A DNA stretch of 64,000 nucleotides, taken from NCBI GenBank assembly GCA_030595325.1, contig JAUVDN010000002.1, forward strand, positions 705 to 64,704, given 5' to 3'. The notes beneath the pieces were generated by a model. It did not search any database, had not been told where the DNA came from, and saw nothing but the letters and a program-made list of their open reading frames with translations. Both the position numbers and the translations under genes were made by a program. This document shows, one piece after another, positions 1 to 64,000 of the stretch. Every line of letters begins with the position of its first letter. The first letter of the stretch is position 1. The stretch comes from Gammaproteobacteria bacterium (lineage in GTDB: Bacteria > Pseudomonadota > Gammaproteobacteria > SZUA-229).

Positions 1-521
1 GCCACAGCTACCTTGGTCATTTTTATTTTATCGGTGTTATCTCGCTTCATCTTCCATGCTGCACTGAGTCGTTTAGACTTCATTTGGCTTTCTTCAAAGG
101 CTCGGCTCATTATCACAATTGAAATGAATAATTCGTTTGTATTTAGGTTTTCATATTCATATTTCATGCCGTCTGAAAGTGTTACAATCGTTATTTGTTT
201 TTCAAGAATGGATAAAAAAAGTTTAAGAGCAGTGGGTACGCTTTGTCTTGATAGTCGGTCAAGATTTTCAACGATTAAATATGAGCCTGCGGAGATAACA
301 CCTGTTTCAATTGCTTGTAGAAAATCAGCCAATGCGCCTTGTTCAGCATTTTTTCCTTTGTATGCGCTAACGCCTTTATCATATAGCGAAAGAGATGTGT
401 CCATAATCAAATTGTTTTCCTTGCAATACAATTCAGACATTTCTTTTTGGCGTACGAGTGAGTTGCCTTTAATTTGTTCAGGTCTTGAAAACCTGATGTA
501 ACTATATGCTTTTATAGGCAT
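1..521 (-). mobile_element. Serine recombinase (resolvase/invertase-type catalytic domain), partial. The N-terminus is at 521 and the C-terminus lies beyond the window edge.
   Basis: Manual reverse-complement translation from the ATG at 521..519 gives MPIKAYSYIRFSRPEQIKGNSLVRQKE...GSYLIVENLDRLSRQ. This carries the conserved YxRxS..Q catalytic-serine motif and the LxVExLDRLSR motif of serine recombinases. It is not in the ORF track because the ORF runs off the window. Confidence 0.75.
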
Positions 522-546
522 TATTGACCTTTGTGATATTTATAAT

Positions 547-1599
547 ATGAGACCAGTCCATCTTCTAACCGTAATAGAAAAAGAGTTTTTAAGTGCTTCT
601 GAACATAAGGGGTTAATATACCACACCCCTGTGATGTTGTGGGGTGCGCCAGGTGTTGGCAAATCGCAGATGGTGGCTCAGGTTGCCGAACGGCAAAACA
701 CACCACTGATTGATATCCGTTTGTCACAGATGGAGCCCAGTGACCTGCGCGGCATTCCATTTAAAGTAGGTGATACTGTCGAATGGGCAGTGCCTGCGAT
801 GTTACCTAATGCAGAGCGTCACGGTAACAACGGTATTTTATTTCTCGACGAAATTACGTCAGCTCCGCCCAGTGTGTCAGCTGCTGCGTATCAATTAATT
901 CTTGATAGAAAACTAGGTGAGTATGAAGTACCTGATGGCTGGGCGATTATTGCTGCAGGTAACAGGCAGGGTGATCGTGGTGTGACCTACAGCATGCCCG
1001 CACCGTTAGCGAACCGTTTCTCGCATTATGAAGTTGATATCAATCTGGATGACTGGGTTGCATGGGCTTATGCTAATGGCATCGACGAACGTGTTATTGC
1101 CTTTTTGCGTTTTCGTCAGGATCTATTGTTTGAGTTCGACGCATCGCAAAATCCAGTGGCGTTTCCTTCACCGCGTTCGTGGGAATTTGCACATCGTGCA
1201 TTACATAAATTTGAAGACTACCCTGAACTGTTTTCAGGTGCATTACAGGCCTGTGTAGGAAAAGCGGCCGGAATCGAACTGGCGGCATTTATCGCCAGTC
1301 TGGATCAGTTGCCGGATCTTGACGCTATCATCAAAGGCGAAGAAGTTGATACACCCAAAGAAATCGATTTACAGTATGCGGTAGCAACTGCGTTGGTTGG
1401 TCGTGCTATCCGTGCCAAAGATACGGATGATGCGATGAAGGTTCACGGAAATATTTTAACTTACGCCAACCGTTTCCCGCAGCGTGAAATGGGTGTGATG
1501 ATGGTTTCAGATATGCATCGTGCTATTGGACAGGATATTTTTTCAGTGCCGGAGTTTGCCAGTTGGGCTGACAAGATTGCTGACTTGATGCTTTATTAA
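547..1599 (+). CDS. MoxR-family AAA+ ATPase (AAA_5-like)
   Basis: Walker A GAPGVGKS and Walker B ILFLDEI are present. The size (350 aa) and single AAA+ module are typical of MoxR/RavA/CbbQ-type ATPases that pair with VWA proteins. Confidence 0.8.
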   Translation: MRPVHLLTVIEKEFLSASEHKGLIYHTPVMLWGAPGVGKSQMVAQVAERQNTPLIDIRLSQMEPSDLRGIPFKVGDTVEWAVPAMLPNAERHGNNGILFLDEITSAPPSVSAAAYQLILDRKLGEYEVPDGWAIIAAGNRQGDRGVTYSMPAPLANRFSHYEVDINLDDWVAWAYANGIDERVIAFLRFRQDLLFEFDASQNPVAFPSPRSWEFAHRALHKFEDYPELFSGALQACVGKAAGIELAAFIASLDQLPDLDAIIKGEEVDTPKEIDLQYAVATALVGRAIRAKDTDDAMKVHGNILTYANRFPQREMGVMMVSDMHRAIGQDIFSVPEFASWADKIADLMLY

Positions 1600-1603
1600 A
1601 GCA

Positions 1604-1695
1604 ATGAATAACGAATAATGAATAGTGAATAATTAGAAGCTAAAAATATGGTTTATTCTCTCAGCATTATTCAGTATTCAGTATTCAGTATTCAT
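1604..1695. repeat. Palindromic element. Left arm AATGAATAACGAATAATGAATAGTGAATAATT and right arm its near-exact reverse complement (ATTATTCAGTATTCAGTATTCAGTATTCATT), about 30 bp apart, between the ATPase and VWA genes.
   Basis: Seen by direct reading. Members of the same heptamer (TGAATAA) family recur at 10522..10658 and 11318..11342. Confidence 0.8.
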
Positions 1696-1704
1696 TAAGC
1701 TGTT

Positions 1705-2964
1705 ATGTCTAGCTTCCCCGATGTTGAACAAAAACTTGCTGCAGCCAGAATACGTTTAATTCTGGACAAGCCTTTTCTAGGCGCGCTGGTTTTACGACTA
1801 CCGATGGTGGCCGGTGATTCCAAATGGTGTGAGTCAACCTTCAGTGACGGTAAAACATTTTATTACAATCACGATTACATCGATGCTCTTGATCAAGAGC
1901 AGACGCAATTTGCGCTTTCACATGAAGCGCTGCATTGTGCACTTTCACATTTTCATCGCCGTGGCCATCGGGTAAAACACCGTTGGGACCTGGCCTGCGA
2001 TTATGCGGTTAACCCTCTATTAATAAATGATGGCTTAAAGCCGACACCCGATGCCATGCACCTTCGCGAATATGAGGGTATGACGGCGGAAGAAATCTAC
2101 CCTTGTCTCGAAGATAATGATAATGATGGCGAACGGGATTTAGAAAGTAAAAAGCAATCTGATAATGCTGATAGTGATGATGAACAATCAAGTCAGGGCA
2201 ATGGCGGTGGTGGCAAGGAAAAGGAAAAACAAAACGACGAGCAGAGTGAAGGTCAGGGCGAACAGGATAAAGATCAGGATGATGCGGGTAAGGGTGGCTC
2301 AACGCCGCAACCAGCAGGATTGTCTCAGCAAGAAGAGGATGAGTTAAGTCTGCAATGGGAGCAACGTCTGGCAGGCGCTGCACAACAGGCATTACAGTCA
2401 GGTAAGTTAGAAGGTGAAATGGCTAGAATGGTTGATCATCTGCTGCAGCCAAAACTACCCTGGCGCATGTTGCTTGCACGTTATATGTCAGCCACCGCCA
2501 GGGAAGATTACAGTTATACAAGACCTTCATCACGCCGTGGAGATCCGGCGGTTTATCCGAGTATGCGTAGCAACGAGACTAATATCGTTGTTGCTGTTGA
2601 TACCAGCGGTTCGATAGACCAGGAAGAAATCGAAGAATTTATTTCAGAGATCGATGCAATAAAAAGTCAGGTGCGTGCCAGTGTTACGCTGCTTACTTGT
2701 GATTCAAAATTAAATTATGGTTGTCCCTGGTTTTTTGAGGCATGGGATCAGTTTCAGTTTGACGTGGAGATTCGTGGCGGTGGTGGCACAAACTTTAAAC
2801 CAGTTTTTGAGTGGGTCGAAAAGCAGGATAAAGCACCAGATTTACTGGTTTATTTTACTGATGCAGATGGTGTGTTTCCAGAAGTTGAACCAAATTTCCC
2901 TGTGACATGGTTGGTCAAGGGTAAATCAAAAGTGCCTTTCGGTGTAAGGGTTCAGTTAAATTAG
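1705..2964 (+). CDS. VWA-domain protein with N-terminal zincin-like metallopeptidase motif (DUF2201/COG3864-like partner of MoxR ATPases)
   Basis: There is an HExxH motif (SHEALHCALSH). A long acidic, Gly-rich low-complexity linker follows. The C-terminal domain carries a MIDAS-like DxSGS motif (VAVDTSGSI). The stop codon abuts the next gene start (2964/2965). Confidence 0.7.
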   Translation: MSSFPDVEQKLAAARIRLILDKPFLGALVLRLPMVAGDSKWCESTFSDGKTFYYNHDYIDALDQEQTQFALSHEALHCALSHFHRRGHRVKHRWDLACDYAVNPLLINDGLKPTPDAMHLREYEGMTAEEIYPCLEDNDNDGERDLESKKQSDNADSDDEQSSQGNGGGGKEKEKQNDEQSEGQGEQDKDQDDAGKGGSTPQPAGLSQQEEDELSLQWEQRLAGAAQQALQSGKLEGEMARMVDHLLQPKLPWRMLLARYMSATAREDYSYTRPSSRRGDPAVYPSMRSNETNIVVAVDTSGSIDQEEIEEFISEIDAIKSQVRASVTLLTCDSKLNYGCPWFFEAWDQFQFDVEIRGGGGTNFKPVFEWVEKQDKAPDLLVYFTDADGVFPEVEPNFPVTWLVKGKSKVPFGVRVQLN

Positions 2965-4089
2965 ATGGCACTTTCAGCAGAAGATAACTTACGTCTAAAC
3001 GTTTTGCTTGCGCAAGAGCTTTATGCTGTGCGTATCGATGAATCAAAGATGATTGTCTACGCATTAACCGCTAAAGGTGAGGCAAAGGTTCCTCTCAATG
3101 CGATAGGTAAAGACGATCCTTATTTAAAAGAGATTAAAGCATTATTTAGTACCCATGTAATGGGATCTCCTGGCGGTTATCCTGTCTATCTGAAGCGATG
3201 GACACGTATGGGGCAGGCGCGTGATGATAGTCTCGCGCAATTGTTATTGCTCGGCGAGCCTGAAGCAGTTGTGGCAGCAGTGCATGCACCAGGCTTAACT
3301 GATGAGATGGCAGCGCGAGCTTGGTGGGCAATGCCAACGTCAGAAAATGCAAGACGCATGTTGGAGAAACAAGCTGTCGTCGAAGGCGAGACGGGAAAAG
3401 TGCTAGCGGAATTCTTACTGGAGTTCTTACCGTTTGAAGAAGAGCAGAGTGATATGATTGATTCTGTTCGACTTGTGTTGCAGCCAGGGCTCATCAGTCA
3501 GCAAGAGAAAGATAAACTCTGGAAAAAAACAAAATCAAAGCGAAGTTTCTATGTTGGTTTTTTACATGCTGCAGCAGATGATCTACCGATTGATGTGGCT
3601 GCTCATGCTGATTATGAAACGGTTAAAGAGAAACTGCTTTCTTTAATCGAGAAAGAAAATCCATATGCAATAATGTTGGAAAAAGTATTAAGTGAAAATG
3701 GTCAGGCTTTTGTCCAAACAGTAGAAGATGCAATTAAGAAGCCGGGTAATCAGGATGTTGTGGTTTCGTTATTGTCCGCTGTAGCGAAATATTTTGAAAG
3801 TATTGTTCCAGATGTATTTACAGAGGATGACGTTGAAATTATCCGTACTGAAGCTAATGCGTTATGTTGTGGTGATAATGAATCTCTTAACGAAGTACTT
3901 GCCGTGCTTAATGATTCAAATGATAAAGTTCAGGATTATCTCTGCGCCATGACTGTATTGGCTTGTTTGAGTGTCAAACTGGTTAATCCTATCTTTGCTC
4001 GTACTGATGCTATTGGTACAGTGATGCGTAAAAAAATAAAACCGGTAACAGATCCTATACTAGAACAACTCCAAATACTGCGTAACTAA
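2965..4089 (+). CDS. Hypothetical protein (374 aa), third gene of the MoxR-VWA cassette
   Basis: The ORF starts immediately after the VWA gene stop with no gap. The protein is predicted alpha-helical and has no motif I recognise. Confidence 0.55.
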   Translation: MALSAEDNLRLNVLLAQELYAVRIDESKMIVYALTAKGEAKVPLNAIGKDDPYLKEIKALFSTHVMGSPGGYPVYLKRWTRMGQARDDSLAQLLLLGEPEAVVAAVHAPGLTDEMAARAWWAMPTSENARRMLEKQAVVEGETGKVLAEFLLEFLPFEEEQSDMIDSVRLVLQPGLISQQEKDKLWKKTKSKRSFYVGFLHAAADDLPIDVAAHADYETVKEKLLSLIEKENPYAIMLEKVLSENGQAFVQTVEDAIKKPGNQDVVVSLLSAVAKYFESIVPDVFTEDDVEIIRTEANALCCGDNESLNEVLAVLNDSNDKVQDYLCAMTVLACLSVKLVNPIFARTDAIGTVMRKKIKPVTDPILEQLQILRN

Positions 4090-4098
4090 AATTTAAGT

Positions 4099-4638
4099 AT
4101 GCGATTTGATAAAGTACTTATTATCATTGATGTGCAATTGAAGGCCGATCAATTACAGCAATATTTGCCCTGTTCAGTAAATATTATCGGTAGAACATTG
4201 GCTGCGATTGCTGATGAATACGAAAAAGAAAACAAAACCGGTTACTACCCTGCAATTGATTTCTTTAAGAAGCTGGATAGCGTTGATCCTGATTTAATTG
4301 CATCAGCAGAACAGGTGGCATGGCTGGTGGCAAAGTTGGCACGTGAAACCATCCAGTTAAAATTACGTCCTATCTTTTCATCTGTGCAAATTCAATCGAT
4401 TCAGACGCTTGCGTTTTCTTTGCCTAAGATCCGTCCAAACAAAGCAGATGCTATTGATCAGCTTGCAAAGCATTACACGCCAGACAGTGTGAAAATAGAA
4501 CTTGTGCTTACTATGATGCGTCGTGATTCAGAATCAGAAGACAATCGTGCTGTGTTGTACGCAAGAAAGATGATGTTTCGTTGGTTGGAGTCAGAATTTG
4601 AAATGATTGAGGTGACTAGCTCTAAGTCTTTGCAGTGA
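4099..4638 (+). CDS. Hypothetical protein (179 aa), fourth gene of the MoxR-VWA cassette
   Basis: There is a 9-bp gap after the previous gene on the same strand. No recognisable motif. Confidence 0.5.
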   Translation: MRFDKVLIIIDVQLKADQLQQYLPCSVNIIGRTLAAIADEYEKENKTGYYPAIDFFKKLDSVDPDLIASAEQVAWLVAKLARETIQLKLRPIFSSVQIQSIQTLAFSLPKIRPNKADAIDQLAKHYTPDSVKIELVLTMMRRDSESEDNRAVLYARKMMFRWLESEFEMIEVTSSKSLQ

Positions 4639-4649
4639 ATTTAATATTA

Positions 4650-4991
4650 TTAAAGCAGTAACTTATATTCATCGTCTTTAAAACCAATCAGTATTGCATT
4701 TCCACTTTCGAGTACGGGACGTTTTATCGCGCTTGGGTTTTCCAGCATAACTTTTATCGCTGACTTTTCATCAATGTTGTTTTTGATGTCGTCACCAAGT
4801 TTTCGCCAGGTGGTTCCGCGTTTATTTAGTACGATTTCCCAACCCGCTTTTTGAATCCATTGTTTCAGGCATTTCTCAGGCACGCCCAGCTTTTTATAAT
4901 CGTGGAATTCGTATTTCAGATTATTGTTATCTAACCACTTGCGAGCTTTCTTCATGGTGTCGCAATTAGGAATGCCGTATATTTTAATCAT
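4650..4991 (-). CDS. yffB: ArsC/Spx-family protein YffB
   Basis: MIKIYGIPNCDTMKKARKWL...RGTTWRKL aligns closely with E. coli YffB (MIKVYGIPNCSTVKKARQWL...RGTTWRKL). The track ORF extends to 5015 (MCDIKQNT upstream), but the homology-supported start is the second Met. Confidence 0.8.
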   Translation of the reverse strand: MIKIYGIPNCDTMKKARKWLDNNNLKYEFHDYKKLGVPEKCLKQWIQKAGWEIVLNKRGTTWRKLGDDIKNNIDEKSAIKVMLENPSAIKRPVLESGNAILIGFKDDEYKLLL

Positions 4992-5018
4992 AGTATTCTG
5001 CTTTATATCACACATAAA

Positions 5019-5041
5019 CCCCTCTCCCTATGGGAGAGGGG
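5019..5041 (-). terminator. GC-rich perfect palindrome (CCCCTCTCCC-TAT-GGGAGAGGGG) between the dapD stop and the yffB start. Putative intrinsic terminator or attenuator hairpin.
   Basis: A 10-bp perfect inverted repeat with a 3-nt loop. It sits 21 nt downstream of dapD on the minus strand and is followed by TTTATGTGTG. Confidence 0.4.
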
Positions 5042-5061
5042 CGGGGTGAGGGTATGATTAT

Positions 5062-5886
5062 TTAATCAATATCACGCAGTAATTCATTTAAGCCAGTCTT
5101 ACCACGAGTTTTTTCATCTACCTGTTTAACGATTACTGCGCAGTAAAGACTGTATGTACCGTCTTTGGATGGTAGGTTACCGGATACAACAACAGAGCCG
5201 GCTGGTATGCGACCGTATGAAATTTCACCGGTCATACGATTAAATATTTTTGTGCTTTGGCCGATGTAGACACCCATTGATATAACAGAGCCTTCTTCAA
5301 CGATAACACCTTCTACAACTTCTGAGCGTGCACCGATGAAACAGTTGTCTTCAATAATAGTTGGAGAGGCCTGTAGTGGTTCTAAAACGCCACCAATGCC
5401 AACACCGCCAGAGAGGTGAACGTTTTTACCTATCTGTGCACATGAGCCGACTGTTGCCCAGGTATCGACCATAGTGCCGGTATCAACGTAAGCACCAATG
5501 TTTACGTATGACGGCATCAGTACTACGCTTGGCGCAACATAAGAACCAAAGCGAGCTGTTGCTGGTGGTACCACGCGGACACCTGATTCACGAAATTCTT
5601 TTGTGTTTAGGTCGGCAAATTTGGAATTAACTTTGTCGTAGTAATTGGTGAAGCCGCCTTTGATAAATTCGTTATCATTGATGCGGAAAGAAAGCAACAC
5701 TGCTTTTTTCAACCATTCATTGACTACCCAGTCGCCATCAATTTTTTCAGCGACACGTGCTTCACCTGAATCGAGTAAGTTTACCGCCTGTGTAACAGCA
5801 TCAGAGATGTGTGTTTCTACGTTACGTGGTGTGATATCGGCGCGGCGTTCGAATGCTTCTTCTATTATGCTTTTTAATTCAGACAT
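5062..5886 (-). CDS. dapD: 2,3,4,5-tetrahydropyridine-2,6-dicarboxylate N-succinyltransferase
   Basis: 274 aa, near-collinear with E. coli DapD (for example [47 protein letters not shown]). Confidence 0.92.
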
Positions 5887-5927
5887 GGTGTGTTCTCCAA
5901 AAAATGTTTGTTTCTAATTGATTATTT

Positions 5928-7148
5928 CTAATTGTTTGTGTTTAATGTTTGTATGTATTCTTTAATTCGATTGGCAGCGGTAATGCACTCATCTAATGGC
6001 GCAACCAATGCAAGACGGACGTGATTTTTTCCAGGGTTTATACCATCGCTTTCACGGGATAGGTAACTGCCTGGTAGTACGGTGACGTTTTGTTGTGCAA
6101 ACAAATCTTTAGCAAAATTTTCATCATCGATGGGTGTGTTTAACCATAGGTAAAAACCAGCATCTGGCAGTGTTACGTTGATGACCGGTTTTAATATTTC
6201 AATGACAGCATCAAACTTTTTAACGTAAAGTTCTCGGTTGTGTTTGACGTGTGTTTCATCATTCCATGCTTCTATGCTGGCGATTTGGTGCACAGGTGGC
6301 ATGGCACACCCGTGATACGTGCGGTAGAGCACATATGATTTAATCAGATTTTCATCACCGGCAACAAAACCTGAGCGCATACCGGGAAGGTTTGAGCGTT
6401 TCGATAAACTATGAAACACGATGCAGTTTTCAAAAGATTTGTTGCCGTATTCTTCAGCGGCTTCTAATAGTCCTGCTGGAGGGTTGCTTTCATCAAAGTA
6501 AATCTCTGAATAACATTCATCAGAGACGATAGTGAAATTGTGTTTTAGTGCGAGAGCTATCAGCTTTTTGAGTTGCTGTTTTGAGATAACACTACCAGTA
6601 GGATTACCCGGTGTGCAGATGTAGATAATCTGACAGCTATCCCAGGTGCTCTCTTCAATCGCATCAAAATCGGGCAAATAATTATTTTCTTTTTCTGTGT
6701 TGTAGAAATAAGGTTCGGCTCCTGATAGAAAGGCAGCTCCCTCATATATTTGATAAAAAGGGTTCGGCATTAATACCAGTGCACCATCAGAGCGATTGAC
6801 CATGCATTGAGCGAAGGAAAATAATGCTTCACGTGTGCCTGTTACGGGTAGGATGTTTGTTTCAGCATCGAGCGCGTCTGCCGCTAATTTAAATCGACGT
6901 GTTAACCAGTTAGCGATAGCTAATCGTAATTCCAGACTGCCTTTTGTAAGCGGGTAGCGATTAATCTGGTTCAGATTGTTGGTAATAGATTCCAGTACAA
7001 ATTTTGGTGCGTCATGTTTAGGTTCGCCGATAGAGAGTGCGATGTGACCTTCGATAGCCGGTTGACCATTTTCTAGCTGGCAGCTTGCTTTTAAAGCGTT
7101 GAGCTTTTCAAACGGGTAGGGTTGAAGTTTTTGTAAATCTGGATTCAT
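5928..7148 (-). CDS. dapC: Class I aminotransferase, DapC-type succinyldiaminopimelate transaminase
   Basis: 406 aa fold-type I aminotransferase with an N-terminal LQPYPFEKL motif. It lies immediately upstream of dapD, as in beta- and gammaproteobacterial dapC-dapD operons. Confidence 0.65.
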   Translation of the reverse strand: MNPDLQKLQPYPFEKLNALKASCQLENGQPAIEGHIALSIGEPKHDAPKFVLESITNNLNQINRYPLTKGSLELRLAIANWLTRRFKLAADALDAETNILPVTGTREALFSFAQCMVNRSDGALVLMPNPFYQIYEGAAFLSGAEPYFYNTEKENNYLPDFDAIEESTWDSCQIIYICTPGNPTGSVISKQQLKKLIALALKHNFTIVSDECYSEIYFDESNPPAGLLEAAEEYGNKSFENCIVFHSLSKRSNLPGMRSGFVAGDENLIKSYVLYRTYHGCAMPPVHQIASIEAWNDETHVKHNRELYVKKFDAVIEILKPVINVTLPDAGFYLWLNTPIDDENFAKDLFAQQNVTVLPGSYLSRESDGINPGKNHVRLALVAPLDECITAANRIKEYIQTLNTNN

Positions 7149-7319
7149 TTCGGGGTCGATAATTTATCTTGTGTGGTGCTATACAATGGTAATCATAAAC
7201 GTTGACTACAAATGGTGACTACAAACAGTAATCGCTAACTGAATAGCTGTGGGCTAAGTTGCACAATGTAGCAGGGGCGGTATTATAAGCGATTTATCAT
7301 ATTCCTTCAGGGGTAATCT

Positions 7320-7706
7320 ATGCCGCAAGATAGTCTGCCGCTAATTAAGGCACTTGATCACTGCAGTCTAATCGTCAACAGCACCAGTAAAGCACTTGAG
7401 TTTTATGTGGGAATATTGAACTTAGAAGTCGACGATGCACGCCCCGACCTTGGTTATCCCGGGGTCTGGTTGAAAGTAGGTGAGAGTCAAATACATTTGT
7501 TAGAGCTACCTAATCCAGATTCTGTTGATGACAGGCCTGAACATGGTGGTCGTGATCATCATGTAGCTTTACAGGTGGTAGATTTAAATATTCTTATCCA
7601 ACGGCTTAAAGCGGCGAATATAAGGTATACGAAAAGTAAATCGGGTCGTGAAGCTTTATTTTGTCGAGACTATGATGGTAATGCCATTGAGCTTCTAGAG
7701 CGCTAA
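7320..7706 (+). CDS. VOC (glyoxalase/bleomycin-resistance) family protein
   Basis: 128 aa. The pattern LDHCSLIV...ALEFY..ILNLEV is typical of a VOC fold. Confidence 0.6.
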   Translation: MPQDSLPLIKALDHCSLIVNSTSKALEFYVGILNLEVDDARPDLGYPGVWLKVGESQIHLLELPNPDSVDDRPEHGGRDHHVALQVVDLNILIQRLKAANIRYTKSKSGREALFCRDYDGNAIELLER

Positions 7707-7811
7707 ATTAATGTAACCTATTGATATACATATTATATATATTAATTGAATGCTGTTCTTGGCGAGTAATAATTGACATTTAGTGCAATCTATATTAGAA
7801 TCAACTAATAT

Positions 7812-8507
7812 ATGAAAAACTTAATATTCAAAACATTACAGCTTACTCTGTTAGGAGTGATGCTTTATATCCCCGCACTAGCATTTGCCGAAGATGAGGA
7901 TGTTTGTGCGCCATTAAAAGGTGCACAGATAGATCAGAACATATTAGCAGTAATGCTTAAAGCTGCTGATGATGGTGGTCTGTATCGTATTCAACCCGAT
8001 TCGTCAAAAATGGGGTTTTGTATAAATAGTCCGGTAGGTAAAGTCGAAGCAGAATTTCATCGTTTTAACGGTGGTTTGGCATTAAAAGAGTTTAATGCGC
8101 AAAGTCCATCTTCGAAATCAAGTGTTTCGCAAGGCAGTGTAGTCGTCAGAATTGCGGTTGATAGTCTGGAAACAGACTCGATGGTTATTGAGTCCATGTT
8201 AAAAAGTGAAAGCTTTTTTGATAGTGAGAAATACCCGGATATCATATTTGTTAGTACAGAGATTGAATGGATAAGTGATAAAAAAGCCATCTTTAAAGGT
8301 GACTTGACCATGCGCGGTATTACTAAAAAAGTTGCTTTTTACGTTGATCTGAAAAAAGTAAAAACACCGCAGGGTGAAGATGTGGTTACAGTCAAAGCGA
8401 CAACAACTATCCAGCGCTCACAGTTTGATATGTTTACACTTTCACCGTTAGTTGATGACCGCGTGAACCTGTGCATGACTATTGATGCTTATCGTTATAA
8501 AGCCTGA
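7812..8507 (+). CDS. YceI-like periplasmic protein
   Basis: An N-terminal signal peptide is followed by YceI-like motifs (SESFFDSEKYPDIIFVST and GDLTMRGITKKV). Confidence 0.55.
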   Translation: MKNLIFKTLQLTLLGVMLYIPALAFAEDEDVCAPLKGAQIDQNILAVMLKAADDGGLYRIQPDSSKMGFCINSPVGKVEAEFHRFNGGLALKEFNAQSPSSKSSVSQGSVVVRIAVDSLETDSMVIESMLKSESFFDSEKYPDIIFVSTEIEWISDKKAIFKGDLTMRGITKKVAFYVDLKKVKTPQGEDVVTVKATTTIQRSQFDMFTLSPLVDDRVNLCMTIDAYRYKA

Positions 8508-8606
8508 GTATTATTGCTTTGGCTGTAGTTATTTGAGTGTTGCTATTTGAGTGCTACTAATGGTGCATGATACTAAGCATCGCTACTATAGTCCTTTCTC
8601 TCTGAC

Positions 8607-9149
8607 TTACTCTTTAGCTTTAAACAAACTTGCGTATTTTTCATAGCCTTCAGTTTTTAACTCTTCTTTTGGCACAAAACGTAACGAAGCGGAGTTAATG
8701 CAGTATCGTAAGCCTGAAGGTTCCGGTCCATCACTAAATACATGGCCTAAGTGTGAGTTGGCATTAGCACTGCGTACTTCAGTACGAGGAAAGATTAAAT
8801 AATAATCCGTTTTTTCTGCGACATTAGCTGATTCCAGTGGCTTATAAAAACTGGGCCAACCGGTTCCAGATTTAAATTTATGTGTTGAAGAAAAAAGCGG
8901 TTCACCGCTTACGACATCGACGTAGATGCCGTCTCTCTTTTCATCCCAGTATTCGTTGCTAAACGGGCGTTCAGTATCATCATTTTGGGTAACAGAATAT
9001 TGTAACGGTGTCAGCTGTTGTTTTAATTCTGAATCTGTCGGTATTATGTAATTACTCAATGAATTTTCTTGTTTGCTGCTGTCGCTGAATGCGTTAGACA
9101 TGCTCAGTACAGATACCATGCAGGTGAGTACAAGAATTAGTTTTTTCAT
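8607..9149 (-). CDS. msrB: Peptide-methionine (R)-S-oxide reductase MsrB, secreted, non-zinc form
   Basis: Signal peptide plus the MsrB core (SGTGWPSF...[10 protein letters not shown]...[11 protein letters not shown]). Both CxxC zinc-binding pairs are replaced (VSGE and SANAN). Confidence 0.8.
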
Positions 9150-9302
9150 AGTTTGCCTGTCGGAGGTTTAAATTGGTTACCGTGTGTGACAGCTAATGGG
9201 ATGAAAAGTTTCGGATATCACTCTGTCTTTAAATATGTGCTGATGACGTAAATTTCAGTTTTACGCGGGGAGTGTTGCAGGCTGGGGTATTCGACAGAAA
9301 AA

Positions 9303-9389
9303 TGGTACCGGAGGCCGGACTTGAACCGGCACTCTATTGCTAGAACGGGATTTTGAATCCCGCGTGTCTACCAATTCCACCACTCCGGC
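9303..9389 (-). tRNA. tRNA-Leu (anticodon CAA)
   Basis: The reverse complement reads GCCGGAGTGGTGGAATTGGTAGACACGCGGGATTCAAAATCCCG...GGTTCAAGTCCGGCCTCCGGTACCA. This gives a cloverleaf with a long variable arm, anticodon loop TTCAAAA and a 3' CCA. Confidence 0.85.
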
Positions 9390-9468
9390 ATGCTTCGAGG
9401 TGTTAGTGCAGCGCGAATTCTATAGTAAATAACGCTGTGTTAATAGCAGTTATGGCCAATTTGTACGG

Positions 9469-9771
9469 CTATTTTGGAAAGACTTTTTTAAATGGTTTGA
9501 CGGTTACCTTATCGTAAACACCGGCAGCGACATACGGGTCAACATCTGCCCAGCTTGTGGCATCTTCTAAATTATCAAATTCAGCAACCACCAGACTGCC
9601 GCTAAAACCAGATTCACCGGGATCTTCACTGTCAATGGCAGGGTGAGGGCCAGCGAGAATTAAACGTCCTTGTTCCTGCAGAGCGGTCAGGCGTTCCAGA
9701 TGTTCAGGTCTGGCTGCCAGTCTATCTTGCAGACTGTTGGCAACGTCTTGTGCAATGATTGCATATAACAT
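9469..9771 (-). CDS. YciI-family protein
   Basis: About 100 aa with YciI-like size and pattern. It is adjacent to yciB, as in enterobacteria. Confidence 0.5.
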
Positions 9772-10448
9772 TATGCTTTATCTCCATTGTCATCCAAATC
9801 TTTAGTGTCGTCGTCTTTCCCTTTTAAGTCATCTTCAGAGATGTGGCGTGACAGATATAACGCCTGCAGGATAACAAAACCAATAGTGAGTCCCATCAAG
9901 CCGAATAGTTTGAAATTAACCCAGGTATCCATTCTGGCTTCTGGTGTTGCACCGACGTTGTAGTAAAAAGCAACATATAAGTTTGCCGCACCACTGATAA
10001 AAAAGAAGGTGACCCAGGAGAGGTTTAACGTTGACCAGACTTTTTCAGGTAGCTCAATGTGCTCCCCCATCATACGTTGAATAATGGGTCTTTCGCCAAC
10101 GTGCATACTGCCAAGAAAAACACCGGCAAATAACCAGTTCAGTACTGTCGGTTTCCATTGAATAAATGCAGGGTTGCCAAAAAAGATGGTGATACTGCCG
10201 AGTACGGTAATCAGTACCAATGAAAAAATATGCATACGTTCAAATTTGTGTGTTTTGAACCAATGCACGCCGACCTGAATAAAGCTGGCAAGGATGGCCA
10301 TACCGGTTGCAACGATAGTGGCGGCGATAAAATCTGGCTTTGCTGGGTCAATCAGTTGACCGATAAAAGTATTATCAATTAGAAAACTTGCCTGATAATA
10401 ACTAACAAAGAATAGAATAATTGGAAAAAAATCAAATAGTAACTTCAT
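9771..10448 (-). CDS. yciB: Intracellular septation protein A (YciB)
   Basis: [17 protein letters not shown]...[24 protein letters not shown]...VNFKLFG parallels E. coli YciB (MKQFLDFLPLVVFF...[25 protein letters not shown]...VNFKVFG). An extra internal insertion and an acidic tail are present. Confidence 0.8.
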
Positions 10449-10521
10449 TATCTTAATGTGTTTTATTGGCTTGGTGTTAGCCTTGCTGTTTATCGAAGGC
10501 TGGCATTATACCGAACTTCGT

Positions 10522-10658
10522 TAATGAATAATGAATAATGAGCAGTGAAGAATAGAAAGAATTTTTATCGCTGGTTTTACATAATTTGTTATTGGTAAAA
10601 TATCAGTAAGTGATATTTTTGTTTTTAATTGTTAATTATTCACTATTCATTTTTCATT
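10522..10658. repeat. Second copy of the AATGAATAATGAATA palindromic element (forward arm 10522..10554, inverted arm 10634..10658) in the yciB / yciO divergent promoter region
   Basis: The arms read aatgaataatgaataatgagcagtgaagaatag and aattattcactattcatttttcatt. Confidence 0.7.
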
Positions 10659-10686
10659 AATTTTTCACAACGTGTAAAATTCCCCC

Positions 10687-11304
10687 ATGAGTCAGTATTT
10701 TGAAATCCATCCGGAAAATCCACAAAAGCGTCTAATAAAACAAGCGGTAGATATTATTCATAAGGGTGGGGTGATTGTCTATCCAACGGATTCCAGCTAC
10801 GCACTGGGCTGTCATATCGGCGATAAAAACGCGGTTGAGCGGCTACGGCGGATTCGACAGATTGATGATAAACATAACTTAACGCTGGTCTGTCGTGATC
10901 TGTCTGAAATTGCGACCTATGCAAAAATTGAAAATACGGATTATCGTCTGCTCAAGTCATTAACACCGGGTCCATATACCTTCATCCTTCCTGCGACTAG
11001 CGAGGTTCCTCGTCGTTTGATGCACCCGAAGCGCAGACATATCGGGCTACGTGTTATGAATCATCCGGTGGTGAACGAGCTGCTTGATGAACTGGGTCAG
11101 CCGTTGATTAGCTGTACTCTGGTGATGCCGGGCGAGGAATTGCCGGTTACTGAGGCCGAAGATGTCCGTTCCATGCTGGAAAAGCATGTTGACCTGATTA
11201 TCGATGGTGGTCATTGCGGTATCGAACCAACCACGGTAATTCGATTGACCGATGGTATCCCTGATATCAGGCGTCATGGTAAGGGTAAAGACCATGGGCT
11301 TTAA
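10687..11304 (+). CDS. yciO: YrdC/Sua5-family L-threonylcarbamoyladenylate synthase paralog YciO
   Basis: [53 protein letters not shown] is near-identical in pattern to E. coli YciO ([42 protein letters not shown]...). Confidence 0.85.
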   Translation: [205 protein letters not shown]

Positions 11305-11317
11305 ACAGCCCATGGTC

Positions 11318-11342
11318 AATGAATAATGAAAAGTGAATAATT
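11318..11342. repeat. Solo arm of the same element (AATGAATAATGAAAAGTGAATAATT) downstream of yciO. It is preceded by a perfect 9-bp hairpin ACCATGGGC-tttaaaca-GCCCATGGT (11291..11316) spanning the stop codon.
   Basis: Direct reading. Confidence 0.7.
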
Positions 11343-11530
11343 AAAAAACTCCAGCTAGAACAGTAGGTCAGCATAAGCGGTAGCGTTGCTGGCGATGGTG
11401 TGCAGCATGACGATGCCTGAAATGGCAGAGCCTTAATTCAGGCCTGCAATTTTTAACTGCTCAAACTTATTTTTAAGGTGTAAACTGCGCCCTGTAAAAT
11501 AATTAACAACAAGTTTCTTTATACTATTAG

Positions 11531-12184
11531 ATGTCTTCAATCCCTGATATTGCCTATACCATCGCTGTTTGGGCTGCTCCTATATTATTTGCTATCACTT
11601 TGCATGAAGCGGCGCATGGCTGGGTTGCCAATAAGTTAGGTGACCCCACAGCAAAAAATCTGGGGAGAATTACGATAAACCCTATAAAACATATCGATCC
11701 CATGGGGACGGTAGTTGTACCGCTATTTCTAGCGATGGTGAGCCCGTTTGTTATGGGGTGGGCAAAACCCGTTCCGGTGCAACCTCGTTACTTTAAATCA
11801 CCGCTGCTAGACATGGCGCTGGTTGCTGTAGCTGGCCCTGTATCAAATTTTGTCATGGCTTGCATCTGGGCAATGCTCGTCAAGCTGGCCTATATGTCTT
11901 TGGATCACTCACCATTGCTGACTTTCCTGACCGAGATGTGCAGGAACGGTATTATTATTAATATCGTGCTGATGGTGCTGAACTTGCTTCCGATTCCGCC
12001 TTTAGATGGTGGCCGGGTGGTCGCGGGTATCTTGCCCAAGCCTATACTGGCGCCTTACATGCAGCTGGAACGCTATGGCATGATTATTATATTGTTGTTA
12101 CTTGTTAGTGGTTTACTCGGTAAGGTATTGTGGCCATTGGTGCAGCATTTCGTCAAACTGGTTGGTTTTATTTTTGGACTTTAA
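11531..12184 (+). CDS. Site-2 protease family (peptidase M50) membrane metalloprotease
   Basis: An HEAAHG HExxH motif sits in the first TM helix. The protein is multi-pass hydrophobic and has an LLPIPPLDGG motif. Confidence 0.7.
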   Translation: MSSIPDIAYTIAVWAAPILFAITLHEAAHGWVANKLGDPTAKNLGRITINPIKHIDPMGTVVVPLFLAMVSPFVMGWAKPVPVQPRYFKSPLLDMALVAVAGPVSNFVMACIWAMLVKLAYMSLDHSPLLTFLTEMCRNGIIINIVLMVLNLLPIPPLDGGRVVAGILPKPILAPYMQLERYGMIIILLLLVSGLLGKVLWPLVQHFVKLVGFIFGL

Positions 12185-12212
12185 AATAGATTTTAATGAG
12201 GGTTAGAGCGTC

Positions 12213-13430
12213 TTGAATACAGTAGTTACTCAACATAAACGTGTGTTATCAGGCATGCGACCGACAGGTCGTTTGCACCTGGGGCATTATCATGGTGTGC
12301 TGAAAAACTGGGTAAAGTTACAGCATGAATATGAATGTTTCTTTTTTGTAGCTGACTGGCATGCCTTAACCACGCACTACGAAGACCCGTCGATTATCGA
12401 GCAAAGCACCTGGGAAATGGTAGTCGACTGGCTGGCTGCTGGTATCAGCCCAGGCTCGGCTAAATTGTTTTTGCAGTCTAAAGTGCCTGAGCATGCTGAG
12501 TTGCATACATTATTATCGATGATCACGCCGCTGAGCTGGTTGGAGCGGGTGCCAACCTATAAAGATCAACAGGCAAAGCTCAAAGAAAAGGATCTGGCAA
12601 CGTATGGCTTTCTGGGCTACCCCTTACTGCAGAGTGCAGATATTCTGGTCTATAAAGCAGGAATGGTACCTGTCGGTGAGGATCAGGTGGCTCATGTTGA
12701 ACTAACTCGTGAAGTGGCTCGCCGGTTTAATCACCTTTATGGTCGCGAGCCGGGCTTTAAAGAAAAAGCCAAACAGGCAGCAGCCAAGATGGGCAAGAAA
12801 AATGCCCGTATGTTTTTTCAGTACAGAAAAAGTTATCAGGAACAAGGTGATGCAGAGGCGTTAAGTGTGGCAAAAGCCTTGCTCGATTCACAGCAAAATA
12901 TTTCGATAGGCGATAAAGAGCGGTTATTCGGTTATCTGGAAGGCTCGGGTAAAATAATTTTGCCGGAGCCACAGGCATTGTTAACCCCTGCATCTAAAAT
13001 GCCTGGTCTGGACGGTCAAAAAATGTCCAAGTCATATAATAATACCATCGCATTGCGCGATGATATGGACACTGTTGCCAACAAATTGCGCACTATGCCG
13101 ACGGATCCTGCAAGAGTGCGACGCACTGATCCGGGTGACCCGAAAAAATGCCCAGTGTGGAAATTTCATGAAGTTTATTCTAACGATGAAACACGTGACT
13201 GGGTGAAAAATGGCTGCACCAGTGCTTCCATTGGCTGTGTAGAGTGCAAGCAGCCGGTCATTGACGCGGTGATCGCCGAATTGAAACCCATGCAGGAACG
13301 GGCGAAAGAATATGAAGATGATATCACTACGGTAAAAGCTATCATTGAAGAAGGAAATGAAGCCGCAAGAGAGGTTGCTCGTGATACACTGGAAGACGTC
13401 AGAAAAGCGATGGGCATCGCTTACATATAA
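12213..13430 (+). CDS. trpS: Tryptophan--tRNA ligase (long form)
   Basis: Class I HIGH-like motif (GRLHLGHYHG) and a KMSKS motif are present. The TrpRS-specific pattern is GMRPTG...GHY.G. Confidence 0.85.
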   Translation: MNTVVTQHKRVLSGMRPTGRLHLGHYHGVLKNWVKLQHEYECFFFVADWHALTTHYEDPSIIEQSTWEMVVDWLAAGISPGSAKLFLQSKVPEHAELHTLLSMITPLSWLERVPTYKDQQAKLKEKDLATYGFLGYPLLQSADILVYKAGMVPVGEDQVAHVELTREVARRFNHLYGREPGFKEKAKQAAAKMGKKNARMFFQYRKSYQEQGDAEALSVAKALLDSQQNISIGDKERLFGYLEGSGKIILPEPQALLTPASKMPGLDGQKMSKSYNNTIALRDDMDTVANKLRTMPTDPARVRRTDPGDPKKCPVWKFHEVYSNDETRDWVKNGCTSASIGCVECKQPVIDAVIAELKPMQERAKEYEDDITTVKAIIEEGNEAAREVARDTLEDVRKAMGIAYI

Positions 13431-13441
13431 AAATAGCGCTT

Positions 13442-14404
13442 TTGATAAGCGGTTATGGTGAACAACTGAGTAATATGGCTAATCCAGATATACAGGAAAC
13501 CCAGCGACAAGAACAGCTGGAGAAGCAGGCTGACAGCGCTCAAGCTGAACAACAGCAGGGAAAAGTAACTAAAAAGGATGAGATTGCGGCACAGGTTTCC
13601 GGTCAGGGCGAGATGCCGTTTGCATTAATTCAGGGCGAACCACTAACCGTTATTCCGCAAGATCTGTATATCCCACCGAATGCTCTGGAAGTTATTCTTG
13701 AAGCGTTCGAAGGCCCTTTAGATTTACTTCTGTACCTGATTAAACGTCAGAATATCGATATTCTTGAGATTCCACTGGAAGATACCACTCGTCAGTACAT
13801 GCAGTACATCGACCTGATGCAGAACTTAAAGATCGAGCTGGCATCAGAGTATCTGTTGATGGCGGCCATGCTTGCAGAAATTAAATCTCGCATGTTGTTG
13901 CCAAGGCCTGCTGAAAGTGAAGATGAAGATGATCCACGTGCTGAATTGATTCGTCGTTTACAGGAATATGAACGATTTAAAGAAGCTGCACAGAATATTG
14001 ACGAGTTGCCACGTGTAAATCGTGAAATACACCTAACTAATGTCGAGCTTCCTGAAATACATCAGGATAAACCGATGCCAGAAGTAGATTTGCGAGACCT
14101 GCTGTTTGCGTTTAAAGATGCAATGGGTCGTGCAGAAATGTACAGTCACCATCATATTCAACGTGAAGCTTTATCGGTGCGTGAACGCATGAGTAGTGTG
14201 CTTGATGCTATCAGTGCAGATGGATTTACCAGTTACACCAGCTTGTTCAGCATTGAAGAAGGACGCCGTGGCGTGGTGGTAACTTTGCTGGCGGTACTAG
14301 AACTGGTGAAAGAGCAGTTGATTGATCTTGTGCAATCAGAAGCCTTTGCACCTATTCATTTAAAAGCAGTTGGTTCTGAAAATGCGTTACCCAATGATAG
14401 TTAA
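13442..14404 (+). CDS. scpA: Segregation and condensation protein A (ScpA kleisin)
   Basis: LEVILEAFEGPLDLLLYLIKRQNIDILEIPL is the ScpA N-terminal signature. The true start may be the downstream Met at about 13475 (MANPDIQ). Confidence 0.8.
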   Translation: MISGYGEQLSNMANPDIQETQRQEQLEKQADSAQAEQQQGKVTKKDEIAAQVSGQGEMPFALIQGEPLTVIPQDLYIPPNALEVILEAFEGPLDLLLYLIKRQNIDILEIPLEDTTRQYMQYIDLMQNLKIELASEYLLMAAMLAEIKSRMLLPRPAESEDEDDPRAELIRRLQEYERFKEAAQNIDELPRVNREIHLTNVELPEIHQDKPMPEVDLRDLLFAFKDAMGRAEMYSHHHIQREALSVRERMSSVLDAISADGFTSYTSLFSIEEGRRGVVVTLLAVLELVKEQLIDLVQSEAFAPIHLKAVGSENALPNDS

Positions 14405-14475
14405 AGCGATAGTTAAATCTACTTGTTAAGTAGAGTGTTAATTAGGCAACAACCATTTAGAAAATAATTATTAAT

Positions 14476-14550
14476 ACAGAATAATTAAAGCAGCAATAAT
14501 TAAAACAGCAGTAATTAAAACAGCAATAATTAAAACAGCAATAATTAAGA
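14476..14550. repeat. 15-bp tandem repeat (CAGCAATAATTAAAA) x5 between scpA and scpB
   Basis: Direct reading. The units differ by single substitutions. Confidence 0.8.
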
Positions 14551-14590
14551 AAGCAACAACCGCCGAACTTAAAAAGCTTGAGGCTATGTC

Positions 14591-15433
14591 ATGGAAATAA
14601 AAAAACTTAAAAATATTCTTGAAGCAGTACTGCTGGCAGCTGAACGCACTTTAACCGTAATTCAATTAGAAGCATTATTTGAACTTGATGAAGAGCGCCC
14701 GACTCGTGATGAAGTGCGTAAAGCACTACATGAGATGGAAGAAGATTTTGCACCCCGTGGCTTTGAATTAAAACATGTAGCAAGTGGTTACCGTTTACAG
14801 GTGAAGCAGGAATTTGCTACCTGGGTTGGCCGTCTATGGGAAGAAAAGCCAGCGCGTTACACCAGGGCGTTATTAGAAACGATGGCGTTGATTGCATACC
14901 GTCAACCGATTACACGTGGTGAAATCGAAGAAGTCCGTGGCGTAAGTGTTAGTTCTAATATTATTAAAACCTTACTCGAGCGTGACTGGATTAAAGTGCT
15001 GGGTCATAAAGATGTTCCTGGAAAACCTACGCTATACGGAACAACAAAAGAATTTTTGGATTATTTCAATCTGCAAAAACTGGATGAATTGCCAACACTG
15101 GCTGAGATAAAAGACCTGGACAGTATTCATCCGGAACTAGAACTTGATGAAGATGTTGCAGCTAAAGATTCTGATGGTGCTGACACTGATGAATCAGGAG
15201 CCAATGACTCGGAAGTTAATGATGAAGCGGCGAACGATTCTGCAATGGGCGCGGATGATAAGAAACAGGTCGAAGCAGGCGAAGAGATTAATTCTGCAGA
15301 CGATGTTGTTGATGCAGTTGAAGCGGTATCTGCAGACGTATCTTCAGAAGCAGGTCAGTCACATACTTCTGAAGAAAAATCTGAGATTGATAACGCTATC
15401 GAAGAATCGGAAAAAGCAGCGTTCAACGTATAA
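14591..15433 (+). CDS. scpB: Segregation and condensation protein B (ScpB) with acidic C-terminal tail
   Basis: A winged-helix ScpB pattern (LEAVLLAAERTLTV..L....YRLQVKQEFA) follows scpA. Confidence 0.8.
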   Translation: MEIKKLKNILEAVLLAAERTLTVIQLEALFELDEERPTRDEVRKALHEMEEDFAPRGFELKHVASGYRLQVKQEFATWVGRLWEEKPARYTRALLETMALIAYRQPITRGEIEEVRGVSVSSNIIKTLLERDWIKVLGHKDVPGKPTLYGTTKEFLDYFNLQKLDELPTLAEIKDLDSIHPELELDEDVAAKDSDGADTDESGANDSEVNDEAANDSAMGADDKKQVEAGEEINSADDVVDAVEAVSADVSSEAGQSHTSEEKSEIDNAIEESEKAAFNV

Positions 15434-15499
15434 TTACGTTATCTAGTCAGACGCTATTGTTTTAATCACTGTTACTAAAAAAATGATCAAGTCCCTCTG

Positions 15500-16438
15500 A
15501 TGTCTGAAAAACACATTCCACCTGATAACGAAAAAGGAGAGCGCATTCAAAAGGCGCTGGCACGTATGGGTTACGGTTCGCGCCGTGAGATCGAGCGCTT
15601 AATTGGGGAAAATAAAATACGTATTAATGGTCAACCTGCTAAATTAGGTGACCATGTAAAAGCAGGTGACAAAGTTAATATCGGCAATCGTCGTGCTGTC
15701 ATCAGTTCCGAAGTCAATCGGATCCGTGTTCTTATCTACAACAAGCCTGAGGGTGAAATCTGTACTCAAAAAGATGAACAGGGACGAAAGACTGTTTTTG
15801 AGAGCATTGGAAAAATAAATAATGGTCGTTGGATCAGTGTTGGCCGTCTTGATATTAATTCCAGTGGTTTATTATTGTTTACCAATTATGGCGAGTTAGC
15901 GAATCATCTGATGCATCCATCGAGTGAAATAGAGCGCGAATATGCGGTAAGAGTTAATGGCGTGGTAACGGATGATGCGGTAAAGAACTTATTGAAAGGT
16001 GTCGAACTCGAAGATGGTTTTTCTAAATTTGACACCATTACCGACAGTGGTGGGCAAGGTGCAAACCATTGGTATCATGTTACCCTGAAAGAAGGAAAGA
16101 ACCGGGAAGTGCGACGTCTCTGGCAATCGCAGGATGTAAGAGTCAGCCGCTTAACACGTGTGCGATATGCAAATCTGTCGTTACCACGTACATTAAAAGT
16201 AGGCAGAAAAGTTGAGTTGTCACTGGATGAAGTAAAATCCTTGTTTGAATTTGTGAAGCTGGATTGGCCGGAGTCTCGTGACGAAAAATCCAAGGAATTA
16301 AGAAACAAAGCTAAAAAAACATCGATAAAGCAGCATCTATATGGCAATCAATCGCAGCCTAAATCTACGGGTAGCAGAAATAAAGCCGGCTTGAGAAAGA
16401 AGCCAAAGTCAGTACAATCTAAAGCTAAGAAGAAGTAA
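15500..16438 (+). CDS. rluB: 23S rRNA pseudouridine(2605) synthase
   Basis: Collinear with E. coli RluB (KALARMGYGSRREIERLI, VGRLDINSSGLLLFT, REYAVRV, RLTRVRY) plus a basic C-terminal tail. Confidence 0.9.
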   Translation: MSEKHIPPDNEKGERIQKALARMGYGSRREIERLIGENKIRINGQPAKLGDHVKAGDKVNIGNRRAVISSEVNRIRVLIYNKPEGEICTQKDEQGRKTVFESIGKINNGRWISVGRLDINSSGLLLFTNYGELANHLMHPSSEIEREYAVRVNGVVTDDAVKNLLKGVELEDGFSKFDTITDSGGQGANHWYHVTLKEGKNREVRRLWQSQDVRVSRLTRVRYANLSLPRTLKVGRKVELSLDEVKSLFEFVKLDWPESRDEKSKELRNKAKKTSIKQHLYGNQSQPKSTGSRNKAGLRKKPKSVQSKAKKK

Positions 16439-16521
16439 ACAATGTGAAATAAACGTAGTTTCAACATACGTTGTATATTGTATATCTTGTCTATCTAATC
16501 AACTAAATTCTTGGAGAAAAT

Positions 16522-17568
16522 ATGAAAACAATTAATGTTTTAGTTTTTGTATTCCTCGTTTCACTGTGTAACCCGACTGTTGTAATTGCTAAGTCTGAGG
16601 GTGAGTTAAGTGCTGGCATGGTGAATCCAGGCCATGAAGAGCACCCGTCCTGGTTCAAGGTGTCCTTCCTCGATCTATTCGAAGATGTCGAGGATGCAGC
16701 AGATAATAATAAGCGTTTGATGATCTATTATTATCAGGATGGTTGCCCATACTGTAAAAAACTTCTGCAAGATAATTTTTCTCAGCGAAAGATATCTGAT
16801 AAAGCTAAAAAATATTTTGACGTGGTATCGATAAATCTTTGGGGTGATAAAGAAGTTACTGTTGGTGATAAAACTTATACTGAAAAAGAGTTTGCTGAAG
16901 CGCTAAAGGTTCAATATACCCCGACACTATTATTTTTTGATGAAAACAAAAAAATAATCTTCCGTGCAAATGGTTATTACCCGCCTGAAAAATTTAGTGC
17001 ATTACTAGATTATACCGGTAGCAAGAAAAATGCCGAGTCAAGTTATCAGGCGTATATGGCTAAGGTGAGTCCGCAGCCTTCAACAGGACGTCTTCATGAT
17101 GATATCAATAGTGTTTTATCAGTATCTGACCTGTCCAGTGCAGGGTCAGTAAATAAAAATAAGTATACACTGGTCATGTTTGAACAGAAAAAATGTAATA
17201 CCTGTGATGAGCTTCACCTTGATATCTTAAAGCGAAGAGAGAGTGTTGATTTGTTAGCAAGGTTTAATGTGGCGGTCGTTGACATGTGGTCTAATAAATC
17301 CGTTATCACACCATCGGGTGAAAAGTTAAAGCTACAGGAATGGGCTAAAAAACTAGATATTAAATATGCACCAAGTTTAGTGTTTTTTGATGATATGGGT
17401 ACTGAGGTGTTTCGAGCAGATGCCTATCTGAAAGCTTTTCACACGCAATCTGTTATGGATTATGTATCTACCGGTACATATAAAACACAGAGTAATTTTC
17501 AGCGTTATATTGATAAACGCGCCGATCATCTGCGTGAGCAGGGAATTGAAGTCAACCTGATGGAATAA
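16522..17568 (+). CDS. Secreted protein with two thioredoxin-like domains (CPYC and CNTC motifs)
   Basis: Signal peptide, YYQDGCPYCKKL (glutaredoxin-type CPYC) and a second FEQKKCNTCDELH CxxC motif. Confidence 0.5.
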   Translation: MKTINVLVFVFLVSLCNPTVVIAKSEGELSAGMVNPGHEEHPSWFKVSFLDLFEDVEDAADNNKRLMIYYYQDGCPYCKKLLQDNFSQRKISDKAKKYFDVVSINLWGDKEVTVGDKTYTEKEFAEALKVQYTPTLLFFDENKKIIFRANGYYPPEKFSALLDYTGSKKNAESSYQAYMAKVSPQPSTGRLHDDINSVLSVSDLSSAGSVNKNKYTLVMFEQKKCNTCDELHLDILKRRESVDLLARFNVAVVDMWSNKSVITPSGEKLKLQEWAKKLDIKYAPSLVFFDDMGTEVFRADAYLKAFHTQSVMDYVSTGTYKTQSNFQRYIDKRADHLREQGIEVNLME

Positions 17569-17624
17569 TTAATGAATCTACAGATGAACCAATTTTTGCA
17601 TCAATTTATGGGCTAAGACGAACG

Positions 17625-18377
17625 ATGAATGGCTCGCTTCAAACTATACCGTTATTAAATTTATCTATTGCTTTTATTCCTGCATTAATCGCTATTGGAA
17701 TACTTTTTAAGTGGTCGCTTAATTCCAAAAATGCGCTGTATGCTGTTTTAAGAATGCTGACTCAGCTGTTGCTTATCGGCTACTTTCTGGGTTATATCTT
17801 TGATTCTGACAGTGCTGGAGTTGTACTCATCGTACTGGCTGTAATGATATTTGTCTCCAGCTGGATAGCGTTAGGCGTGGTACCTAAACAAAGGTTTCGC
17901 TTGTATAAGTATTCCTTGATTGCTATTGCACTAGGTGGCGGATTTACCTTGTTACTGGTCACGCAAGGGGTGCTAGCACTGGACCCCTGGTATTCACCGC
18001 AGTCTTTTATTCCTATAGCAGGCATGATATTTGCTAATTCGATGAATAGCGTTAGTTTGGCTGCAGAACGGTTGCTTTCAGAGCTAAATCGGGGTGTTAG
18101 CTATGATGATGCTAGAAATATTGCATTGCAATCTTCACTCATACCGGTGATTAACTCGTTGTTTGCTGTGGGCCTTGTGTCGTTGCCGGGTATGATGACG
18201 GGGCAGATTTTATCGGGTATTTCACCTATGATAGCTGCGCGTTATCAGATTATGGTTATGTGTATGATCCTGGGCTCTGCAGGCATAGCAACCGCCTATT
18301 TCCTCGTTCTGATAAAACCCATGGTGGAGAAATCACAGCGAGCTGTTGAGGATAGTTTAATTGATGCTATCGACTAG
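17625..18377 (+). CDS. FetB/YbbM-family (UPF0014) ABC-type permease
   Basis: Polytopic membrane protein with LTQLLLIGYFLGYIF resembling FetB IQLIIVGYVLKYIF. No cognate ATPase gene is adjacent. Confidence 0.55.
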   Translation: MNGSLQTIPLLNLSIAFIPALIAIGILFKWSLNSKNALYAVLRMLTQLLLIGYFLGYIFDSDSAGVVLIVLAVMIFVSSWIALGVVPKQRFRLYKYSLIAIALGGGFTLLLVTQGVLALDPWYSPQSFIPIAGMIFANSMNSVSLAAERLLSELNRGVSYDDARNIALQSSLIPVINSLFAVGLVSLPGMMTGQILSGISPMIAARYQIMVMCMILGSAGIATAYFLVLIKPMVEKSQRAVEDSLIDAID

Positions 18378-19109
18378 GTTAGAATAATATAATGTCGCAC
18401 CATGTGACGCTTCATTGTTTATGGTTTTGTTCTCACTGCTGAGTAAAAACGCTGCTACTTTAGCTACTTCTTCAGGTGTGGTCAGGTTTTGAGGGTTTTC
18501 GGCCGGAAATGCGCGTGTTCTAAAACTGGTTCTAACACTGCCAGGAATTAAGCCGCATACGTTGATTGATGTATTTTCGACTTCATCAGCGAGTATCTCC
18601 ATGAAAGATTTTAATCCTGCTTTGGATACCCCGTAGGCGCCCCAGTAGGCGGTATTTTTATCATCCAGTGTAAATACGACTGAGCTTTGTGACTCGTGAT
18701 TAAGCAGCGGTAAGCAGGCCTTGGTCAGCATGAACTGAGCATTTAAATTGATCTGCATAACTCGATGCCATAGTTTTGAGTCATATTGTTGAACAGGAGA
18801 GGATGCACCTAACCAGCCTGCATTATTAAATAAACCGTCTAGTTTGCCAAATTCACTATGCAGTGCTTTAGTTAACGTATCACAGTCGTCAGGAGTTATT
18901 TTTTCGAAGTCCAGTGGGTAAATTAGCGGTTCGGAATAACCTGCCTGTACGATTTCATCATATAGTAGCTCCAGTTTAGGCTGTGTTTTACCATGCAGAA
19001 TCACGGTTGCACCGTTTTTCGCACATTCAATGGCAGTGGCTTTGCCGATGCCGTCACTGGCGCCGGTAATAAGTATGGTTTTATCTTTTAGTGTATAGGC
19101 TAATTGCAT
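18357..19109 (-). CDS. SDR-family oxidoreductase (YciK-like)
   Basis: A TGASDGIGKATA Rossmann motif with an N-terminus similar to E. coli YciK. Confidence 0.7.
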   Translation of the reverse strand: MQLAYTLKDKTILITGASDGIGKATAIECAKNGATVILHGKTQPKLELLYDEIVQAGYSEPLIYPLDFEKITPDDCDTLTKALHSEFGKLDGLFNNAGWLGASSPVQQYDSKLWHRVMQINLNAQFMLTKACLPLLNHESQSSVVFTLDDKNTAYWGAYGVSKAGLKSFMEILADEVENTSINVCGLIPGSVRTSFRTRAFPAENPQNLTTPEEVAKVAAFLLSSENKTINNEASHGATLYYSNLVDSIN

Positions 19110-19170
19110 AATCTGTTGATGTGCTTAAAATTGGTCGCTTATTTTACTTCGCTTACCAGCAAACGGCTAT

Positions 19171-21156
19171 ATGCAATATACAAATTTAATTTGGCGAGAC
19201 GGGCAGCCATATAGTGAACAATTTGATGATATTTACTATTCATCGAAGCAGGGTGAGCGTATCTCTGGTGAAAGTGAGTTTAATCACGTCTTTTTCAAAA
19301 ATAATGGATTGCCTGACCGATGGCACGAAGACAGGGATTTTGTTATCGCTGAATTGGGTTTCGGCAGCGCTCTAAACTGTTTGTTAACCATACGTGAGTG
19401 GTTAGCTCATCTGGAGGATATAAATTCTGCTGTGGATGCTGAGGGTAGAACTGGGTGCAGAAAAACACTTCATTATATAGCCATAGAAAAGTATCCTTTT
19501 TCAGCAGAAGATATTGCGCTGTTACATGCTGATCACGCTGAGCTAAAACCTTATTGTGATGAGCTGGTTTCTAATTATCCTTTAGCTATTGAGGCAAGTC
19601 ACAGTCGACGTTTATTTAATGGCCGTGTTGTTATCCATTATAAATTTATGGATGCTTATAATGCTCTGGCTAATGAATCTCTAAACGTGGACGCCTGGTA
19701 TTTGGATGGTTTTTCACCAGCGAATAACCCTGGTTTATGGTCGACTGAATTATTTGATGAATTACCTAAAAACAGCAGATTGAATGCGACATGCAGTACT
19801 TATACTTCAGCAGGTTTTGTGAAGCGGAATTTACAGGGTGCTGGCTTTGAGGTTAAGAAGGTTAAAGGCCATGGAAAAAAGCGCGATATGATTGTGGCTA
19901 CGCTGAAACATAAGTGCGAACATAAATTAACTTATGCTGACAAGCCATGGTTTTTTCAAAAGCTTGCTGATAAAAAGCATCCTAAAAGAGTAACGATTAT
20001 CGGCGGTGGTATAGCAGGTCTGAGTATTGCCTATTCTATGATTCAGCGTGGAATATCGGTTACGATTATCGATAGCAATGGCTCAGAAGTTAAAGAGACA
20101 TCATCAAATTTAGCGGCAATTGTTTATCCGCGCTTATCTTTAGATAATGACACTGACACAGAGTTTTATATGTCAGCTTTCTGTTATGCCACTTTTGTTA
20201 TAAAAAAATTACAGGGTAAAAATAAGAAAAGATTCTGGTTTGATGGCGGCTTGTTACAATCTATCAATAGAAAAAGAATCATTTCTATATTAAATAAGTT
20301 TGAATTCAACTGTAATTACATTTCAATAAATAAAGAACCATTATCTCAGAGCGTTAAGGATGAAGATAAAGTTTTTGTGGAATATAAAACGGCAGGGGTG
20401 GTACTGCCTGAGATGCTATGTGATGCGATAAAGAAAGAATGCGGTGAGTATTTGCAGTTTATAAAAGCTGGTATTACTCAGCTTGAACGTGATGGGGACG
20501 TATGGCGATGTTTAGAAGGCACGAAAGTAATTAATGAAGAAAAAATACTCATTATTGCAAATGGTGCAAAATTAAAATCTCTTGAATGTTCAGCAATGTT
20601 TCCTGTTGAATCTGTTCGTGGACAAATGCTGGAAGTGTCGGCGACACCTGTGTCACAGAAAATATCTAAAGTTATTAATAGCGGTATTTATGTGACACCA
20701 GTCATCAATCAGAAACACGTTATCGGTGGAACTTATTCGCGTGATAACAAGAATGAAAATGTAGAAGAGAGGGACAATTACACGCTGCTTGAATCAGCAA
20801 ACGATGTTTATCCTGGAGCATTTGAAATGGCTGATTACGTTCAGTCGTGGGTAGGGTTTCGTGCCATGGCAAAAGATAGAGTTCCTATAGTAGGTGCAAT
20901 GCCGGATATAGCATCTTTTAATAACGAATATGCTGATATTAATATTGGTGATATTAAAAAAAATTACCAGCCTGCAAAAAATCTAAAGGGTCTGCATGTA
21001 TCCATGGCGCATGGATCACGAGGTTTTACCAGTTGTTTTCTGGCGGCTGAAATAATATCTTCGCAGATAATAGGGGGTCCTTCACCGGTGCGTAAAAGGG
21101 TATTGGATTATTTAAACCCTTCAAGGTTTGTTGTGAATGATCTTAAGCGAAGGTGA
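19171..21156 (+). CDS. mnmC: Bifunctional tRNA mnm5s2U34 synthesis enzyme MnmC (methyltransferase plus FAD oxidoreductase)
   Basis: 661 aa. The MnmD N-terminal domain has DAWYLDGFSP. The C-terminal domain is a FAD oxidoreductase (IIGGGIAGLS). Confidence 0.85.
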   Translation: MQYTNLIWRDGQPYSEQFDDIYYSSKQGERISGESEFNHVFFKNNGLPDRWHEDRDFVIAELGFGSALNCLLTIREWLAHLEDINSAVDAEGRTGCRKTLHYIAIEKYPFSAEDIALLHADHAELKPYCDELVSNYPLAIEASHSRRLFNGRVVIHYKFMDAYNALANESLNVDAWYLDGFSPANNPGLWSTELFDELPKNSRLNATCSTYTSAGFVKRNLQGAGFEVKKVKGHGKKRDMIVATLKHKCEHKLTYADKPWFFQKLADKKHPKRVTIIGGGIAGLSIAYSMIQRGISVTIIDSNGSEVKETSSNLAAIVYPRLSLDNDTDTEFYMSAFCYATFVIKKLQGKNKKRFWFDGGLLQSINRKRIISILNKFEFNCNYISINKEPLSQSVKDEDKVFVEYKTAGVVLPEMLCDAIKKECGEYLQFIKAGITQLERDGDVWRCLEGTKVINEEKILIIANGAKLKSLECSAMFPVESVRGQMLEVSATPVSQKISKVINSGIYVTPVINQKHVIGGTYSRDNKNENVEERDNYTLLESANDVYPGAFEMADYVQSWVGFRAMAKDRVPIVGAMPDIASFNNEYADINIGDIKKNYQPAKNLKGLHVSMAHGSRGFTSCFLAAEIISSQIIGGPSPVRKRVLDYLNPSRFVVNDLKRR

Positions 21157-24100
21157 TTTTTCACCTTCATTTAAAGATAGTGCTTCTTTTATAGGTTTTG
21201 GTTGTTCGATACCATAGCCTTGCGCATAATCAACCTTTAGTTCCCGTAACTTTTTAACGATCTGATCATTTTCCACATATTCGGCAATCGTTTCAATGCC
21301 CATGATGTGGCCAACCTCATTGATGGCTGCGACCATTGCATGGTCTACGTTGTTGTTGACCATGTCAGAGACAAAGCTACCGTCTATCTTTAGGTAATCA
21401 ACGGGTAGACTCTTCAGGTATTGAAAAGATGATAGCCCGCTGCCAAAATCATCTAGCGCAAATTTGAAGCCGTAACTTTTTAGTTTCTTAATAAGAGTTT
21501 TTGCTTTTTGTAAGTTTTTAATCGCGGCAGTTTCAGTCACTTCAAAGCATATGTGCTTTGTGTTTATCTCAAACTCTTCAGCGGTTTCTTTGATGTAATT
21601 AACGATGTTTTTATCATCAATAGTATTGCCTGATAAGTTAATGGAATAGTGTGTTATTTTTTCATCCAAGTCAGAATATTTGTGTATAAATGAAAAAGTT
21701 TTATATATTACATTTCTATCTACAAGGTGCATCAGCTTGTAACGCTCAGCTGCTGGAATAAATGCATTTGGTGGGATGATATTGTTATTCTCATCTAGCA
21801 GGCGAACCAGAATCTCCATATGTTGCTTCATGGGGTCTTTGTCTTTTAGTGGAACGATGGGTTGCGCGTAAAGCTTTAAACGATCATTATCGATTGCTTC
21901 TGAGATACGCGTGGCCCAGTAAGTTTCTTCCTGTCGCCTTATCAGTTCACTATCTTCTTCTTCATAGACATAGATCTGGTTTTCACCATGATCCTTAGCA
22001 GTGTAACAGGCAAGGTCTGCTTTTCTTATTGCGTCGGCAGCATCGGCGGTGTTTTTATCAAGTGGGTTGATGCCGATGCAAACGCCCAGGCTGTAATCAC
22101 AGTCATCCCATCTGAAAACCATATCTGAGATAGTGTTTGTAATCTTATTGGTTATTTTTAAAGTAGCTTCGTGTGAACAATGTTTAAGTATTAAGCCAAA
22201 TTCATCACCACCAAGACGGCTGAGTACATCGTCACCACGGATACACGATTGTATCAATGACGTTATCTGTATCAAACATTGGTCACCAGCGATGTGTCCA
22301 GCGGTATCATTGATCAGTTTAAATCTGTCCAGATCAAGATAACAGAGTACATGATGCTTAGTGTTGTTTATTGCATCATAAACATGATCAGAAAGTTCTA
22401 TATCAAATGCATCTCTATTTAGCAGATTGGTTAAGGGATCATGCGCAGCCTGATGTTTGATGGTGTTTTCAAGTTGACGACGTTGTGTTTCATCATGAAA
22501 TACAATTACTACACCTTCTGCTTTACCGGAAGTATTTAGAATAGGTGAGATAGAGCTCTCGATGTCTTTATCGTTGCCATTCTTGCTTACCAAACTTAGT
22601 ATGCTTTTGTTAATGCTTATGCCGTCATATAAGCAGGACTTAACAACATCGTGAATGGGTTCACCTGTGTCAAGATCTTCAATCCTAAATACTTTTTGTA
22701 CCGCCAGGTTTTTAGCATCATTCAGTGACCATGCCGTCAGTTCTTCAGCAACTTGATTCATGTACTCGATTTTACCGTTAACATTGGTTGTGATGACGGC
22801 GTCACCAATTGAATGCAAGGTAACTTCTGCACGTTCACGTTCAGATTTCATATCGCTGACTAATTGCATGTTGATGATGGCCATCTGTACACTTTGACCA
22901 AACTGTGACATTAACTGTTCGTCGACTTTATCAAACTCATCATGATTTCTGAAAACAGCAATTGCACCGTATGGTTTTTCTTTGAGAGGCACTGGCGTTG
23001 TCAGAACGGATTTGATATTAAATTGCTTCAATAGCTCTTTCTGAGCACGGGGGGTAGTTGTTACATCATTAATTAACAGGTTTTTGTTATTTAATATTGT
23101 CCAGGAGCAGAGGTCACCGTCTTCAACATCAAGTGTTACATTTTCAAGCCTTTCTGACTGTAGCCCACACACTGCATGGAAATGAAAAGTTTGCTTGTCT
23201 TCATGGATGACTGGAAAGGCAGCAAGTTGTGATTTTGTGATTTCTTGTGCCGCCCGGCATATGTTTTTGAAGAATACATCTTCTTCATATCCTTCAGTTA
23301 TTAATCGCGCTATCCAGTTATCGATTAACGCAAGGCCTTGTTGGTAGCGGTTGCTGTCATTGACTTCAATTTGGTATTCAAGTTCGATAAGGGCACGAGA
23401 TGTAGCAATGGTTAAAATGTTTTCGGCAAGATTTGTATCTTCAATCGGCCTGTCACTTGCAATTGCGATCATGCCAATTACATTGTCTTTGTTGTTAATA
23501 AGGCTGACGCCGATATAACTTACTGCATTATTTAATAGCTTTTCTGTGCAATCCGGAAAATAATTTGAAAAGTCACGGTTGTGTACAAGCCTGCCACTTT
23601 TTATAACTTCTTCACAGGGAGTGTCAGCTAACGAATAAGTCATGTTATTGCTGAACATTCCATGATCCAACAGGCCGATTATTTCTGCGCTTGCCCCAGA
23701 AGAGCTGATTTTATTAATGTATGCATATTCGACATCTAATGCGGTACATAAGGTATTGAGCAGAGTGATCAATCGACCTTCGTTGTCGCCACTATTGCTT
23801 TTTTTATCGATACTGACTAATTGGTATAGGGCTTTTTCTGTTTTAGCACGCAGGTTGATTTCATCGTTTAGTTTAGTATTACTTTCAGATAATTCATCCT
23901 GACTTTTTCGCAGAGTTATAAAGATATATAAGATATAAAATATTAAATAGACAGTGCATAGAAACAGTAATATATTAAAAATTTGAGTATTATTGTTTTG
24001 CTTCTTTTTTAGTTCAGAAACATTGTTTTTTAATATAATGATTTGCTTCTCAGTGTTTAATGAGTTAAATCGCTTCAGCGTCTCGTCTATCTCAGGAAGC

Positions 24101-24702
24101 TTCTCGATAATCATCAAGCTGTGGTTGATCAGAGCATTGGTATCTGTATCTGGTTTGTTATTCAATCTGTCGATGAGTGGATAGATCTTATTGGCGATGT
24201 TGTTCTTTGGGTATTCATTATATTCTAAAAGCAGGGTAACAAGTTCTGCTGTAGTTCGAAGCTGTTGCTTGGATTGTGATTTTGGTTTAACAGAATAGAG
24301 TTCTGTGCTCACGTTGAAAATATAAAACAATGAGTTCTGAAGGATGGAATGATGAGTCTTAAAATCTTCAACTAAAATTGACTGGTGAGTAATTGCATTT
24401 TCTATGCTGCTGATTACATCGATACCAATTTCTTCTGCTGCAACGTGGCTCTCATTTAGGTAGGCGACGTTACTGTTTAGGTCGTTAAGTGTTTTGTTGA
24501 GTGTGTCGTATTGCTGAATCTGATTGCTTCTGTAGCGTAATAGATCACGGTGAAGTTGTACCTGTAAATCTTGTATCTCTTCGATCGTTGACAGTGTCTT
24601 GTCAAGAGGCAGGTCACTAAATATGCTCTTATAGAATAGAAAGGTGATAACTGCAAACAGCAGTACTATCCCTACCCAGTAATTTACATTTCCCTTGTTC
24701 AT
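21121..24702 (-). CDS. Membrane-anchored multidomain c-di-GMP signalling protein (periplasmic helical sensor, GAF, PAS, GGDEF, EAL)
   Basis: Two TM segments flank a roughly 230-aa periplasmic region. A GGDEF motif (LGGDEFGLIL) and a C-terminal EAL domain (FEVTETAAIKNL...DDFGSG) are present. Confidence 0.85.
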   Translation of the reverse strand: MNKGNVNYWVGIVLLFAVITFLFYKSIFSDLPLDKTLSTIEEIQDLQVQLHRDLLRYRSNQIQQYDTLNKTLNDLNSNVAYLNESHVAAEEIGIDVISSIENAITHQSILVEDFKTHHSILQNSLFYIFNVSTELYSVKPKSQSKQQLRTTAELVTLLLEYNEYPKNNIANKIYPLIDRLNNKPDTDTNALINHSLMIIEKLPEIDETLKRFNSLNTEKQIIILKNNVSELKKKQNNNTQIFNILLFLCTVYLIFYILYIFITLRKSQDELSESNTKLNDEINLRAKTEKALYQLVSIDKKSNSGDNEGRLITLLNTLCTALDVEYAYINKISSSGASAEIIGLLDHGMFSNNMTYSLADTPCEEVIKSGRLVHNRDFSNYFPDCTEKLLNNAVSYIGVSLINNKDNVIGMIAIASDRPIEDTNLAENILTIATSRALIELEYQIEVNDSNRYQQGLALIDNWIARLITEGYEEDVFFKNICRAAQEITKSQLAAFPVIHEDKQTFHFHAVCGLQSERLENVTLDVEDGDLCSWTILNNKNLLINDVTTTPRAQKELLKQFNIKSVLTTPVPLKEKPYGAIAVFRNHDEFDKVDEQLMSQFGQSVQMAIINMQLVSDMKSERERAEVTLHSIGDAVITTNVNGKIEYMNQVAEELTAWSLNDAKNLAVQKVFRIEDLDTGEPIHDVVKSCLYDGISINKSILSLVSKNGNDKDIESSISPILNTSGKAEGVVIVFHDETQRRQLENTIKHQAAHDPLTNLLNRDAFDIELSDHVYDAINNTKHHVLCYLDLDRFKLINDTAGHIAGDQCLIQITSLIQSCIRGDDVLSRLGGDEFGLILKHCSHEATLKITNKITNTISDMVFRWDDCDYSLGVCIGINPLDKNTADAADAIRKADLACYTAKDHGENQIYVYEEEDSELIRRQEETYWATRISEAIDNDRLKLYAQPIVPLKDKDPMKQHMEILVRLLDENNNIIPPNAFIPAAERYKLMHLVDRNVIYKTFSFIHKYSDLDEKITHYSINLSGNTIDDKNIVNYIKETAEEFEINTKHICFEVTETAAIKNLQKAKTLIKKLKSYGFKFALDDFGSGLSSFQYLKSLPVDYLKIDGSFVSDMVNNNVDHAMVAAINEVGHIMGIETIAEYVENDQIVKKLRELKVDYAQGYGIEQPKPIKEALSLNEGEKSPSLKIIHNKP

Positions 24703-25742
24703 GATTCCGCGTCCAGCGGTATGTTCTTGTATTCACCAGTTAAGGTGTTAAGAAAAGCTTTAATATACAGTACCTCGTCAGTAGACAGTGATCGTCCTAG
24801 CTGAGTTTTTCCCATGATGCTGATGGCTTCTTCGATAGTCTCTGCGCTGCCATCGTGTAGATAGGGTGCAGTCACTGCGATATTTCTTAATGATGGTACC
24901 TTGAATACATAGGCATCCACCAAGCGGTCTGTGATGTTTATTCTTCCGTAGTCTGGTTTTTTAATGTCGCCACGTTCAGCGATATAGTTGTAGAAAACGC
25001 CAAACTTCTGATACAGGTTACCACCGATATTGATTCCCTGATGACAGGAGATACAGCCGAGTTCTTTAAAAATTTTATAACCTTTAATCTCGTCATCATT
25101 TAGTATGTCATCTTCACTTCTGAGGTGCTGGTCAAATTTTGAATTAGGTGTAATAAGTGTTTTTTCGAACTCGACGAGCGAGTTGATGATATTTTCTTTT
25201 GTAACGCCATCTTTATAAATAGCGTTAAAGTCATTTGAGAGTTCCTGATCACTACTGATCGCAGTAACGGCATTATCCCAGTTATTATCAAATTCATGAG
25301 TGCTTGTCATTGCCATGTTGATTTGATCTTGCAGCGTCTTAGCAGCACCATCCCAGTTTTGCCTGAAGTTATATTGTGCATTAAAGATGCTGGGTGTGTT
25401 TATAATATGTTGTTCGCCTGATATTGATATCCCGATAGGCAGATTGTCATCGCCACCGGATGTTAGCTGGTGACAACTGATGCATGCGATTTGGTCGTTC
25501 TTAGACAAACGAGTTTCAATAAACAGCTTTTCGCCTAGTTCAGCTTTACCCTTGTCGACATTGATTTTAAGTGGAATAGGGAAGATTGGTTCTTGGCGTA
25601 AGTAGTTTTCACTCTCTGCGAGCACAGCGGTGCTCATTGTACATAGTAGGGATATTGCTATGTATGATGTGTGTGTGGAAAAATTGAACTGTGGCAGGTG
25701 TTTAATTGATAACATTTCGAGCAAAATCGCTGTAAAATCCAT
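24699..25742 (-). CDS. Di-haem cytochrome c peroxidase (CCP/MauG family)
   Basis: Two CxxCH motifs (CISCHQ twice) and a signal peptide. The gene overlaps the downstream GGDEF-EAL gene by 4 bp. Confidence 0.8.
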   Translation of the reverse strand: MDFTAILLEMLSIKHLPQFNFSTHTSYIAISLLCTMSTAVLAESENYLRQEPIFPIPLKINVDKGKAELGEKLFIETRLSKNDQIACISCHQLTSGGDDNLPIGISISGEQHIINTPSIFNAQYNFRQNWDGAAKTLQDQINMAMTSTHEFDNNWDNAVTAISSDQELSNDFNAIYKDGVTKENIINSLVEFEKTLITPNSKFDQHLRSEDDILNDDEIKGYKIFKELGCISCHQGINIGGNLYQKFGVFYNYIAERGDIKKPDYGRINITDRLVDAYVFKVPSLRNIAVTAPYLHDGSAETIEEAISIMGKTQLGRSLSTDEVLYIKAFLNTLTGEYKNIPLDAES

Positions 25743-25768
25743 GATTGTTAAAGTTATAAAACATCACC

Positions 25769-26554
25769 TTGAATTTTAGTCAATATATGAGAAAAAGCAT
25801 GTCTATTACACTGGTCAAAAGCCTATTTTTGATATTTTTTTTCATTGCTGGAGTGAGTTCAGTATATTCAGCCTGTGATGACACCGCAGCGCCTGAAGTT
25901 AACTGGGCTAACTGTGATTTCACTGGCAAAGACTTTAAAAACAATGACTTAACTGGCGCTGTTTTAACCGGTGCTACTCTGGATGGTGCTGATTTTTCTG
26001 GTGCGATACTGGAAAATGTTGATTTAAACTTTGCCAGCCTGACAAATGCCCGTTTTGATGGCGCTAGAATGGCGAATATCCGCCTGGTTGGCGTTGATGC
26101 GCAGGGTGCAAGTTTCAAAAATGCCGTGATGGTGAATAGCCGGTTGAGTCGATCCAGCTTAAAAAAATCTGATTTCAGCGGTGTGAAAGCTGAAAAATCA
26201 AATTTTTATCAAGCAGACCTCGAGTCAGCGATTTTTGCTGGTGCCTTGCTCAGTAAAGTAAACTTTGAAGGGGCTAATCTTAGTTCGGCTGACTTTTCCC
26301 ACTCGGTATTGAACGAGTCGGTATTGCGAAACTCACGTTTACGTAATACCAATATGAAATATGCGGAATTGAGTAAAGTGATTTTTGACAAGTCAGATTG
26401 CCGTGGTGCAGATTTCACTAAGGCTGATTTGAGTAAAGCCTCTTTCAGAGAGGCCGATATTGATGAAAGCGTCTTTGACGAGGCTGTTTTGAAAGACACT
26501 ATCTGGTCTGACTATAGACGGTGTCGTGCGAATTCTATCGGAACATGTAAATGA
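25769..26554 (+). CDS. Secreted pentapeptide-repeat protein
   Basis: A signal peptide is followed by more than 30 tandem A(D/N)LxG-type pentapeptide repeats. Confidence 0.75.
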   Translation: MNFSQYMRKSMSITLVKSLFLIFFFIAGVSSVYSACDDTAAPEVNWANCDFTGKDFKNNDLTGAVLTGATLDGADFSGAILENVDLNFASLTNARFDGARMANIRLVGVDAQGASFKNAVMVNSRLSRSSLKKSDFSGVKAEKSNFYQADLESAIFAGALLSKVNFEGANLSSADFSHSVLNESVLRNSRLRNTNMKYAELSKVIFDKSDCRGADFTKADLSKASFREADIDESVFDEAVLKDTIWSDYRRCRANSIGTCK

Positions 26555-26602
26555 GCTCATGTATTATTGATGTAACAAGTAAAAATTTTGATGATGCTGT
26601 TT

Positions 26603-26658
26603 TAAGACACACAAATTAAGACACACAAATTAAGACGTACAAATTAAGACGTACAAAT
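26603..26658. repeat. 14-bp tandem repeat x4 (TAAGACACACAAAT / TAAGACGTACAAAT)
   Basis: Direct reading shows two identical copies followed by two copies of a variant with a single substitution. Confidence 0.8.
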
Positions 26659-26819
26659 TAAGAAGTTCACATAAAGATTCGGGGCATGTAGGTCAGGGGA
26701 AAATTCTTCCGGAAGATGAGCTAGGTAGTGATAAGCGTCGGTGCGCGTTGTAGATGCATTAACTTTTAACCAAATTGAAGCAAAATATTTTTAACCAGAA
26801 TTTTAAGCAAGAATAAACT

Positions 26820-27254
26820 ATGTACAGCATACCCGATCACCTTGTAAAACCATTAAAATATGCAGCAATACTTGCAGGAATTGTTGTTGTGATAATTTCC
26901 GTAAATGAAAGCTATAAATACTTATATTATAAGCTGCCGCCAACATTAGTGAATGTCAGTGTAAAGTACTTACCAGCGTCGCCTTGTAGAAAAGATACGC
27001 CGATGTACATGCTGATTATTAATGATAGTTATAGATCTGTCGTTAGCACTTCTTTTATTTTGACGGTAAAGGTTGATGAGGCTAGCGAAAACCTTATCCC
27101 GTTGTTGGCAGGCAATTATTCCTCCGATGTGCTTATTAAGCCCGGAGAGTCTCATGAAGGGTGTTGGTCTTATCCGAAGTTATACAATAATAAACATGCA
27201 CCAGAATCGCTAATTTACAGCGTTAAACGTCAGTCTATAAAGTTTGCTGATTAG
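26820..27254 (+). CDS. Hypothetical membrane-anchored protein
   Basis: An N-terminal TM helix. No recognisable domain. Confidence 0.4.
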   Translation: MYSIPDHLVKPLKYAAILAGIVVVIISVNESYKYLYYKLPPTLVNVSVKYLPASPCRKDTPMYMLIINDSYRSVVSTSFILTVKVDEASENLIPLLAGNYSSDVLIKPGESHEGCWSYPKLYNNKHAPESLIYSVKRQSIKFAD

Positions 27255-27281
27255 CCAGTTTTGCCTTATTAACTAAAGGCG

Positions 27282-27485
27282 TTAATAATGCGGCGGCGGT
27301 GTTTCCTCACTTTCCAGTGCGACAGGAGAAGACTGAGAGGCTTTTATTTTCTTCTCTAATGCAGACACCTGCAGTTGCAATAGATCAATGGCATCATGTT
27401 GTTTGATAATTGTTTTGTCTAGAACTTCGATGGTATCTTCCAGATGTGTTAATCGAATTTCCAGCTCGGTGACGCGAGTTTCCAT
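27282..27485 (-). CDS. slyX: SlyX-family protein
   Basis: Coiled-coil 67-aa protein ending EETPPPHY, the same C-terminus as E. coli SlyX. Confidence 0.8.
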   Translation of the reverse strand: METRVTELEIRLTHLEDTIEVLDKTIIKQHDAIDLLQLQVSALEKKIKASQSSPVALESEETPPPHY

Positions 27486-27501
27486 TATTCTGTACCAGTG
27501 T

Positions 27502-28221
27502 TTATTTAATATGGTTTGTTTTTGTAATTAATTTGGTTGCACCAGCAACGGCAACCGGCATAGCAAAAAAGTTAATGACAGGGATGCTGGTTAACACGAA
27601 TACTGCACTGCCTAAGCCGAGTGAGCACATCCGGTGTTTTCTATTATACGTTTGTACCTCGGAAAAGTAGTCGCCGCGGTTAGCTAGCGGGTAGTCATTA
27701 TATTCCAGCGCAAAGAACCATGCGGCAAATATTATCCATAAAAAGGGTGAGATGATATTGATTACCGGGATAAACGTAATGATGATGAGTGGGATGAACC
27801 ACTTGATGGCATATAGAATCTTCTGTAGTTCTGACTTTGTGGTGCGATAAATCAGTTTAATAAATCCATCTGAATTGATGTCTTCAGGTTTTTTACCGGT
27901 CAACATTGCTTCTATCCTCGATGATAATATGCTGTTGAAAGGCGCTGAAATCAAGTTGGCGACTACGGTAAAACTGTAGAAAACAATCAACAGTGCGGCT
28001 AATGCAAATAATGGCCATATCAACCATTCAAGCCAACCCAGCCAGCTCGGTAATAATTTATCTACCCAGATGCCCAGTTGCTCGCCTAATAACTTAGTTG
28101 CAAAAGAGAACAGGGCAACGTTAATGATAAACGGGATGAGCACGAAGCGTTTAATGCCGGGTTTAAACAATAAACCGAAACCGCTGAAGCCATCGAGAAA
28201 GCCTTTTATAAATGAAAACAT
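27502..28221 (-). CDS. cysZ: Sulfate transporter CysZ
   Basis: PGIKRFVLIPFIINVALF...WLIWPLFALAALLIVFY...APFNSILSSRIEAMLTG parallels E. coli CysZ. Confidence 0.85.
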   Translation of the reverse strand: MFSFIKGFLDGFSGFGLLFKPGIKRFVLIPFIINVALFSFATKLLGEQLGIWVDKLLPSWLGWLEWLIWPLFALAALLIVFYSFTVVANLISAPFNSILSSRIEAMLTGKKPEDINSDGFIKLIYRTTKSELQKILYAIKWFIPLIIITFIPVINIISPFLWIIFAAWFFALEYNDYPLANRGDYFSEVQTYNRKHRMCSLGLGSAVFVLTSIPVINFFAMPVAVAGATKLITKTNHIK

Positions 28222-28235
28222 AATTGAGAATAGTT

Positions 28236-29564
28236 TTAAGTTTTAAGTTTTAAGTCTTTGCAGCCTTGTCTTGCTAATAAAGCACTACCGTAGCAGGCTT
28301 CACTATTGACTGCATTTAGGATATCTATACCTGTCGTGCGGGCGCGTATTTTTGTCCATGCCGTATTTTTATTGCCGCCGCCGGTGGTAAATATTCTTCG
28401 TGGTAATGCTGCACCTAGTTCTTTAAGTTTGTTGTAGCCTTGTGCTTCGACAGCAGATATTCCTTCCAGTAATGCCTGAAAGAATTCCACATTAGAAGAG
28501 GGGCGTGGACTGATGCTACTCTGTTTGTTGCTATCATTTAACGGGAAGCGTTCGCCTGTGCCTGGTAATGGATAATAATTTAATTCGGTCGGCTGTTCAG
28601 GTTTTAGTTGTGGCATCATTTCATCGAGTTGCATTTTTGTAAAATGCTGCAATAGAACCGCACCACCTGAATTAGAAGCGCCACCCACCAGCCAGTGACC
28701 ATTTATACGGTGGCTATAGATACCATACTCAGCTGAAAAAATGGGTCTGTTGGTGAAAATTTTAATGACCAGGGTACTGCCAAGGGAGGTGACAGCATCA
28801 CCTATTTTATTTGCACCTGTTGCCAGCACTGCGGCGTTACTGTCGGTGGTGCCGGCAATAACAACACAGTCTTCAGCCAGTGCATATCTACCAATAAGTG
28901 CCGGTTTTACATTGGCAATAACCGTTCCAGGGGTAACAACTTTGGGTAATAGATTTACTGCGATAGCTGTTTCTTCGTTTGCTTGAAGCCAGTCAGGCCA
29001 TTGTTGGGTAATGCTGTCGTAACCCATTTTCAAACAATTGTTCTCATCGCTGATACCATAGAGCCCTGTCAAAGACGCAGCTAACCAGTCAGCCTGATGA
29101 CAGAAAATTTCAGTTTGTGGAAACCTCTCTAATAACAAGAGCACTTTAGCCAATGAAGAAGTTGCGCTATGCACTGCGCTTTTAGCTGGTGCAAACCGAC
29201 TGATTTTTTCAGCCTGTTTTTGACTTTGCTGATCGTTATACATCAATGCAGGTGAAAGTGCGCTGCCATCTTTTTTACAGGCGATCAGCGTACTCGATGT
29301 GCCATCAATAGAAATGGCTTTAATCTGGTGTACGGTTTCCTGTCGTTGTAACTGGTGGCTTATCTCGCTTAGTAATTCATCGAGTTGAATCAGCCAGGGC
29401 CCTGGATCTTGTTCATTGACACCATTTTGTGAAGTGTTTGAATTGCATTGACTGCTATCAAACAACAAGTGGTGTTTTATAATTTCTTCGCCATTGTCAT
29501 CGATGCAGCAGCCCCGGATGCCCGAGGTGCCTATGTCAATGCCAAGGTAAACAGCGGTGCTCAC
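28236..29564 (-). CDS. FGGY-family carbohydrate kinase
   Basis: An N-terminal LGIDIGTSGIRG actin-fold ATPase motif. 442 aa. Confidence 0.6.
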   Translation of the reverse strand: MSTAVYLGIDIGTSGIRGCCIDDNGEEIIKHHLLFDSSQCNSNTSQNGVNEQDPGPWLIQLDELLSEISHQLQRQETVHQIKAISIDGTSSTLIACKKDGSALSPALMYNDQQSQKQAEKISRFAPAKSAVHSATSSLAKVLLLLERFPQTEIFCHQADWLAASLTGLYGISDENNCLKMGYDSITQQWPDWLQANEETAIAVNLLPKVVTPGTVIANVKPALIGRYALAEDCVVIAGTTDSNAAVLATGANKIGDAVTSLGSTLVIKIFTNRPIFSAEYGIYSHRINGHWLVGGASNSGGAVLLQHFTKMQLDEMMPQLKPEQPTELNYYPLPGTGERFPLNDSNKQSSISPRPSSNVEFFQALLEGISAVEAQGYNKLKELGAALPRRIFTTGGGNKNTAWTKIRARTTGIDILNAVNSEACYGSALLARQGCKDLKLKT

Positions 29565-29576
29565 GAAAGACAGGTT

Positions 29577-29996
29577 TTAAGGCAGTGTGATAACAGCGGG
29601 TGCAACCCAGGTTGGTTTTTTATGCTCGGCGACGACGGTTGTATAAACCCCACCGCGAACATTAAATTCTGCCGTTAGACGCATAAATCGCGGATCACAA
29701 GCATTACAAAGGTCTGTAAGAATTTCGTTGGTGACTGCTTCGTGGAATGCACCTTCATCGCGAAATGACCAGATGTACATTTTCAATGATTTCAGCTCGA
29801 TACAACTTTTTTCCGGTACGTATTCCAGGTCCAGAGTAGCGAAGTCAGGCTGTCCTGTTTTCGGGCATAAGCAGGTGAATTCAGGCAGGCGGATACGAAT
29901 CGTGTAGTCACGTTCAGGGGTCGGGTTATCGAATATTTCCAGTTCTTTAGAAGGCTTTGTTGCCATGATCGGTCTCGGTGCAAATAAAGCCGACAT
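29577..29996 (-). CDS. queF: NADPH-dependent 7-cyano-7-deazaguanine reductase, unimodular type
   Basis: [11 protein letters not shown] catalytic Cys motif and the [12 protein letters not shown] QueF signature. Confidence 0.8.
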
Positions 29997-30219
29997 TATA
30001 CAGAATAACGCATTAATTTTATATTACTGATGAGTAATATTAATAGGTTTTAATGTTCGTGTTCTAATGAATTCAGCAGCTTACATTCGCTAATTAAACA
30101 ACTGCTAAAGCTCGTGAAATTTTCCTTAAAAAGAAGCTCAAATCGCTCTTATAATGCGGACGGAGTCATGTAAACTACGCCAAATATCTTTAAATTTATC
30201 TACTGAATTATAAAAAATA

Positions 30220-33200
30220 ATGCGTTTAAGCACGATTAAGCTCTCTGGATTTAAATCTTTCGTCGATCCAACCACAATCAATTTCCCCAGTAATTTAACA
30301 GGTATTGTTGGCCCTAATGGCTGTGGAAAATCCAATACCATTGATGCAGTGCGCTGGGTCATGGGTGAATCATCGGCTAAACATCTGCGTGGCGCTTCCA
30401 TGGATGACGTCATTTTTAATGGTTCATCATCCAGAAAACCTATTGATACTGCCTCCGTTGAGCTTATCTTTGACAACAGTGAAGGGAAGTTAGGTGGTCA
30501 ATACGCTAACTATGCTGAGATTTCAGTTAAGCGTCAGGTTACGCGCGAAGGCGCTTCGAAATACAGTTTAAATGGCACACGCTGTCGTCGTCGTGATGTT
30601 GCAGATTTATTTTTGGGCACCGGTTTAGGTCCGCGCAGTTATGCCATTATCGAGCAGGGCATGATTTCAAGATTGATTGAAGCTAAACCTGAAGAATTAC
30701 GTAGTTTTCTTGAAGAAGCAGCGGGTATATCCAAATACAAAGAACGTCGCCGTGAAACCGAAACACGGATCAGGCATACCCGTGAGAATCTTGATCGGTT
30801 GTCGGATTTACGTGAAGAGATAGAAAAACAACTTGCAAGATTGCAGCGCCAGAGCCGTAGTGCCGAGCGTTATAAAGAATTCAAACAGGATGAGCGTGAG
30901 CTAAAAGCCGAGCATCTAACATTACATTGGCGTGAACTTAAAGTTGAACTTGATGACCGTGATAAAAATATACAGAGTACAGAAACTTCTTTAGAGCAGG
31001 TTATTGCTGAGCAGCGTTCGACCGAATCGGATATTGAATCGAATAGGGAACAAGGCACCAAATCCAATGAAGTATTGAATAACGTGCAGGCTGAATATTA
31101 CCGCTTGGGCGCCGATATATCAGCAAAAGAACAGAACATTAAACATCAGCAGGATCTGTTGCAGCGTCAACAGACTGATCTACAGCAGATTGAAACAGCA
31201 CTGGCGGATGCTAGTCAGGCTATCCAGTCAGATAAACAGGCAATTGAAGAGTTTCAAAAAAATCTGTTGCAAGAAGAGCCGCAGCTAATCGTTCTGAAAA
31301 CACAGGAAGACGAGAGCACCGCATCATTCCAGCAATCTGAACAGGCGATGCAAACCTGGCAGTTACAGTGGGATGAAAGTAATCAGCGCTATTCTGCAGA
31401 AAGTCAGAAAGCGCAGATCGAACGTTCACGTATGGAACAATTGGAGCGCCACGTCGATCAGTTGAAACAACGTTTACAGAAGATTGATGTTGAGAAGCAG
31501 GCGCTACGTGGTGAGAATCTTGAAGAACAGATTTCGGATCTAAACGTTCTACTGAAAAAATCCACAGAAGAAAAAGAAACCAATGAACAGCAATTAACGG
31601 ATGCTATTTCTCAGATAAGACAAACCCGCGAAAAAATCTCAACGGTTGAGCAGCAGTCGGCCGATGTACGTCGTAATGTTCACCAGTTTCAAGGCAGCCT
31701 GTCTTCGATGGAAGCCTTGCAGGAAGCCGCACTGGGTAAAACAGATAAAGCCGCACAGCAGTGGCTGGAAAAAAGCGGTATCAATAAAAATGCACGTTTT
31801 GCAGAACAGCTGGATGTAAAGGACGGTTGGGAGCTTGCTGTTGAAACGGTATTGGGTGATACATTAGAAGCGGTTTGTGTTGATGATATCGATCAATTTT
31901 CGTCTGCATTAAGCAGTCTGGAAAACAGCAATGTTTCATTGATAGAAAAAGGTCAGTCCGCTGCGGCTACGAGCACGGTAGCGGGACTGTTGCTTGAGCA
32001 AGTGTCGTCTGCTGTTAATCTGAGCCAGTTCCTGCACGGAATACGCTGTACTGAAACATTGGACGAGGCGTTAAAAATGCGCCACTCGTTAGCCAGTGAT
32101 GAAAGTATTATTACAAAAGATGGAATCTGGTTGGGTTCTAACTGGTTGCGTATCAGTCGTGACACAGATGCCAGTACTGGTGTTCTAGCGCGTGAAAACA
32201 GTATTCGTGAATGCCAGCAGCAGTTATCTGAACTGGAAGCAAAAGCTGAAAAGTTTAATCTTGAGTTAACGGAATTACGTGGCAATTTGCAGAGCAAAGA
32301 GCAGCAGCGTGAAGAAATACAAACACAGCTAAACACTATTCATTCACGTTTGAATGAGATCAAAGCGCAAATTACAGCGCGTGAATCTCGCCATGAGCAC
32401 ATAACCAGCCGCGGTAAAGATCTTGATGCTGAGCTTGATGAGACGCAAAAATTAATCAGCAACGACGAAGCTGATGTCGATGCGGCAACAAAAAGTCGAA
32501 ATGCAGCCTTGGAAAATGCTGAAACAATGGAAGCGGACAGAAAAGTTCTGCAAGGTCAGCGTGATGAGTTACAGCAAGAATTACAGCAGCACAGAAGCAA
32601 TTTGCAGCAGCATCGTGAGCAGGCGCATCAGCTGGCTATACGTGTTGAAGGTTTAAAGACACGCTTAAGCGGTTTGCAGCATAACATTCAACGCATGGAA
32701 CAAGCGCAGACGGCACAGTTGCAGCGCAAGCAAGAACTGGAATCGCTGTTATCACAATCTACACAGCCAACAGAACAATTAGAAGCTGAATTAAAAGTGT
32801 TGTTGGGTCAGCGATTAACTACTGAAGAAGGGCTGGCAGAGGCTCGTCGTAAAGTAGAAGGCATAACGCATACACTTCGAAAACTTGAGCAGCAGCGTAG
32901 TGAGTACGAGCAAAAATCACAATTGGTACGTTCTCAGTTAGAGAAGCTTCGTCTTGATAGTCAGGAAACCCGTGTACGCAGCAAGACTACGCTGGAGCAA
33001 TTGGATGAAACTGGTTTTGAATTAGACGTAGTACTGGCAACACTGCGCGAATTAGAGTCGGATGATAATCTGGCGACGAGTAAGCAGTGGGAGTCTCGAC
33101 TGGCTGAAGTGGCACAGAAAATATCACGTCTGGGACCAATCAATCTGGCCGCTATCGATGAATATAAAGAGCAGTTACAACGCAAAGAATATCTGGATGA

Positions 33201-33750
33201 TCAGGATAAAGACGTCAATGCGGCGTTAGCAATCTTAGAAGAAGCTATCGCTAAAATTGATAAAGAGACACGTACTCGATTTAAAGATACATTTGATCAT
33301 GTGAATTCGCGTATCAAGGATATGTTCCCTAAATTATTCGGTGGCGGCATCGCTTATCTTGAGATGACGGGCGATGATTTGTTGAGCACGGGTGTTACAA
33401 TCATGGCAAGACCACCGGGTAAGCGAATTTCAAATATTCACCTGATGTCGGGTGGTGAGAAAGCATTAACCGCAGTCGCGTTAGTCTTTGCGATTTTTGA
33501 GTTGAATCCTGCGCCATTTTGTATGCTTGATGAAGTTGATGCACCGCTCGATGAAGCCAATGTTGGCAGATTCTGTCAATTGGTTAAAGAAATGTCATCA
33601 CGTGTGCAGTTTATTTTTATCACGCATAATAAGACGACGATGGAGATTTCAGAACATCTAAGTGGTGTAACAATGCGTGAGTCAGGCGTCTCTCGTCTGG
33701 TATCGGTTGATGTTGCTGAAGCAGCAACGATGGCGGGTGTAGGAGCGTAG
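30220..33750 (+). CDS. smc: Chromosome segregation protein SMC
   Basis: 1176 aa. N-terminal Walker A (GPNGCGKSN), long coiled coils, a hinge, and a C-terminal LSGGEKALTAVALVFAIF...LDEVDAPLD. Confidence 0.92.
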   Translation: MRLSTIKLSGFKSFVDPTTINFPSNLTGIVGPNGCGKSNTIDAVRWVMGESSAKHLRGASMDDVIFNGSSSRKPIDTASVELIFDNSEGKLGGQYANYAEISVKRQVTREGASKYSLNGTRCRRRDVADLFLGTGLGPRSYAIIEQGMISRLIEAKPEELRSFLEEAAGISKYKERRRETETRIRHTRENLDRLSDLREEIEKQLARLQRQSRSAERYKEFKQDERELKAEHLTLHWRELKVELDDRDKNIQSTETSLEQVIAEQRSTESDIESNREQGTKSNEVLNNVQAEYYRLGADISAKEQNIKHQQDLLQRQQTDLQQIETALADASQAIQSDKQAIEEFQKNLLQEEPQLIVLKTQEDESTASFQQSEQAMQTWQLQWDESNQRYSAESQKAQIERSRMEQLERHVDQLKQRLQKIDVEKQALRGENLEEQISDLNVLLKKSTEEKETNEQQLTDAISQIRQTREKISTVEQQSADVRRNVHQFQGSLSSMEALQEAALGKTDKAAQQWLEKSGINKNARFAEQLDVKDGWELAVETVLGDTLEAVCVDDIDQFSSALSSLENSNVSLIEKGQSAAATSTVAGLLLEQVSSAVNLSQFLHGIRCTETLDEALKMRHSLASDESIITKDGIWLGSNWLRISRDTDASTGVLARENSIRECQQQLSELEAKAEKFNLELTELRGNLQSKEQQREEIQTQLNTIHSRLNEIKAQITARESRHEHITSRGKDLDAELDETQKLISNDEADVDAATKSRNAALENAETMEADRKVLQGQRDELQQELQQHRSNLQQHREQAHQLAIRVEGLKTRLSGLQHNIQRMEQAQTAQLQRKQELESLLSQSTQPTEQLEAELKVLLGQRLTTEEGLAEARRKVEGITHTLRKLEQQRSEYEQKSQLVRSQLEKLRLDSQETRVRSKTTLEQLDETGFELDVVLATLRELESDDNLATSKQWESRLAEVAQKISRLGPINLAAIDEYKEQLQRKEYLDDQDKDVNAALAILEEAIAKIDKETRTRFKDTFDHVNSRIKDMFPKLFGGGIAYLEMTGDDLLSTGVTIMARPPGKRISNIHLMSGGEKALTAVALVFAIFELNPAPFCMLDEVDAPLDEANVGRFCQLVKEMSSRVQFIFITHNKTTMEISEHLSGVTMRESGVSRLVSVDVAEAATMAGVGA

Positions 33751-33752
33751 GG

Positions 33753-34517
33753 GTGGAATCACTGCGCTGGATATTACTCGTTGCGGGCATCGCCTTTGTA
33801 TTGGTAATTTTTATCTTAGGTAACAGTCGGCGTCAGCGGAACCGTTCGGCTGTAGATGAGCTAGAAGATGATTTGCCTGAATTTTCTGCACAATCACTTG
33901 ATGATATGGATGAAGGTGTTGGTGAAGTAAGGGTTGTAACGAGTTCCGGTAATGGCTTAGAGCAAGACTCGGATGATGAATCTGCTGCTTCAGATATCTT
34001 TGTTGATGGCGTTAATGACAACACTAATGGTAGCATTAATGAAACAACTGAAGATTCTATAGAGGGTGAAACCGCTACCGCGGATAACAATCCGTCTGAT
34101 ATTGTTGTTTTATATATTCTTCCTAAACCGGATGAAATGCTTTTAGGTGCAGAAATTAATAGTTCTGCTCAGGCCATGGGGCTCTCTTTTGGTGAGATGA
34201 ATATCTTTCATTTTATTCGAGGTGACCGTAATGTATTTAGTCTGGCCAACATGCTGGAGCCAGGCTCATTTGATGCAGATACAATTCATGATTTAAAAAC
34301 CACGGGATTAACTGTATTTATGCAGTTTTCAGGTGATGATCCGTTAGATGATTTGACCGAAATGCTACAGCGTACCTATCAATTGGCTGGTCTGCTTGGT
34401 GCGTGTCTGTGTAACCATAAGCGTGAGCCGTTAACGGAGCAGGATGCAGAAAATTATCGTGCAAAGGTTAATGACTTTATTGCTAATCAATCACCAGAGT
34501 TATCAACTGAAGCCTAA
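33753..34517 (+). CDS. zipA: Cell division protein ZipA
   Basis: An N-terminal TM segment and an acidic linker. The C-terminal domain (MNIFHFIRGD...FSLANMLEPGSFD...TGLTVFMQF) matches the E. coli ZipA FtsZ-binding domain. The gene is positioned upstream of ligA. Confidence 0.8.
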   Translation: MESLRWILLVAGIAFVLVIFILGNSRRQRNRSAVDELEDDLPEFSAQSLDDMDEGVGEVRVVTSSGNGLEQDSDDESAASDIFVDGVNDNTNGSINETTEDSIEGETATADNNPSDIVVLYILPKPDEMLLGAEINSSAQAMGLSFGEMNIFHFIRGDRNVFSLANMLEPGSFDADTIHDLKTTGLTVFMQFSGDDPLDDLTEMLQRTYQLAGLLGACLCNHKREPLTEQDAENYRAKVNDFIANQSPELSTEA

Positions 34518-34560
34518 ACTAAGTCTTCACCTAATGGCTATCGTGGCAAAAAATAATTAG

Positions 34561-36579
<2,019 letters not shown>

Positions 36580-36627
36580 TTGATTGCATAATTTAAATAA
36601 TGCATTCAATTAATATCTAGTCCTAAT

Positions 36628-37644
36628 CTAGCCGTGTCTTATTTTTTTTAACGGGTGCTGATTCAGGTATGCATCTAATCCAGGGAAATTTCTTGTGCCG
36701 TTATTCTGTGGTGGTCTGCGACGCAACATACTGAAGTCATTCGCATTTAGAACACGTTTTAGCCTGGCCTGATTTTGTCCTAGGCCATTGATGTAATGTT
36801 TTTCACCTTCGAAGTGTGCAACTTCATAACCATAGACTTTATTGAACAATGTGTTTAACCGTTTCTCTACCTCATTTGAATAAAAGGCAGGTGTCTTACG
36901 CAGCAGGTCTTCACCTGATTCGAATAAAATAACTTCATTGCCCTTGTCATCGACAGTAACGGTCATACCGCCAAGAACGAACTCAGGGTATAAGCGATCA
37001 CGGCATTTTTCAAGATAGCAACGATCTGACATCTGTGCGATTAAGTCAGCTGAGCCTAGCATCTGGCCGAGTAGGTGCCATCTATCGTCAGGTAGGCGAA
37101 TATTCTTCGGTGCTATTTCATAACCGGTGTAATGCACCATGTTGGCTGAAATTTGTGCATATTTTCCCATGTTGACCTTATGCAGGTAACGTTTTAAAAA
37201 ATCGGCACTGCGTGAGACGTGAACAGGTGTGTATTCCGCACCGTTAAAGTGTCGGCGATCACGTTGGTGTCGAATATAACCGGAATCGTGATACAGGGCG
37301 GTGATGATGGCAATTACAGCGCGTTCTGCGCCAATGCGCTGGTCTTTGGCAACACTGCGCTCGTGACCGCTGATAAGACGTGCTAATGCCAACGTCATAT
37401 CCATAGAATGCTGTTTGTCGTGATATAAAGCATCACAGGCTAAATATGTTGGGTAATCACCTTCAAATAAACGCTCACAGTCATCGAATGCCTGCTTTAG
37501 TGCTACTTCATTAAAGGAGTTAAATACACTGCGAAAGATAGTGGACACAGCGTCGTGCACGCTATCTGCGTAAGTGAGTTTTACATTATCCGTAATGTCA
37601 TATTCTGAGCGCCTTTCTTTCATATCGCTTTTCAAATGTGTCAT
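36628..37644 (-). CDS. Hypothetical protein, possible HD-domain phosphohydrolase
   Basis: H...HD-like motifs (ALYHDKQH and ALYHDSGYIRH). The assignment is weak. Confidence 0.35.
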   Translation of the reverse strand: MTHLKSDMKERRSEYDITDNVKLTYADSVHDAVSTIFRSVFNSFNEVALKQAFDDCERLFEGDYPTYLACDALYHDKQHSMDMTLALARLISGHERSVAKDQRIGAERAVIAIITALYHDSGYIRHQRDRRHFNGAEYTPVHVSRSADFLKRYLHKVNMGKYAQISANMVHYTGYEIAPKNIRLPDDRWHLLGQMLGSADLIAQMSDRCYLEKCRDRLYPEFVLGGMTVTVDDKGNEVILFESGEDLLRKTPAFYSNEVEKRLNTLFNKVYGYEVAHFEGEKHYINGLGQNQARLKRVLNANDFSMLRRRPPQNNGTRNFPGLDAYLNQHPLKKIRHG

Positions 37645-37783
37645 TGTTAATACACTGTCCTTTGCAAGAAAAGACCTACATCCTTGTGGGCATAATATAT
37701 TTATAGACGAAATTCACAAAATTGCACAGCGACAGTGTCTGGAACTGTGAACCAGTTCATGTTTTTAAGCTATCGCAGTGTGC

Positions 37784-39988
37784 CTATTTTGAGGTGTGGG
37801 TGAAGCTGCCGTCCCAGTCTGCATCAGGAGGGGTTTCACGGTAATGCATGATACGATCGAGGTAAATTTTATAAATCTTGCGGTCTGGGTCTAGCTGACT
37901 GAGGCCAAAGATTTCTCTTTCAGCCGCGTCCCAGTTCTGTGCGCGGTACTGCTTAATACCGATATGGAATTGCTTGAGCAGTTTTCGGTCAGATTTTGAA
38001 ATATTTTCCAATAAACCCAGTGGTTCGTAGATGGTAACGGGTTTCTTTTTACCCTTAACGCGTACCCGATCGAGTTCGCGGAATTCAAATTCTGGAACTT
38101 CGTGGCGGGTGAATTCACTGGTGATGATATCCACACCGTAGATTTTGGTTAAGCCTTCAAGCCGTGAGCCGAGGTTCACGGAATCACCTAGTACGGTGTA
38201 ATCCACCCGGAACTCTGAACCTTTGTTACCGACATTCATGATTCCGCTACTTACACCGACGCCAACATATATTTCTGGCCACTGTTTTTCGGAAAATTCC
38301 TTTCTTAAGGGGGTCATGCGCTCGACGACGTCGATGGCCGCATTTAGCGCGTGCAGAGCATGCTGCTTATCATCTAGTGGGGCTCCCCAGAATGCCATAA
38401 CGCAATCGCCCATGTATTTATCTATGGTGCCGCGATTGTCATGAATAACCTTTGTAATCGGCGTTAAGAATGCATTGATGTAATCGGTTAGCTCTTTTGG
38501 TTCCAGACCTTCAGAGATAGTGGTAAAACCACGCACATCAGAAAATAAAACAGACATTTCGCGCATTTCACCATCGAGACTGATTTCTTCCATCTTTACA
38601 CTTATTTCATCAACCAGTTCCGGTGGTACGTATTGACCGAAGAGGTGAGCGAGTCGTCGTTTACCACGTGATTCAACGAAGAAGCCATAGGTCATCTGCA
38701 GAGCAAACAACATAACAACGAGTACGACGGATGAAGCTATGGGCAGTACAAGTTGCGCGCTCGTCCAGGCGTAAAAATTAGTGCCGATTAACAGGAGGAT
38801 ACTGCCAATGATAATCAGTGTGGAAAACAGTGCAGAGAGCATTGGCAAGGTGAAAGTCAGGAGGATACCTATAGCGATGATTAAAATAAATTCAAAGCCT
38901 TGCGTGTAACCTGGTGCGTGTAATATTCGTCCATCGAGTATGCCCTGAATGATATTGGCATGCACTTCAACTCCTGGATAAGCAGGTTCGAGAGGAATGG
39001 TTCGCAGATCGAGTAAACCTGGTGCAGAAGTACCAAAGAGTGCAATTTTTCCTTGTAGCTTTGTTTTATCCGCTATTTTATTTAAGACGTCACTTGCTGA
39101 AATATAATCGAAGCTTTTTTGTCTGCCGATGTAAGGGACCAGTATGCCGGATTGATGGTCGACCGGGATGGCTAGTTCACCGATAGTTATCCATTCCAGA
39201 AAAAGATCGTAGGTATCACTGGTTTCTACAACCAGTTCTATAGGCGGTTGACCGGAAGCGACTCTTGCTAAAGCTAAAGCCAGCGACTCATGTAATTCAT
39301 TTTCATATGTCTGCAGTAGTGGTACACGTCTAAACACACCGTCGTCATCTAATAATGGGTTATTGAAAAAACCGCCACTGTAGGCGCTATCCTGAAGCAC
39401 TTTCAGGTTTGCGGTATAACCAACCGTTTTATTTACGGCTAGTTTAGAGAGAATATTTTTATCCAGTTTGGTTATAGCAGTGGGCAGGCCACCTTTTTTT
39501 GTATCGGTGTCCATCACGAAACCCATGACAGTTTTTCTGTCTCTTAAGGATTCTGCAAAACGCAGGTCGTGTTGTAGTGAGGGCATCACCTGATTGTATT
39601 CTTCGATAAATAGAGGGTCGTCCTTCAGCGAACCTTTTGCCATCTTATCGAGCAACTTGGCACCTTCATCGACATCTTCTTCGGCAAACACGATATCGTA
39701 ACCGATGGTTGTAATCTCGTAGTGATCAAATAGAGCATCATTTATTTTTGCGAGAATATTACGGTTCCATGGCCATTGTCCTATTACTTCAAGACTCTTT
39801 TCATCGATATCGATGATGATTACTTTCTTATCGACGTTTTCTGGCAGGGTGATTTTGAGTCGCGCATCATAAGCCTGATTTTCCAGGCTGGTTAAAATCG
39901 GGATATGGATTATATTTCCTACGTGAAGCAGAAATACAAGCGTAAGCAAAAGACTTAATGCGTATCGAATAATTCGTTGAATATCCAC
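37784..39988 (-). CDS. CHASE2-sensor class III adenylate/guanylate cyclase
   Basis: An N-terminal TM helix, a large extracytoplasmic region, a TM cluster, then a cyclase homology domain (FSDVRGFTTISE...GDCVMAFWGAP). Confidence 0.75.
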   Translation of the reverse strand: MDIQRIIRYALSLLLTLVFLLHVGNIIHIPILTSLENQAYDARLKITLPENVDKKVIIIDIDEKSLEVIGQWPWNRNILAKINDALFDHYEITTIGYDIVFAEEDVDEGAKLLDKMAKGSLKDDPLFIEEYNQVMPSLQHDLRFAESLRDRKTVMGFVMDTDTKKGGLPTAITKLDKNILSKLAVNKTVGYTANLKVLQDSAYSGGFFNNPLLDDDGVFRRVPLLQTYENELHESLALALARVASGQPPIELVVETSDTYDLFLEWITIGELAIPVDHQSGILVPYIGRQKSFDYISASDVLNKIADKTKLQGKIALFGTSAPGLLDLRTIPLEPAYPGVEVHANIIQGILDGRILHAPGYTQGFEFILIIAIGILLTFTLPMLSALFSTLIIIGSILLLIGTNFYAWTSAQLVLPIASSVVLVVMLFALQMTYGFFVESRGKRRLAHLFGQYVPPELVDEISVKMEEISLDGEMREMSVLFSDVRGFTTISEGLEPKELTDYINAFLTPITKVIHDNRGTIDKYMGDCVMAFWGAPLDDKQHALHALNAAIDVVERMTPLRKEFSEKQWPEIYVGVGVSSGIMNVGNKGSEFRVDYTVLGDSVNLGSRLEGLTKIYGVDIITSEFTRHEVPEFEFRELDRVRVKGKKKPVTIYEPLGLLENISKSDRKLLKQFHIGIKQYRAQNWDAAEREIFGLSQLDPDRKIYKIYLDRIMHYRETPPDADWDGSFTHTSK

Positions 39989-40152
39989 GGGGTATCCCTG
40001 ATTGTTGTTTTTATTAAGATGCTTTTTTTATTGATACTAGGAAAGTAGCAAAAAATGCTGGGTAAAGCTATGAATACAGCAGATGTTGCATATTTTATGT
40101 AGAATTACGGTGATAATGGTGCAAATAATTTTGGGGTGACCTTAGAGTGAAA

Positions 40153-40884
40153 ATGAATGAGTTATTGTTAGGCGTAAATATTGACCATGTAGCAACGTTA
40201 AGGCAGGCCAGAGGTACGCGTTACCCCGATCCAGTTCACGCGGCACTGCAAGTTGAGCAGGCCGGTGCAGACAGCATAACTTTGCATCTTCGTGAAGATC
40301 GTCGCCACATTCAGGATAGAGATGTATACCTGTTAAAAGAGCGCATGCTGACACGTATGAATCTTGAGATGGCGGTTACCGACGAAATGGTAAAGATTGC
40401 CTGTGATGTGAAGCCAGAAGACTGCTGCCTGGTTCCAGAGAAACGCGAAGAGCTGACAACAGAAGGTGGTCTGGATGTTATTCGTTACGAAGCATCGATA
40501 ACAGATGCCTGTGTACAACTGGCTGATGCTGGGATTAAGGTTTCATTGTTTATTGACGCCGATCTAAAACAGATTGATGCGGCGAAGCGGACAGGTGCAC
40601 CTGTTATCGAAATTCATACCGGGCATTACGCCGATGCAGAAAATCATGCCACGCAGCAGCAACTGCTTAACGACATTATCGTGTCGAGTGAACATGCAGA
40701 TAATATCGGCTTACAAGTTAATGCCGGGCATGGTTTGAACAGGCAGAATATTCATGCGATTGCAGGACTGCAAGTTATACGGGAATTAAATATTGGTCAC
40801 GCGATTATTGCAGATAGTGTGTTTATGGGGCTTGATAAAACCATACGTGAATATAAAAAATTAATGTTTGATGCTAGGAGTTAA
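40153..40884 (+). CDS. pdxJ: Pyridoxine 5'-phosphate synthase
   Basis: [28 protein letters not shown] matches E. coli PdxJ ([28 protein letters not shown]). The track ORF starts 6 nt earlier. Confidence 0.92.
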
Positions 40885-40899
40885 TGATCGCTTGCTTGC

Positions 40900-40936
40900 T
40901 GTGTCACCTAGATGTGTCACTTAGATGTGTCTCTAG
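40900..40936. repeat. Short tandem repeat (GATGTGTCAC/T-TA) x3 between convergent pdxJ and histidine-kinase genes
   Basis: The sequence reads tgtcacctagatgtgtcacttagatgtgtctctag. Confidence 0.6.
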
Positions 40937-43710
40937 GGTAAATCTTCAGCTTGCTCATTATTAATTTTAAAATGGGCTACATTTTGAATTGCGTTTAGTA
41001 ATAACGGGATTTCTTTTTCATTATCAAATTTTATATTCTGCATTAAAAAATTTTCTATGCGACTGCTGACCTCCTTCAATTCTGTGGTTCCACAACACCG
41101 GCTGGCACCATGTAATTTATGCACCTGATTACGTAGCTCGGTAAGGTCATTGTTGTCTGCAGCAGAAATGATAGCCTTTCTGTAATTGTCCAGCTCTGCT
41201 CTAAGCATGCCAAACAATTCATAGGCCAGTTCCTTATTATTACCGGTGAATTCTTTTGCGAGTTCGATTGAAAATATTGAGTTTTCAATAATTTCTGCGC
41301 TCTCATTGTTATTAACTTCTAAAGATTTACTTGTATTTATCGGTTCTTTTAATACCCATTGTTCAATAACCTTTTGGAATATGTTGTCATTGACGGGTTT
41401 TATCAATATGCCATTCATTCCAGATTGAATAACTTTTTCTTTCTCCTGTGGCATCGCATTTGCAGTTAGTGCAATTATTACGGGCTGGTTACCCGGTGTG
41501 GTTTCACGAATTTTTTGTGTTGTCTCGTAGCCGTCTAATCCAGGCATATGCAGGTCCATAAAAATCAAATCATATGAGTTCAGGTTTGCAAAGTTGATGG
41601 CTTGAGCACCGGAATGAGCGGTTGTCACTCGTGCTTTATGTTTGTGCAATATGATTTCTGCTAAGCGCAAATTAACATCGTTATCATCGACGATCATGAT
41701 GTTAATATTTGACCAGTTGTTAGAAGTATCGCTTACCTCATTGCTGGTATCTATGCCAGACTCTTCAGTTTCTTTATCAAGTGAGTTGATGAGTTTTTGT
41801 TTGATGATTTCAACTTTTTCAGAGGTGAATGCGGCATTATTGAAAAGGTGCTGATGTAGATTTCTTAATTCACTGTGTGAGCGTGTGCTGGCAACCAAAA
41901 GTGATGGTTTGGTTAAGCTGAACTCGCCTATATGAGTAGTTGTTATACTGTTTATTTCTTTACTGCTTACAAACGTGACGATGATGTCGTTTTCACTTTC
42001 AATTTCTGCAAGATTTTGCATATTGTCTAGAGAATAGTTATTTACTGTACATCCCCAACTGTTAAATAATGTTTTATATGTCTGCTGTGCAATGAAGTGA
42101 TTGCTGATAAAGGCGACATTTTTTCCATATAGTTCCGAATTTTTCTTTTCAGAAATTTCACCTTTAATCGGTACGCTGAACCAGAAGGTAGAGCCTTCGC
42201 CTTCGGTACTGTCGAAACCAATTTCACCATGCATCAGCATGGTAAGTTTTCTTGAGATTACCAGACCTAGTCCTGTGCCGCCAAAACGTCGTGTAATGCT
42301 GGTGTCGGCTTGGGTAAAAGCTTTGAATAGTCTCTTTTTAACCGTACTGCTCATGCCGAGTCCGGTATCAGAGACGGTGAATTTAATACTGTTTTCGGTG
42401 TTGCCGAGTTCACCTTTGGCTACTTGTAAGTATACATAGCCGCTATCGGTAAATTTTATTGAATTGCCAATAAGATTAGTAATAATCTGGTGGATTCTAA
42501 ATGGATCGGAATGAATGATTGTCGGGACATTAGCTTCAATGCGGTAAAACAGTTCAATATTTTTCTCTAATGCACTGGTGCTAAGAAGATTGATGATGTC
42601 CTCGATAATATCGATTAAATTAAACTGGCTGGTAGCTATCTCAGTTTTACCGGCTTCAATTTTTGAGAGATCAAGGACATCATTAATAATTGCTAATAAA
42701 TGTTTTGAAGACTTATGAATGGTGCTCGAGTAATCTTTTTGTTGTGATGAAAGTTTTGTGTCTTGAAGCAACTCAGTAAATCCGATGATCCCGCTGAGAG
42801 GGGTTCTTATCTCATGACTCATGTTAGCTAGAAACTCTGATTTGGCATTATTGGCATAGATAGCTTTAGATCGAGTGATATCCAGTTCTGCGTTTCTTAT
42901 CTCTAATTCTTCGAGTGTTTGCTGTAACTCTTCTGTGTAAACATTTAACTGGGTTTCCATGTCTGTGCGCGAATCTTTTAATTCGATTCTCATGTGATTA
43001 ATGCAGGACTCTAGAATGCCGAGGTCACCAGTAGAATTACGGTCTATCTGAGTGTCTAAATCACCTGCTGATATATTTCTGACGGTATGTGTCAGGGATT
43101 TTATCGGTTTTGTGATATAGCTGCTGATTCGCAAAGTAACCAGTGTTGTTAATAGTAGCAGAGCTAGAGTTATCAATGTGCTGTGTTCTATCTGTTCTAT
43201 TTTTTTTTCAGTGGCATGCTGAGTGGAAATAGTAATGATAACTTTTCCAATCTCATTTGTTGTATTGCTAATCGAAGATCTGTTTGCAAGATTGTTATTG
43301 CCTGGATCTACTTCCACATGTTCTGTGATAATGGGCTCACTGAAAATAAGAGTGTTTTTATTACTAAATAACACTTTCAGTATGGAGTCATTTTTTTCCT
43401 CGAATTTTTCAGGAGAGCTTATGTCCAGGATGTTGTTGTAATACTTATCAAGTATTTGAATGCGGAGGACAGGATTGTTTTTTATGATAGTGGCAACTAA
43501 GGGTTCGATTAGCTCCGTATTGCCTGAGTAAACTGCGTATTCTGCAGCTGGAGATAACTGTTTTGCAATGAGGGTGCCGTTTTTATTAAGAGAATCTGAT
43601 ATGAAATCGAACTGATCCCAGATGTAATGTGTTGACAAGATGCTGGCAACGACGAGTGCGGGCAGAACTGCAATGATGATTATCTGTTTGTTTATACTTA
43701 GTCGTATCAT
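40933..43710 (-). CDS. Hybrid sensor histidine kinase/response regulator (periplasmic sensor, HAMP, HisKA, HATPase, REC, HPt)
   Basis: H-box SHEIRTPL, an ATPase domain, a receiver domain (IMIVDDNDVNL...DLIFMDLHMPGLDG) and a C-terminal HPt (HKLHGASRCCG). Confidence 0.85.
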   Translation of the reverse strand: MIRLSINKQIIIIAVLPALVVASILSTHYIWDQFDFISDSLNKNGTLIAKQLSPAAEYAVYSGNTELIEPLVATIIKNNPVLRIQILDKYYNNILDISSPEKFEEKNDSILKVLFSNKNTLIFSEPIITEHVEVDPGNNNLANRSSISNTTNEIGKVIITISTQHATEKKIEQIEHSTLITLALLLLTTLVTLRISSYITKPIKSLTHTVRNISAGDLDTQIDRNSTGDLGILESCINHMRIELKDSRTDMETQLNVYTEELQQTLEELEIRNAELDITRSKAIYANNAKSEFLANMSHEIRTPLSGIIGFTELLQDTKLSSQQKDYSSTIHKSSKHLLAIINDVLDLSKIEAGKTEIATSQFNLIDIIEDIINLLSTSALEKNIELFYRIEANVPTIIHSDPFRIHQIITNLIGNSIKFTDSGYVYLQVAKGELGNTENSIKFTVSDTGLGMSSTVKKRLFKAFTQADTSITRRFGGTGLGLVISRKLTMLMHGEIGFDSTEGEGSTFWFSVPIKGEISEKKNSELYGKNVAFISNHFIAQQTYKTLFNSWGCTVNNYSLDNMQNLAEIESENDIIVTFVSSKEINSITTTHIGEFSLTKPSLLVASTRSHSELRNLHQHLFNNAAFTSEKVEIIKQKLINSLDKETEESGIDTSNEVSDTSNNWSNINIMIVDDNDVNLRLAEIILHKHKARVTTAHSGAQAINFANLNSYDLIFMDLHMPGLDGYETTQKIRETTPGNQPVIIALTANAMPQEKEKVIQSGMNGILIKPVNDNIFQKVIEQWVLKEPINTSKSLEVNNNESAEIIENSIFSIELAKEFTGNNKELAYELFGMLRAELDNYRKAIISAADNNDLTELRNQVHKLHGASRCCGTTELKEVSSRIENFLMQNIKFDNEKEIPLLLNAIQNVAHFKINNEQAEDLP

Positions 43711-44723
43711 AGCGACTCGTCTAGTTTTATTATTCCGGCTTGCATGATATCGTTTTTCAATTTATCGATATCCGGAATGTTAATATTTAATGCTCTGGAA
43801 ACCTGTTTATTGATATTTATATCAAAATAATCCGGGTAATTAATTTGTTTTGAAAATTGGTTTCCAGTGTCGAAGTATTGCTTTATGAGTTTGACTGCGC
43901 TCTGTGCAATTTGCTCTGTATTGCTATTCACCGAAGCGAGTGCGCCAGCATTTACAAAATTCTTTGAGAATCCTATAACGGGTTTTCTGAATCGATAACT
44001 GGTCAGCAAGATATTTTTTATATTTTTTCTGTTGTAGATAGTGCTGTCAGGGTGAGCGAGCAAAACATCTGAGTGGTTTAGCGCATGTTTTATTTTAGCT
44101 GTCAGGTTCTCATTAACTGTCGTACTTATTATGTATGTTTTAATATCATATCTGTTGGCGCATTGTTGTATTGTTTTGGTATCAACAGGTTTGCTCTGGC
44201 TGTTTAGAATGCTGATGGTTTTCCAGTCTTGACTGAAATGTTTGATAAATCCTATCTGTCTGCAAAAGGGTTGAGTCATGTACAGGATGGCGTCGTTTTT
44301 ATTTCGACTTTTGTCTAGTTTGTATTTATGAGGATTAGTAGAGATAAATAATTTTTTTATTTCAGGGTATTTCTTATCGGCACTAAGTATTCCGTCTAGC
44401 CCGATGCCAATTATTATATCGGTCTTACTGTCTACAGCATCTATTGTATCTTCAGGTCGTACTTCGGAAGCAACCACGTTTGCACTTTTAAGATTTGAAT
44501 CATTTAATATATTACTGATGATGCTTCTGTGATAAGGATTGCCTGATGATGAAAGAATGAATACATTATGTGTTAGCGGCTTCTTTTCATCTGTGGCTGT
44601 ATTATTACCCTGGACGTCAGCATGTATATTCTGCGGAAGAATTGTGACAAGCAACAGGAGACAACTAAACAAGCGGAATAACTTGTTTAGTTGAAGAACT
44701 CCTTGTTCACTAATGCGTATCAT
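43707..44723 (-). CDS. Periplasmic substrate-binding-like protein (ABC-type uncharacterised periplasmic component), sensor partner
   Basis: A signal peptide on a protein of about 340 aa. It has a 4-bp ATGA overlap with the downstream hybrid kinase gene. Confidence 0.5.
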   Translation of the reverse strand: MIRISEQGVLQLNKLFRLFSCLLLLVTILPQNIHADVQGNNTATDEKKPLTHNVFILSSSGNPYHRSIISNILNDSNLKSANVVASEVRPEDTIDAVDSKTDIIIGIGLDGILSADKKYPEIKKLFISTNPHKYKLDKSRNKNDAILYMTQPFCRQIGFIKHFSQDWKTISILNSQSKPVDTKTIQQCANRYDIKTYIISTTVNENLTAKIKHALNHSDVLLAHPDSTIYNRKNIKNILLTSYRFRKPVIGFSKNFVNAGALASVNSNTEQIAQSAVKLIKQYFDTGNQFSKQINYPDYFDININKQVSRALNINIPDIDKLKNDIMQAGIIKLDESL

Positions 44724-44740
44724 ATTTAATAATCTAATGA

Positions 44741-46831
44741 TTAAAAGTTCAGTCTGAAATCCAGATAAGCCAGTGTCGTATGGATTACATTTGGTGCAGT
44801 GTTGCTACTGGGGGTCTCCTGATAGTCGCTATAATCATCGAGCAAGTTTCTTAAGATGAGGGAAATGCTTCCATTGCTTTTATTAAAACGAAGGTTTCTT
44901 GATAGTTTTAAATCCAGAGTGCTGTAATCATCAGTGCCGCCACGTGAATCGGTCCATTTAAATGCTTCAACATAGTAATAGGCAATACTGCCACTATAAT
45001 TTTCATTGAACTGTTTGCTAGTTAAAAACGAAAAGCTATGTTGCGGCGCAGACGTTGCGATTGAAGTATTGTTACTATTCAAGTTAATGATAGCGCCGCT
45101 TGCTATTGCCCTCAGTGTCCTGTCAATACGGTAATCCAGCTCTAACTCTAAACCAGTAGTTGTACTTTCAATTTCATTTTGAAAGACTCTGACTGTGTTA
45201 CCTTTGCTAGGGTCGGTAAGATCATTTGGTACGTTGTCTTGATCATTAAATGCAGTAGCGTCCTCTTGGACGGTATCGATGAAGTCATTGATATCATCAT
45301 GAAACAGTCTGGCATTAAATAATAATGAAGAATTTAGGTAGTTACCAAAGTAAGCGATTTCTCGACTGATTATGCGTTCATTTGTTAGACCTAAACCTGA
45401 GTTGAGACCACCAATAAATGGCTGATCAACTAAGGTAATTATTGTAGGCGGACTTAGAAGTGTTGCTTCCTTTGTGTAGACCCTGTCAGCTTTTGCTTCA
45501 AAAATAAATGGGCTGCGTATAGCCTGGCTGATGCCTAATCGAACACTGTGTTGTTGATTAAAGCTATGCGTATAGGAGATTCGCGGTGAAATTTCAGTAT
45601 CAGTAAAGTCGTTTTTTTCTACCAGAGCACCGATATTAATGATGTTACTCTGATTGATGTGCCATTCGCCATTAGCAAATGCGCGGTACTGATTGTTGGT
45701 TACATCGTCATCGGTGCCTAGGTAGAGCGGTGCTTCAACGATATCTGCCTGCGCGCTTAATCCCCAGACTATTTTAAGTGAATCAATTGGATTGAAAAAA
45801 TGTGTGAGTTCTAGGTTATGACGTTCGGCTTTAATGCTGTCGTTGAAGTCGAGGTCGAATGTATCAAAGCCAGAAATGGCTATGTCATTGATTCGGTATT
45901 GATCATCTTTGTCGTTAAGGTTGTAATAATATTGCAGTTGTATAGTGTTATCCTGATTTATGGATCTTTCCCATTTGATGAACTGGAATAGACTAATATT
46001 CTCTACCGTTCGTGCTGATGGGATTAGGCCGTCATAGTTTTGATCTGTATCTTGCTTGTTTATGCCGTAGCCGCCCTGGTATGAAAGTGAGCTGTTATTG
46101 TCTATCTGGTAATCGAGGCGGTAGTCAATATTGTTACTCATCACGTCATCGGGGTAGTCAAAGCTGTTGTCGCTATTGAGGCCTGAGTCGTTATAACTCG
46201 ACCCTGTGATTCGATAATCTAGCTTTCCGTTACTGCCGCCATAACGGTAGGTAAGGTCAGCTATATCATTATTGCCAATATTAGACTGTACGTACGAACC
46301 CTGATCTTCAGCGGCAGTTCGAGTGATGATGTTAATTGCTGCCTGAAAACTGTTGGAGCCGTAGGTGGCAACGTTGGGTCCGCGGGAAACCTCAATACGC
46401 TCGATGTCGTTTATATTAACCGGTACTGCTTTCCAGTTGATGCCGCCTAAGAATGGGTCATAGACAGAACGGCCATCGATTAGTACCTGCATCTGTTTGG
46501 AAAATTCATCGCTGTGACCGTGATAGGCAACGACATATTTAGGTTCTGAACCAAATTCGTTGCCGCTGTAACCCACCTGCATGCCGGGAACAAGGCGTAA
46601 GACTTCGGGGATATTTCTAGCGCCGGATGCTTCGATAGTTTCACGGTCGATAACTGTAATGCTTACCGCGGCATCAGCAATCGGTTGCTCAAGGCGGTTA
46701 GCAGAGAGAACGATGGGCATGTCGAAAAATAGCTCATCTTCTGATGCGTATGCCGATATGGAGCTAAGTGATAGCGAAAAACCGAGTAGGTAATTAATAA
46801 ATCGGTAATTAATTCTTGGCATGAATTTCAC
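44741..46831 (-). CDS. TonB-dependent outer-membrane receptor
   Basis: Signal peptide, an N-terminal plug region, a 696-aa beta-barrel-rich sequence, and a C-terminal aromatic residue (…FRLNF). Confidence 0.85.
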   Translation of the reverse strand: MKFMPRINYRFINYLLGFSLSLSSISAYASEDELFFDMPIVLSANRLEQPIADAAVSITVIDRETIEASGARNIPEVLRLVPGMQVGYSGNEFGSEPKYVVAYHGHSDEFSKQMQVLIDGRSVYDPFLGGINWKAVPVNINDIERIEVSRGPNVATYGSNSFQAAINIITRTAAEDQGSYVQSNIGNNDIADLTYRYGGSNGKLDYRITGSSYNDSGLNSDNSFDYPDDVMSNNIDYRLDYQIDNNSSLSYQGGYGINKQDTDQNYDGLIPSARTVENISLFQFIKWERSINQDNTIQLQYYYNLNDKDDQYRINDIAISGFDTFDLDFNDSIKAERHNLELTHFFNPIDSLKIVWGLSAQADIVEAPLYLGTDDDVTNNQYRAFANGEWHINQSNIINIGALVEKNDFTDTEISPRISYTHSFNQQHSVRLGISQAIRSPFIFEAKADRVYTKEATLLSPPTIITLVDQPFIGGLNSGLGLTNERIISREIAYFGNYLNSSLLFNARLFHDDINDFIDTVQEDATAFNDQDNVPNDLTDPSKGNTVRVFQNEIESTTTGLELELDYRIDRTLRAIASGAIINLNSNNTSIATSAPQHSFSFLTSKQFNENYSGSIAYYYVEAFKWTDSRGGTDDYSTLDLKLSRNLRFNKSNGSISLILRNLLDDYSDYQETPSSNTAPNVIHTTLAYLDFRLNF

Positions 46832-46939
46832 AATAAGTATTATTTAGATAAAGAGGTAAGTGGGATTTAAGGTAATATATCGACACAGGTTACAGTAACA
46901 TAATCAGTATCACTGATTAAAAAAAATTATAGCAAAATA

Positions 46940-47839
46940 ATGAATGAAATGAAGTTCTTAACGCTTGCCGATACCATCGGAAACACACCTTTAGTCTGCT
47001 TGCAGCGCATGCTGCCAAACAGCTCAAATAGTATCCTGCTGAAACTGGAAGGTAATAATCCTGCCGGCTCAGTAAAAGATCGTCCTGCTCTAAACATGAT
47101 TACTCAGGCGCAAAATCGTGGTGATATTAAACCAGGTGATACCCTGATTGAAGCGACCAGTGGTAACACGGGTATAGCGCTTGCTATGGCAGCGGCGGTA
47201 ATGGGTTATCGAATGATATTGATCATGCCAGACAATATGAGTGAGGAGCGCCGGGCAGCGATGAAAGCATACGGCGCTGAATTAATCTCTGTGACACAAG
47301 AACAGAGTATGGAGGGCGCTCGTGACCTGGCATTGCAGATGCAGGATGACGGCAAAGGTACAGTATTGGATCAATTTAATAATCCAGACAACCCTGATTC
47401 GCATTATCTATCTACAGGGCCGGAAATCTGGCAACAGACGGGCGGTGAGGTAACGCATTTTGTCAGTGCAATGGGTACTACGGGTACCATCATGGGCGTC
47501 TCACGTTATTTAAAAGAGCAGAATCCGGCGATACAGATTGTCGGCGTGCAGCCTGAAGAAGGATCAAGAATACCGGGCATACGCCGTTGGCCTGAAGCAT
47601 ATATGCCCGGTATCTTTGATGCCGCCGGTGTCGATCTAACGTTGGATGTTAATCAGCAGGAAGCCGAGGAAACAACACGGTTACTGGCGGCAAAAGAAGG
47701 CTTGTTCTGTGGCGTCTCATCAGGTGGCGCTTGTGCGGCGGCATTAAAACTTAGTCAGCAGGTTGAGGATGCCATTATTGTATCGATAGTCTGTGACCGA
47801 GGTGACCGATATCTTTCTACGGGTGTTTTTCCCGGCTGA
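46940..47839 (+). CDS. cysM: Cysteine synthase B
   Basis: Near-collinear with E. coli CysM (IGNTPLV.LQRM...LKLEGNNPAGSVKDR...EATSGNTGIALAM...CDRGDRYLSTGVF). Confidence 0.9.
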   Translation: MNEMKFLTLADTIGNTPLVCLQRMLPNSSNSILLKLEGNNPAGSVKDRPALNMITQAQNRGDIKPGDTLIEATSGNTGIALAMAAAVMGYRMILIMPDNMSEERRAAMKAYGAELISVTQEQSMEGARDLALQMQDDGKGTVLDQFNNPDNPDSHYLSTGPEIWQQTGGEVTHFVSAMGTTGTIMGVSRYLKEQNPAIQIVGVQPEEGSRIPGIRRWPEAYMPGIFDAAGVDLTLDVNQQEAEETTRLLAAKEGLFCGVSSGGACAAALKLSQQVEDAIIVSIVCDRGDRYLSTGVFPG

Positions 47840-47921
47840 TAGTGTGAAATTCACCGTTTATCTATAAAATTTTCTTAGCATTACTTTAAAGAATGTAAGA
47901 GCAAAAATTCAGAGTAAAAAT

Positions 47922-49292
47922 ATGTCCACTAAAAGAGGAAGGCGACGTAAAAAACGTTTGCCCGAAGAACTTGTTGAAGTTGAAATTACTGCCATGTCGA
48001 GCGAGGGCAGAGGTATCGCCCATGTTAATGAGCGCACCGTATTTATCGATCAGGCACTTTTGGGCGAACGTGTTTTATTCAAATATACTCGCTTGACTAG
48101 CAAAATTGCGGAGGGTGGAGCAGTAGAAGTATTGCAGGCATCGGATTTGCGCGTTGAGCCTAAGTGCGATGCTTTTAAGATGTGTGGTGGCTGTAGTCTG
48201 CAGCACATGTCATCTACTGCACAAATTGAGCTTAAGCAAGCAATGTTACTGGACCAGCTAAAGCACAACGAAGTGTCGCCTGAGTCAGTGCTGCCGCCCT
48301 TGCTAGGCCCAGAATACGGCTACCGAACTAAAGCACGGCTGGGTGTTCGCTACGTACACAAAAAAGAAAAAGTACTGGTTGGCTTTCGTGAACGTAACGC
48401 ATCTTTCATCACAGAGACCACACGCTGTGAAGTTTTGCATGCTTCAGTGGGTGAGATTATTGACGACCTCGCGCAATGTATAAATCAGATGGAAGCAAAG
48501 CGTAGTATTGCGCAGATTGAAGTTGCAGTGGGTGATAACCAAACAGTATTAGTGTTTCGTCACCTGGAAGATTTGTCTGATGGTGACAGAAAAATTCTGA
48601 CTGAATGCTGTGATGCACATTCGCTAGTCTGTTATCTACAGGCAGGTAAACCGGATGATCTGGAATTACTTACGCCGAAGCAGGCTGAAACACTTTACTA
48701 TTATCTGCCGACACATGATGCATCTAATGGTGAGGCAGCAAAGAAAGATTTGAAAATTGAATTTCAGCCCTCTGACTTTACCCAGGTTAATCCTGAGATA
48801 AATAAACAGATGGTTCTGAATGCGATCGATTATCTTGATCTAAAAGAATCCGATGTGGTGCTGGATCTGTTCAGTGGTCTCGGCAATTTTTCACTGGCGA
48901 TGGCGCGACACTGTCAGCAAGTAACAGCAGTTGAAGGCTCGTTGGTGATGGTGAAAAAAGCGCGTGACAATGCAGTGTTAAATGATGTCAATAATGCTGA
49001 ATTTATTTTTGCAGATTTATACAGTGATGAAATTTTATCTGCACCTTGGTTAAAGAAGAAATACGATAAAATTTTATTGGATCCACCTCGCTCAGGTGCG
49101 GCAGAAATATTACCAGCATTGAAAAAAATGCAGGCTTCAAGAATTGTTTATGTCTCCTGCCATCCAGCGACTCTGGCACGCGATGCTGCTGTACTGGTTA
49201 ACGATTTAGGTTATAAGTTAAAGCAGGCGGGCATAATGAATATGTTTCCACATACCGGGCATGTTGAATCGATTGCGGTATTTGAAAGGTAA
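47922..49292 (+). CDS. rlmD: 23S rRNA (uracil1939-C5)-methyltransferase RlmD (RumA)
   Basis: TRAM domain, a Cys cluster (CGGCSLQHM) and a SAM-methyltransferase C-terminus. The basic N-terminal tail matches the E. coli RlmD pattern. Confidence 0.85.
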   Translation: MSTKRGRRRKKRLPEELVEVEITAMSSEGRGIAHVNERTVFIDQALLGERVLFKYTRLTSKIAEGGAVEVLQASDLRVEPKCDAFKMCGGCSLQHMSSTAQIELKQAMLLDQLKHNEVSPESVLPPLLGPEYGYRTKARLGVRYVHKKEKVLVGFRERNASFITETTRCEVLHASVGEIIDDLAQCINQMEAKRSIAQIEVAVGDNQTVLVFRHLEDLSDGDRKILTECCDAHSLVCYLQAGKPDDLELLTPKQAETLYYYLPTHDASNGEAAKKDLKIEFQPSDFTQVNPEINKQMVLNAIDYLDLKESDVVLDLFSGLGNFSLAMARHCQQVTAVEGSLVMVKKARDNAVLNDVNNAEFIFADLYSDEILSAPWLKKKYDKILLDPPRSGAAEILPALKKMQASRIVYVSCHPATLARDAAVLVNDLGYKLKQAGIMNMFPHTGHVESIAVFER

Positions 49293-49697
49293 AGGTTTGT
49301 TTTGTTGTAGTTAGGTAACAATATAAGCCTTATTGTCGAAAATGCTTACAAAAAATTACTTGTAAATTCAATCTAAAAATAACTCTCGTTGTATATCTAA
49401 ACCTGGCGCGTGCAGAATGGTTTTACGGACGTAGAAAGAAAACTGTTTGCGCTATTCTGGACGGACTTGAGATTGATGAACAACACATCGGTCTGTTGCA
49501 GATTCATGAAGACCTTGGTGTGCGCGCTCATCAGCCTATTCCTTTCTTGAGTCGTACAAACAAACTGAATGCATGGGTTGGCATGTTGTTGCGCAAGTAA
49601 GATAGCCTCTGGGATGGTAATTATCCGTTCCGGTTCTAATATTAACTTTGCCCTGCTTATATTTTAACTCTAAATTTTAAACATAAAATATAGATAC

Positions 49698-49738
49698 AAA
49701 TTTTAGATATTAATTTTAGATATAAATTTTAGATATAA
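49698..49738. repeat. AT-rich 13-bp tandem repeat (AATTTTAGATATA) x3
   Basis: Direct reading shows three tandem copies in the convergent intergenic region. Confidence 0.7.
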
Positions 49739-49779
49739 AGCAATCAACAAAAATATTAGACAAACTGTCTCAGTATAAA

Positions 49780-49795
49780 CCTGAAGCGTTTCAGG
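49780..49795 (-). terminator. Hairpin CCTGAA-gcgt-TTCAGG, 3 nt past the FHA gene stop. Putative terminator.
   Basis: A perfect 6-bp stem. It is followed on the minus strand by TTTATACTG. Confidence 0.4.
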
Positions 49796-49798
49796 TAA

Positions 49799-50509
49799 TC
49801 AGCTCAGCAAGAACCCCATCTTTACGCCGGCAACTTCAATCACGTCACCATCGGCTAACGGGTGTTGTTTACCAATCTCGGTGTCATTGACCAGTGGCAT
49901 CTTTTTATCTTTTCCTGCATCAACTACGATAAGGAAATAACCTTTAGGTCGGCGTGTGATGGCCGCTACTTGAACGCCGGGTCTGCCTAGCGTGGTTAAT
50001 ATCTTCGTCAGCTGTAATTCTTTACCTGTATTGGCGCCAGACATGAGTTTAAGTTTTGCTGGTCCAGGACCGCTTGTTGAGGTGCCAGCAGAGGCGAGGT
50101 CAGCAGCAATTTTGCCAATAGATTTTTCTAGGTCTTTGTCGGCTTCTTCGGTTACCGGCATGCCCTTGGCATCCGGACGTATAATCATGGTTTTTTCGAA
50201 TTCACTCTCGCCATCGTCAGCGTTGGCATTTTCATACTTAAGCTCGTGTTTGCCTATGACGATGCTGTCACCATTTTGCAGAGCATGTTTGGTGATTTTG
50301 CTGCCGGCTATAAAGGTACCATTGGTGCTTCCCAGATCTTCGATGAACGAATCATTTAAGATGGTAAGAATTTTCGCGTGATTACCACTGACGGCAAGAT
50401 TGTCGATATGGATGTCGTTATCAGGTTTGCGCCCGATAGTTAGAATCTCTTTATCAAGTTCGAATTCTTTTACAAAGTCGCCGTTAAAGCTGAGTACTAG
50501 TTTAGCCAT
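49799..50509 (-). CDS. Protein with two FHA domains (N- and C-terminal)
   Basis: N-terminal LTIGRKPDNDIHIDNLAVSGNHAKI...GSTNGTFI and C-terminal TLGRPGVQVAAITRRPKGYFLIVVDAG...LVNDTEI FHA patterns. Confidence 0.75.
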   Translation of the reverse strand: MAKLVLSFNGDFVKEFELDKEILTIGRKPDNDIHIDNLAVSGNHAKILTILNDSFIEDLGSTNGTFIAGSKITKHALQNGDSIVIGKHELKYENANADDGESEFEKTMIIRPDAKGMPVTEEADKDLEKSIGKIAADLASAGTSTSGPGPAKLKLMSGANTGKELQLTKILTTLGRPGVQVAAITRRPKGYFLIVVDAGKDKKMPLVNDTEIGKQHPLADGDVIEVAGVKMGFLLS

Positions 50510-50563
50510 GGTGATTCCTTACAATACATTTTGTATGTATTTTTTATTATAAATGTTTCTATA

Positions 50564-51388
50564 TTAAGAGAATATGTCAAAAAAACGAGAAAACAAGCTA
50601 TTTTTAGCTGGAAATGATTTTATTGGTTTAATGAGTAGGGCAGATATATTGTCTTTTCCGCCATGTTCATTGGCCAATCGAATGATTTCCGTCGCTGCTT
50701 TTTCCAGATCATCATAATTATCAAGCATTGCTGTCTTGATAAGATGATCTTCTATCATATCGGTAACACCATCGGAACATAACAGATAGATATCATCAAC
50801 CATTGCAATATCTTCCTGGATATCGATAACGACGGATGCATCTATACCAATTGCCCGGGTGACCAGGTTTTTATTTAATGAGTTTCTTGCCTGTTCGGGC
50901 GTGTAGAAGCCACGGTCAATCAGCTCCTGCATCAGACTGTGGTCACGTGTCACTTGTTCTAGCTCCATGTCACGCAGACGGTACAACCTTGAGTCGCCAA
51001 CATGTGCAACAGTAAAGCGGTTATCGTAAAACAATGTTACGACGACAGTAGTGCCCATGCCGCGATACTGTGAATTTGCTTCCGAAGAATCGTGTACATT
51101 TTTATTTGCAAGGGTAACGGCTTCGTGAATCAGCAGGCTTTCAACGCTATAACCGGTTTCTTCATCAGTATCCCCGGTTTTAAGCTTTTTGAGTTTTTCA
51201 GAGACGGTATCCAGTACCGTGCTAACGGTAATTGCGCTAGCCATTTCACCGCCACGATGACCACCCATACCGTCAGCGAGAACAGCAAGACCGATACTTT
51301 CCTCACAGCCGATGGCGTCCTCGTTATGATCGCGAACCGAGCCAACGTCTGTTTTCCCGTGCAGAAGTAGTTTTCCTTTTAGACTCAT
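50564..51388 (-). CDS. PP2C-family Ser/Thr protein phosphatase
   Basis: GKTDVGSVRDHNEDA...LADGMGGHRGGEMAS...DNISAL. 274 aa. Confidence 0.85.
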   Translation of the reverse strand: MSLKGKLLLHGKTDVGSVRDHNEDAIGCEESIGLAVLADGMGGHRGGEMASAITVSTVLDTVSEKLKKLKTGDTDEETGYSVESLLIHEAVTLANKNVHDSSEANSQYRGMGTTVVVTLFYDNRFTVAHVGDSRLYRLRDMELEQVTRDHSLMQELIDRGFYTPEQARNSLNKNLVTRAIGIDASVVIDIQEDIAMVDDIYLLCSDGVTDMIEDHLIKTAMLDNYDDLEKAATEIIRLANEHGGKDNISALLIKPIKSFPAKNSLFSRFFDIFS

Positions 51389-51391
51389 GTT

Positions 51392-54079
51392 TTAGCCCTT
51401 GTTTTCTGCTGCCATGATTTTCAGACATTTGTTGATATCTTCAACCATTTCTTTACCGCGCTGGTAACGTTTTTCGACGTCTTTTTCCATTGCGCGATTG
51501 ATGATAACAGTGACGCAGCGTGGTAGCTCAGGATTAATGGTTTCTGGGCTTTGGTGCGCTTCGTTGGCAATTTTGTACATCAATGAGGCCATTGAATCGC
51601 CAGTGAAAGGCAGTTTACCGGTAACCATCTGGTAGAGCATGACACCGAGCGAAAAGATGTCTGACTGACCGGTAACTTTTTGTCCGGCTAATTGTTCTGG
51701 TGACATGTAGGAAGGTGTACCTAAAACCATGCCTGTTTTTGTTTTGCTGGAGTCGGTGATGCGTGCAATACCAAAATCAGTAATTTTACATTCATCGGTT
51801 TCAGGGTCCCACATGATGTTTGCGGGTTTGATATCACGATGAACTACGTTGTTCTGGCTGGCATAATCGATACCATCGGCAGAGCGCTGGATAATAGATA
51901 GCACCTGTTTCAATGGCAGTATGGTATCGGGTTTTATATATTTGCTTAGATCAGTTCCTTTCAGGTATTCCATGGCGATGTAGGCGAGGTCGTGTTCTTC
52001 ACCGGCATCAAAGATAGTAACGATGTTTGGATGATTCAGACGACCAGCAGTTTCAGCTTCACGGAAGAATCGCTCTTTAACCTCGTCCAGTTCGTCATCT
52101 TCAAACTCTTGCGACAAGGCCATGGTTTTGATTGCAACGACACGTGAAATTTTAGGGTCTTTACCCAGATAAACAGCGCCCATGGCGCCTTTACCCAGTT
52201 CGCGTTCCACTTCGTAACGGCCAAGCATTGGTTTTTCAACACCGCCACCTTCTATTATTAGGGTGCCGCCAGGTGAGGAGCCGCCACCACCGCCAAGAAT
52301 AACGGTTTCTTCTAGCGACTGGGCACGGTTAGAGCGCGTCTTGATATCACGGAATTTGTCATCGAACTCAGTCATGCAGTCGTACACTGATTTGGCTTTG
52401 TTGAACTGGCGTTTGCGCTCAAAATCCAGTGCCAAATTATAGAATAATTCCATTACAGATTTATCCATTGGCAGCTTGCGGAATTTTTCAAACGCCATAT
52501 CCAGTTGTCCCTGTCCTTGCAGCGACAGACCCAGCATGCGGTTGCTTTCGGCAGATTCAATATCAAGTCTCGCTTTGCCTTTCTCAGACATAAAGAAGCG
52601 TTTAGTGGTTAATAGTATGTGCCCACCTGCGAGTAGCAGGGCAGGCATCATCAGCTGTAGCCACATGCCTTGCGTAGTCATCATAATGTAGTGAATGATA
52701 AATAAGGCGAATAAAGTGATACCGGTGATAGCAAAACCGACAACAGCATTTAGTTTTGGCAGTAGCAGCATGAGATACAGCGCAACTAAAAGAAAGGCGC
52801 CTATTCGAGCATAAAAGCCCCACTCAGGCTCAACGAAAAAATCTTCGTTAAGAATACTTGAGACGGAATGCGCCAGTGTCACCACGGGTGACATAGTCGG
52901 GTCGATTGGTGTCACAAAAGTATCACCAACACCCAGAGCGGTTGCACCAATCAGGACAATTTTGTCTTTGTACTTATCAGCAGGAATCTTGCCTTGCAGT
53001 ACATCAAAGAATGAGTCGATAGGAAAGGCGCTTTTAAAATCTTCATCGTGGTAGAAGAAGGTGTTCATTAACGAGTAACCATCTGTTTTGATGTTCAGGC
53101 GCCCTAGCTGCACATCTGAACCAACAGTAATCTGAATGTCATTAATGTCCAGATTTAAACCTTTCGCTGCTAACATCAACGCCATTGACGGGTAGAGGTC
53201 ACCATAATAATCGATAATAAGCGGTTCGGTGCGAATGCCGCCATCAACATCGGGCAGTGCGACTAAAGCACCAATAGCATTCGCCTGTTCACCCAGGATA
53301 GCTATCGGCAGGTAAGCATCACTCATCGGTAGCGGCTGGAAACCTTCCGGGTTAGTAATAGAGTTATCTATAATATTGTCTTCGAGTAATCGGTTCTGGG
53401 TTACATAGTCTGGAAATGGATTATCCGGCTCACCAAAAGGTGTGCCTGGTACGTAGGGCATATTGAACACGACATTGCCGGCATTTTGCATGCTCTGGGC
53501 AAGTATATTGTCTGTATCCAGAATGGTCTCAGCTGAGTTTATGTACTCCATGTATGCGGCTAGCTCTTCAGCAACCTGATTGCGTAAGGGAGACGCTTCC
53601 AGTGTGTCAGCAATATTATCAACGGCAGTTTTGCCATTAGCATCACGTTTGTCTTTGACCAGTTCACGGCTGCTTTCAATAACTTCGGCAAGTTCTTCAA
53701 CATAGCCTGGCACGCCAGAGATGCTGCTTTCTTCAAAGGCTTGTCTTAGTTCACGAAGAAAATGCAGGCCGGGATCAAGTTGAGGTTCTGAAAAAAATAC
53801 GGTTTGACCAACGGCTTTGGCGCCACCTTCGGCGAGGATGTCATGCATCTGTGCGTGAATATCACGAGACCAGGGCCAGCGACCTATGTTGGCAATACTT
53901 TGGTCATCGATTGCGATGATGGCTATCTTGTCACTTGCGAATCGATTCGATGATTTGACACCGAAATCGTATGCGTTTCGTTCCATGCTGGCGATAAAGT
54001 CAGAGCCAGAAAGTGTCAGAAAAATAAATGTAATGATAAGACCGGTAAACCAGTCACTTTTTAAAACTCCGCTCTTCAT
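51392..54079 (-). CDS. CHASE2-sensor transmembrane Ser/Thr protein kinase
   Basis: An N-terminal TM helix, a roughly 380-aa extracytoplasmic region, a 3-TM block, a Gly-rich linker, and a C-terminal Hanks kinase domain (LGKGAMGAVYLG, VAIKTM, HRDIKPANIM, DFG). Confidence 0.8.
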   Translation of the reverse strand: MKSGVLKSDWFTGLIITFIFLTLSGSDFIASMERNAYDFGVKSSNRFASDKIAIIAIDDQSIANIGRWPWSRDIHAQMHDILAEGGAKAVGQTVFFSEPQLDPGLHFLRELRQAFEESSISGVPGYVEELAEVIESSRELVKDKRDANGKTAVDNIADTLEASPLRNQVAEELAAYMEYINSAETILDTDNILAQSMQNAGNVVFNMPYVPGTPFGEPDNPFPDYVTQNRLLEDNIIDNSITNPEGFQPLPMSDAYLPIAILGEQANAIGALVALPDVDGGIRTEPLIIDYYGDLYPSMALMLAAKGLNLDINDIQITVGSDVQLGRLNIKTDGYSLMNTFFYHDEDFKSAFPIDSFFDVLQGKIPADKYKDKIVLIGATALGVGDTFVTPIDPTMSPVVTLAHSVSSILNEDFFVEPEWGFYARIGAFLLVALYLMLLLPKLNAVVGFAITGITLFALFIIHYIMMTTQGMWLQLMMPALLLAGGHILLTTKRFFMSEKGKARLDIESAESNRMLGLSLQGQGQLDMAFEKFRKLPMDKSVMELFYNLALDFERKRQFNKAKSVYDCMTEFDDKFRDIKTRSNRAQSLEETVILGGGGGSSPGGTLIIEGGGVEKPMLGRYEVERELGKGAMGAVYLGKDPKISRVVAIKTMALSQEFEDDELDEVKERFFREAETAGRLNHPNIVTIFDAGEEHDLAYIAMEYLKGTDLSKYIKPDTILPLKQVLSIIQRSADGIDYASQNNVVHRDIKPANIMWDPETDECKITDFGIARITDSSKTKTGMVLGTPSYMSPEQLAGQKVTGQSDIFSLGVMLYQMVTGKLPFTGDSMASLMYKIANEAHQSPETINPELPRCVTVIINRAMEKDVEKRYQRGKEMVEDINKCLKIMAAENKG

Positions 54080-54300
54080 TATTGAGCCCCTTTGGTTTTA
54101 TTTTTATTGTGTGACCAAGGCAAAAAATGAATTTGACTTGAGCTTATAGTTTTTTGTTTATAGTTATTTAGCAGGAATTTAAACTTGTATATTAATGGGC
54201 TTAAAGTCCGGATAAAATGATTTTAGTCTTTAAAATCACATTACTTATCAATACTAGTAAAAATTAATAATAAAAACAATCAGTTTAGGGAAATGAAAAG

Positions 54301-54342
54301 CGGTAAGTTCCAAGTTTTATGACAATTACTTGTAACTTACCG
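54301..54342 (-). terminator. Intrinsic terminator downstream of sppA
   Basis: A long imperfect hairpin (CGGTAAGTT.CAAGT...ACTTG.AACTTACCG). It is followed on the minus strand by CTTTTCATTTCCC. Confidence 0.5.
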
Positions 54343-54387
54343 CAGTCGATAGAGAGAAGGTGCTGCTTATTTTGGAGGTAGGTTGTC

Positions 54388-55326
54388 CTATCTCGGTGTG
54401 ACAGGAAACAGCTGAGTGCTGATGACTTGCGCAACGGTGGCACCAAGACGTTCAGCAAATCGCTCCAGAATGTCTGCCTTAACGGTGTAGTTGACGATAG
54501 TTTCTTCGCCGATGACTTCACGTGCCACATGACTGGAACTAGCCAGCTCATCGATCAGGCCGATGTTTACGGCGGCTTCACCCGTCCAGATCAAACCGCT
54601 AAACAGACCTTCTACTGAGGTATCCAGCCGTTCACCGCGACCATCTTTGACGGCAGTGATGAACTGCTGATGAATTTCGCCGAGCATGGCTTGCATATGT
54701 TCTTTAGTCTGTTCGTTTTCTGGCAGGAATGGGTCAAGTAATGCTTTGTTTTCACCGGCGGTTAGTGTACGGCGTTCAATACCGAGTTTGTTCATGGCGT
54801 CGACAAAGCCAAAATTATCCATACGTACACCAATAGAGCCAACGATACTAGCTTTGTCAGCGTATATCTTGTCGGCAGCGGAGGCGATGTAATAACCACC
54901 TGATGCGCAGATATCAGTGATGACTGCATACAGCGGTGTATCAGGGTTGTCTTTGCGTAAACGAATAATCTCGTCGTAGATGTAACCAGATTGTACCGGT
55001 GAACCACCCGGGCTATTAATTCTTAAAATAACACCAGCGCTGTTTTCATTTTCAAAAGCTTCGCGCAGTGCGGTAACGATACTGTCTGCACTGGCTTCAG
55101 TTTCATCAGAGATAACACCGTTTAATTCGACCAGTGCGGTGTGTTTTTCATCAAGTTCAATTTGTGTGATGCTGGCACTGCCGTACATATAGATGATGCC
55201 GCCAATGTAGGCGAAAGTTAAAGCTTTAAAAAATATGCCCCAGCGCCGTGCTCGTCGTTGTTCACGTAAGCTGGATTCAGCGAGTTGCGTAACAACTTCT
55301 CTTTCCCAGGAAGTGTTGTCGTTCAT
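54388..55326 (-). CDS. sppA: Signal peptide peptidase SppA (S49 family, 36K type)
   Basis: An N-terminal TM helix and an S49 peptidase core (RINSPGGSPV...ASGGYYIASAADKIYA). Confidence 0.75.
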   Translation of the reverse strand: MNDNTSWEREVVTQLAESSLREQRRARRWGIFFKALTFAYIGGIIYMYGSASITQIELDEKHTALVELNGVISDETEASADSIVTALREAFENENSAGVILRINSPGGSPVQSGYIYDEIIRLRKDNPDTPLYAVITDICASGGYYIASAADKIYADKASIVGSIGVRMDNFGFVDAMNKLGIERRTLTAGENKALLDPFLPENEQTKEHMQAMLGEIHQQFITAVKDGRGERLDTSVEGLFSGLIWTGEAAVNIGLIDELASSSHVAREVIGEETIVNYTVKADILERFAERLGATVAQVISTQLFPVTPR

Positions 55327-55411
55327 AATATTTTCCTACTGTTGGTTACAACTAATATTGTAATGATGTGATTTGAGATATAAAGCTTCTGTCTGTTTGC
55401 TGGTATTGCCG

Positions 55412-56083
55412 TCATGAGTAATTATGACTCAGAAAGGTAGATAATTCCGTGATATCCGTTAAACAGGCTAAAGGTTTGTGTTTGTTTAATGTGGTCTCGT
55501 CATGTACGCCGTGTGTGACGCCGATACTATTGATGTTGGCATTGCTGGCCATTTTCAGGTCATGTTCACTATCGCCGATCATTAGTGTCTGTGAGGCTGA
55601 AAAGTTCAGTTCCTGCAGTATTTCATGCAGCATTTCGGGGTGCGGTTTTGATTTGTTTTCACCGGCGCAGCGAGTGGTGACAAAATGATGCGCCAGATTG
55701 TGCTCATTTATCGACTGCTCTAAACCGGCGCGGCTTTTACCGGTGGATATCGCCAAGGTGTAACCATCTTTGCGTAGCTGGTTTAACAAATCGTTAACAC
55801 CGTTAAATAAAGGTGCGGGTACGGCGTTATCGTACATATAGTGCTGACGGTAAGCGTCAGCAATTTCATTTAATTCACCCAGATTCTGTTTTGCGTCGAG
55901 TTCGGGGTGCAGTTTTCCGATGGCCTCCATCAGGCCAAGGCCGATAACATCTCTTGCCTGTTCTGCACTGAGGTTTATGTCGACAGTTTTTTTGCTGGCA
56001 AATTGTAAGCTGGTCACTATACGCTCGATGGAATCGACCAGTGTGCCGTCCCAGTCGAAGACGAGAAGAGGGAAGTGTTTCAT
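55412..56083 (-). CDS. HAD-IA family hydrolase
   Basis: DxDGTL motif I (LLVFDWDGTLVDS), motif II (STGKS) and motif III (GDSEHD). Confidence 0.7.
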   Translation of the reverse strand: MKHFPLLVFDWDGTLVDSIERIVTSLQFASKKTVDINLSAEQARDVIGLGLMEAIGKLHPELDAKQNLGELNEIADAYRQHYMYDNAVPAPLFNGVNDLLNQLRKDGYTLAISTGKSRAGLEQSINEHNLAHHFVTTRCAGENKSKPHPEMLHEILQELNFSASQTLMIGDSEHDLKMASNANINSIGVTHGVHDETTLNKHKPLACLTDITELSTFLSHNYS

Positions 56084-56136
56084 TATTGCTTCTTTATATA
56101 ATGTAGTGGTTATTTAGTAATAGTTATTTAAAGCGC

Positions 56137-57087
56137 TTATGCGCGCAGTTTTTGTAATAACTGCTCGAGGTCATCACTCAATGGTGCTTGTATTGTAATG
56201 GGGTCTGCCAGCGGTAAATACAACTGCTGGGCATGAAGAAAAAGCCGCTTTAGACCCATATGCCGATATTGCCGGTTTGCTTCTTTGTTGCTGTATTTGC
56301 TGTCGCCCAGAATGCAATGGCCGGCATGTTGCGCGTGAACACGTATCTGATGTGTGCGCCCAGTATCAATGGTAATTTTCATGAGAGTGCAGGGTGTGCA
56401 ATTATCGGGGGTAAAAATTTCTAAAGGTTCAAAATGGCTGATGGCTCTATCGCCTGTTTTATCAGCCTGCATTAGATGCTCGCCGCCACGTTTGATTTTA
56501 GAAATGCCGATATCAATGGTTTTAGTGCCTTGATCCCAGGCGCCATCAACGAGTGCCAGATAGGTTTTTTCCATGTGCACGAGGGTTTCGTGGCGTAACA
56601 TTTCGTGCAATTTAGCCAGTACCTGACGATTTTTAGCTAGCAATAGACAACCGCTGGTTTCACGATCAAGTCGGTGCACCAGCTCCAGTGGTTGCTCAGG
56701 GTCTATCTGTCTAAATGCCTCGATAACACCAAAATTCAGGCCACTGCCTTTATGTACGGCGATACCAGAGGGTTTGTTGATGGCGATAATGTCGTTATTT
56801 TCAAAAATAATGCATTGTTTGAGCATCTGCACAACGGAATCAGGAATCTGGCTATTGCCACTTTCGCTGATGCGTACTGGCGGTATACGCAGGGTATCGC
56901 CTGACTGCAATTTATAATGCTGTTTTATTCTGCCGCTATTAATGCGTACCTGACCACTGCGTAATAAGCGGTAAATGTGACTCTTAGGAACACCTTTTAA
57001 GTGTTTTACTAAAAAATTATCGATACGTTGACCGGCCTGTGCCTCACTTATATTGACTGTGTTGACTTTATTTTTGTCTATTTGCAT
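56137..57087 (-). CDS. rluC: 23S rRNA pseudouridine(955/2504/2580) synthase
   Basis: Collinear with E. coli RluC (GQRIDNFL...LKGVPKS.IYR.LR.G.VR.N, HRLDR.TSG, TGRTHQIRVH). The gene is divergent from rne, as in E. coli. Confidence 0.9.
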   Translation of the reverse strand: MQIDKNKVNTVNISEAQAGQRIDNFLVKHLKGVPKSHIYRLLRSGQVRINSGRIKQHYKLQSGDTLRIPPVRISESGNSQIPDSVVQMLKQCIIFENNDIIAINKPSGIAVHKGSGLNFGVIEAFRQIDPEQPLELVHRLDRETSGCLLLAKNRQVLAKLHEMLRHETLVHMEKTYLALVDGAWDQGTKTIDIGISKIKRGGEHLMQADKTGDRAISHFEPLEIFTPDNCTPCTLMKITIDTGRTHQIRVHAQHAGHCILGDSKYSNKEANRQYRHMGLKRLFLHAQQLYLPLADPITIQAPLSDDLEQLLQKLRA

Positions 57088-57399
57088 ATATATTTAGTGT
57101 GTAGGTGGGCTGGTATTTAATTTGGTTGTTTTTTTGATTAATTCTGGCTGCTTATCGGCGATAAAAGACAATTGACTTATTTTAGTTGACCAAAGGCTCG
57201 CATTTTGACAGACTTGTAGGGTCAGATGCCAGCAAAGATTATCTTTATAAGCTGTTGCATTTGCTAGGATTTATGCCAGAAAGAAAAATAACAGGCGCAA
57301 ATAAAGGATTATACACTTGATAAACGGTTATCAAGAAAGCGAGCTTTGTAGATTATATCTACATTATCGCCGAAATAGTTACCTCTTGCCTGCATTTTG

Positions 57400-57761
57400 A
57401 GAGAAGTGCATTATTAAAAAAGGTCACAGGTGAATAATAATTTTATGTGCCTGCTACTGTCGTTTTATTTTATAGAAACGTTGTGGCAGGGATAGATTAA
57501 CCAGTAAGAAATAGACAACAACAAACATTCAATTAATGATTTTCCCACTTTATAACACTGATAAAGCCGTTACTCTGCCAGAGTCAGCATTTTTAGGGCC
57601 ACTGTTTTTAACATGGCTGATGCTGAGTTGTTTCTGTGCATTGCAGTACGCTGGACGCTCTATTACAGGTCGTTCTATAGCAGGCCGTTCGATTAAGAAC
57701 GCTTTGCCTGAAAGCTTTATGGGTGCATTTAATGTGGGACTAAAAACAGGTTTAACTGCAA
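57400..57761 (+). promoter_or_regulatory. Putative rne leader and autoregulatory 5' UTR region
   Basis: A 675-bp non-coding gap lies between divergent rluC and rne. E. coli rne carries a long structured autoregulatory leader. The boundaries given here are not mapped. Confidence 0.35.
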
Positions 57762-60296
57762 ATGAAAAGAATACTTATCAATGCGGTCCAGAAAGAGGAA
57801 GTACGCGTGGCCATGGTAGATGGTCAGCAACTTTACGATCTGGACGTGGAAGTCCCATCACGGGAACAGAAAAAATCCAACGTTTACAAAGGTAAAATTA
57901 CCCGCGTAGAACCAAGCTTAGAAGCTTGTTTTGTTGATTATGGCGCTGAGCGTCATGGATTTTTACCCTTTAAAGAAGTGTCGCGCATGTACTTCACCGA
58001 GGAAGCGCAACAATCATCCGGTCGCCCCGATATCCGCACCGCCATCAAAGAAGGCCAGGAAATTGTTATCCAGGTTGAAAAAGAGGAGCGTGGCAATAAA
58101 GGTGCTGCATTAACAACATTTATTAGTCTGGCAGGGCGCTACCTAGTGCTTATGCCCAACAACCCGCGTGCTGGCGGTGTCTCCCGTCGTATCGAAGGTG
58201 AAGATCGTAGCCTTATCCGTGAAGCTTTAAGTCAGCTGGAAGTGCCAAATGGCATGGGGTTAATCGTGCGCACTGCAGGTGTAGGCCGTAATTCAGAAGA
58301 ATTACAGTGGGACCTGAATTATCTGTTGCAGCTGTGGACTGCATTTGAAAAAGCCGCCGCTGAGAGACCTTCGCCATTTTTGATCTATCAGGAAAGTGAT
58401 GTAACAACCCGTGCCTTAAGGGATTATTTTAGAAGTGATATAACAGAAGTGCTAATCGATTCAAAAGATGTCTATGATTCAGCAATCGACTTCGTTTCAC
58501 AGGTTATGCCGAACAGCATACAAAAAATAAAATACTATGATGATACGGTTCCATTATTTAACCGTTTTCAGGTGGAGAATCAGATTGAGTCGGCGTATCG
58601 CCGCGAAGTGACGCTACCTTCGGGTGGTGCAATCGTTATCGATCACACGGAAGCCTTAATCTCTATCGATATTAACTCGGCGCGAGCAACAAAAGGCAGT
58701 GATATCGAAGAGACAGCAACCAATACTAATCTGGAAGCGGCCGATGAAGTGGCGCGCCAGCTACGCTTGCGTGACCTAGGTGGTTTGGTGGTGATTGATT
58801 TCATCGATATGATGAATAATCGCAATCAGCGTGCTGTTGAAAATAGACTCAATGAAGCGGTGCAAAATGACCGTGCTCGGGTACAGGTAGGTCGTATTTC
58901 ACGATTCGGTCTGCTTGAGATGTCACGCCAGCGTCTAAAACCTTCTCTAGGTGAGTCAACACAGATAGTTTGTCCCCGTTGTACCGGGCAAGGAACGATA
59001 CGTACCGTTGAATCATTATCACTGTCTCTGGTACGTATACTGGAAGAAGAGGCATTGAAAGCAGGAACTGCACGTGTAGATATTCAAGTACCTATTGATG
59101 TCGCGACCTATATGCTGAACGAGAAACGTAAAGTAATTCATGATATTGAAAAGCTAAGCGGTGTTCATGTTTTGATTGTGGCTAACCCGACATTGGAAAC
59201 GCCGCAATACAAGGTTGATCGTGTTCGTAAGGCTGATTACGATGAAAATGACGAAACTGCCAGCTACCAACGTGCTGACATTGATAGTGAATACAATGTC
59301 GATGTAACACAGGAAAAACCCATACAGTTAGAAAAAGCGGCGGTATCATCAATATCGCCGGGCAAGCGTCCTGCAGCAAAACCTGCAGCAAAACCTGCAG
59401 CAAAATCAGCAGCAAAATCAGCAGCAAAATCAGCAGAAGTTGCTGCAGAGAAAACCGCTAGTAAAGGTTTGTTTAGCAAGATCGTTTCTATGTTCAGCAG
59501 TGAAGAAGAGGTCGAAGAGGAGAAGCCTGCAACAAAACAAAGTGCAGGTAGAAGTCGTAACCAGCGCTCTGGTCAGCGAAATAACCAGAATCGTAACCGT
59601 AATCGCAATCGAAATCGTAACCGCAAACCAGCAAATAAATCCGACAATAAGCAGGAAGAAGCTGGACGTAACAACGCGAAATCGGCAGGTAATAAGCCGC
59701 AAGCTAACAAGTCAGCCAGTAAGTCATCAAACCAGCCATCAAGCAAGAGCAAGCAGGCTGACGAGGCAACTGAACAGTCGAAGGAAGGTGCTAAGTCGGG
59801 TAATCAGCAGAACCGTAATCGCAACCGTAACCGCAATAGAAATCGCACAAAGGATAATGAGCGTAAAGACGGGCAGGCTGGCGAGCAGAAAAATGATGCT
59901 GGTACGCAGCAAAATGTAAGTGCCCAGGACCCTACAAACAAGGACTCTACAAACCAGGGCTCTACCAATCAGGGCTCTGCTAATAAGGAATCTGCTAATA
60001 AGGGTTCGTCGAATAAAGACTCTGCTGATAAAGCGCCCGTTAATAAGGCGCCTGTTAGCAAACCAGCAGCACAGTCTAAACCACAAGAGAGTAAATCTAC
60101 GCGCTCTGATAATACGAGCTCAGATAATGCCAGTTCAGGGGTAAAGAAAGCGCCTGTTGCCAGTAAACCGGCCGAAAGCAAGCCGGCTGAAAGCCAATCA
60201 GCTGAGAGAAAACCAGCGCCAAAAGAGAAATCCTCAGCGGATGTTCAGCCACAATCAAATGAAAATAGACCGGCCACTTCTGTTATCGATAAGTAG
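57762..60296 (+). CDS. rne: Ribonuclease E, with repetitive low-complexity C-terminal half
   Basis: The N-terminus [30 protein letters not shown]...[27 protein letters not shown] is nearly identical to E. coli RNase E. The C-terminus has RNRNRN and PAAK repeats. Confidence 0.92.
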
Positions 60297-60440
60297 CTTG
60301 TCGTAATCCAGTAATTAAAGCATTCTTTAGCGTTATCAGTGAGTTGTTGATATACAGTGATACCGCTAGTTTGCTATGATTGCGCCAATTTCCACATTAA
60401 TACACACCTTTTACAGGGTGTTGCTTGACCAGGAGTTTGA

Positions 60441-61724
60441 ATGTTTTCCAAAGATACAAAGATTGACGGTTATGACGAAGCGTTATGGGCAGCGATGCAG
60501 CATGAATACCAGCGTCAGGAAGAACATATAGAACTAATCGCTTCTGAAAATTATGCCAGTCAACGTGTTATGCAGGCGCAGGGATCGGTATTAACCAACA
60601 AATATGCTGAAGGCTATCCAGCGCGTCGTTATTACGGCGGTTGTGAGAATGTCGATGTAGCAGAGCAGCTGGCAATTGATCGAGTGAAAGAATTATTTGG
60701 CGCGGGTTATGCCAACGTGCAACCGCATTCAGGTTCACAGGCAAATGCGGCGGTTTATATGGCGTTATGTAAGCCGGGTGATACTGTCTTAGGTATGTCA
60801 TTGGCGGATGGTGGTCACTTAACACATGGTTCGCATGTAAGTTTTTCTGGAAAAATATACAACGCAGTTCAGTACGGTTTGAACAATGAAACCGGCATTG
60901 TCGATTATGACGAGATTCAACGACTGGCTGATGAGCACAAACCCAAAATGATCGTGGCCGGCTTTTCTGCTTATTCGCGGATAATGGATTGGGATCGTTT
61001 TCGTACAATTGCTGATTCGTGCGGTGCTTATCTTTTTGTTGATATGGCGCACGTTGCCGGTTTGATTGCGGCAGGGTTATATCCAAACCCTGTTGGTGTT
61101 GCTGATGTGGTCACATCAACTACACATAAGACACTTCGTGGTCCACGCGGCGGTATCATCTTGGCGGGTGAAACTTCATTGATGAACAATAAAGATATTG
61201 CTAAAAAATTAAACTCAGCTATTTTCCCTGGCACACAGGGTGGTCCTTTAATGCATGTTATTGCGGCGAAGGCGGTATCGTTCAAAGAAGCACAAGAGCC
61301 AGCGTTTGCCGTGTACCAGAAGCAGGTCATCGTCAACGCTCAAGCAATGGCAAAGGTTGTTTTGGATAGAGGTTATAAAGTGGTTTCAGGTGGCACAGAT
61401 AATCACCTGTTTCTGTGGGATCTCACGACTAAGAGTTTAACCGGTAAAGTCGTTGAAGCGGAGCTGGGTAAAGCGCATATCACAGTGAATAAAAACGCGG
61501 TGCCAAATGACCCGCAATCACCGTTTGTGACCAGTGGTATCCGTGTTGGTACGCCGGCAATGACCACACGCGGATTTAACGAACAGGATGCAACAGATCT
61601 TGCTACCTGGATGTGCGACATCATCGATAGTATTGCCGATGATATAGCGGATACATCGATTGTCGACAGCGTTCGTGAAAAGGTGACGGCAATCTGTGCG
61701 CGTTTACCGGTCTACGAAAAGTAA
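60441..61724 (+). CDS. glyA: Serine hydroxymethyltransferase
   Basis: 427 aa, with the PLP-site region [13 protein letters not shown]. Confidence 0.92.
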
Positions 61725-61733
61725 TAATTTAAT

Positions 61734-62207
61734 ATGTATTGTCCATTCTGCTCAATGCCTGATACTCGCGTAATAGATTCGCGATTGTCCAGTGACGGTG
61801 ATCAGGTTCGCCGTCGCCGTGAGTGTGTTTCATGCAATGAGCGTTTTACCACGTACGAAAGTGCAGAGTTAAATATGCCTCGTATCGTGAAACAGGATGG
61901 CAGTCGTATGCCGTTTAAAGAAGAAAAGTTGGCTTCGGGTGTAATGCGCGCTTTGGAGAAACGCCCGGTAAGTACCGAACAGATCGATGATGCGCTTAAC
62001 CGGATAAAGCACCAGCTATTGGCGGCAGGTGAGCGCGAAATTAGCTCAGGCATAATAGGTAATTTGGTAATGGAAGAGTTGCTGGCACTGGATCAGGTTG
62101 CCTATATTCGTTTTGCCTCGGTTTATCTGGACTTTAGTGACGTCAATGCATTTCGTGATGCCATAGAAAAAATTGAGAAAACGAAAGCAAGTAAAAAGAG
62201 TCGTTAG
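61734..62207 (+). CDS. nrdR: Transcriptional repressor NrdR
   Basis: Zinc ribbon ([17 protein letters not shown]...[11 protein letters not shown]) plus an ATP-cone. Confidence 0.9.
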
Positions 62208-62223
62208 CGGCTAATCGGCACCG

Positions 62224-63336
62224 ATGACAAAAGCGATGAATAATCACGTCGAATTTATGCAGTGTGCGATTAGGCTGGCTAAGAAAGGTTTATATAGCAC
62301 TGATCCAAACCCCTGTGTTGGTTGCGTTATCGTTAAGAACGGTGAAATTGTTGGCGAAGGCTGGCACCAGCAAGCCGGTGAAGGTCATGCCGAAGTTAAT
62401 GCGCTAAAGCAGGCCGGTAGTAATGCCGAAGGCGCGACGGTATATGTCACACTGGAGCCGTGTAGTCATACCGGAAAAACACCGCCGTGCGCAGATGCGC
62501 TAATAGCGGCTGGTGTAAAAAAAGTTTTTATAGCGATGATGGATCCTAACCCACTGGTTGCTGGCAGTGGCTTGAAAAAGCTACAGGATGCCCATATAGA
62601 AACCGACAGTGGATTGCTTGAAATTCAGGCGCGAGAATTAAATCCGGGTTTTGTGAAACGGATGGAATCTGGGCGACCTTACGTACGTGTTAAAATGGCA
62701 ATGAGCCTGGATGGCCGCACCGCGATGGCATCAGGTGAAAGTCAATGGATTAGCAGCGATGCCTCGCGACAAGATGTGCAGCGAATGCGAGCTCAAAGCT
62801 CAGCGATTTTGACCGGGATAGACACGGTACTGGCAGATGACCCGTCGATGAATGTTAGATTGACCGCTGAAGAGCTGGGTATTGAGTCAATTACTAAACT
62901 AGTCAGGCAGCCAAAACGTATCGTGCTTGATAGTCAGTTAAGGATGCCTGCTGCAGCAAAGATATTCTCAGTTGATGGTGACTGCATTGTATATACCACG
63001 GTAAATGTGGATAACAAAGATAGTCGCCCGTATACAATTGAAAGTATTGCATCAGCAGATGGACATGTGGATCTTCATGCGTTGATGAAGGATTTGGCAG
63101 ATAAAGAAATTAATCTGCTTCATGTGGAAGCAGGTTCGGTCTTATGTGGTGCTCTTTTAAAAAATGACCTCATTGATGAAATCATTATCTACATGGCGCC
63201 ACATATTATGGGTGATAATGCGAAAGGATTGTTCCACTTGCCCGGATTGGAAAAGATGAAGGATAGGGTTTCGCTTAACATCAAAGATGTGCGATCTATC
63301 GGTAAAGATCTTCGAATCTCTGCGCTTTTAGAGTAG
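62224..63336 (+). CDS. ribD: Bifunctional riboflavin biosynthesis protein RibD (deaminase/reductase)
   Basis: A CMP/dCMP deaminase zinc motif (HAEVNAL...PCSHTGKTPPC) plus a C-terminal reductase domain. It follows glyA-nrdR, as in many proteobacteria. Confidence 0.9.
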   Translation: MTKAMNNHVEFMQCAIRLAKKGLYSTDPNPCVGCVIVKNGEIVGEGWHQQAGEGHAEVNALKQAGSNAEGATVYVTLEPCSHTGKTPPCADALIAAGVKKVFIAMMDPNPLVAGSGLKKLQDAHIETDSGLLEIQARELNPGFVKRMESGRPYVRVKMAMSLDGRTAMASGESQWISSDASRQDVQRMRAQSSAILTGIDTVLADDPSMNVRLTAEELGIESITKLVRQPKRIVLDSQLRMPAAAKIFSVDGDCIVYTTVNVDNKDSRPYTIESIASADGHVDLHALMKDLADKEINLLHVEAGSVLCGALLKNDLIDEIIIYMAPHIMGDNAKGLFHLPGLEKMKDRVSLNIKDVRSIGKDLRISALLE

Positions 63337-63344
63337 ATTAATTA

Positions 63345-63435
63345 AAGCAGATTAATTAAAGCGGATTAATTAGAGCAGTGTAAATAGAACAGAGCAAACA
63401 GAACAGAGCAAACAGAACAGAGAAAACAGAACGAT
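63345..63435. repeat. Two adjacent short tandem repeat blocks: (GATTAATTAAAGCR) x3 then (AACAGAGCAAACAG)-like x3.5
   Basis: Direct reading of the ribD downstream region. Confidence 0.75.
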
Positions 63436-63482
63436 ATGTGACTTGAAGCAAAAGTCACATTATTGAAATCAAGAGGTTATTA

Positions 63483-64000
63483 ATGTCTACGGTTGTTGTT
63501 GTAAAAAAATCTGGCAAGGTTTGTATCGCTGCAGATAGTCTAACTAGTTTTGGCGATTTAAAGTTGAGTTCTTCTTATGATGCTGCTCACGATAAAATTC
63601 TGTGTCATGATGAGAATCATCTTGGTATCGTCGGTAGTGCTGCGCATCAGCTGGTGATGGAAAGTGTTTTCTCCAGTAAGAAAATTATCGATAAAAAAGT
63701 TGAAATAGATTTTTCATCGCGTCTGTCTATCTTTGAAACCTTTAGAGCGTTACACCCTATACTGAAAGAAAAATATTTTTTGAATGCCAAAGATGAGGAT
63801 GATGATCCTTACGAGTCAACACAAATAGATGCGTTGATTGCGAACCCCTTTGGTATTTTTGGCGTGCACTCTTTACGAGAAGTCACCGAGTATAAAAAGT
63901 TCTGGGCTATCGGTTCCGGCACAGAGTATGCACTGGGTGCTATGTTTGCAGTTTATGATAAGGCTACGGCAAAAGAGATTGCACATGCAGGTGTTGCAGC
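63483..64000 (+). CDS. HslV/proteasome-beta-like Ntn-hydrolase homolog, partial (runs off the window end)
   Basis: MSTVVVVKKSGKVCIAADSLTSFGD...WAIGSGTEYALGAMFAVYD parallels E. coli HslV ([25 protein letters not shown]...IAIGSGGPYAQAAARALL). An RBS (AGAGG) lies 8 nt upstream. It is not in the ORF track because there is no stop within the window. Confidence 0.55.
   Translation, partial: MSTVVVVKKSGKVCIAADSLTSFGDLKLSSSYDAAHDKILCHDENHLGIVGSAAHQLVMESVFSSKKIIDKKVEIDFSSRLSIFETFRALHPILKEKYFLNAKDEDDDPYESTQIDALIANPFGIFGVHSLREVTEYKKFWAIGSGTEYALGAMFAVYDKATAKEIAHAGVA

Follow-up and report, generated by a model that had tools for sequence, protein, structure and literature searches.

Inverted heptamer arrays bound to the flanks of yciO in a gammaproteobacterial clade, with a predicted hairpin at a MoxR-like ATPase-DUF2201 junction

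What are the two short inverted arms of TGAATAA-like heptamers that fill the junction between a MoxR-like ATPase gene and a DUF2201 gene on a gammaproteobacterial contig? The original prediction, made from the letters of the 64-kb stretch of DNA analysed here (the window), treated them as one of three dispersed copies of an element that could be a hairpin or cruciform, a Fur-like operator, or a small MITE or REP-like family. To our knowledge, intergenic heptamer repeats of bacteria, such as the cyanobacterial STRR, the TAACTGA repeats of Beggiatoaceae and those of Geobacter, have been listed in catalogues for decades, and their function has hardly been explained. Here, we compare the window copies with those of related and unrelated genomes. 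The comparison adds data that are new to the catalogues, namely the same site occupied in at least 17 related loci, arms that co-evolve and a unit that is exchanged.

At the ATPase-DUF2201 junction (Table 1), the first base of the left arm lies 6 nt past the TAA stop codon (1597-1599) of the ATPase gene and the last base of the right arm lies 10 nt ahead of the ATG (1705) of the DUF2201 gene. In reverse complement, the right arm consists of three TGAATAC units followed by TGAATAA, and position 7 of each right-arm unit is unpaired with the left arm, a regular mismatch that recurs once per heptamer. The arms at 1603-1696 are inverted copies with 27 of 31 positions complementary, as in the terminal inverted repeats of MITEs, and a repeat search recovered a 16-nt arm pair with 94% complementarity. 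The stem is predicted to span about 27 bp, with an RNA minimum free energy of -28.4 kcal/mol for 1595-1710 and a z score of -4.3 that was equalled by none of 200 shuffles. This fold beyond the shuffled background bears out the suggestion that the arms can form a hairpin or cruciform. Tandem Repeats Finder assigned a period of 7 to hairpin 1, hairpin 2 and the solo arm. The borders of hairpin 1 carry a possible imperfect direct repeat, TAAAGC/TAAGC. No similarity was found between its spacer and the spacers of the other copies, and a scan for promoters found no promoter-like site at this copy.

The second copy was placed correctly in the divergent promoter region of yciB and yciO. The inverted pair does exist there, but it is much less perfect than had been described, with a spacer of about 76 nt: regular left-arm units occupy 10525-10538 and degenerate ones continue up to 10559, and the right arm is made of 10636-10656 plus 10661-10667. 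The region folds with -34.2 kcal/mol (10510-10670, z -3.35), and the putative -10 element of yciB lies 14 nt to the left of the left arm. As for the third copy, predicted as a solo arm at 11318..11342, the array is present, but relatives carry a full hairpin downstream of yciO (L005, L009, L012 and L026) of which the right arm is eroded in the window, and the array is thus the left remnant of a pair.

Table 1. Features of the window discussed in the text.
Feature	Position	Strand	Sequence or remark
MoxR-like AAA ATPase gene	547-1599		Pfam AAA_5
Hairpin 1, left arm	1605..1632	+	TGAATAA CGAATAA TGAATAG TGAATAA
Hairpin 1, spacer (loop)	1633..1666	+	34 nt
Hairpin 1, right arm	1667..1694	+	TTATTCA GTATTCA GTATTCA GTATTCA
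DUF2201_N/DUF2201 (VWA-like) gene	1705-2964		Pfam
yciB	9771-10448	-	Pfam IspA
Probable -10 of yciB, TATAAT (ggcATTATAcc)	10505..10510	-	putative; block conserved in relatives
Hairpin 2, left arm	10525..10559	+	TGAATAA TGAATAA, then degenerate TGAGCAG TGAAGAA TAGAAAG
Hairpin 2, right arm	10636..10667	+	TTATTCA CTATTCA TTTTTCA ttaa TTTTTCA
Conserved palindromic block TTTTTCAC-AAC-GTGTAAAAT	10661..10680	+	contains -10-like TAAAAT
yciO	10687-11304	divergent from yciB	Pfam Sua5_yciO_yrdC
Solo left arm	11320..11340	+	TGAATAA TGAAAAG TGAATAA; 16 nt past yciO stop
GTGTAAACT, second of two GTGTAAAMT motifs in the window	11478..11486	+	
Second heptamer family, (AGTTTTA)3.4 (solo array)	28232..28255	+	Tandem Repeats Finder

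With up to two mismatches, TGAATAATGAATA has 20 matches in the window against 4.4 +/- 2.0 in shuffled sequence (maximum 9; 20 reached in 0 of 100), and 14 of the 20 fall within the three sites. The arms are direct tandem heptamers that lack the internal dyad of a REP-type arm (about 20-40 nt, imperfectly palindromic). The units TGAATAA and TGAATAG each hold TGA together with TAA or TAG, and the arrays put stop codons in all frames. Only 7-8-mers are common to the spacers of the three window copies. Rfam searches, at the gathering threshold on the whole window and at E <= 1 on 1-12.5 kb, returned only a tRNA (9306-9389). A look-up of the exact protein sequence of the window ATPase gave no entry.

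The yciO neighbourhoods were taken from 80 genomes and the two intergenic regions were read. The closest YciO relatives (85-94% identity) are all metagenome-assembled genomes labelled Gammaproteobacteria or Thiotrichaceae and sampled from marine sediment, cold crustal fluid and vents; the clade set comprised the 26 loci whose YciO shows 85% identity or more. Arrays of the TGAAWAR family, with the units TGAATAG, TGAATAA, TGAAAAA and TGAAAAG, flank yciO on one or both sides in 17 of the 26. Upstream, the order runs from the yciB start through a conserved ggcATTATAcc, (TGAAWAR)n, a spacer of 40 to >200 nt, (YTWTTCA)n and a conserved TTAATTTTACACAAC(A)GTGTAAAATTC to the yciO ATG; downstream, the yciO stop is followed by (TGAAWAR)n, a spacer, (YTWTTCA)n, GTGTAAACT and the next gene. 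Left arms begin 6-25 nt past the stop codons of the ATPase gene and yciO, and whole pairs in the relatives fold with z scores of -5.5 to -9.8. Over 7 species, identity in the 65 nt that precede the yciO ATG is 80% (alignment A1), and a second arm type, CTATTCG TTATTCA CTATTAA CTATTCA CTGC, is common to nine regions (alignment A2), whereas neutral spacers of these genomes could not be aligned. The arrays are old bookends of yciO in this uncultured marine clade, ancient and positionally conserved on both flanks.

Arrays of different species count 2 to 12 units (8 in L005, 12 in L020), whole arms have been gained and lost among relatives, and the spacers, which also take up other insertions, can exceed 200 nt. 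The arrays of L001-L004, four samples of a single species, are identical and thus not hypermutable over short periods. About one-third of the clade lacks one or both yciO hairpins, which, along with the decayed downstream right arm of the window, indicates that the element is dispensable.

The original prediction described the copies as dispersed and asked whether they sit preferentially in promoters or between convergent genes. Counting as arrays the runs of at least two strict units in the 26 loci, we found 45 within 350 bp of yciO versus 7 in the other 357 kb. Two of these seven are the pair at 1604-1695, four are bare two-unit doublets and one belongs to a long-spacer yciO pair (L008), as its distant left arm; a further 79 kb from relatives contained no array. 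Outside the yciO flanks there is, therefore, essentially one hairpin, that at 1604 of the window, in ~436 kb. The arrays are tied to the yciO locus and are not dispersed. Related loci show a strong positional bias, which speaks against three chance occurrences; the bias is toward the flanks of a single gene and not toward promoters in general. When near-perfect arrays with roughly three copies or more are counted across the whole set of loci, period 7 gives 25 and periods 5, 8, 10 and 11 give 3, 2, 1 and 0, respectively; because period 7 exceeds the others, we regard heptamer arrays as a real trait of the clade.

The one distant hairpin is a recent gain. None of eight relatives whose ATPase is 88-93% identical has a heptamer hairpin at the ATPase-DUF2201 junction, and the copy at 1604-1695 is thus a lineage-specific gain. 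In these eight relatives, the spacer between the two genes, 39-116 nt long, differs in each lineage and is unalignable, and in L207 and L210 a PDDEXK_3 gene with its own inverted repeats is inserted there, so the junction is a variable spot. The unit order of the left arm at 1604, TGAATAA CGAATAA TGAATAG, resembles that of a yciO-flank arm in L026, TGAATAA CGAATAG TGAATAG, which hints that the copy was copied rather than arisen de novo. Readings of the empty site conflict: L209 fits one and L212 another, and the imperfect TAAAGC/TAAGC repeat is the only candidate duplication.

Within a locus, the two arms match each other better than they match arms elsewhere. The mean best ungapped complementarity score is 20.2 within loci against 15.1 between loci (19 loci, permutation p = 1e-4). 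In L012, the arms pair at 28 of 28 positions, an odd TGAACAG unit included, and in L026 they pair at 34 of 35; the upstream and downstream arms of L026 are nearly identical, with the same variant order. Moreover, the unit itself can be replaced. In L001-L004, where YciO is 94% identical, an inverted pair of a different heptamer, AAGTTTA, occupies the same upstream site (GTAAGTT TAAAGTT TAAAGTT TTAAGTT / AACTTAC AACTTTA AACTTAT AACTT) and forms a predicted 73-nt hairpin with a z score of -7.2. Related inverted units of the GTAAGTT type lie at the same site upstream of yciO in L017 and L018, and in L010 a transition from TGAATAG to TTAAAAG is seen inside one arm. The arms thus co-evolve, and the exchange of the unit while pairing was kept argues that paired structure, and not sequence, is what persists. 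Concerted evolution of the arms without selection could produce the same pattern. Among the arm mismatches, read on the sense strand, G-U does not exceed A-C (10 versus 9), and therefore they carry no RNA-specific signature.

The upstream yciO copy overlaps a putative promoter. In the promoter scan, which gave 7 matches, a number similar to that in shuffles (3.5 expected), a -35-like TTTTCA (10651-10656) was found at a spacing of 18 nt from the TAAAAT of yciO, a match to the consensus only. This TTTTCA belongs to the third right-arm unit of hairpin 2 (10650-10656). The right arm ends 19 nt and the TAAAAT 6 nt ahead of the yciO ATG (10687), and given the latter distance the yciO mRNA is perhaps leaderless. 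In relatives, the palindrome of the block upstream of yciO reads TTTTACAC..GTGTAAAA. The motif GTGTAAAMT occurs just twice in the 64-kb window, once per yciO flank, and thus the two flanks carry paralogous composite regions; the downstream occurrence, GTGTAAACT, which in relatives follows the right arm of the hairpin downstream of yciO, is probably the -10 region of the M50-like gene (11531-12184). The promoters predicted in the yciB/yciO region are directed away from the hairpin, so that a single transcript probably does not cover the whole of it; if these promoters are correctly assigned, the hairpin lies outside both transcripts. In one subclade (L009, L010, L011, L021-23 and L026), the GTGTAAAAT motif lies within the spacer, and only the right arm would be transcribed.

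The same architecture recurs in unrelated DNA. When public metagenome contigs were scanned for runs of four TGAAWAN units, at least 120 loci came up, from many habitats and with 23-68% GC. Among the matches listed, none belongs to the clade of the window, and an inverted partner lies downstream in 17 and upstream in 3. Because both arrangements read alike on either strand, this orientation bias is real, and it means that the A-rich arm comes first and the T-rich arm last, whichever side transcribes. The contigs with such hairpins among the matches listed come from unrelated bacteria with 36-64% GC, the genes that flank them are ordinary bacterial genes, and the unit types of the two arms co-vary (TGAATAT/ATATTCA, TGAAAAT/ATTTTCA, TGAATAG/CTATTCA and TGAAAAG/CTTTTCA). 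In 9 of the 17 pairs among the matches listed, the start of the left arm touches or overlaps the stop codon that ends the preceding ORF; in about 7 a convergent gene ends at the right arm, two pairs separate divergent genes and two occupy a narrow gap between a stop and a start codon. A G+C-rich inner hairpin is enclosed in L117, L181 and L052. The L181 hairpin encloses a 23S_rRNA_IVP gene, and we considered whether the arms generally flank small inserted genes in the manner of IVS-like cassettes; L181 is the sole such case among the 120 loci listed, and the idea was rejected. In viral contigs, arrays alone are common and a few pairs have 2-unit partners, and no hairpin with 3+3 units and a loop of 8-38 nt was found. 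BLAST searches gave a single low-significance 37-nt match, to Clostridium tetani plasmids, among plasmids and nothing among Escherichia coli genomes.

How, then, might these arrays work, if they work at all? The family has the form (TGAAWAR)n - spacer - (YTWTTCA)n and can fold into A/U-rich stems of 25-35 bp. We tentatively favour, while giving it less than an even chance, the interpretation that such slippage-prone stems are intergenic RNA punctuation acting in termination, RNase III processing or stability, with the T-rich arm at yciO serving in addition as promoter-upstream sequence. Downstream of yciO and inside the ATPase-DUF2201 operon, we infer that both arms are co-transcribed, and the transcript would then fold into a long double-stranded stem right after the stop codon. 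Such a stem could attenuate or terminate transcription, serve as an RNase III-type processing site or protect the 3' end, and the arm rich in TGA and TAA would also shut all three reading frames. Slippage would alter the stem length in steps of 7 nt while the arms stay complementary, and at yciO the gene-facing T-rich arm would also have become fixed as the upstream part (-35 and beyond) of a promoter. Because the upstream yciO copy is probably not transcribed as a unit, this copy would need a DNA-level function or none.

The closest experimental precedent is the hmw repeat of Haemophilus influenzae, the one well-studied heptamer case, which works as an RNA hairpin cut by RNase III. Transcripts there include the (ATCTTTC)n array, which makes up one side of a long hairpin in the 5'-UTR that RNase III cleaves (PMC12721329); at hmw1A/hmw2A, the repeat number sets the stem length and the RNase III target tunes expression, as shown experimentally (PMC12721329; PMC8262952). 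The arrays described here are likewise heptamers beside a promoter in a gammaproteobacterium that form the arm of a hairpin, the transcription of which we infer. Stems of 27-35 bp are predicted here, against 20 bp or more for an hmw-type hairpin, and transcription of both arms is plausible at 1604-1695 and downstream of yciO. There are also differences: the partner arm at hmw is a G-rich unique sequence, whereas here it is an inverted array, and the hmw repeat is hypervariable within populations (phase variation), whereas four samples of the same species are identical here.

A possible but distinctly doubtful alternative is that the arrays do nothing important and are a self-perpetuating mutational by-product: AT-rich heptamer microsatellites renewed by slippage, kept at yciO by descent, with intrastrand template switching or gene conversion keeping the arms alike. 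Much of the variation described above fits such an origin, including the range of 2-12 units between species, the coming and going of whole arms, the eroded right arm downstream of yciO in the window, and the homogenisation of the arm at 1667-1694 to a private TGAATAC, each unit of which is mismatched to the left arm. The mismatch spectrum without an RNA signature, the commonness of TGAAWAN arrays in very diverse metagenomic and viral contigs, and the many other intergenic short tandem repeats in the genome of the window and its relatives point the same way. However, a by-product would hardly be expected to yield 45 arrays at yciO and about one hairpin in ~436 kb, or to persist across species whose spacers are otherwise unalignable; the identical arrays of L001-L004 are at odds with short-term hypermutability, and the 17:3 orientation bias among the matches listed needs selection or a polar mechanism.

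It is unlikely that the heptads act at the level of DNA, either as tandem protein sites resembling the heptad operators of ribbon-helix-helix proteins or as UP-element-like T-rich tracts, to control the promoters of yciB, yciO and the M50-like gene, the inversion arising from divergent promoters or DNA looping. At least 17 loci retain the TGAAWAR unit, every arm presents its T-rich reading outward, toward the neighbouring gene, and the right arm keeps a fixed spacing to the GTGTAAAAT/TAAAAT block and supplies a -35-like hexamer. The restriction of GTGTAAAMT to the two yciO flanks in 64 kb is suggestive of one composite control region common to both, the promoter-like motif inside the spacer of one subclade recalls looping operators, and the upstream hairpin would be untranscribed under the predicted promoters. 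Yet L001, L017 and L018 have swapped the unit for an unrelated heptamer at the same site with pairing kept, the copy at 1604-1695 has no promoter-like site, and the left arms after yciO and the ATPase gene face a gene 3' end. Furthermore, the comparable hairpins that lie between convergent genes of unrelated bacteria cannot serve as operators, and a candidate regulator was not identified, the neighbouring ORFs having no Pfam DNA-binding domain (10 window ORFs scanned). The omega ribbon-helix-helix repressor of plasmid pSM19035 recognises contiguous 7-bp heptads in direct and inverted orientation beside promoters, in plasmid-borne arrays without long spacers and with the repressor gene nearby. 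The arrays of the window differ from omega operators in unit sequence and have long spacers.

We regard as improbable that the arrays are a small non-autonomous mobile element, MITE- or REPIN-like, which transposes occasionally and of which 1604-1695 would be a recent insertion. Such an element would explain the missing copy in the eight relatives with an ATPase 88-93% identical, the unit order shared by the 1604 left arm and the L026 arm, which suggests copying, the near identity of the upstream and downstream arms in L026, and the possible TAAAGC/TAAGC direct repeat at the borders. Against it, the copies have no common internal sequence and are not dispersed, the putative target-site duplication is imperfect, with relatives disagreeing on the empty site, and the arms are tandem arrays and not the palindromic REP unit recognised by RAYT. 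A classical MITE was therefore rejected, since no internal sequence is common and the arrays are almost confined to the yciO flanks, and the same observations, with no convincing target-site duplication, tell against the plain MITE or dispersed REP-like family that had been proposed. A Fur-type (or other metalloregulator or ArgR-type) operator of short AT-rich repeats, to which the original prediction likened the motif and of which the GAATAAT repeats are loosely reminiscent through the Fur-box hexamer GATAAT, is very improbable and was rejected, the best match to the 19-bp consensus GATAATGATAATCATTATC (hexamer or 7-1-7 organisation) being 11-12/19 in all three regions and thus the same as in shuffled sequence (mean 11.8, maximum 15), the period being 7 and not 6, and the flanking yciB, yciO and MoxR ATPase not being iron genes. 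We leave a small chance that the explanation lies outside the five considered.

Returning to the interpretation as RNA punctuation, the element would be a variant, so far undescribed, of known heptamer-repeat and REP-like elements. REP, BIME and REPIN elements are intergenic, are often located behind stop codons or where convergent genes meet, and have inverted arms that form a hairpin of ~90-100 nt; proposed roles of REPs are mRNA 3'-end protection and transcription attenuation, and they occur in tens to hundreds of dispersed copies linked to RAYT transposases. The present arrays are likewise intergenic, follow stop codons and form a hairpin of two inverted arms. Unlike them, each REP is itself palindromic, whereas the arms here are tandem heptamers, and there is about one copy outside yciO in the ~0.5 Mb sampled. 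Among heptamer repeats, the TAACTGA direct repeats (MacGregor 2015, PMC4679880), found in marine Beggiatoaceae and in some Cyanobacteria and Bacteroidetes, often overlap an upstream stop codon or sit a few nucleotides ahead of a start codon, show 7-nt-step indels between strains and have led to the proposal of RNA-binding proteins with 7-nt footprints; a Beggiatoa genome has ~170 sets, with one inverted case (PMC4679880). Common to both are a 7-nt unit in short tandem intergenic sets, stop codons in all three frames, a position adjoining start or stop codons and length changes in 7-nt steps, as well as a host poor in Shine-Dalgarno sites (11/50 genes here versus ~25% there; PMC4679880). In contrast, the unit here is not a rotation of TAACTGA, the arrays form inverted pairs with hairpins, and they are limited to the flanks of one gene and three sites in 64 kb, versus ~170 sets per genome. 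Geobacter metallireducens has heptanucleotide-repeat families of 4-5 tandem units annotated as putative global regulatory sites (PMC2700814); these also are contiguous 7-bp units beside promoters, and their unit sequences differ from those described here.

The orientation of the pairs also invites comparison with bidirectional intrinsic terminators, which on both strands open with an A-rich tract and close with a T-rich one, as in the 17:3 bias, and which are located right after stops or between convergent genes; some of the unrelated examples even enclose a G+C-rich hairpin. By contrast, the window copies fail the consensus scan, and one of them lies between divergent genes. Scans of 1450-1800 and 10400-11600 found no terminator-like site, and the copies have A/U-rich stems and loops of at least 34 nt, without a G+C-rich stem or a loop of 3-8 nt. 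A canonical intrinsic terminator was rejected on these grounds.

Several other identities were set aside. A replication origin, terminus or DnaA-box cluster, raised by the similarity of TTATTCAC to TTATNCACA, was dropped, because GC skew is positive over the entire window and position 9 never matches. When the sequence was read by eye, the motifs of an integron attC site (GTTRRRY) and of a TyrR box (TGTAAA-N6-TTTACA) were not in the required arrangement. Shine-Dalgarno sites precede only 11 of the 50 window genes, and their absence was thus rejected as a special trait of genes behind the arms.

The strong tie to yciO is accounted for by none of the models. Members of the YrdC/Sua5 family, to which YciO belongs, are reported to bind double-stranded RNA, and for that reason the hairpins that flank yciO could be an autoregulatory target of YciO. 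A broader conjecture, which we consider quite unlikely, is that (TGAAWAN)n-loop-(NTWTTCA)n hairpins are an undescribed and widespread bacterial class, with a 7-nt register set by a protein footprint or by RNase III and with YciO autoregulation at yciO. Candidates for the source of this register would be cold-shock or S1-type OB-fold proteins that melt the stem, or RNase III measuring its length, and repeat number would then be a tunable switch of termination or processing. The locus offers a small, well-defined experimental system, in which a single conserved gene has two flanks and arrays that vary naturally from 2 to 12 units, and, if the link to yciO is functional, it could open a way into how this widespread gene, whose role is obscure, is regulated.

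In addition to the TGAAWAR arrays, the window contains the solo (AGTTTTA)3.4 array (Table 1), which belongs to one family with the heptamer found in place of TGAAWAR upstream of yciO in L001. It lies between two minus-strand genes, where it covers the stop codon of the upstream one and ends 10 nt ahead of the next start codon. Many further intergenic short tandem repeats are present in the genome of the window and in its relatives.

Across the seven species compared in the 65 nt upstream of the yciO ATG, a palindrome of the form TTTTACAC-N3/4-GTGTAAAA is conserved, the window version reading TTTTTCAC..GTGTAAAA and overlapping a -10-like TAAAAT that lies 6 nt 5' of the start codon. A half-motif, GTGTAAACT, recurs upstream of the M50-like gene, and within the whole 64-kb window GTGTAAAMT is confined to these two sites. 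The palindrome may be an operator in the -35 to -10 interval, and the yciO mRNA may be leaderless. On the yciB side, a small stem is present just downstream of the putative -10 (yciB strand), and its two sides co-change across species, with GCCTT/AAGGC, CCTTC/GAAGG and GTGCC/GGCAC at the same place in the window and the relatives L001, L009 and L016. The stem may be a 5'-terminal hairpin of the yciB mRNA.

Other elements occur at the hairpin sites and at the ATPase-DUF2201 junction. Near yciO, several species (L006, L016, L020, L023, L025 and L027) have another palindromic repeat, gtcatctcgacc...gagagatct...ggtcgagatgac, inserted in the spacers or flanks of their heptamer hairpins; it looks like a separate element of this clade, small, palindromic and dispersed. 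At the ATPase-DUF2201 junction, two relatives carry a small inserted PDDEXK_3 (PF13366) gene, bordered by inverted repeats of its own that consist of short G+C-rich repeats (cacggag acacagag ... ctctgtgtctctgtgg).

Heptamers of other sequence were also identified. A member of the family that substitutes for TGAAWAR upstream of yciO in L001-L004, an (AGTTTTA)3.4 array, is present in the window; it overlaps the preceding stop codon and stops 10 nt short of the following start codon. In the more distant relative L052, (TAAGTCG)8 begins directly 3' of a stop codon, ahead of a G+C-rich hairpin, GGCTCCCC-ATA-GGGGAGACC, and of two units in inverted orientation, GACTTAC AACTTAT. The layout matches that of the heptamer hairpins, and the unit represents a further heptamer family.

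Numerous further tandem repeats were found in the window, their period being 13-15 nt (in several cases 14, or 2 x 7) or 25 nt; every one fills an intergenic gap, in one case between a convergent gene pair. Short intergenic tandem arrays seem to be a general tendency of this genome.

Coordinates of the repeats, palindromes and inserted genes
Feature	Locus	Position	Setting
Conserved palindrome	window	10661-10680	yciO upstream alignment
Half-motif	window	11478-11486	upstream of M50-like gene, next after yciO
yciB-side stem	window	about 10480-10504	
(AGTTTTA)3.4 array	window	28232-28255	between two minus-strand genes
Further tandem repeats	window	5905-5952, 14466-14556, 26602-26677, 26764-26815, 49671-49739, 63335-63432	intergenic
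(TAAGTCG)8 with G+C-rich hairpin and inverted units	L052	5565-5690	
PDDEXK_3 gene	L207	1921-2406	
PDDEXK_3 gene	L210	2553-3085	
Hairpin with gene in its loop	L181	701-1187	
(TGAAAAT)4	L193	1865-1892	

A Shine-Dalgarno-like tetramer was found 4-20 nt upstream of the start in just 11 of the 50 putative window genes, a rough figure because starts were set at the first ATG/GTG/TTG; the reported usage in Beggiatoaceae is similarly low.

Two unrelated metagenome contigs carry related heptamers. In L181, the loop of a TGAAWAR/YTWTTCA hairpin encloses a gene for a 23S rRNA intervening-sequence protein (PF05635, E 1.5e-26), and each hairpin arm is adjoined by G+C-rich terminator-like hairpins. In L193, a distant Sua5/YciO/YrdC-family gene, the product of which is 26% identical to the window YciO, is followed 34 nt past its stop codon by (TGAAAAT)4; this proximity may be a coincidence.

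Follow-up and report, generated by a model that had tools for sequence, protein, structure and literature searches.

A DsrS-family protein and its small partner encoded behind a MoxR-like ATPase and a VWA protein: a tentative link to maturation of the reverse dissimilatory sulfite reductase

The operon analyzed here consists of four genes on the + strand and lies, flanked by housekeeping genes, near the start of a 64-kb window (the whole stretch of DNA under analysis). Its first gene (547..1599, +) encodes a MoxR-like AAA+ ATPase of 350 aa (Pfam AAA_5, 4.3e-11), whose closest sequence relatives in the PDB are midasin AAA domains, NorQ, and CbbQ, and whose Walker A (GxPGVGKS), Walker B (LFLDE), and sensor region are kept across 47 orthologues. 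The second gene (1705..2964, +) encodes a protein of 419 aa that combines a DUF2201_N domain, a putative HExxH metallopeptidase (PF13203, 2.4e-43), with a VWA-like DUF2201 domain (PF09967, 4.2e-26). A low-complexity, acidic linker spans roughly residues 136-220, and there is a weak match to the minigluzincin MJ1213; both the HEALH....H motif of the protein and its MIDAS (DxSGS...T...D, as DTSGS...T...D) are conserved in 58 orthologues. The pair has the make-up of a MoxR/VWA chaperone, namely a MoxR-class AAA+ protein with intact Walker A and B and a partner with an intact MIDAS (DxSxS-T-D). Upstream, positions 1-546 of the window show no similarity to the conserved Sel1 gene that was looked for there, and scans for promoter and terminator consensus sequences returned sites that were no more frequent than in shuffled sequence.

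Behind this pair lie the two genes on which we focus, ORF3 (2965-4089, +; 374 aa, 41.5 kDa, pI 4.9) and ORF4 (4099-4638, +; 179 aa, predicted to adopt a ferredoxin-like alpha+beta fold). The TAG stop codon of the VWA gene (2962-2964) abuts the ATG of ORF3 at 2965 with a gap of 0 bp, and 9 nt separate the TAA stop of ORF3 (4087-4089) from the ATG of ORF4; such tight spacing (0 and 9 bp) suggests that translation of the genes is coupled. Both ORFs are under strong purifying selection (dN/dS against near relatives of 0.07 for ORF3 and 0.03 for ORF4), and their GC content, GC3, and codon usage lie inside the range of the window's housekeeping genes. Homologues are numerous, with more than 4500 homologous clusters for ORF3 and, for ORF4, 301 word-index matches as well as 162 representatives at 50% identity in a search of 1.84 billion proteins. 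An earlier note on this DNA, made from the letters alone, had held both ORFs to be real, co-transcribed genes. It was right that they are genuine and closely spaced and belong with the ATPase and VWA genes: the coordinates and gaps are correct, and both the homologues and the coding statistics bear the genes out.

The same note could match neither protein to any family, which for ORF3 no longer holds. On sequence grounds ORF3 belongs to the DsrS family, an assignment made through named relatives and through gene position at another locus; its link to the founding member, Alvin_1265, the DsrS of Allochromatium vinosum, is therefore indirect. A protein 80% identical to ORF3 (P0118) bears the UniRef name 'Sulfur reduction protein DsrS', and a profile built from 17 diverse ORF3 homologues gave 4122 matches, many of them named DsrS by NCBI, with the window protein scoring 4e-176; the homology to DsrS-annotated proteins is full-length. 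At the second locus, L071, dsrH-C-M-K-L-J-O-P-N-R occur in order (confirmed with Pfam and NCBIfam), and a full-length homologue of ORF3 (372 aa, 46% identity) follows 9 nt past the dsr run, next to dsrN (a sirohaem amidase homologue) and dsrR (IscA-like), at the end of the operon where dsrS is expected. This matches the arrangement in A. vinosum, where DsrS is encoded by the final gene of the sulfur-oxidation operon dsrABEFHCMKLJOPNRS. In work by Grimm et al. of 2010 and 2011, dsrS reportedly proved non-essential, its mutant oxidizing stored sulfur more slowly, with an effect said to lie at the post-transcriptional level; a phenotype of this kind would fit a role in maturation or stability. 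The function of DsrS has been termed 'not resolved' (PMC3368242), and GenBank uses the same name for the Thiocapsa counterpart of Alvin_1265 (PMC10892978).

The organisms that carry DsrS point to sulfur oxidation as well. The named genome matches are almost all sulfur oxidizers (Thiohalophilus, Thioalkalispiraceae, Beggiatoaceae, Thiomargarita, Thioploca, and Ectothiorhodospiraceae), and further hosts are Woeseiaceae, Arenicellales, and one short contig binned as Planctomycetota. By tblastn, the 64-kb window itself holds no dsr genes; a close relative, represented by a 2.5-Mb contig, has RuBisCO and is an autotroph. ORF3 had no match in the phages and plasmids searched, and a mobile-element origin of DsrS was rejected on this basis.

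Scans of ORF3 and ORF4 against Pfam, NCBIfam, and PADLOC returned nothing above noise, and PDB sequence searches revealed no recognizable motif either, so that the earlier description of both proteins as lacking recognizable motifs stands for these searches and fails only for the naming of ORF3. The richness in helices expected of ORF3 was borne out by AlphaFold2 (AF2) modeling, which predicts about 20 helices (pLDDT 88.8) arranged in what appears to be an alpha-solenoid without a PDB relative and without an enzyme fold. Across the family, one flexible, disordered loop (GSPGGYPxYLxRWTRMGQ) is invariant, as are an acidic patch (LPFEEE) and the acidic residues E6, D7, D25, E26, E158, and E159. 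A Cys-rich C-terminal stretch (CCGDNES...CAMTVLAC) is indeed present in ORF3, as had been pointed out; conservation is lowest in the segment that contains it (residues 281-340; the residue of the window protein recurs there in 22-38% of homologues), and none of its cysteines (301, 302, 327, and 334) is invariant, Cys301 being common. We therefore rejected it as a functional motif. Neither the DsrS nor the ORF4 family has a conserved Cys or metal-binding motif, so that the two proteins do not themselves carry the cofactor discussed below.

ORF4 represents a small unnamed family that, in the loci examined, occurs only directly downstream of DsrS, and we regard it as a lineage-restricted DsrS partner. 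A Pfam scan of 73 diverse family members gave no match. The predicted structure has an alpha+beta fold with a four-stranded sheet, probably a generic ferredoxin-like fold, and fold searches returned weak ACT-like matches. One homologue (P0172) bears the JGI label 'Post-segregation antitoxin (ccd killing protein)'. We rejected a CcdA-type antitoxin identity given the alpha+beta fold, the constant DsrS neighbor, and the lack of a Pfam match among the 73 members scanned, a set to which P0172 itself does not belong.

The order AAA-VWA-DsrS(-ORF4) recurs across sulfur-oxidizing Gammaproteobacteria. Among genome loci with room for the gene, 57 out of 69 have VWA immediately before DsrS and 46 out of 58 have AAA upstream, which confirms that these ORFs are tied, as expected, to the neighboring ATPase and VWA genes. 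A second, independent set of 40 metagenome loci was seeded on AAA; VWA was the next gene in all of them, and DsrS followed in 29. The 0-bp junction between VWA and DsrS is kept across several families, across which the ATPase remains 70-94% identical and DsrS about 50%. Published genomes describe dsrS as 'located elsewhere' from the dsr cluster (PMC5024460, PMC5328954), and we find that, apart from the Chromatiaceae-type arrangement, most sulfur-oxidizing Gammaproteobacteria no longer carry dsrS in the dsr operon but as the third gene of a vertically inherited AAA-VWA-DsrS operon. The association has exceptions on both sides: DsrS lacks an adjacent AAA-VWA pair at L071 and at about 11 loci of Beggiatoaceae type, and 11 of the 40 metagenome loci carry the AAA-VWA pair without DsrS within 6 kb, lying there between htpG, hslR, a nudix gene, and adk/trx. 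Neither partner is thus obligatorily adjacent to the other. In other lineages, the sirohaem synthase gene cysG (NF007922, 8e-190) directly follows DsrS or ORF4 in 11 loci, in at least two arrangements; together with dsrN and dsrR in L071, this is the neighborhood from which a link to sirohaem and Dsr is drawn.

From this gene neighborhood and from analogy we tentatively propose, at somewhat less than an even chance, that the reverse-Dsr machinery is served by a MoxR/VWA maturation module of which DsrS and ORF4 are client-specific accessory subunits. In the general model for MoxR/VWA systems, the MIDAS binds an acidic patch of the client, which is remodeled by ATP hydrolysis so that the cofactor can be inserted (PMC9976466). 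Here, the ATPase hexamer and the VWA protein would form an ATP-driven remodeling motor of the NorQD/CbbQO type, and DsrS, as an acidic all-helical solenoid, may be the client-specific scaffold or adaptor that couples this motor to the reverse-Dsr machinery, with ORF4 as an accessory subunit. The most plausible client would be rDsrAB with its sirohaem-amide/[4Fe-4S] cofactor. A more specific version is possible, if doubtful: that AAA-VWA(DUF2201)-DsrS-ORF4 is a previously undescribed, dedicated ATP-driven machine for the maturation or repair of the reverse dissimilatory sulfite reductase, which would insert or exchange the sirohaem-amide/[4Fe-4S] cofactor, with DsrS as client adaptor and ORF4 as lineage-specific accessory. 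The physical partnership of the four proteins, the client, and the direction of action are all conjectural in both versions. Several findings weigh against the proposal: DsrS genes with no motor pair beside them, motor pairs with no DsrS nearby, a window devoid of dsr genes, the distant ATPase-DUF2201 pairs of jumbo phages and conjugative plasmids, and the lack of a conserved Cys or metal-binding motif in DsrS and ORF4.

A post-transcriptional effect of DsrS was reportedly proposed in the work on A. vinosum, and this counts for a different reading, in which DsrS would be an autonomous post-transcriptional regulator of dsr expression, its position behind AAA-VWA would reflect co-regulation or inherited synteny with no physical cooperation, and ORF4 would be a co-regulator or a ligand-sensing (ACT-like) subunit. 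That dsrS has its own promoter (PMC3368242), that DsrS stands alone in the Beggiatoaceae loci, and that ORF4 gives weak ACT-like fold matches all agree with such a role. We nevertheless consider it unlikely, since the VWA linkage at 0 bp is kept while the sequences diverge to about 50% identity, which is unusual for genes of unrelated function. An RNA-binding regulator in particular is disfavored by the acidic nature of the protein (pI 4.9; family median 5.5) and by sequence and structure comparisons, which revealed no nucleic-acid-binding fold or motif in DsrS.

The invariant acidic residues and the invariant disordered loop of DsrS raise another question, namely whether DsrS, together with ORF4, is itself what the motor acts on. 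The MIDAS of the VWA protein would then bind the acidic patch of DsrS, and remodeling or cleavage of DsrS, by the AAA motor or the HExxH domain, would serve as a regulatory switch for sulfur oxidation. In keeping with this idea, clients of NorQD and CbbQO are encoded beside their motors (PMC9976466), and orthologues of the VWA protein retain its HExxH motif. It is made improbable by the existence of AAA-VWA pairs without an adjacent DsrS; moreover, DsrS shows no cleavage site or sign of processing, and Pfam calls the peptidase activity of DUF2201_N only 'putative'.

The DsrS-less AAA-VWA pairs among htpG, hslR, a nudix gene, and adk/trx could also be taken to mean that the four genes have nothing to do with Dsr and make up a general module for proteostasis or stress, the DsrS name being an accident of Chromatiaceae gene order. 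The housekeeping genes on both sides of the window operon and the wide spread of the motor family in unrelated bacteria, plasmids, and phages would suit such a module. Distant ATPase-DUF2201 pairs in jumbo phages and conjugative plasmids indicate that the motor has no intrinsic link to sulfur metabolism. Against this, DsrS homologues come almost only from sulfur-oxidizing Gammaproteobacteria, the dsr-operon position recurs in the independent lineage L071, and the linkage to cysG is present, so that we think a general stress module hardly likely.

The earlier note had placed ORF3 and ORF4 as possible effector and sensor of a MoxR-VWA biological-conflict (anti-phage) system, a reading that is now largely refuted and highly improbable: MoxR-vWA ternary conflict systems do exist (PMC7159879), distantly related DUF2201-ATPase pairs are found in phages and conjugative plasmids, and the ATPase has weak partial P-loop matches to PADLOC models (best 9.4e-06), but bpMoxR (PF20030) reaches only 18.2 bits on the ATPase against a cut-off of 27, and in the P-loop region only; ORF3, ORF4, and the VWA protein have no significant PADLOC match; predicted-structure comparisons found no toxin, nuclease, or effector fold; the genes evolve slowly (dN/dS 0.03-0.07; ATPase 70-94% identical across families) in a conserved chromosomal housekeeping context with native codon usage; and DsrS, absent from the phages and plasmids searched, is a named protein of a metabolic operon. 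Homology to a housekeeping family had been named beforehand as what would speak against a conflict role, and the kinship with the metabolic-operon protein DsrS, whose role is putative, essentially provides it. The locus has no mobile or defense context, and the DsrS identity together with a conserved operon that includes a chaperone-type ATPase makes a role in cofactor maturation far likelier than one in defense.

Both the named family DsrS and operons that combine MoxR, VWA, and client-specific genes are already known, and the window operon is no new kind of system. The gene dsrS has counted among the dsr genes ever since the sequencing of the A. vinosum operon. Genome papers note only that it lies 'elsewhere', and elsewhere usually means behind a highly conserved MoxR-like ATPase and a VWA/HExxH protein with a MIDAS; a dedicated partner of 179 aa is often present too, and cysG sometimes. 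In the literature searched, we found no mention of dsrS together with MoxR, VWA, AAA+, or DUF2201. The proposed maturation role gives the orphan dsrS a testable hypothesis, ATP-driven maturation of the sulfur-oxidizing sulfite reductase, and gives the ATPase-DUF2201 pair of plasmids and jumbo phages its first physiological handle. If the dedicated-machine version were true, it would provide the first biochemical function for DsrS and the first client for this widespread pair.

Compared with known systems, the closest counterpart of ORF3 is the A. vinosum DsrS (Alvin_1265), a protein of about 41 kDa that matches the 41.5 kDa of ORF3, is soluble and cytoplasmic as ORF3 is, and whose name the relatives of ORF3 share in their source records; unlike it, the window gene lies outside a dsr operon, as third gene of an AAA-VWA operon and with ORF4 behind it. 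The MoxR-vWA-beta-propeller ternary conflict systems (Kaur et al. 2020, PMC7159879) likewise combine a MoxR-like ATPase, a vWA protein, and extra genes in one operon, whereas the window operon is highly conserved and vertically inherited, and has no bpMoxR at threshold, beta-propeller, effector domain, or defense island. The pairs of jumbo phages and conjugative plasmids share the DUF2201_N plus DUF2201 architecture and the adjacent ATPase, but they show an identity of only 25-33%, stand in a mobile-element context, and come without DsrS or ORF4. NorQ/NorD and CbbQ/CbbO resemble the window operon in that an AAA_5/MoxR-type ATPase is encoded beside a MIDAS-bearing VWA protein. The window ATPase is longer than NorQ and CbbQ (350 aa versus about 270), its VWA partner, at 419 aa, is much shorter than NorD and CbbO and of the DUF2201 type with an HExxH N-domain, and the operon adds two dedicated proteins to the NorQD/CbbQO scheme, DsrS and ORF4.

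We identify ORF3 (2965-4089, + strand, 374 aa) as almost certainly DsrS, an assignment drawn from its named relatives and from gene position in a related locus. Searches of domain libraries and PDB sequences with ORF3 gave no match. A protein relative that is 80% identical to it (P0118) bears the UniRef name 'Sulfur reduction protein DsrS', and a profile built from 17 diverse homologues (alignment A1) retrieved 4122 proteins, many with 'sulfur reduction protein DsrS' as their NCBI name, and matched ORF3 at 4e-176. At one related locus, L071, a full-length homologue (46% identical) directly follows genes assigned by Pfam and NCBIfam to dsrH, dsrC, dsrM, dsrK, dsrL, dsrJ, dsrO, dsrP, dsrN, and dsrR, exactly where dsrS sits in dsrABEFHCMKLJOPNRS, the A. 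vinosum operon. The earlier note could not match ORF3 to a family from sequence; the named relatives, the profile match, and the L071 slot add it to one that already has a name, and it does not count as unclassifiable. The Thiocapsa counterpart of Alvin_1265 carries the same DsrS name in GenBank (PMC10892978). Scanning species-representative genomes yielded 78 loci, and those named below class belong nearly all to sulfur-oxidising Gammaproteobacteria, namely Thiohalophilus, Thioalkalispiraceae, Parabeggiatoa, Albibeggiatoa, Thiomargarita, Thioploca, and Ectothiorhodospiraceae. The scan also gave Woeseiaceae, Arenicellales, and a single short contig binned as Planctomycetota. The function of DsrS has been described as 'still not resolved' and dsrS as having its own promoter (PMC3368242), and in Sulfurifustis, Sulfuricaulis, and Thioalkalivibrio the gene is encoded away from the dsr cluster (PMC5024460, PMC5328954).

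In the window, dsrS is the third of four genes that run in one direction on the + strand. Gene 1 (547-1599, 350 aa) encodes an AAA_5/MoxR-like ATPase (Pfam AAA_5, 4.3e-11) that is closest, among solved proteins, to the AAA modules of midasin and to NorQ and CbbQ. Gene 2 (1705-2964, 419 aa) encodes a VWA protein combining DUF2201_N (putative metallopeptidase, 2.4e-43) with DUF2201 (VWA-like, 4.2e-26). Across ~50 orthologues, the ATPase keeps its Walker A, Walker B, and sensor region, and the VWA protein keeps its HEALH....H motif and a complete MIDAS motif (DTSGS...T...D); the long, acidic, Gly/Gln/Lys-rich low-complexity linker between its HExxH and VWA domains (residues ~136-220, window 2110-2360) is not conserved. 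The ATG of ORF3 directly follows the gene 2 stop codon TAG (2962-2964), and 9 nt separate the ORF3 stop from the ATG of ORF4 (4099-4638, + strand, 179 aa); this abutment, the gap, and the ORF calls agree with the coordinates, lengths, and spacings first given for both ORFs. Their reading as real genes also holds: ORF3 has >4500 homologous clusters, ORF4 has 301 word-index matches and, in a set of 1.84 billion proteins, 162 clusters at 50% identity (members ~180 aa), dN/dS against near relatives is ~0.07 for ORF3 and ~0.03 for ORF4, selection is strongly purifying, and GC, GC3, and codon usage fall inside the range of the window's housekeeping genes and are native. Iterated HMM searches placed ORF4 at 34 genome loci, each time immediately 3' of DsrS in the same orientation, with no occurrence elsewhere. 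Of the 29 metagenome loci having DsrS, 20 contain ORF4. It belongs to a genuinely unnamed small family with the conserved motifs LGYYPALDYF, LRPxFS, MPxVRP, HYxP, and RWLxxxF, no conserved Cys, and no recognisable extra domain; a Pfam scan of 73 members gave no match.

On the 3' side of the operon, the opposite strand encodes an ArsC-family protein, DapD, and an aminotransferase, with a strong terminator-like hairpin (5018-5042, - strand; 11 pairs, 8 G-C) between dapD and the ArsC-family gene, and the rest of the window holds core housekeeping genes (trpS, smc, zipA, ligA, pdxJ, rne, glyA, nrdR, ribD). The sole Rfam match in the window is a tRNA gene (9306-9389, - strand). The 5' stretch before the ATPase gene (1-546) has low GC (0.37) and resembles the equivalent stretch at none of the related loci; a 162-aa ORF within it (13-501) appears spurious. 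Related loci carry a conserved set 5' of the ATPase gene, consisting of a DUF6866 protein (~345 aa, opposite strand), an unannotated ~183-aa protein, and a Sel1-repeat protein (L002:4349-7360, L078:4139-5957, L159:4263-6978; outside the window, which begins 546 nt before the ATPase gene), which may be part of the operon's functional neighbourhood. Two related genomes have a small PDDEXK_3-family gene between the ATPase and VWA genes (L013:8129-8503, L159:8106-8489). The near relative L159, on a 2.5-Mb contig, also has, 6-9 kb 3' of the operon (17181-20197), genes for both the large and the small subunit of form I RuBisCO, for an AAA activase of the CbbX type, and for a LysR regulator, indicating a chemolithoautotroph.

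The four genes very probably form one conserved functional unit. Among genome loci with room, the VWA gene lies directly 5' of dsrS in 57 of 69 and the ATPase gene 5' of it in 46 of 58; the ATPase shows striking conservation, with a median identity to the window copy of 75% (minimum 69%), against a median of 54% for DsrS. The 12 loci lacking an adjacent VWA gene are L071, within its dsr operon, and 11 where DsrS stands alone, mostly in Beggiatoaceae (Parabeggiatoa, Albibeggiatoa, Thiomargarita, Thioploca). One Parabeggiatoa MAG (L020:957-3915 and 10001-11128) keeps the VWA gene 6 kb 5' of DsrS, parted from it by inserted opposite-strand genes; no ATPase gene is recognisable in the 1.7 kb lying 5' of the VWA gene. 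An independent sample came from metagenome contigs, with the ATPase as seed: VWA followed the ATPase in 40/40 loci with room, and DsrS came next in 29/40. The other 11 pairs, without DsrS within 6 kb (L109, L119, L122, L134, L136, L139, L148-L151, L153), are orthologous (~75% identity for the ATPase, ~54% for VWA) and sit mostly on high-GC contigs in the order htpG, DsbA-like, hslR, nudix, ATPase, VWA, adk, GGDEF, trx. Downstream, cysG follows DsrS by ~100-260 bp on the same strand in seven genome loci without ORF4; in metagenome loci it follows DsrS once and ORF4 three times. Across these loci, cysG lies directly 3' of DsrS or ORF4 in at least two distinct operon arrangements (L047:11218-12618, which matches NF007922, the model for sirohaem synthase CysG, at 8e-190; equivalents in L039, L043, L051, L053, L054, L059, L104, L125, L129, and L137). 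At L071 the neighbours of DsrS are dsrN, a sirohaem amidase homologue, and the IscA-like dsrR. The non-motor neighbours of DsrS, cysG included, point towards DsrAB's sirohaem/Fe-S cofactor.

An AF2 model of DsrS from a 117-sequence alignment was confident (pLDDT 88.8, pTM 0.85); a small three-stranded sheet at the N-terminus precedes ~20 helices. Foldseek, which the earlier note had suggested alongside HHpred and AlphaFold, returned no match below E = 0.06, so the modelled protein is described as an alpha-solenoid without a solved relative, and its predicted fold is scaffold-like, not enzyme-like. Residues 67-84, GSPGGYPVYLKRWTRMGQ, are at once the best conserved segment and the one with the lowest model confidence, as is typical of loops that become ordered on partner binding. 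DsrS is acidic (pI 4.9), and E158/E159 of LPFEEE are among its invariant acidic positions. The Cys-rich C-terminal stretch pointed out earlier is present, but it falls in the part of the protein with the least conservation, and none of its four cysteines is invariant.

In the MoxR/VWA systems studied to date, of which NorQD is the example described (PMC9976466), an AAA+ hexamer holds a VWA domain whose MIDAS ion docks onto an acidic patch of the client; the client is then remodelled through ATP hydrolysis, which allows a cofactor to be inserted or an inhibitor to be released. By analogy with these systems, and given the gene neighbours of DsrS, we propose tentatively that DsrS is a maturation adaptor, which we regard as possible rather than probable. 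The ATPase and the VWA/HExxH protein would form the motor, DsrS would be the client-specific scaffold connecting it with the machinery of reverse Dsr, most plausibly with rDsrAB as client, and ORF4 would be a lineage-restricted accessory subunit. Such a mechanism would account for the phenotype of the A. vinosum dsrS mutant, reportedly non-essential with slower oxidation of stored sulfur and an effect after transcription (Grimm et al. 2010 and 2011). Rival readings are that DsrS is an autonomous regulator, that it is itself the client or substrate, or that the operon is a general proteostasis module. The weakest rival, the MoxR-VWA conflict system of the earlier note with ORF3 and ORF4 as possible effector or sensor, is opposed by a below-threshold bpMoxR match of the ATPase, no significant PADLOC match for ORF3, ORF4, or the VWA protein, the lack of a toxin-like fold among the proteins, the selection and codon usage, the conserved housekeeping context on the chromosome (including the near relative's RuBisCO and CbbX), and zero DsrS matches in 50,697 phage and 72,556 plasmid records. 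A wider ATPase-DUF2201 pair (25-33% identity) does occur in jumbo phages and conjugative plasmids, with DUF2201 protein matches in 544 phage and 126 plasmid records in total, which makes the idea understandable for the superfamily yet unfit for the window's orthologue group. Distant DUF2201 proteins lie close to an ATPase gene in the jumbo phage Ecwhy_1 of Escherichia (L162) and, beside type IV secretion genes, on the conjugative Paraburkholderia plasmid pPHS1_P (L161). One MAG has a QatA-like anti-phage ATPase (NF041923, 3.5e-28) just 3' of DsrS (L060:9889-12519), an isolated defence gene outside the operon.

In the literature searched, we found no paper combining dsrS with MoxR, VWA, AAA+, or DUF2201, and no functional account among the few mentions of DUF2201; the coupling of DsrS to MoxR/VWA appears not to have been described previously. 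The operon offers a concrete, testable lead on a long-unresolved sulfur-oxidation gene. Its type, MoxR plus VWA with specific partners, is of a known kind and does not constitute a new kind of system.

Follow-up and report, generated by a model that had tools for sequence, protein, structure and literature searches.

The three contiguous minus-strand genes at positions 49799-54079 of the 64-kb stretch of DNA analysed here (the window) encode a transmembrane Ser/Thr kinase with a CHASE2 sensor, a PP2C phosphatase and an FHA protein and, judged by their intact catalytic residues, form a genuine, functional Hanks-type signalling operon. Gene neighbourhood and sequence pointed to a CHASE2 class III adenylate cyclase, encoded at 37784-39988, as most likely the partner or output of this triad. 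On the same grounds, a GarA-like phospho-switch that couples the receptor kinase to cAMP output is tentatively proposed, with a probability that we place slightly short of even. The preliminary description of this DNA had found no evident target of the module within the window; that view is revised by the cyclase, since in many relatives the gene right after the FHA gene is an orthologue of the cyclase gene.

Results

ORF calling recovered three intact and closely packed reading frames exactly where they had been placed before, and their Pfam and NCBIfam matches bore out the kinase, phosphatase and phospho-Thr-reader module of the preliminary description. The PP2C gene starts 3 nt after the kinase stop codon, the spacing between the PP2C and FHA genes is 54 nt, and an AT-rich intergenic region of 308 nt (54080-54387, minus strand), the presumed promoter region, lies 5' of the kinase gene; these features are consistent with a single operon. 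A ribosome-binding site, AAAGGGG, sits 8 nt ahead of the kinase ATG. A scan of 54080-54387 for the sigma-70 consensus returned no site, and the promoter was thus not located.

The first gene (51392-54079, minus strand) encodes a kinase of 895 aa with a Pfam CHASE2 match at aa 18-434 (E 1.6e-49, 169 bits; 52778-54028, minus strand) and a Pkinase match at aa 622-873 (E 7.7e-57; 51461-52216, minus strand). In the hydropathy scan, TM1 spanned roughly aa 11-32 and a block of TM segments roughly aa 420-469. This layout is the common one for CHASE2 proteins and agrees with the extracytoplasmic sensor proposed earlier, here predicted to be periplasmic. The catalytic residues, whose presence had been left to closer alignment, were all in place: LGKGAMGAVY (GxGxxG), VAIK, HRDIKPANI (HRDIKPxN), DFG and SPE, together with an activation loop, SSKTKTG, that carries a TxT pair. 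Moreover, the domain aligned with Staphylococcus aureus Stk1 (4eqm) and Mycobacterium tuberculosis PknB (E about 2e-51) with matched catalytic motifs. By these motifs, the protein is a catalytically intact, PknB-like RD kinase, and its relatives comprised more than 120 clusters of 76-94% identity in uncultured Gammaproteobacteria.

Two Thr-containing motifs lie in the pre-catalytic linker of the kinase (52244-52312, minus strand): EETVILGG at aa 590-597 and GGTLIIEGG at aa 604-612. Both are putative sites of the pT-x-x-I/L type at which the kinase may autophosphorylate and an FHA domain may dock. Of the 29 CHASE2-kinase orthologues with this linker region, from both Gamma- and Betaproteobacteria, most carried the pattern [E/S]-[E/D/G]-T-[V/I]-[I/V/L/M]-[L/F]-G. 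Cyanobacterial CHASE2 Ser/Thr kinases, which are described from genome surveys only, also have an N-terminal CHASE2 domain fused to a Hanks kinase domain, and no function or PP2C/FHA partners were described for them in that source (PMC2176072). The proteobacterial family differs from them in having its own TPR-like juxtamembrane segment and the Thr-motif linker.

The second gene (50564-51388, minus strand) encodes a PP2C Ser/Thr phosphatase of 274 aa, which matched the NCBIfam Stp1/IreP model with 236.1 bits (cut-off 230) and Pfam PP2C_2 with an E value of 3e-13. The metal-binding Asp motifs are kept, and the motifs RDHNEDA, DGMGGH, VGDSR, CSDGV and GGKDNIS were found. In all related loci with upstream sequence, the PP2C gene lay directly 5' of the FHA gene, even where no kinase or cyclase was nearby, and this gene pair was the sole invariant feature across the loci.

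The third gene (49799-50509, minus strand) encodes an FHA adaptor of 236 aa, made up of a canonical FHA domain, a disordered linker and a degenerate FHA-like domain. An AlphaFold2 model built from a 122-sequence alignment had a mean pLDDT of 83, with both domains above 90 (the C-terminal one also given as about 90) and the linker at aa 98-120 below 50, a predicted disordered segment. In the N-terminal domain (aa 1-96; 50222-50509, minus strand), Pfam FHA matched at aa 24-86 (E 1.3e-21) and the pThr-binding residues G26-R27, S41, H44 and S61-T62-N63 are retained; among 122 relatives, G26, R27, S41, H44, N63, G64 and T65 were invariant and S61 and T62 nearly so. Its nearest solved relatives were GarA, Mb1858 and OdhI, both by sequence (E 2e-12) and by Foldseek (E 2.6e-9, target TM-score 0.79-0.93), and the matches included the self-bound phosphorylated forms of GarA and OdhI (2kfu and 2kb3). 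The top NCBIfam matches of the whole protein were likewise OdhI and FhaB; the OdhI score was 62.5 bits (cut-off 200).

Along the linker, an acidic stretch gives way to a Ser/Gly/Thr-rich one, in line with the preliminary description. Within this otherwise variable segment, the motif F104-E-K-T107-M-I-I-R-P (50174-50200, minus strand) is conserved: F104 and T107 were present in 122 of 122 relatives and M108 in 121 of 122, and position +3 was I or L in all 122. By analogy with GarA and OdhI, the motif is a candidate phospho-acceptor and self-ligand of the FHA domain, and a likely phospho-switch site. The linker of the kinase keeps a similar E-x-T-hydrophobic-hydrophobic-L motif.

The C-terminal domain (aa 150-236; 49802-50062, minus strand) carries the signature LTTLG[K/R]PGVQVAxITRRPxGYF. 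Its FHA match (from about aa 150; E 0.11) was under the Pfam threshold, whereas hhalign related it to the N-terminal FHA domain of the family with a probability of 97.6% (E 3.4e-12, 81 columns). Compared with the N-terminal domain, it lacks two loops, the Ser/His loop through a deletion of 12 residues, and the STN loop. Among 22 members, 17 matched Pfam Yop-YscD_cpl (best E 1.3e-5) and 16 matched FHA (best E 1.4e-4); at 50% identity, 958 clusters reached E ≤ 1e-3, and 385 of these reached E ≤ 1e-10. The AlphaFold2 model of the domain is all-beta. By its alignment, this domain is an FHA-fold relic that lacks the pThr-binding residues. The idea of a dual-FHA protein was therefore right as regards homology at both ends, but only the N-terminal domain keeps the residues for binding phosphothreonine.

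The cyclase gene (37784-39988, minus strand) encodes 734 aa with Pfam matches to CHASE2 (E 5e-51) and Guanylate_cyc (E 5e-19). The catalytic motifs FSDVRGFT, DKYMGD and GDSVNLGSRLE were conserved in 17 orthologues, and the Lys/Asp pair indicates ATP specificity. Its CHASE2 domain shares just 24% identity with that of the kinase, no module common to the two proteins was detected besides CHASE2, and outside its catalytic motifs the cyclase lacks a conserved Thr motif. In the window, the gene lies 9.8 kb downstream of the triad on the same strand, beyond six other genes, and is thus not co-transcribed with it. In many relatives, orthologous cyclase genes (E 1e-105 to 1e-259) stand beside the FHA gene, in operons whose genes overlap or are 16-46 nt apart. 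One related locus (L083) has the window's frame of FHA gene, rlmD-cysM-pdxJ and cyclase gene, minus the TonB/HK insertion. The betaproteobacterial operons run on into genes for a class II cAMP phosphodiesterase, a cNMP-binding protein, a GAF-PilB-like ATPase, a GAF-HD protein and a pilin.

An orthologous cyclase adjoined the FHA gene, or lay within about 9 kb in the fetched flank, in 17 of 30 CHASE2-kinase loci and in none of 31 loci with another kinase or none; these loci are phylogenetically related, and the counts do not represent independent events. The other 13 of the 30 had no cyclase within 8 kb, and a few of them (e.g. L003 and L007) end before a cyclase would be reached. Counted from the cyclase, with the same dependence among loci, the FHA gene was adjacent in 24 of 29 informative loci of the closest clade, in 10 of 23 of the next and in 0 of 6 distant ones. 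This linkage was seen in no fewer than four distinct flanking contexts. At some loci non-CHASE2 kinases accompany the PP2C-FHA pair, and at others the pair has neither an adjacent kinase nor a cyclase, so the cyclase cannot be the partner of the C-terminal domain in every lineage.

Discussion

For the proposed coupling of the kinase to cAMP output, we infer the phosphorylation and binding steps, and the direction of control, as follows. The CHASE2 domain would pick up an extracytoplasmic cue, and the kinase would autophosphorylate, probably including the linker threonines of EETVILGG and GGTLIIEGG. The FHA protein would bind these phospho-sites through its canonical domain and be phosphorylated at T107, which its own FHA domain would then capture, as in GarA and OdhI. 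Self-binding would alter the contacts open to the highly conserved C-terminal FHA-like domain, and PP2C would reset the switch. With the CHASE2 adenylate cyclase as its most likely partner or output, the module would set cAMP levels.

Several known systems share parts of this scheme. The CHASE2-TM-class III cyclase architecture is also that of Sinorhizobium meliloti CyaD1, CyaD2 and CyaK, which make cAMP on an external cue (PMC13001267), and of Campylobacterota cyclases whose gene clusters include a cAMP phosphodiesterase (PMC9239204). An outer-membrane protein (NsrA or FecR-like) and a Crp-type regulator belong to those systems, for which the literature found describes neither a Hanks kinase nor a PP2C or FHA partner. 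Precedents for the phospho-switch control of nucleotide cyclases are given by Pseudomonas SiaABCD (PMC9239204) and by Bdellovibrio DgcB, an FHA-GGDEF protein that was among the structure matches of the adaptor (6hbz and 6hc1) and whose FHA domain binds its own phosphorylated tail in 6hc1. In both, Ser/Thr phosphorylation, an FHA or STAS reader and reversal by PP2C gate a cyclase. They control c-di-GMP synthesis, whereas the enzyme here is a class III adenylate cyclase; moreover, the reader is fused to the cyclase in DgcB and separate here, and SiaB, unlike the present kinase, is not of the Hanks type.

Alternatively, and with perhaps one chance in four, the FHA protein might mainly target the phosphatase. 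A well-established precedent is plant KAPP, a receptor-kinase-binding protein that combines FHA and PP2C domains on one polypeptide. The FHA domain would dock on the autophosphorylated kinase, with the conserved Thr motifs of the kinase linker as docking sites, while the C-terminal domain would hold or regulate PP2C so that the kinase is reset; the cyclase would then be a neighbour that senses related cues outside the control of the module. The invariance of the PP2C-FHA pair, kept without a nearby kinase or cyclase, speaks for this arrangement. However, neither the invariant T107 motif inside the adaptor nor the operon linkage to the cyclase and cNMP genes, seen from both sides, is explained by it, and a signalling pathway still requires an output.

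It is rather unlikely that the protein is a metabolic switch which inhibits 2-oxoglutarate dehydrogenase E1, glutamate dehydrogenase or a similar enzyme until phosphorylation releases it. GarA of M. tuberculosis and OdhI of Corynebacterium glutamicum, which act with PknB/PknG and PstP, resemble the present system in their small size, the nearest solved FHA domain, a conserved Thr motif in a disordered segment beside that domain, a PknB-like Hanks kinase and a PP2C partner, and the adaptor family occurs in lineages without an adjacent cyclase. Their motif is an N-terminal ETTS, whereas FEKTMIIRP lies C-terminal to the FHA domain; they have no counterpart of the conserved C-terminal domain, and the OdhI score fell below the family cut-off. 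Furthermore, the conserved neighbours at the 164 related loci included no odhA, gdh or glt; the linked genes are those of the cyclase and of cNMP proteins, not of TCA or glutamate enzymes.

The analogy with PpkA-PppA-Fha1 (TagE-TagG-TagH) drawn in the preliminary description held for the general logic of a membrane Hanks kinase, a PP2C and an FHA protein, the presumed kinase substrate and reader, encoded together. It did not extend to the FHA protein itself, whose FHA domain is closest to GarA and OdhI in sequence and structure. Control of a type VI secretion system (T6SS) encoded elsewhere in the genome is highly improbable: a weak NCBIfam TagH match (E 4e-11) and JGI records naming some family members "predicted component of type VI protein secretion system" favour it together with the identical three-part logic, but the TagH score was 43 bits against a cut-off of 120, the adaptor has 236 aa against 420 model positions, PpkA carries a von Willebrand A domain in place of CHASE2 as its sensor, and the machinery linked in relatives, beside the cAMP genes, is type-IV-pilus-like. 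In agreement with the earlier statement that no T6SS genes are nearby, a Pfam scan of the window ORFs of at least 120 aa found no T6SS family, and none appeared among the conserved neighbours or searched families of the 164 related loci.

In conclusion, the operon that this trio shares with a cAMP-making enzyme in relatives hints at a hitherto unstudied connection of protein phosphorylation with cAMP signalling.

Organization and components of the operon

Three contiguous minus-strand ORFs occupy 49799-54079, exactly where the preliminary description had placed them, and encode a CHASE2 kinase (51392-54079, 895 aa), a PP2C phosphatase (50564-51388, 274 aa) and an FHA protein (49799-50509, 236 aa). 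The kinase stop codon is separated from the PP2C start codon by 3 nt and the PP2C gene from the FHA gene by 54 nt, and an AT-rich spacer of 308 nt with a good ribosome-binding site lies 5' of the kinase gene. The neighbours are housekeeping genes: an SppA-like peptidase gene, a HAD phosphatase gene and rluC lie upstream on the same strand, with rne divergent, and rlmD and cysM lie downstream in convergent orientation. Scans of the window for promoter and terminator consensus sequences gave no signal above shuffled expectation, and the Rfam scan returned one tRNA only. An AT-rich tandem repeat with a 13-bp unit (TAAATTTTAGATA; 5.3 copies, 82% matches) was located at 49671-49739, 60 nt 3' of the FHA stop codon and within the 506-nt convergent intergenic region between the FHA gene and rlmD.

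The kinase was identified as a CHASE2 sensor by its Pfam score (aa 18-434, E 1.6e-49, 169 bits against a cut-off of 26.3) and by hydrophobic segments at aa 11-32 and 420-469 in the hydropathy analysis, which agree with the usual CHASE2 topology of a transmembrane segment N-terminal and transmembrane segments C-terminal of the domain. The Pkinase domain (aa 622-873, E 7.7e-57, 193 bits against a cut-off of 31.7), with its catalytic Lys, HRD...N loop, DFG and APE/SPE, is that of a Hanks-type Ser/Thr kinase and aligned to S. aureus Stk1 (4eqm) and M. tuberculosis PknB with E of about 2e-51. The Gly loop, VAIK, HRDIKPxN, DFG and SPE are all kept; therefore the earlier reservation that catalytic residues might be missing could be set aside. 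Assignment to the Stk1/PknB PASTA kinase family (NF033483) was rejected at 317 bits against a cut-off of 450; the match took in model positions 5-271 of 563, which is the kinase domain only, and the sensor is CHASE2 instead. The activation loop holds a T-K-T pair. Moreover, the pre-catalytic linker carries the conserved motif [E/S]-[E/D/G]-T-[V/I]-x-L-G-G (here EETVILGG, aa 590-597), often followed by G-T-L-I-x-[D/E]-G; it is kept in most CHASE2-kinase orthologues of both Gamma- and Betaproteobacteria, and it resembles the motif around T107, a threonine in the linker of the FHA protein. The PP2C protein belongs to the NCBIfam family Stp1/IreP (NF033484), having passed the curated cut-off (236.1 bits against 230) with the full model (1-232) covered and the metal-binding Asp motifs present. 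These data demonstrate that an intact receptor kinase, a PP2C phosphatase and an FHA reader lie within one operon, and we have high confidence that they constitute a genuine phospho-signalling module.

Architecture of the FHA protein

The FHA protein had been described as carrying FHA domains at both ends, and both ends are indeed related to the FHA fold; however, only the N-terminal domain (N-domain) is canonical (PF00498, aa 24-86, E 1.3e-21, 77 bits against a cut-off of 20.7). The residues for phospho-threonine binding in the N-domain (G26, R27, S41, H44 and S61-T62-N63-G64) are conserved across 122 relatives. The C-terminal domain (C-domain) of about 90 residues stayed below the Pfam threshold (13.4 bits against 20.7, E 0.11) and lacks the phospho-threonine-binding Ser, His and STN loop. 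When the C-domains of 22 relatives were scanned singly, 17 matched Yop-YscD_cpl (best E 1.3e-5) and 16 gave weak FHA matches (best E 1.4e-4). Comparison with the family's own N-domain by hhalign gave a probability of 97.6% (E 3.4e-12, 81 columns); relative to the N-domain, the 12 residues that bear the Ser-x-x-His loop are deleted, and the Ser/Thr-Asn-Gly loop is swapped for a variable segment in which only Gly-Lys/Arg is kept. An AlphaFold2 model, calculated from a 122-sequence alignment of diverse relatives, gave pLDDT values above 90 in both domains and below 50 in the linker (aa 98-120), and the all-beta model of the C-domain (pLDDT about 90) together with the hhalign match indicated homology to the FHA beta-sandwich. 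The C-domain is thus below threshold yet FHA-homologous, and in the protein a canonical FHA domain is therefore joined by a disordered linker to a degenerate domain of FHA fold. A profile search with the C-domain sequence matched no solved structure.

The linker is variable except for the motif F104-E-K-T107-M-[I/V]-[I/L]-R-P, in which F and T occur in 122 of the 122 relatives and M in 121. T107 has I/L at +3, and pT-x-x-I/L is preferred by many bacterial FHA domains (cf. 3po8/3poa). The solved proteins nearest to the N-domain by sequence were Mb1858/GarA (E 2e-12) and OdhI, and the ten best Foldseek matches (E 2.6e-9, target TM-score 0.73-0.93) comprised nine GarA/OdhI chains and one Ki67 FHA domain. 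Among the sequence and Foldseek matches, 2kfu and 2kb3 are the closed, self-bound forms of GarA/OdhI, and the Foldseek match 6hc1 is DgcB, a c-di-GMP cyclase under phospho-switch control. Furthermore, a search of 1.8 billion representatives with the C-terminal 118 aa retrieved 958 clusters with E<=1e-3 and, under the stricter limit of E<=1e-10, 385; the majority of matches were proteins of 200-300 aa with the matched region at the C-terminus, and many showed an additional, weaker matched stretch.

Distribution of the family

Uncultured Gammaproteobacteria from marine and hydrothermal sites are rich in close homologues of all three proteins (80-95% identity), and on one contig of 1.08 Mb the genes follow the order seen in the window. 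A scan of species-representative genomes with a 10-sequence alignment of the FHA family yielded at least 587 candidate relatives. The best 80 of these all cover both domains and are mostly recorded as Gamma- or Betaproteobacteria, with Steroidobacteraceae, Woeseiaceae, Sterolibacterium, Sulfuritalea, Sideroxyarcus and Burkholderiales among the taxa. In the loci anchored on these best 80, the PP2C-to-FHA gene pair is invariant and a kinase gene usually lies 5' of it, the type of kinase differing by lineage: closer relatives have a full CHASE2 domain, Woeseiaceae a reduced one, and many Steroidobacteraceae loci a short non-CHASE2 kinase or none. In Woeseiaceae-type loci with the reduced CHASE2 kinase (L031, L060, L071, L074, L077 and L078), an MBL gene resembling class II phosphodiesterases was found four genes upstream of the kinase gene, with radA, a CorC-like gene and a membrane protein gene between them; this proximity may reflect either functional linkage or lineage synteny.

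Linkage to a CHASE2 adenylate cyclase

No target had been evident within the window to the preliminary description. A candidate partner is nevertheless present, namely a CHASE2 class III adenylate cyclase (37784-39988, minus strand, 734 aa), orthologues of which (E 1e-105 to 1e-259) directly adjoin the FHA gene in many loci. Its Guanylate_cyc domain scored 69 bits in Pfam against a cut-off of 21.9 and keeps both metal-binding Asp residues, the transition-state Asn/Arg and the Lys/Asp pair, a signature of ATP specificity in class III cyclases; FSD, DKYMGD and GDSVNLGSRLE are conserved in 17 orthologues. The CHASE2 domains of the kinase and the cyclase share only 24% identity, so a recent duplication was rejected. 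Downstream of the cyclase gene, at a distance of 139 nt, lies a 338-aa ORF (36628-37644, minus strand) that matched no Pfam family; it has H..HD..D-like motifs and a partial, sub-cut-off match to the Npun_R2479 family of HD-domain metalloproteins (E 5e-13), and may encode a phosphohydrolase acting with the cyclase. No homologue of this ORF was found beside the cyclase in other loci.

Among CHASE2-kinase loci with at least 3 kb of downstream sequence, the orthologous cyclase gene lay within the fetched flank in 17 of 30, as against 0 of 31 loci with another kinase or none. The kinase, PP2C, FHA and cyclase genes are kept together despite differing flanks: the four-gene set lies between dapF and nth in L084, and behind a divergent pair of cNMP-binding/rhodanese and GAF-HD genes in L009, L012 and L049. 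In L083, from a hot-spring gammaproteobacterial MAG, the order is kinase-PP2C-FHA, rlmD-cysM-pdxJ and cyclase, which is the frame of the window without the three genes lying there between cysM and pdxJ (40933-46831, minus strand). Relative to L083 these three genes are inserted, and so the triad has been split from the cyclase gene. They are co-directional, and their products are a TonB-dependent receptor of the TOL_0244 type, a periplasmic protein resembling ABC_sub_bind and a BarA/GacS-like hybrid histidine kinase that scored 663 bits where the cut-off is 890. All three genes are also conserved together in L001, L003 and L007.

In a metagenome scan with a cyclase alignment (80 loci), the FHA gene was adjacent in 24 of the 29 informative loci whose cyclase shared 47% identity or more with the Sideroxyarcus orthologue (25 with the frameshifted L144 included), in 10 of 23 at 40-47% identity and in 0 of 6 below 40%. 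In L093, a typical betaproteobacterial cluster, co-directional genes with overlaps or tiny gaps encode, in order, the CHASE2 kinase, PP2C, the FHA protein, the CHASE2 cyclase, a class II cAMP phosphodiesterase, a cNMP-binding/rhodanese protein, a GAF-MshEN-T2SSE (PilB/MshE-like) ATPase, a GAF-HD_5 protein and a type IV pilin; in another locus, L081, the gaps after the FHA gene are 44, 21 and 16 nt. The ATPase was present in 34 loci and the pilin in 16. Operon linkage of the triad to the CHASE2 cyclase and to cNMP genes was seen from both the FHA and the cyclase side. This continuation of the operon into the ATPase, GAF-HD_5 and pilin genes (12120-16798 in L093, and 33 other loci, e.g. L057, L081, L085, L089 and L100) suggests that, in the betaproteobacterial relatives, a pilus-like machine under cNMP control is what the pathway finally drives. 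The window contains no homologue of the cNMP-binding/rhodanese protein, the class II phosphodiesterase, the GAF-HD protein, the GAF-T2SSE ATPase or the pilin.

Two further loci of the window were recorded. At 21121-25742 (minus strand), a 347-aa di-haem cytochrome c peroxidase (CCP_MauG) and a 1193-aa DAHL-GAF-PAS-GGDEF-EAL protein are encoded by genes with a 4-nt overlap, and the pair may serve peroxide- or redox-linked c-di-GMP signalling. At 547-4638 (plus strand), an AAA_5 (MoxR-like) ATPase gene is followed by one for a DUF2201 metallopeptidase/VWA-like protein and by ORFs of 374 and 179 aa, for which no Pfam match at E<=1e-8 was found.

Discussion

GarA and OdhI are switches in which a phosphorylated Thr beside the FHA domain is bound in cis. 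By analogy, the kinase would autophosphorylate at its activation loop and linker Thr motifs, the FHA domain would dock on those sites, and T107 would be phosphorylated and bound in cis as in GarA; this would alter the availability of the C-domain, which would act on the cyclase (or on PP2C), and PP2C would reverse the process. As a whole, this scheme is given a little less than an even chance of being correct, and the cyclase is regarded with moderate confidence as the output. Several observations weigh against the cyclase as output: it lies 9.8 kb from the triad in the window, no cyclase is nearby in 13 of the 30 CHASE2-kinase loci, and the PP2C-FHA pair also occurs without cyclase linkage. 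Furthermore, a search of the cyclase orthologues for a conserved non-catalytic Thr motif, a possible FHA ligand, found none, and no docking module shared by kinase and cyclase was found. Homology between the TPR-like juxtamembrane segment of the kinase and the C-terminal helical extension of the cyclase was ruled out (hhalign probability 16%).

The invariant PP2C-FHA pairing would also be accounted for if the FHA protein, like KAPP, targeted PP2C to the phosphorylated receptor kinase, a possibility that we consider unlikely though worth retaining. A metabolic regulator resembling GarA is suggested by the similarity of the FHA domains, but family cut-offs, architecture and neighbouring genes all disagree, which makes it quite improbable: the FHA protein was rejected from the GarA/OdhI family (NF041660; 62.5 bits against a cut-off of 200), and whereas GarA and OdhI have an ETTS-type motif N-terminal to the FHA domain, here the protein opens with the FHA domain and the Thr motif follows it. 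The threonine-phosphorylation pathway of type VI secretion (PpkA-PppA-Fha1/TagH), to which the operon had been likened, was rejected as extremely improbable, since the FHA protein scored 43.3 bits against the TagH cut-off of 120.25 (TIGR03354) and T6SS genes are absent both from the 64-kb window, the preliminary description having noted none nearby, and from the conserved neighbours of 164 related loci, where it had allowed that they might be found. In some JGI records (P0445, P0460), members of the FHA family bear the name 'predicted component of type VI protein secretion system'; the name appears to be one given generically to FHA proteins, does not count as evidence of T6SS linkage and is an annotation trap for the family.

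CHASE2-fused Ser/Thr kinases have been catalogued in cyanobacterial surveys (PMC2176072), and CHASE2 adenylate cyclases have been studied in S. meliloti (PMC13001267) and occur clustered with a phosphodiesterase in Campylobacterota (PMC9239204). SiaABCD places a c-di-GMP nucleotide cyclase under phospho-switch control (PMC9239204), and a PP2C domain is present in fungal adenylyl cyclases (PMC12710969). In the open-access literature searched, no paper was found on a CHASE2-kinase/PP2C/FHA operon, its family or a cyclase link; therefore the module is of an ordinary type, and its adaptor architecture and its well-supported genomic link to cAMP signalling are undescribed. In a broader reading, one CHASE2 receptor, the Ser/Thr kinase, would gate another, the adenylate cyclase, by way of a dedicated FHA/pseudo-FHA phospho-switch adaptor that PP2C resets. 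Such a two-receptor circuit, as yet undescribed in bacteria, would connect Hanks-type phosphorylation directly to cAMP signalling; it would be widespread among environmental Beta- and Gammaproteobacteria and would extend in Betaproteobacteria to a GAF-regulated type-IV-pilus-like machine. We regard this reading as tentative and more doubtful than probable.

Hanks-type kinase/PP2C/FHA modules are common in bacteria. To our knowledge, their outputs are known in few cases, namely T6SS firing, the mycobacterial cell envelope and GarA/OdhI metabolism, and CHASE2 receptors, although common, have almost no known signalling partners. In environmental Beta- and Gammaproteobacteria the FHA family spans hundreds of protein clusters. 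It offers an adaptor that is small and highly conserved and in which a single threonine is invariant, and its gene is reproducibly linked in operons with those for an adenylate cyclase, a phosphodiesterase, a cNMP-binding protein and a pilus-type ATPase. If this link is functional, it would provide a clear, testable case of Ser/Thr phosphorylation governing cAMP synthesis in proteobacteria and would assign a role to a degenerate FHA fold. In the organism of the window, the output of the triad would be sought first at the cyclase.

What the first reader, a model, noticed from the sequence alone, without database searches (positions are those of the whole stretch)
63483..64000. HslV-like (proteasome beta-type) ORF with Ser at position 2 where ribE would be expected after ribD
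After glyA-nrdR-ribD the usual next gene is riboflavin synthase. Here instead a strong RBS precedes MSTVVVVKKSGKVCIAADSLTSFGD…AIGSGTEYALGAMFAVYD. This parallels HslV block-for-block, but the nucleophile position carries Ser rather than Thr. It may be a divergent HslV paralog or a distinct bacterial proteasome-homolog family. The window ends before its C-terminus or any partner ATPase can be seen.
Basis: partly seen in the sequence, partly recalled or inferred. Interest (0 to 1): 0.55.

Follow-up and report, generated by a model that had tools for sequence, protein, structure and literature searches.

The report
Ser-type BPH proteasome homolog in riboflavin operon
The gene after ribD is a member of BPH, a bacterial proteasome-like protein family that is already described and crystallised and whose non-betaproteobacterial members are known to use serine in place of threonine; what the BPH papers I read do not report is that in this group of uncultured marine bacteria the gene always sits between two riboflavin-synthesis genes.

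Summary
An ORF starts at ATG 63483 and runs open to the window end, 172 of about 200 codons. AAGAGG lies 6 nt upstream, and Ser follows the initiator Met. It is not HslV. It belongs to BPH (Betaproteobacteria proteasome homologue; Valas & Bourne 2008; Fuchs et al. 2018). It matches the two solved BPHs at E 1e-39 and 4e-36, against about 0.5 for HslV. A full-length 95%-identical homolog aligns end to end with both. Its AlphaFold model hits BPH structures first (TM 0.85-0.92) and HslV second. Ser1, Asp17, Lys37, Gly50, the G-S-G motif and the acidic pore loop (KDEDDDPYES) are all present. Fuchs et al. already state that all BPHs outside Betaproteobacteria carry Ser1, so that feature is not new. 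ribE is not missing. In 56 related gammaproteobacterial genome loci and every testable one of 80 metagenome loci, the order is glyA-nrdR-ribD-BPH-ribE. Spacers are short and no AAA+ gene is adjacent. This riboflavin-operon context is not among the three published BPH contexts. It looks vertically inherited from one old insertion. Verdict: a new member of a known kind, of low to moderate interest.

The parts
63483..64000 (+). 5' 172 codons (of about 200) of a Ser1-type BPH gene (proteasome-like N-terminal-nucleophile hydrolase). In precursor numbering: Ser2 (mature Ser1), Asp18, Lys38, Gly51, Gly144-Ser145-Gly146, and the acidic pore loop K103-DEDDDPYES-T113.
63471..63476 (+). Shine-Dalgarno AAGAGG, 6 nt before the ATG. 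It is conserved as AGAGGTTATTR-ATG across the clade.
63337..63482 (+). 146-nt ribD-BPH spacer. No sigma-70-like promoter or intrinsic-terminator pattern was found in it. It holds two 14-bp tandem arrays (63335-63378 and 63382-63432) and a 9-bp-stem hairpin (63436-63460). These are specific to this lineage and are not conserved in most relatives, whose spacers are typically about 10-80 nt.
62224..63336 (+). ribD, the upstream operon neighbour.
   Evidence: TIGR00326, 415 bits against a cut-off of 156
61734..62207 (+). nrdR, part of the same-strand gene string.
60441..61724 (+). glyA, part of the same-strand gene string.

Best explanation
The ORF encodes a Ser1-type member of the BPH family, the HslV-derived 'Betaproteobacteria proteasome homologue'. 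Shown here: membership of the family by sequence and by predicted fold; a complete proteasome-type active site (Ser1, Asp17, Lys37, Gly50, Ser in G-S-G); no propeptide; the long acidic pore loop typical of BPH; tight same-strand packing between ribD and ribE in all relatives; and no adjacent AAA+ gene in relatives. Inferred from the characterised BPHs (Fuchs et al. 2018): methionine aminopeptidase removes Met1 and exposes the Ser1 amino group and hydroxyl as the nucleophile/base pair. The subunits assemble into a homo-oligomeric double ring, tetradecameric in solution for the studied proteins, with the active sites inside. The acidic pore loops gate or select substrates. The complex works without an unfoldase on substrates that are still unknown. 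In this lineage the gene was inserted once, long ago, between ribD and ribE of the housekeeping glyA-nrdR-rib-nusB string. It is most likely co-transcribed with that string and so expressed constitutively.
For: phmmer against PDB gives 5ovu (C. metallidurans BPH) E 1.4e-39 and 5ovs (T. denitrificans BPH) E 4.4e-36, with HslV at E about 0.5. Full-length P0001 (95% identical) aligns over residues 3-194 to residues 2-189 of both BPHs, E 2e-44 and 6e-43. The AF2 model (pLDDT 82, pTM 0.83) hits BPH chains first in Foldseek against PDB (E about 1e-19, TM 0.85-0.92, 40-44% identity). HslV comes next (E about 1e-10, 18-23% identity). The catalytic residues are invariant across 31 family members down to 39% identity, with position 2 being Ser or Thr. 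The pore loop KDEDDDPYES matches KEDEDDPYES of Cm-BPH and is absent from HslV. Synteny glyA-nrdR-ribD-BPH-ribE holds in 56 of 57 genome loci, and in 62/62 testable upstream and 64/64 testable downstream flanks of metagenome loci. BPH-to-ribE gaps are mostly -1 to 25 nt. No promoter or terminator pattern lies in the spacer. BPH is as conserved as the rib enzymes: mean 78% identity against 68-79%. The literature already records Ser1 in all non-betaproteobacterial BPHs, the lack of a partner ATPase, and epoxomicin labelling of Thr1.
Against: No BPH has ever shown proteolytic activity in vitro; Cm- and Td-BPH were inert on peptides and casein. The word 'protease' is therefore inferred from active-site geometry and inhibitor labelling of Thr1-type proteins. 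No Ser1-type BPH has been studied experimentally. The window stops 28 codons short, so the C-terminus and downstream genes are known only from relatives. Oligomeric state could not be tested. Co-transcription is inferred from spacing and from simple pattern scans only.
Confidence: 0.88

Rival explanations
1. It is a divergent HslV paralog that still works with an HslU ATPase encoded elsewhere in the genome.
For: BPH descends from HslV according to Fuchs et al.. HslV is the second-best structural match. There are weak hits to the HslV equivalog models. JGI annotates many homologs as HslV. Bacillus subtilis CodW is an HslV with Ser1.
Against: HslV models score 26 bits against cut-offs of 137-158. 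Identity to HslV structures is 18-23%, against 40-44% to BPH. The long acidic pore loop replaces the short basic HslV loop. Published pull-downs found no HslU bound to BPH, and the HslU-interface residues are not conserved in BPH.
Confidence: 0.04
2. The protein has a function tied to riboflavin biosynthesis. Examples would be turnover or quality control of RibD, RibE or the RibH (lumazine synthase) assembly, or hydrolysis of a pathway-related amide. On this view it is kept between ribD and ribE for that reason.
For: The position is invariant in more than 140 loci. These include lineages at 54-61% BPH identity whose rib operon is built differently, with ribE-ribH and no ribBA between. Spacers to ribE are very short or overlapping. 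In the most diverged lineages BPH is more conserved (58-61%) than the flanking RibD, RibE and RibH (44-51%). Other BPHs also sit inside operons for metabolic enzymes such as PDC and argG.
Against: BPH identity tracks the identity of the rib neighbours (r = 0.93 over 86 loci). One ancestral insertion plus vertical inheritance in a very stable housekeeping operon therefore explains the synteny without any functional link. BPHs outside this clade lie in unrelated contexts: argG, PDC and hsp33 in the literature, and GNAT or unknown genes in L055 and L139. No independent acquisition at this site was seen.
Confidence: 0.08

Closest known systems
BPH (Betaproteobacteria proteasome homologue): Thiobacillus denitrificans BPH (PDB 5OVS/5OVT) and Cupriavidus metallidurans BPH (PDB 5OVU); Valas & Bourne 2008 (PMC3235984), Fuchs et al. 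2018 (PMC5777263)
   Same: 40-44% identical over the full length. Same predicted fold (TM 0.85-0.92). Same active-site residues at the same mature positions (Asp17, Lys37, Gly50, Ser of G-S-G). No propeptide. The same long acidic pore loop (D/E run followed by PYES). No neighbouring AAA+ gene. Ser1 is as reported for all non-betaproteobacterial BPHs.
   Different: The nucleophile is Ser, whereas the two crystallised proteins have Thr. The host is an uncultured marine gammaproteobacterium. The operon context is ribD-BPH-ribE rather than the published argG, pyruvate dehydrogenase or hsp33 contexts. This subclade has a 5-residue insertion (SSKKI, residues 64-68) after helix 1.
HslV (ClpQ), the peptidase of the HslVU ATP-dependent protease
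   Same: Same Ntn-hydrolase beta-subunit fold and catalytic residues. No propeptide. Homo-oligomeric double ring. HslV is the evolutionary parent of BPH according to Fuchs et al. CodW of B. subtilis also uses Ser1.
   Different: 18-23% identity. It fails the HslV equivalog models. It has the pore-loop insertion and a second insertion. It has an acidic rather than a basic pore. No adjacent hslU. Characterised BPHs form heptameric rings, HslV hexameric rings.
Anbu and 20S proteasome beta subunits
   Same: Membership of Pfam PF00227 and the shared Thr/Ser1-Asp17-Lys33 chemistry.
   Different: No Anbu chain appears in the sequence search at E<=10 or among the 50 best fold matches. 20S beta subunits match only at the fold level (15-20% identity), and they have propeptides and alpha-ring partners.

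Membership tests
BPH | Sequence groups with BPH rather than with HslV, Anbu or 20S subunits. | tested here: met
   E 1.4e-39 and 4.4e-36 to 5ovu and 5ovs, against about 0.5 to HslV. No Anbu hit.
BPH | Proteasome beta-like fold closest to the solved BPH structures. | tested here: met
   AF2 model of the 95%-identical full-length homolog has pLDDT 82. Foldseek top 6 are all BPH chains, TM 0.79-0.92; HslV comes next at TM 0.6-0.78.
BPH | Active site Thr/Ser1, Asp17, Lys37, Gly50 and Ser of G-S-G (Ser139 in Td-BPH). | tested here: met
   S2, D18, K38, G51 and G144-S145-G146 in precursor numbering. D, K and G are invariant in 31 diverse members.
BPH | No propeptide; the nucleophile directly follows the initiator Met. 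| tested here: met
   There is a single possible start, with TGA 39 nt upstream in frame. All 57 relatives start MST.
BPH | Elongated, highly acidic pore loop. | tested here: met
   KDEDDDPYES aligns to KEDEDDPYES of Cm-BPH and falls in a gap in HslV. It is the lowest-confidence segment of the model, as expected for a flexible loop.
BPH | No partner AAA+ unfoldase gene nearby. | tested here: met
   This cannot be seen in the window itself because it ends. In 56 genome loci, and in all 64 of the 80 metagenome loci with a testable downstream flank, the next gene is ribE. No HslU-like sequence is present in any locus.
BPH | Homo-tetradecameric double ring with internal active sites. | not testable with these tools
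   Needs SEC-MALS, EM or SAXS, or a multimer prediction.
BPH | The N-terminal nucleophile reacts with epoxomicin or MG132. | not testable with these tools
   This is biochemical. It has been shown only for the Thr1-type Cm- and Td-BPH.
HslV | Scores above the curated cut-off of the HslV equivalog models (TIGR03692, NF003964). | tested here: not met
   26.6 and 25.9 bits against cut-offs of 157.75 and 137.
HslV | Encoded next to hslU. | tested here: not met
   ribE follows in all relatives. No hslU was found in the window or the loci.
HslV | Short pore linker with the basic cluster Arg86/Arg89/Lys90. | tested here: not met
   A 9-residue acidic insertion sits at that position.
Anbu | Sequence or fold similarity to Anbu, and the operon with the COG2307, COG2308 and transglutaminase genes. 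| tested here: not met
   No Anbu match. The neighbours are rib genes.

The most novel reading that the evidence does not exclude
In this gammaproteobacterial lineage BPH is functionally coupled to riboflavin biosynthesis. For example, it might control the stability of RibD, RibE or the lumazine-synthase assembly, or clear enzymes damaged by reactive pathway intermediates. If so, the invariant ribD-BPH-ribE operon would offer the first concrete place to look for the physiological substrate of BPH, a protein that has been inert in every assay so far.
Probability: 0.08. Interest if true: 0.6.

Novelty: new member of a known kind. Interest (0 to 1): 0.22.

Why it matters
BPH is a structurally characterised orphan: it has a complete proteasome-type active site, no known substrate, no known partner and no measured activity. 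This finding adds no new family and no new chemistry, because Ser1 is already documented for non-betaproteobacterial BPHs. What it adds is modest. A large, environmentally abundant clade of uncultured marine gammaproteobacteria (thousands of 90%-identity clusters in metagenomes) carries a Ser1-type BPH that is strongly conserved and fixed inside the riboflavin operon. That is a fourth operon context beside argG, pyruvate dehydrogenase and hsp33. It gives a defined co-expression set for anyone seeking BPH substrates. It also exposes systematic misannotation of these proteins as 'MFS transporter' (NCBI) or 'HslV' (JGI).

Tried and rejected
(1) The first AlphaFold run used a shallow alignment of 24 sequences at 82-90% identity. 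It gave pLDDT 43 and was discarded. A 45-sequence alignment reaching down to 49% identity gave a usable model.

The 7-sequence version returned only members of the same clade at 70-88% identity, so it did not widen the sampling of contexts.

(3) The hairpin and tandem repeats in the ribD-BPH spacer were considered as a regulatory element. The fold is more stable than shuffles (z = -4). However, the sequence is not conserved in relatives apart from a partial copy in the 95% relative, and only the RBS is conserved. I therefore treat them as lineage-specific spacer expansion, not as part of the system. No Rfam family, including the FMN riboswitch, matched anywhere near.

(4) A canonical hslVU was sought in the window and in all fetched loci and none was found. 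This says nothing about the rest of the genome, which could not be searched.

(5) A literature search for any paper linking a proteasome homolog with riboflavin or ribD listed none among the ten shown. The two BPH papers do not mention riboflavin.

(6) Independent insertion of BPH at the same site in different lineages would have argued for a functional link. It was rejected because BPH divergence tracks the divergence of its neighbours.

Full report
**Observation.** The sequence at 63483-64000(+) translates without a stop into 172 residues. ATG 63483 is the only usable start. The nearest in-frame upstream stop is TGA at 63444, and no ATG, GTG or TTG lies between them. AAGAGG at 63471-63476 sits 6 nt before the ATG. 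The three preceding same-strand genes are glyA, nrdR and ribD by NCBIfam equivalog models.

**What the protein is.** Pfam gives only a borderline Proteasome (PF00227) hit of 22.5 bits against a cut-off of 22.4. The NCBIfam HslV equivalogs score 26 bits against cut-offs of 137-158, so it is not HslV. Against all PDB sequences, the two best matches by far are the solved 'Betaproteobacteria proteasome homologue' (BPH) proteins. These are 5ovu (Cupriavidus metallidurans, E 1.4e-39) and 5ovs/5ovt (Thiobacillus denitrificans, E 4.4e-36). HslV chains reach only E about 0.5, and no Anbu chain appears.

The closest database homolog, P0001, is 200 aa and 95% identical. The window therefore lacks about 28 C-terminal codons. 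P0001 aligns from residue 3 to 194 with residues 2-189 of both BPH structures, at E 2e-44 and 6e-43.

An AlphaFold model of P0001 built on a 45-sequence alignment has pLDDT 82.4 and pTM 0.83. The pore-loop segment is the least confident part. Foldseek against the PDB returns the six BPH chains first (E about 1e-19, TM 0.79-0.92, 40-44% identity). HslV chains come next (E about 1e-10, 18-23% identity), followed by 20S beta subunits.

**Active site and family signatures.** The PDB chains are numbered from the mature Thr1: Asp17 and Lys37 fall at chain positions 17 and 37. On that numbering, window Ser2 corresponds to Thr1.
- Window D18, K38 and G51 are Asp17, Lys37 and Gly50.
- The G144-S145-G146 motif carries the counterpart of Td-BPH Ser139.
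- D18, K38 and G51 are invariant in an alignment of 31 family members reaching down to 39% identity. Position 2 is Ser or Thr.
- The pore loop reads KDEDDDPYES, against KEDEDDPYES in Cm-BPH.

These are the features Fuchs et al. 2018 use to describe BPH: no propeptide, a classical proteasome active site, and an elongated acidic pore loop.

**Is Ser at position 1 unusual?** For the proteasome family as a whole it is. For BPH it is not. [quoted passage not shown] They also say BPH occurs in Gammaproteobacteria among other phyla. My own sampling agrees:
- All 57 genome-derived relatives start MST.
- 117 of the 120 closest clusters start MST.
- Among the best 150 representatives of 50%-identity clusters, about 70 start Met-Ser and about 37 start Met-Thr.

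**Where is ribE, and is there an ATPase?** On the contig that carries P0001, the gene is followed at 6 nt by ribE (Lum_binding), then ribBA, ribH, nusB, thiL and pgpA.
- A scan of one genome per GTDB species returned 57 loci. All 56 gammaproteobacterial ones are MAGs labelled Gammaproteobacteria, Thiotrichaceae or Proteobacteria/Pseudomonadota, from marine sediment, crustal-fluid and vent studies. They show glyA-nrdR-ribD-BPH-ribE-ribBA-ribH-nusB wherever the contig reaches, with BPH identity of 54-89%.
- In 80 further metagenome loci of the same clade, ribD is upstream in 62 of 62 testable cases and ribE is downstream in 64 of 64.
- Spacers are short. The ribD-to-BPH gap is typically about 10-80 nt. 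The BPH-to-ribE gap is mostly -1 to 25 nt.
- More distant members (58-61% identity, L140 and L142) keep ribD-BPH-ribE even though their operon continues ribE-ribH-nusB without ribBA.
- No HslU-like or HslV-like sequence is present in the window or in any fetched locus.

Outside the clade the context differs. A Blastocatellia locus (L055) and a 52%-identical metagenome member (L139) lie among unrelated genes, each beside a GNAT acetyltransferase.

**Does the rib context mean a rib function?** The gene is under clear constraint. Its mean identity across the clade is 78%, against 68% for RibD, 71% for RibE, 74% for RibBA and 79% for RibH. In the deepest lineages it is more conserved than its neighbours. 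However, its divergence tracks that of the neighbours (Pearson r = 0.93 over 86 loci). That is what one ancestral insertion followed by vertical inheritance in a very stable housekeeping operon would give. Published BPH contexts are argG/argF, the pyruvate dehydrogenase operon and hsp33. Neither BPH paper mentions riboflavin, and a text search listed no paper linking the two. I therefore treat the rib-operon position as a new, well-supported context and not as evidence of a rib-specific function (about 8% probability).

**Mechanism.**
- Shown: family membership, an intact active site, the absence of a propeptide, the acidic pore loop, operon embedding, and the absence of a neighbouring unfoldase gene.
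- Inferred from the characterised Thr1-type BPHs and from general knowledge of Ntn hydrolases: Met1 is removed by methionine aminopeptidase (Ser is a favourable residue in the position after Met). Free Ser1 acts as the nucleophile, assisted by Lys37 and Asp17. The subunits form a double-ring barrel with internal active sites, tetradecameric in solution for the studied proteins. The acidic pore loops restrict or select substrates. No ATPase is involved.
- The main weakness is that no BPH has yet shown proteolytic activity in vitro and no Ser1-type BPH has been studied at all.

**The spacer.** The 146-nt ribD-BPH spacer in the window is longer than in most relatives. It holds two 14-bp tandem arrays and a 9-bp-stem hairpin. 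Only the ribosome-binding site is conserved across the clade. No promoter-like or terminator-like pattern and no Rfam family falls in the spacer. I regard these features as lineage-specific and not part of the system.

**Verdict.** The finding is a correct observation of a real gene. That family (BPH) and its Ser1 variant are already published and crystallised. The protein is a new member of a known kind. The only new element is its fixed position inside the riboflavin operon of an abundant uncultured gammaproteobacterial clade. Interest is low to moderate (0.22).

Noticed in passing
window 63335-63460: The ribD-BPH spacer holds two 14-bp tandem arrays (AGATTAATTAAAGC x3.1 and AAACAGAACAGAGC x3.6) followed by a hairpin, ATGTGACTT-N7-AAGTCACAT. 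The RNA fold z-score is -4. The features are not conserved in relatives, apart from a partial hairpin in the 95% relative L058.
   Followed up: partly
homologs P0005, P0031, P0045, P0102, P0303 and others: NCBI/nr names these BPH proteins 'MFS transporter', and JGI names them 'ATP-dependent HslUV protease subunit HslV'. Both are misannotations of a 200-aa soluble proteasome-like protein. No NCBIfam model specific for BPH matched.
   Followed up: partly
L055 6901-7392 and L139 1478-1966: In the two BPH loci outside the rib-operon clade (a Blastocatellia MAG and a 52%-identical metagenome contig), a GNAT acetyltransferase gene lies beside BPH. This is curious, because N-terminal acetylation would block an N-terminal nucleophile. 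With only two cases it may be chance.
   Followed up: no
L140 5389-6919 and L142 957-2465: Deeper-branching relatives have ribD-BPH-ribE-ribH-nusB with no ribBA between ribE and ribH. The rib operon architecture therefore differs while the BPH position is kept.
   Followed up: partly
window 63672-63686 (residues 64-68, SSKKI): There is a five-residue insertion after helix 1 relative to other BPHs, including the crystallised ones. It is present only in the window's closest subclade (window, L058, L001) and absent from L024, L047, L052 and L055.
   Followed up: no
window 57762-60296 (+): The RNase E C-terminal half is very low-complexity. It has runs of [23 protein letters not shown] and [24 protein letters not shown] repeats. 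A 670-nt gap separates it from the divergent rluC gene, and no Rfam rne 5'UTR element was called there.
   Followed up: no
window 49799-54079 (-): A cluster of eukaryote-like signalling genes: an FHA-domain protein, a PP2C Ser/Thr phosphatase and an 895-aa protein with a C-terminal Ser/Thr kinase domain.
   Followed up: no
window 547-2964 (+): An AAA_5 (MoxR/dynein-like) ATPase is followed by a DUF2201 protein (putative metallopeptidase plus VWA-like domain), then two ORFs with no Pfam match (2965-4638). It lies 60 kb from the BPH gene, and nothing links the two.
   Followed up: no
window 21121-25742 (-) and 37784-39988 (-): Large signalling proteins: a 1193-aa DAHL-GAF-GGDEF-EAL protein downstream of a di-haem cytochrome c peroxidase, and a 734-aa CHASE2-adenylate/guanylate cyclase.
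   Followed up: no
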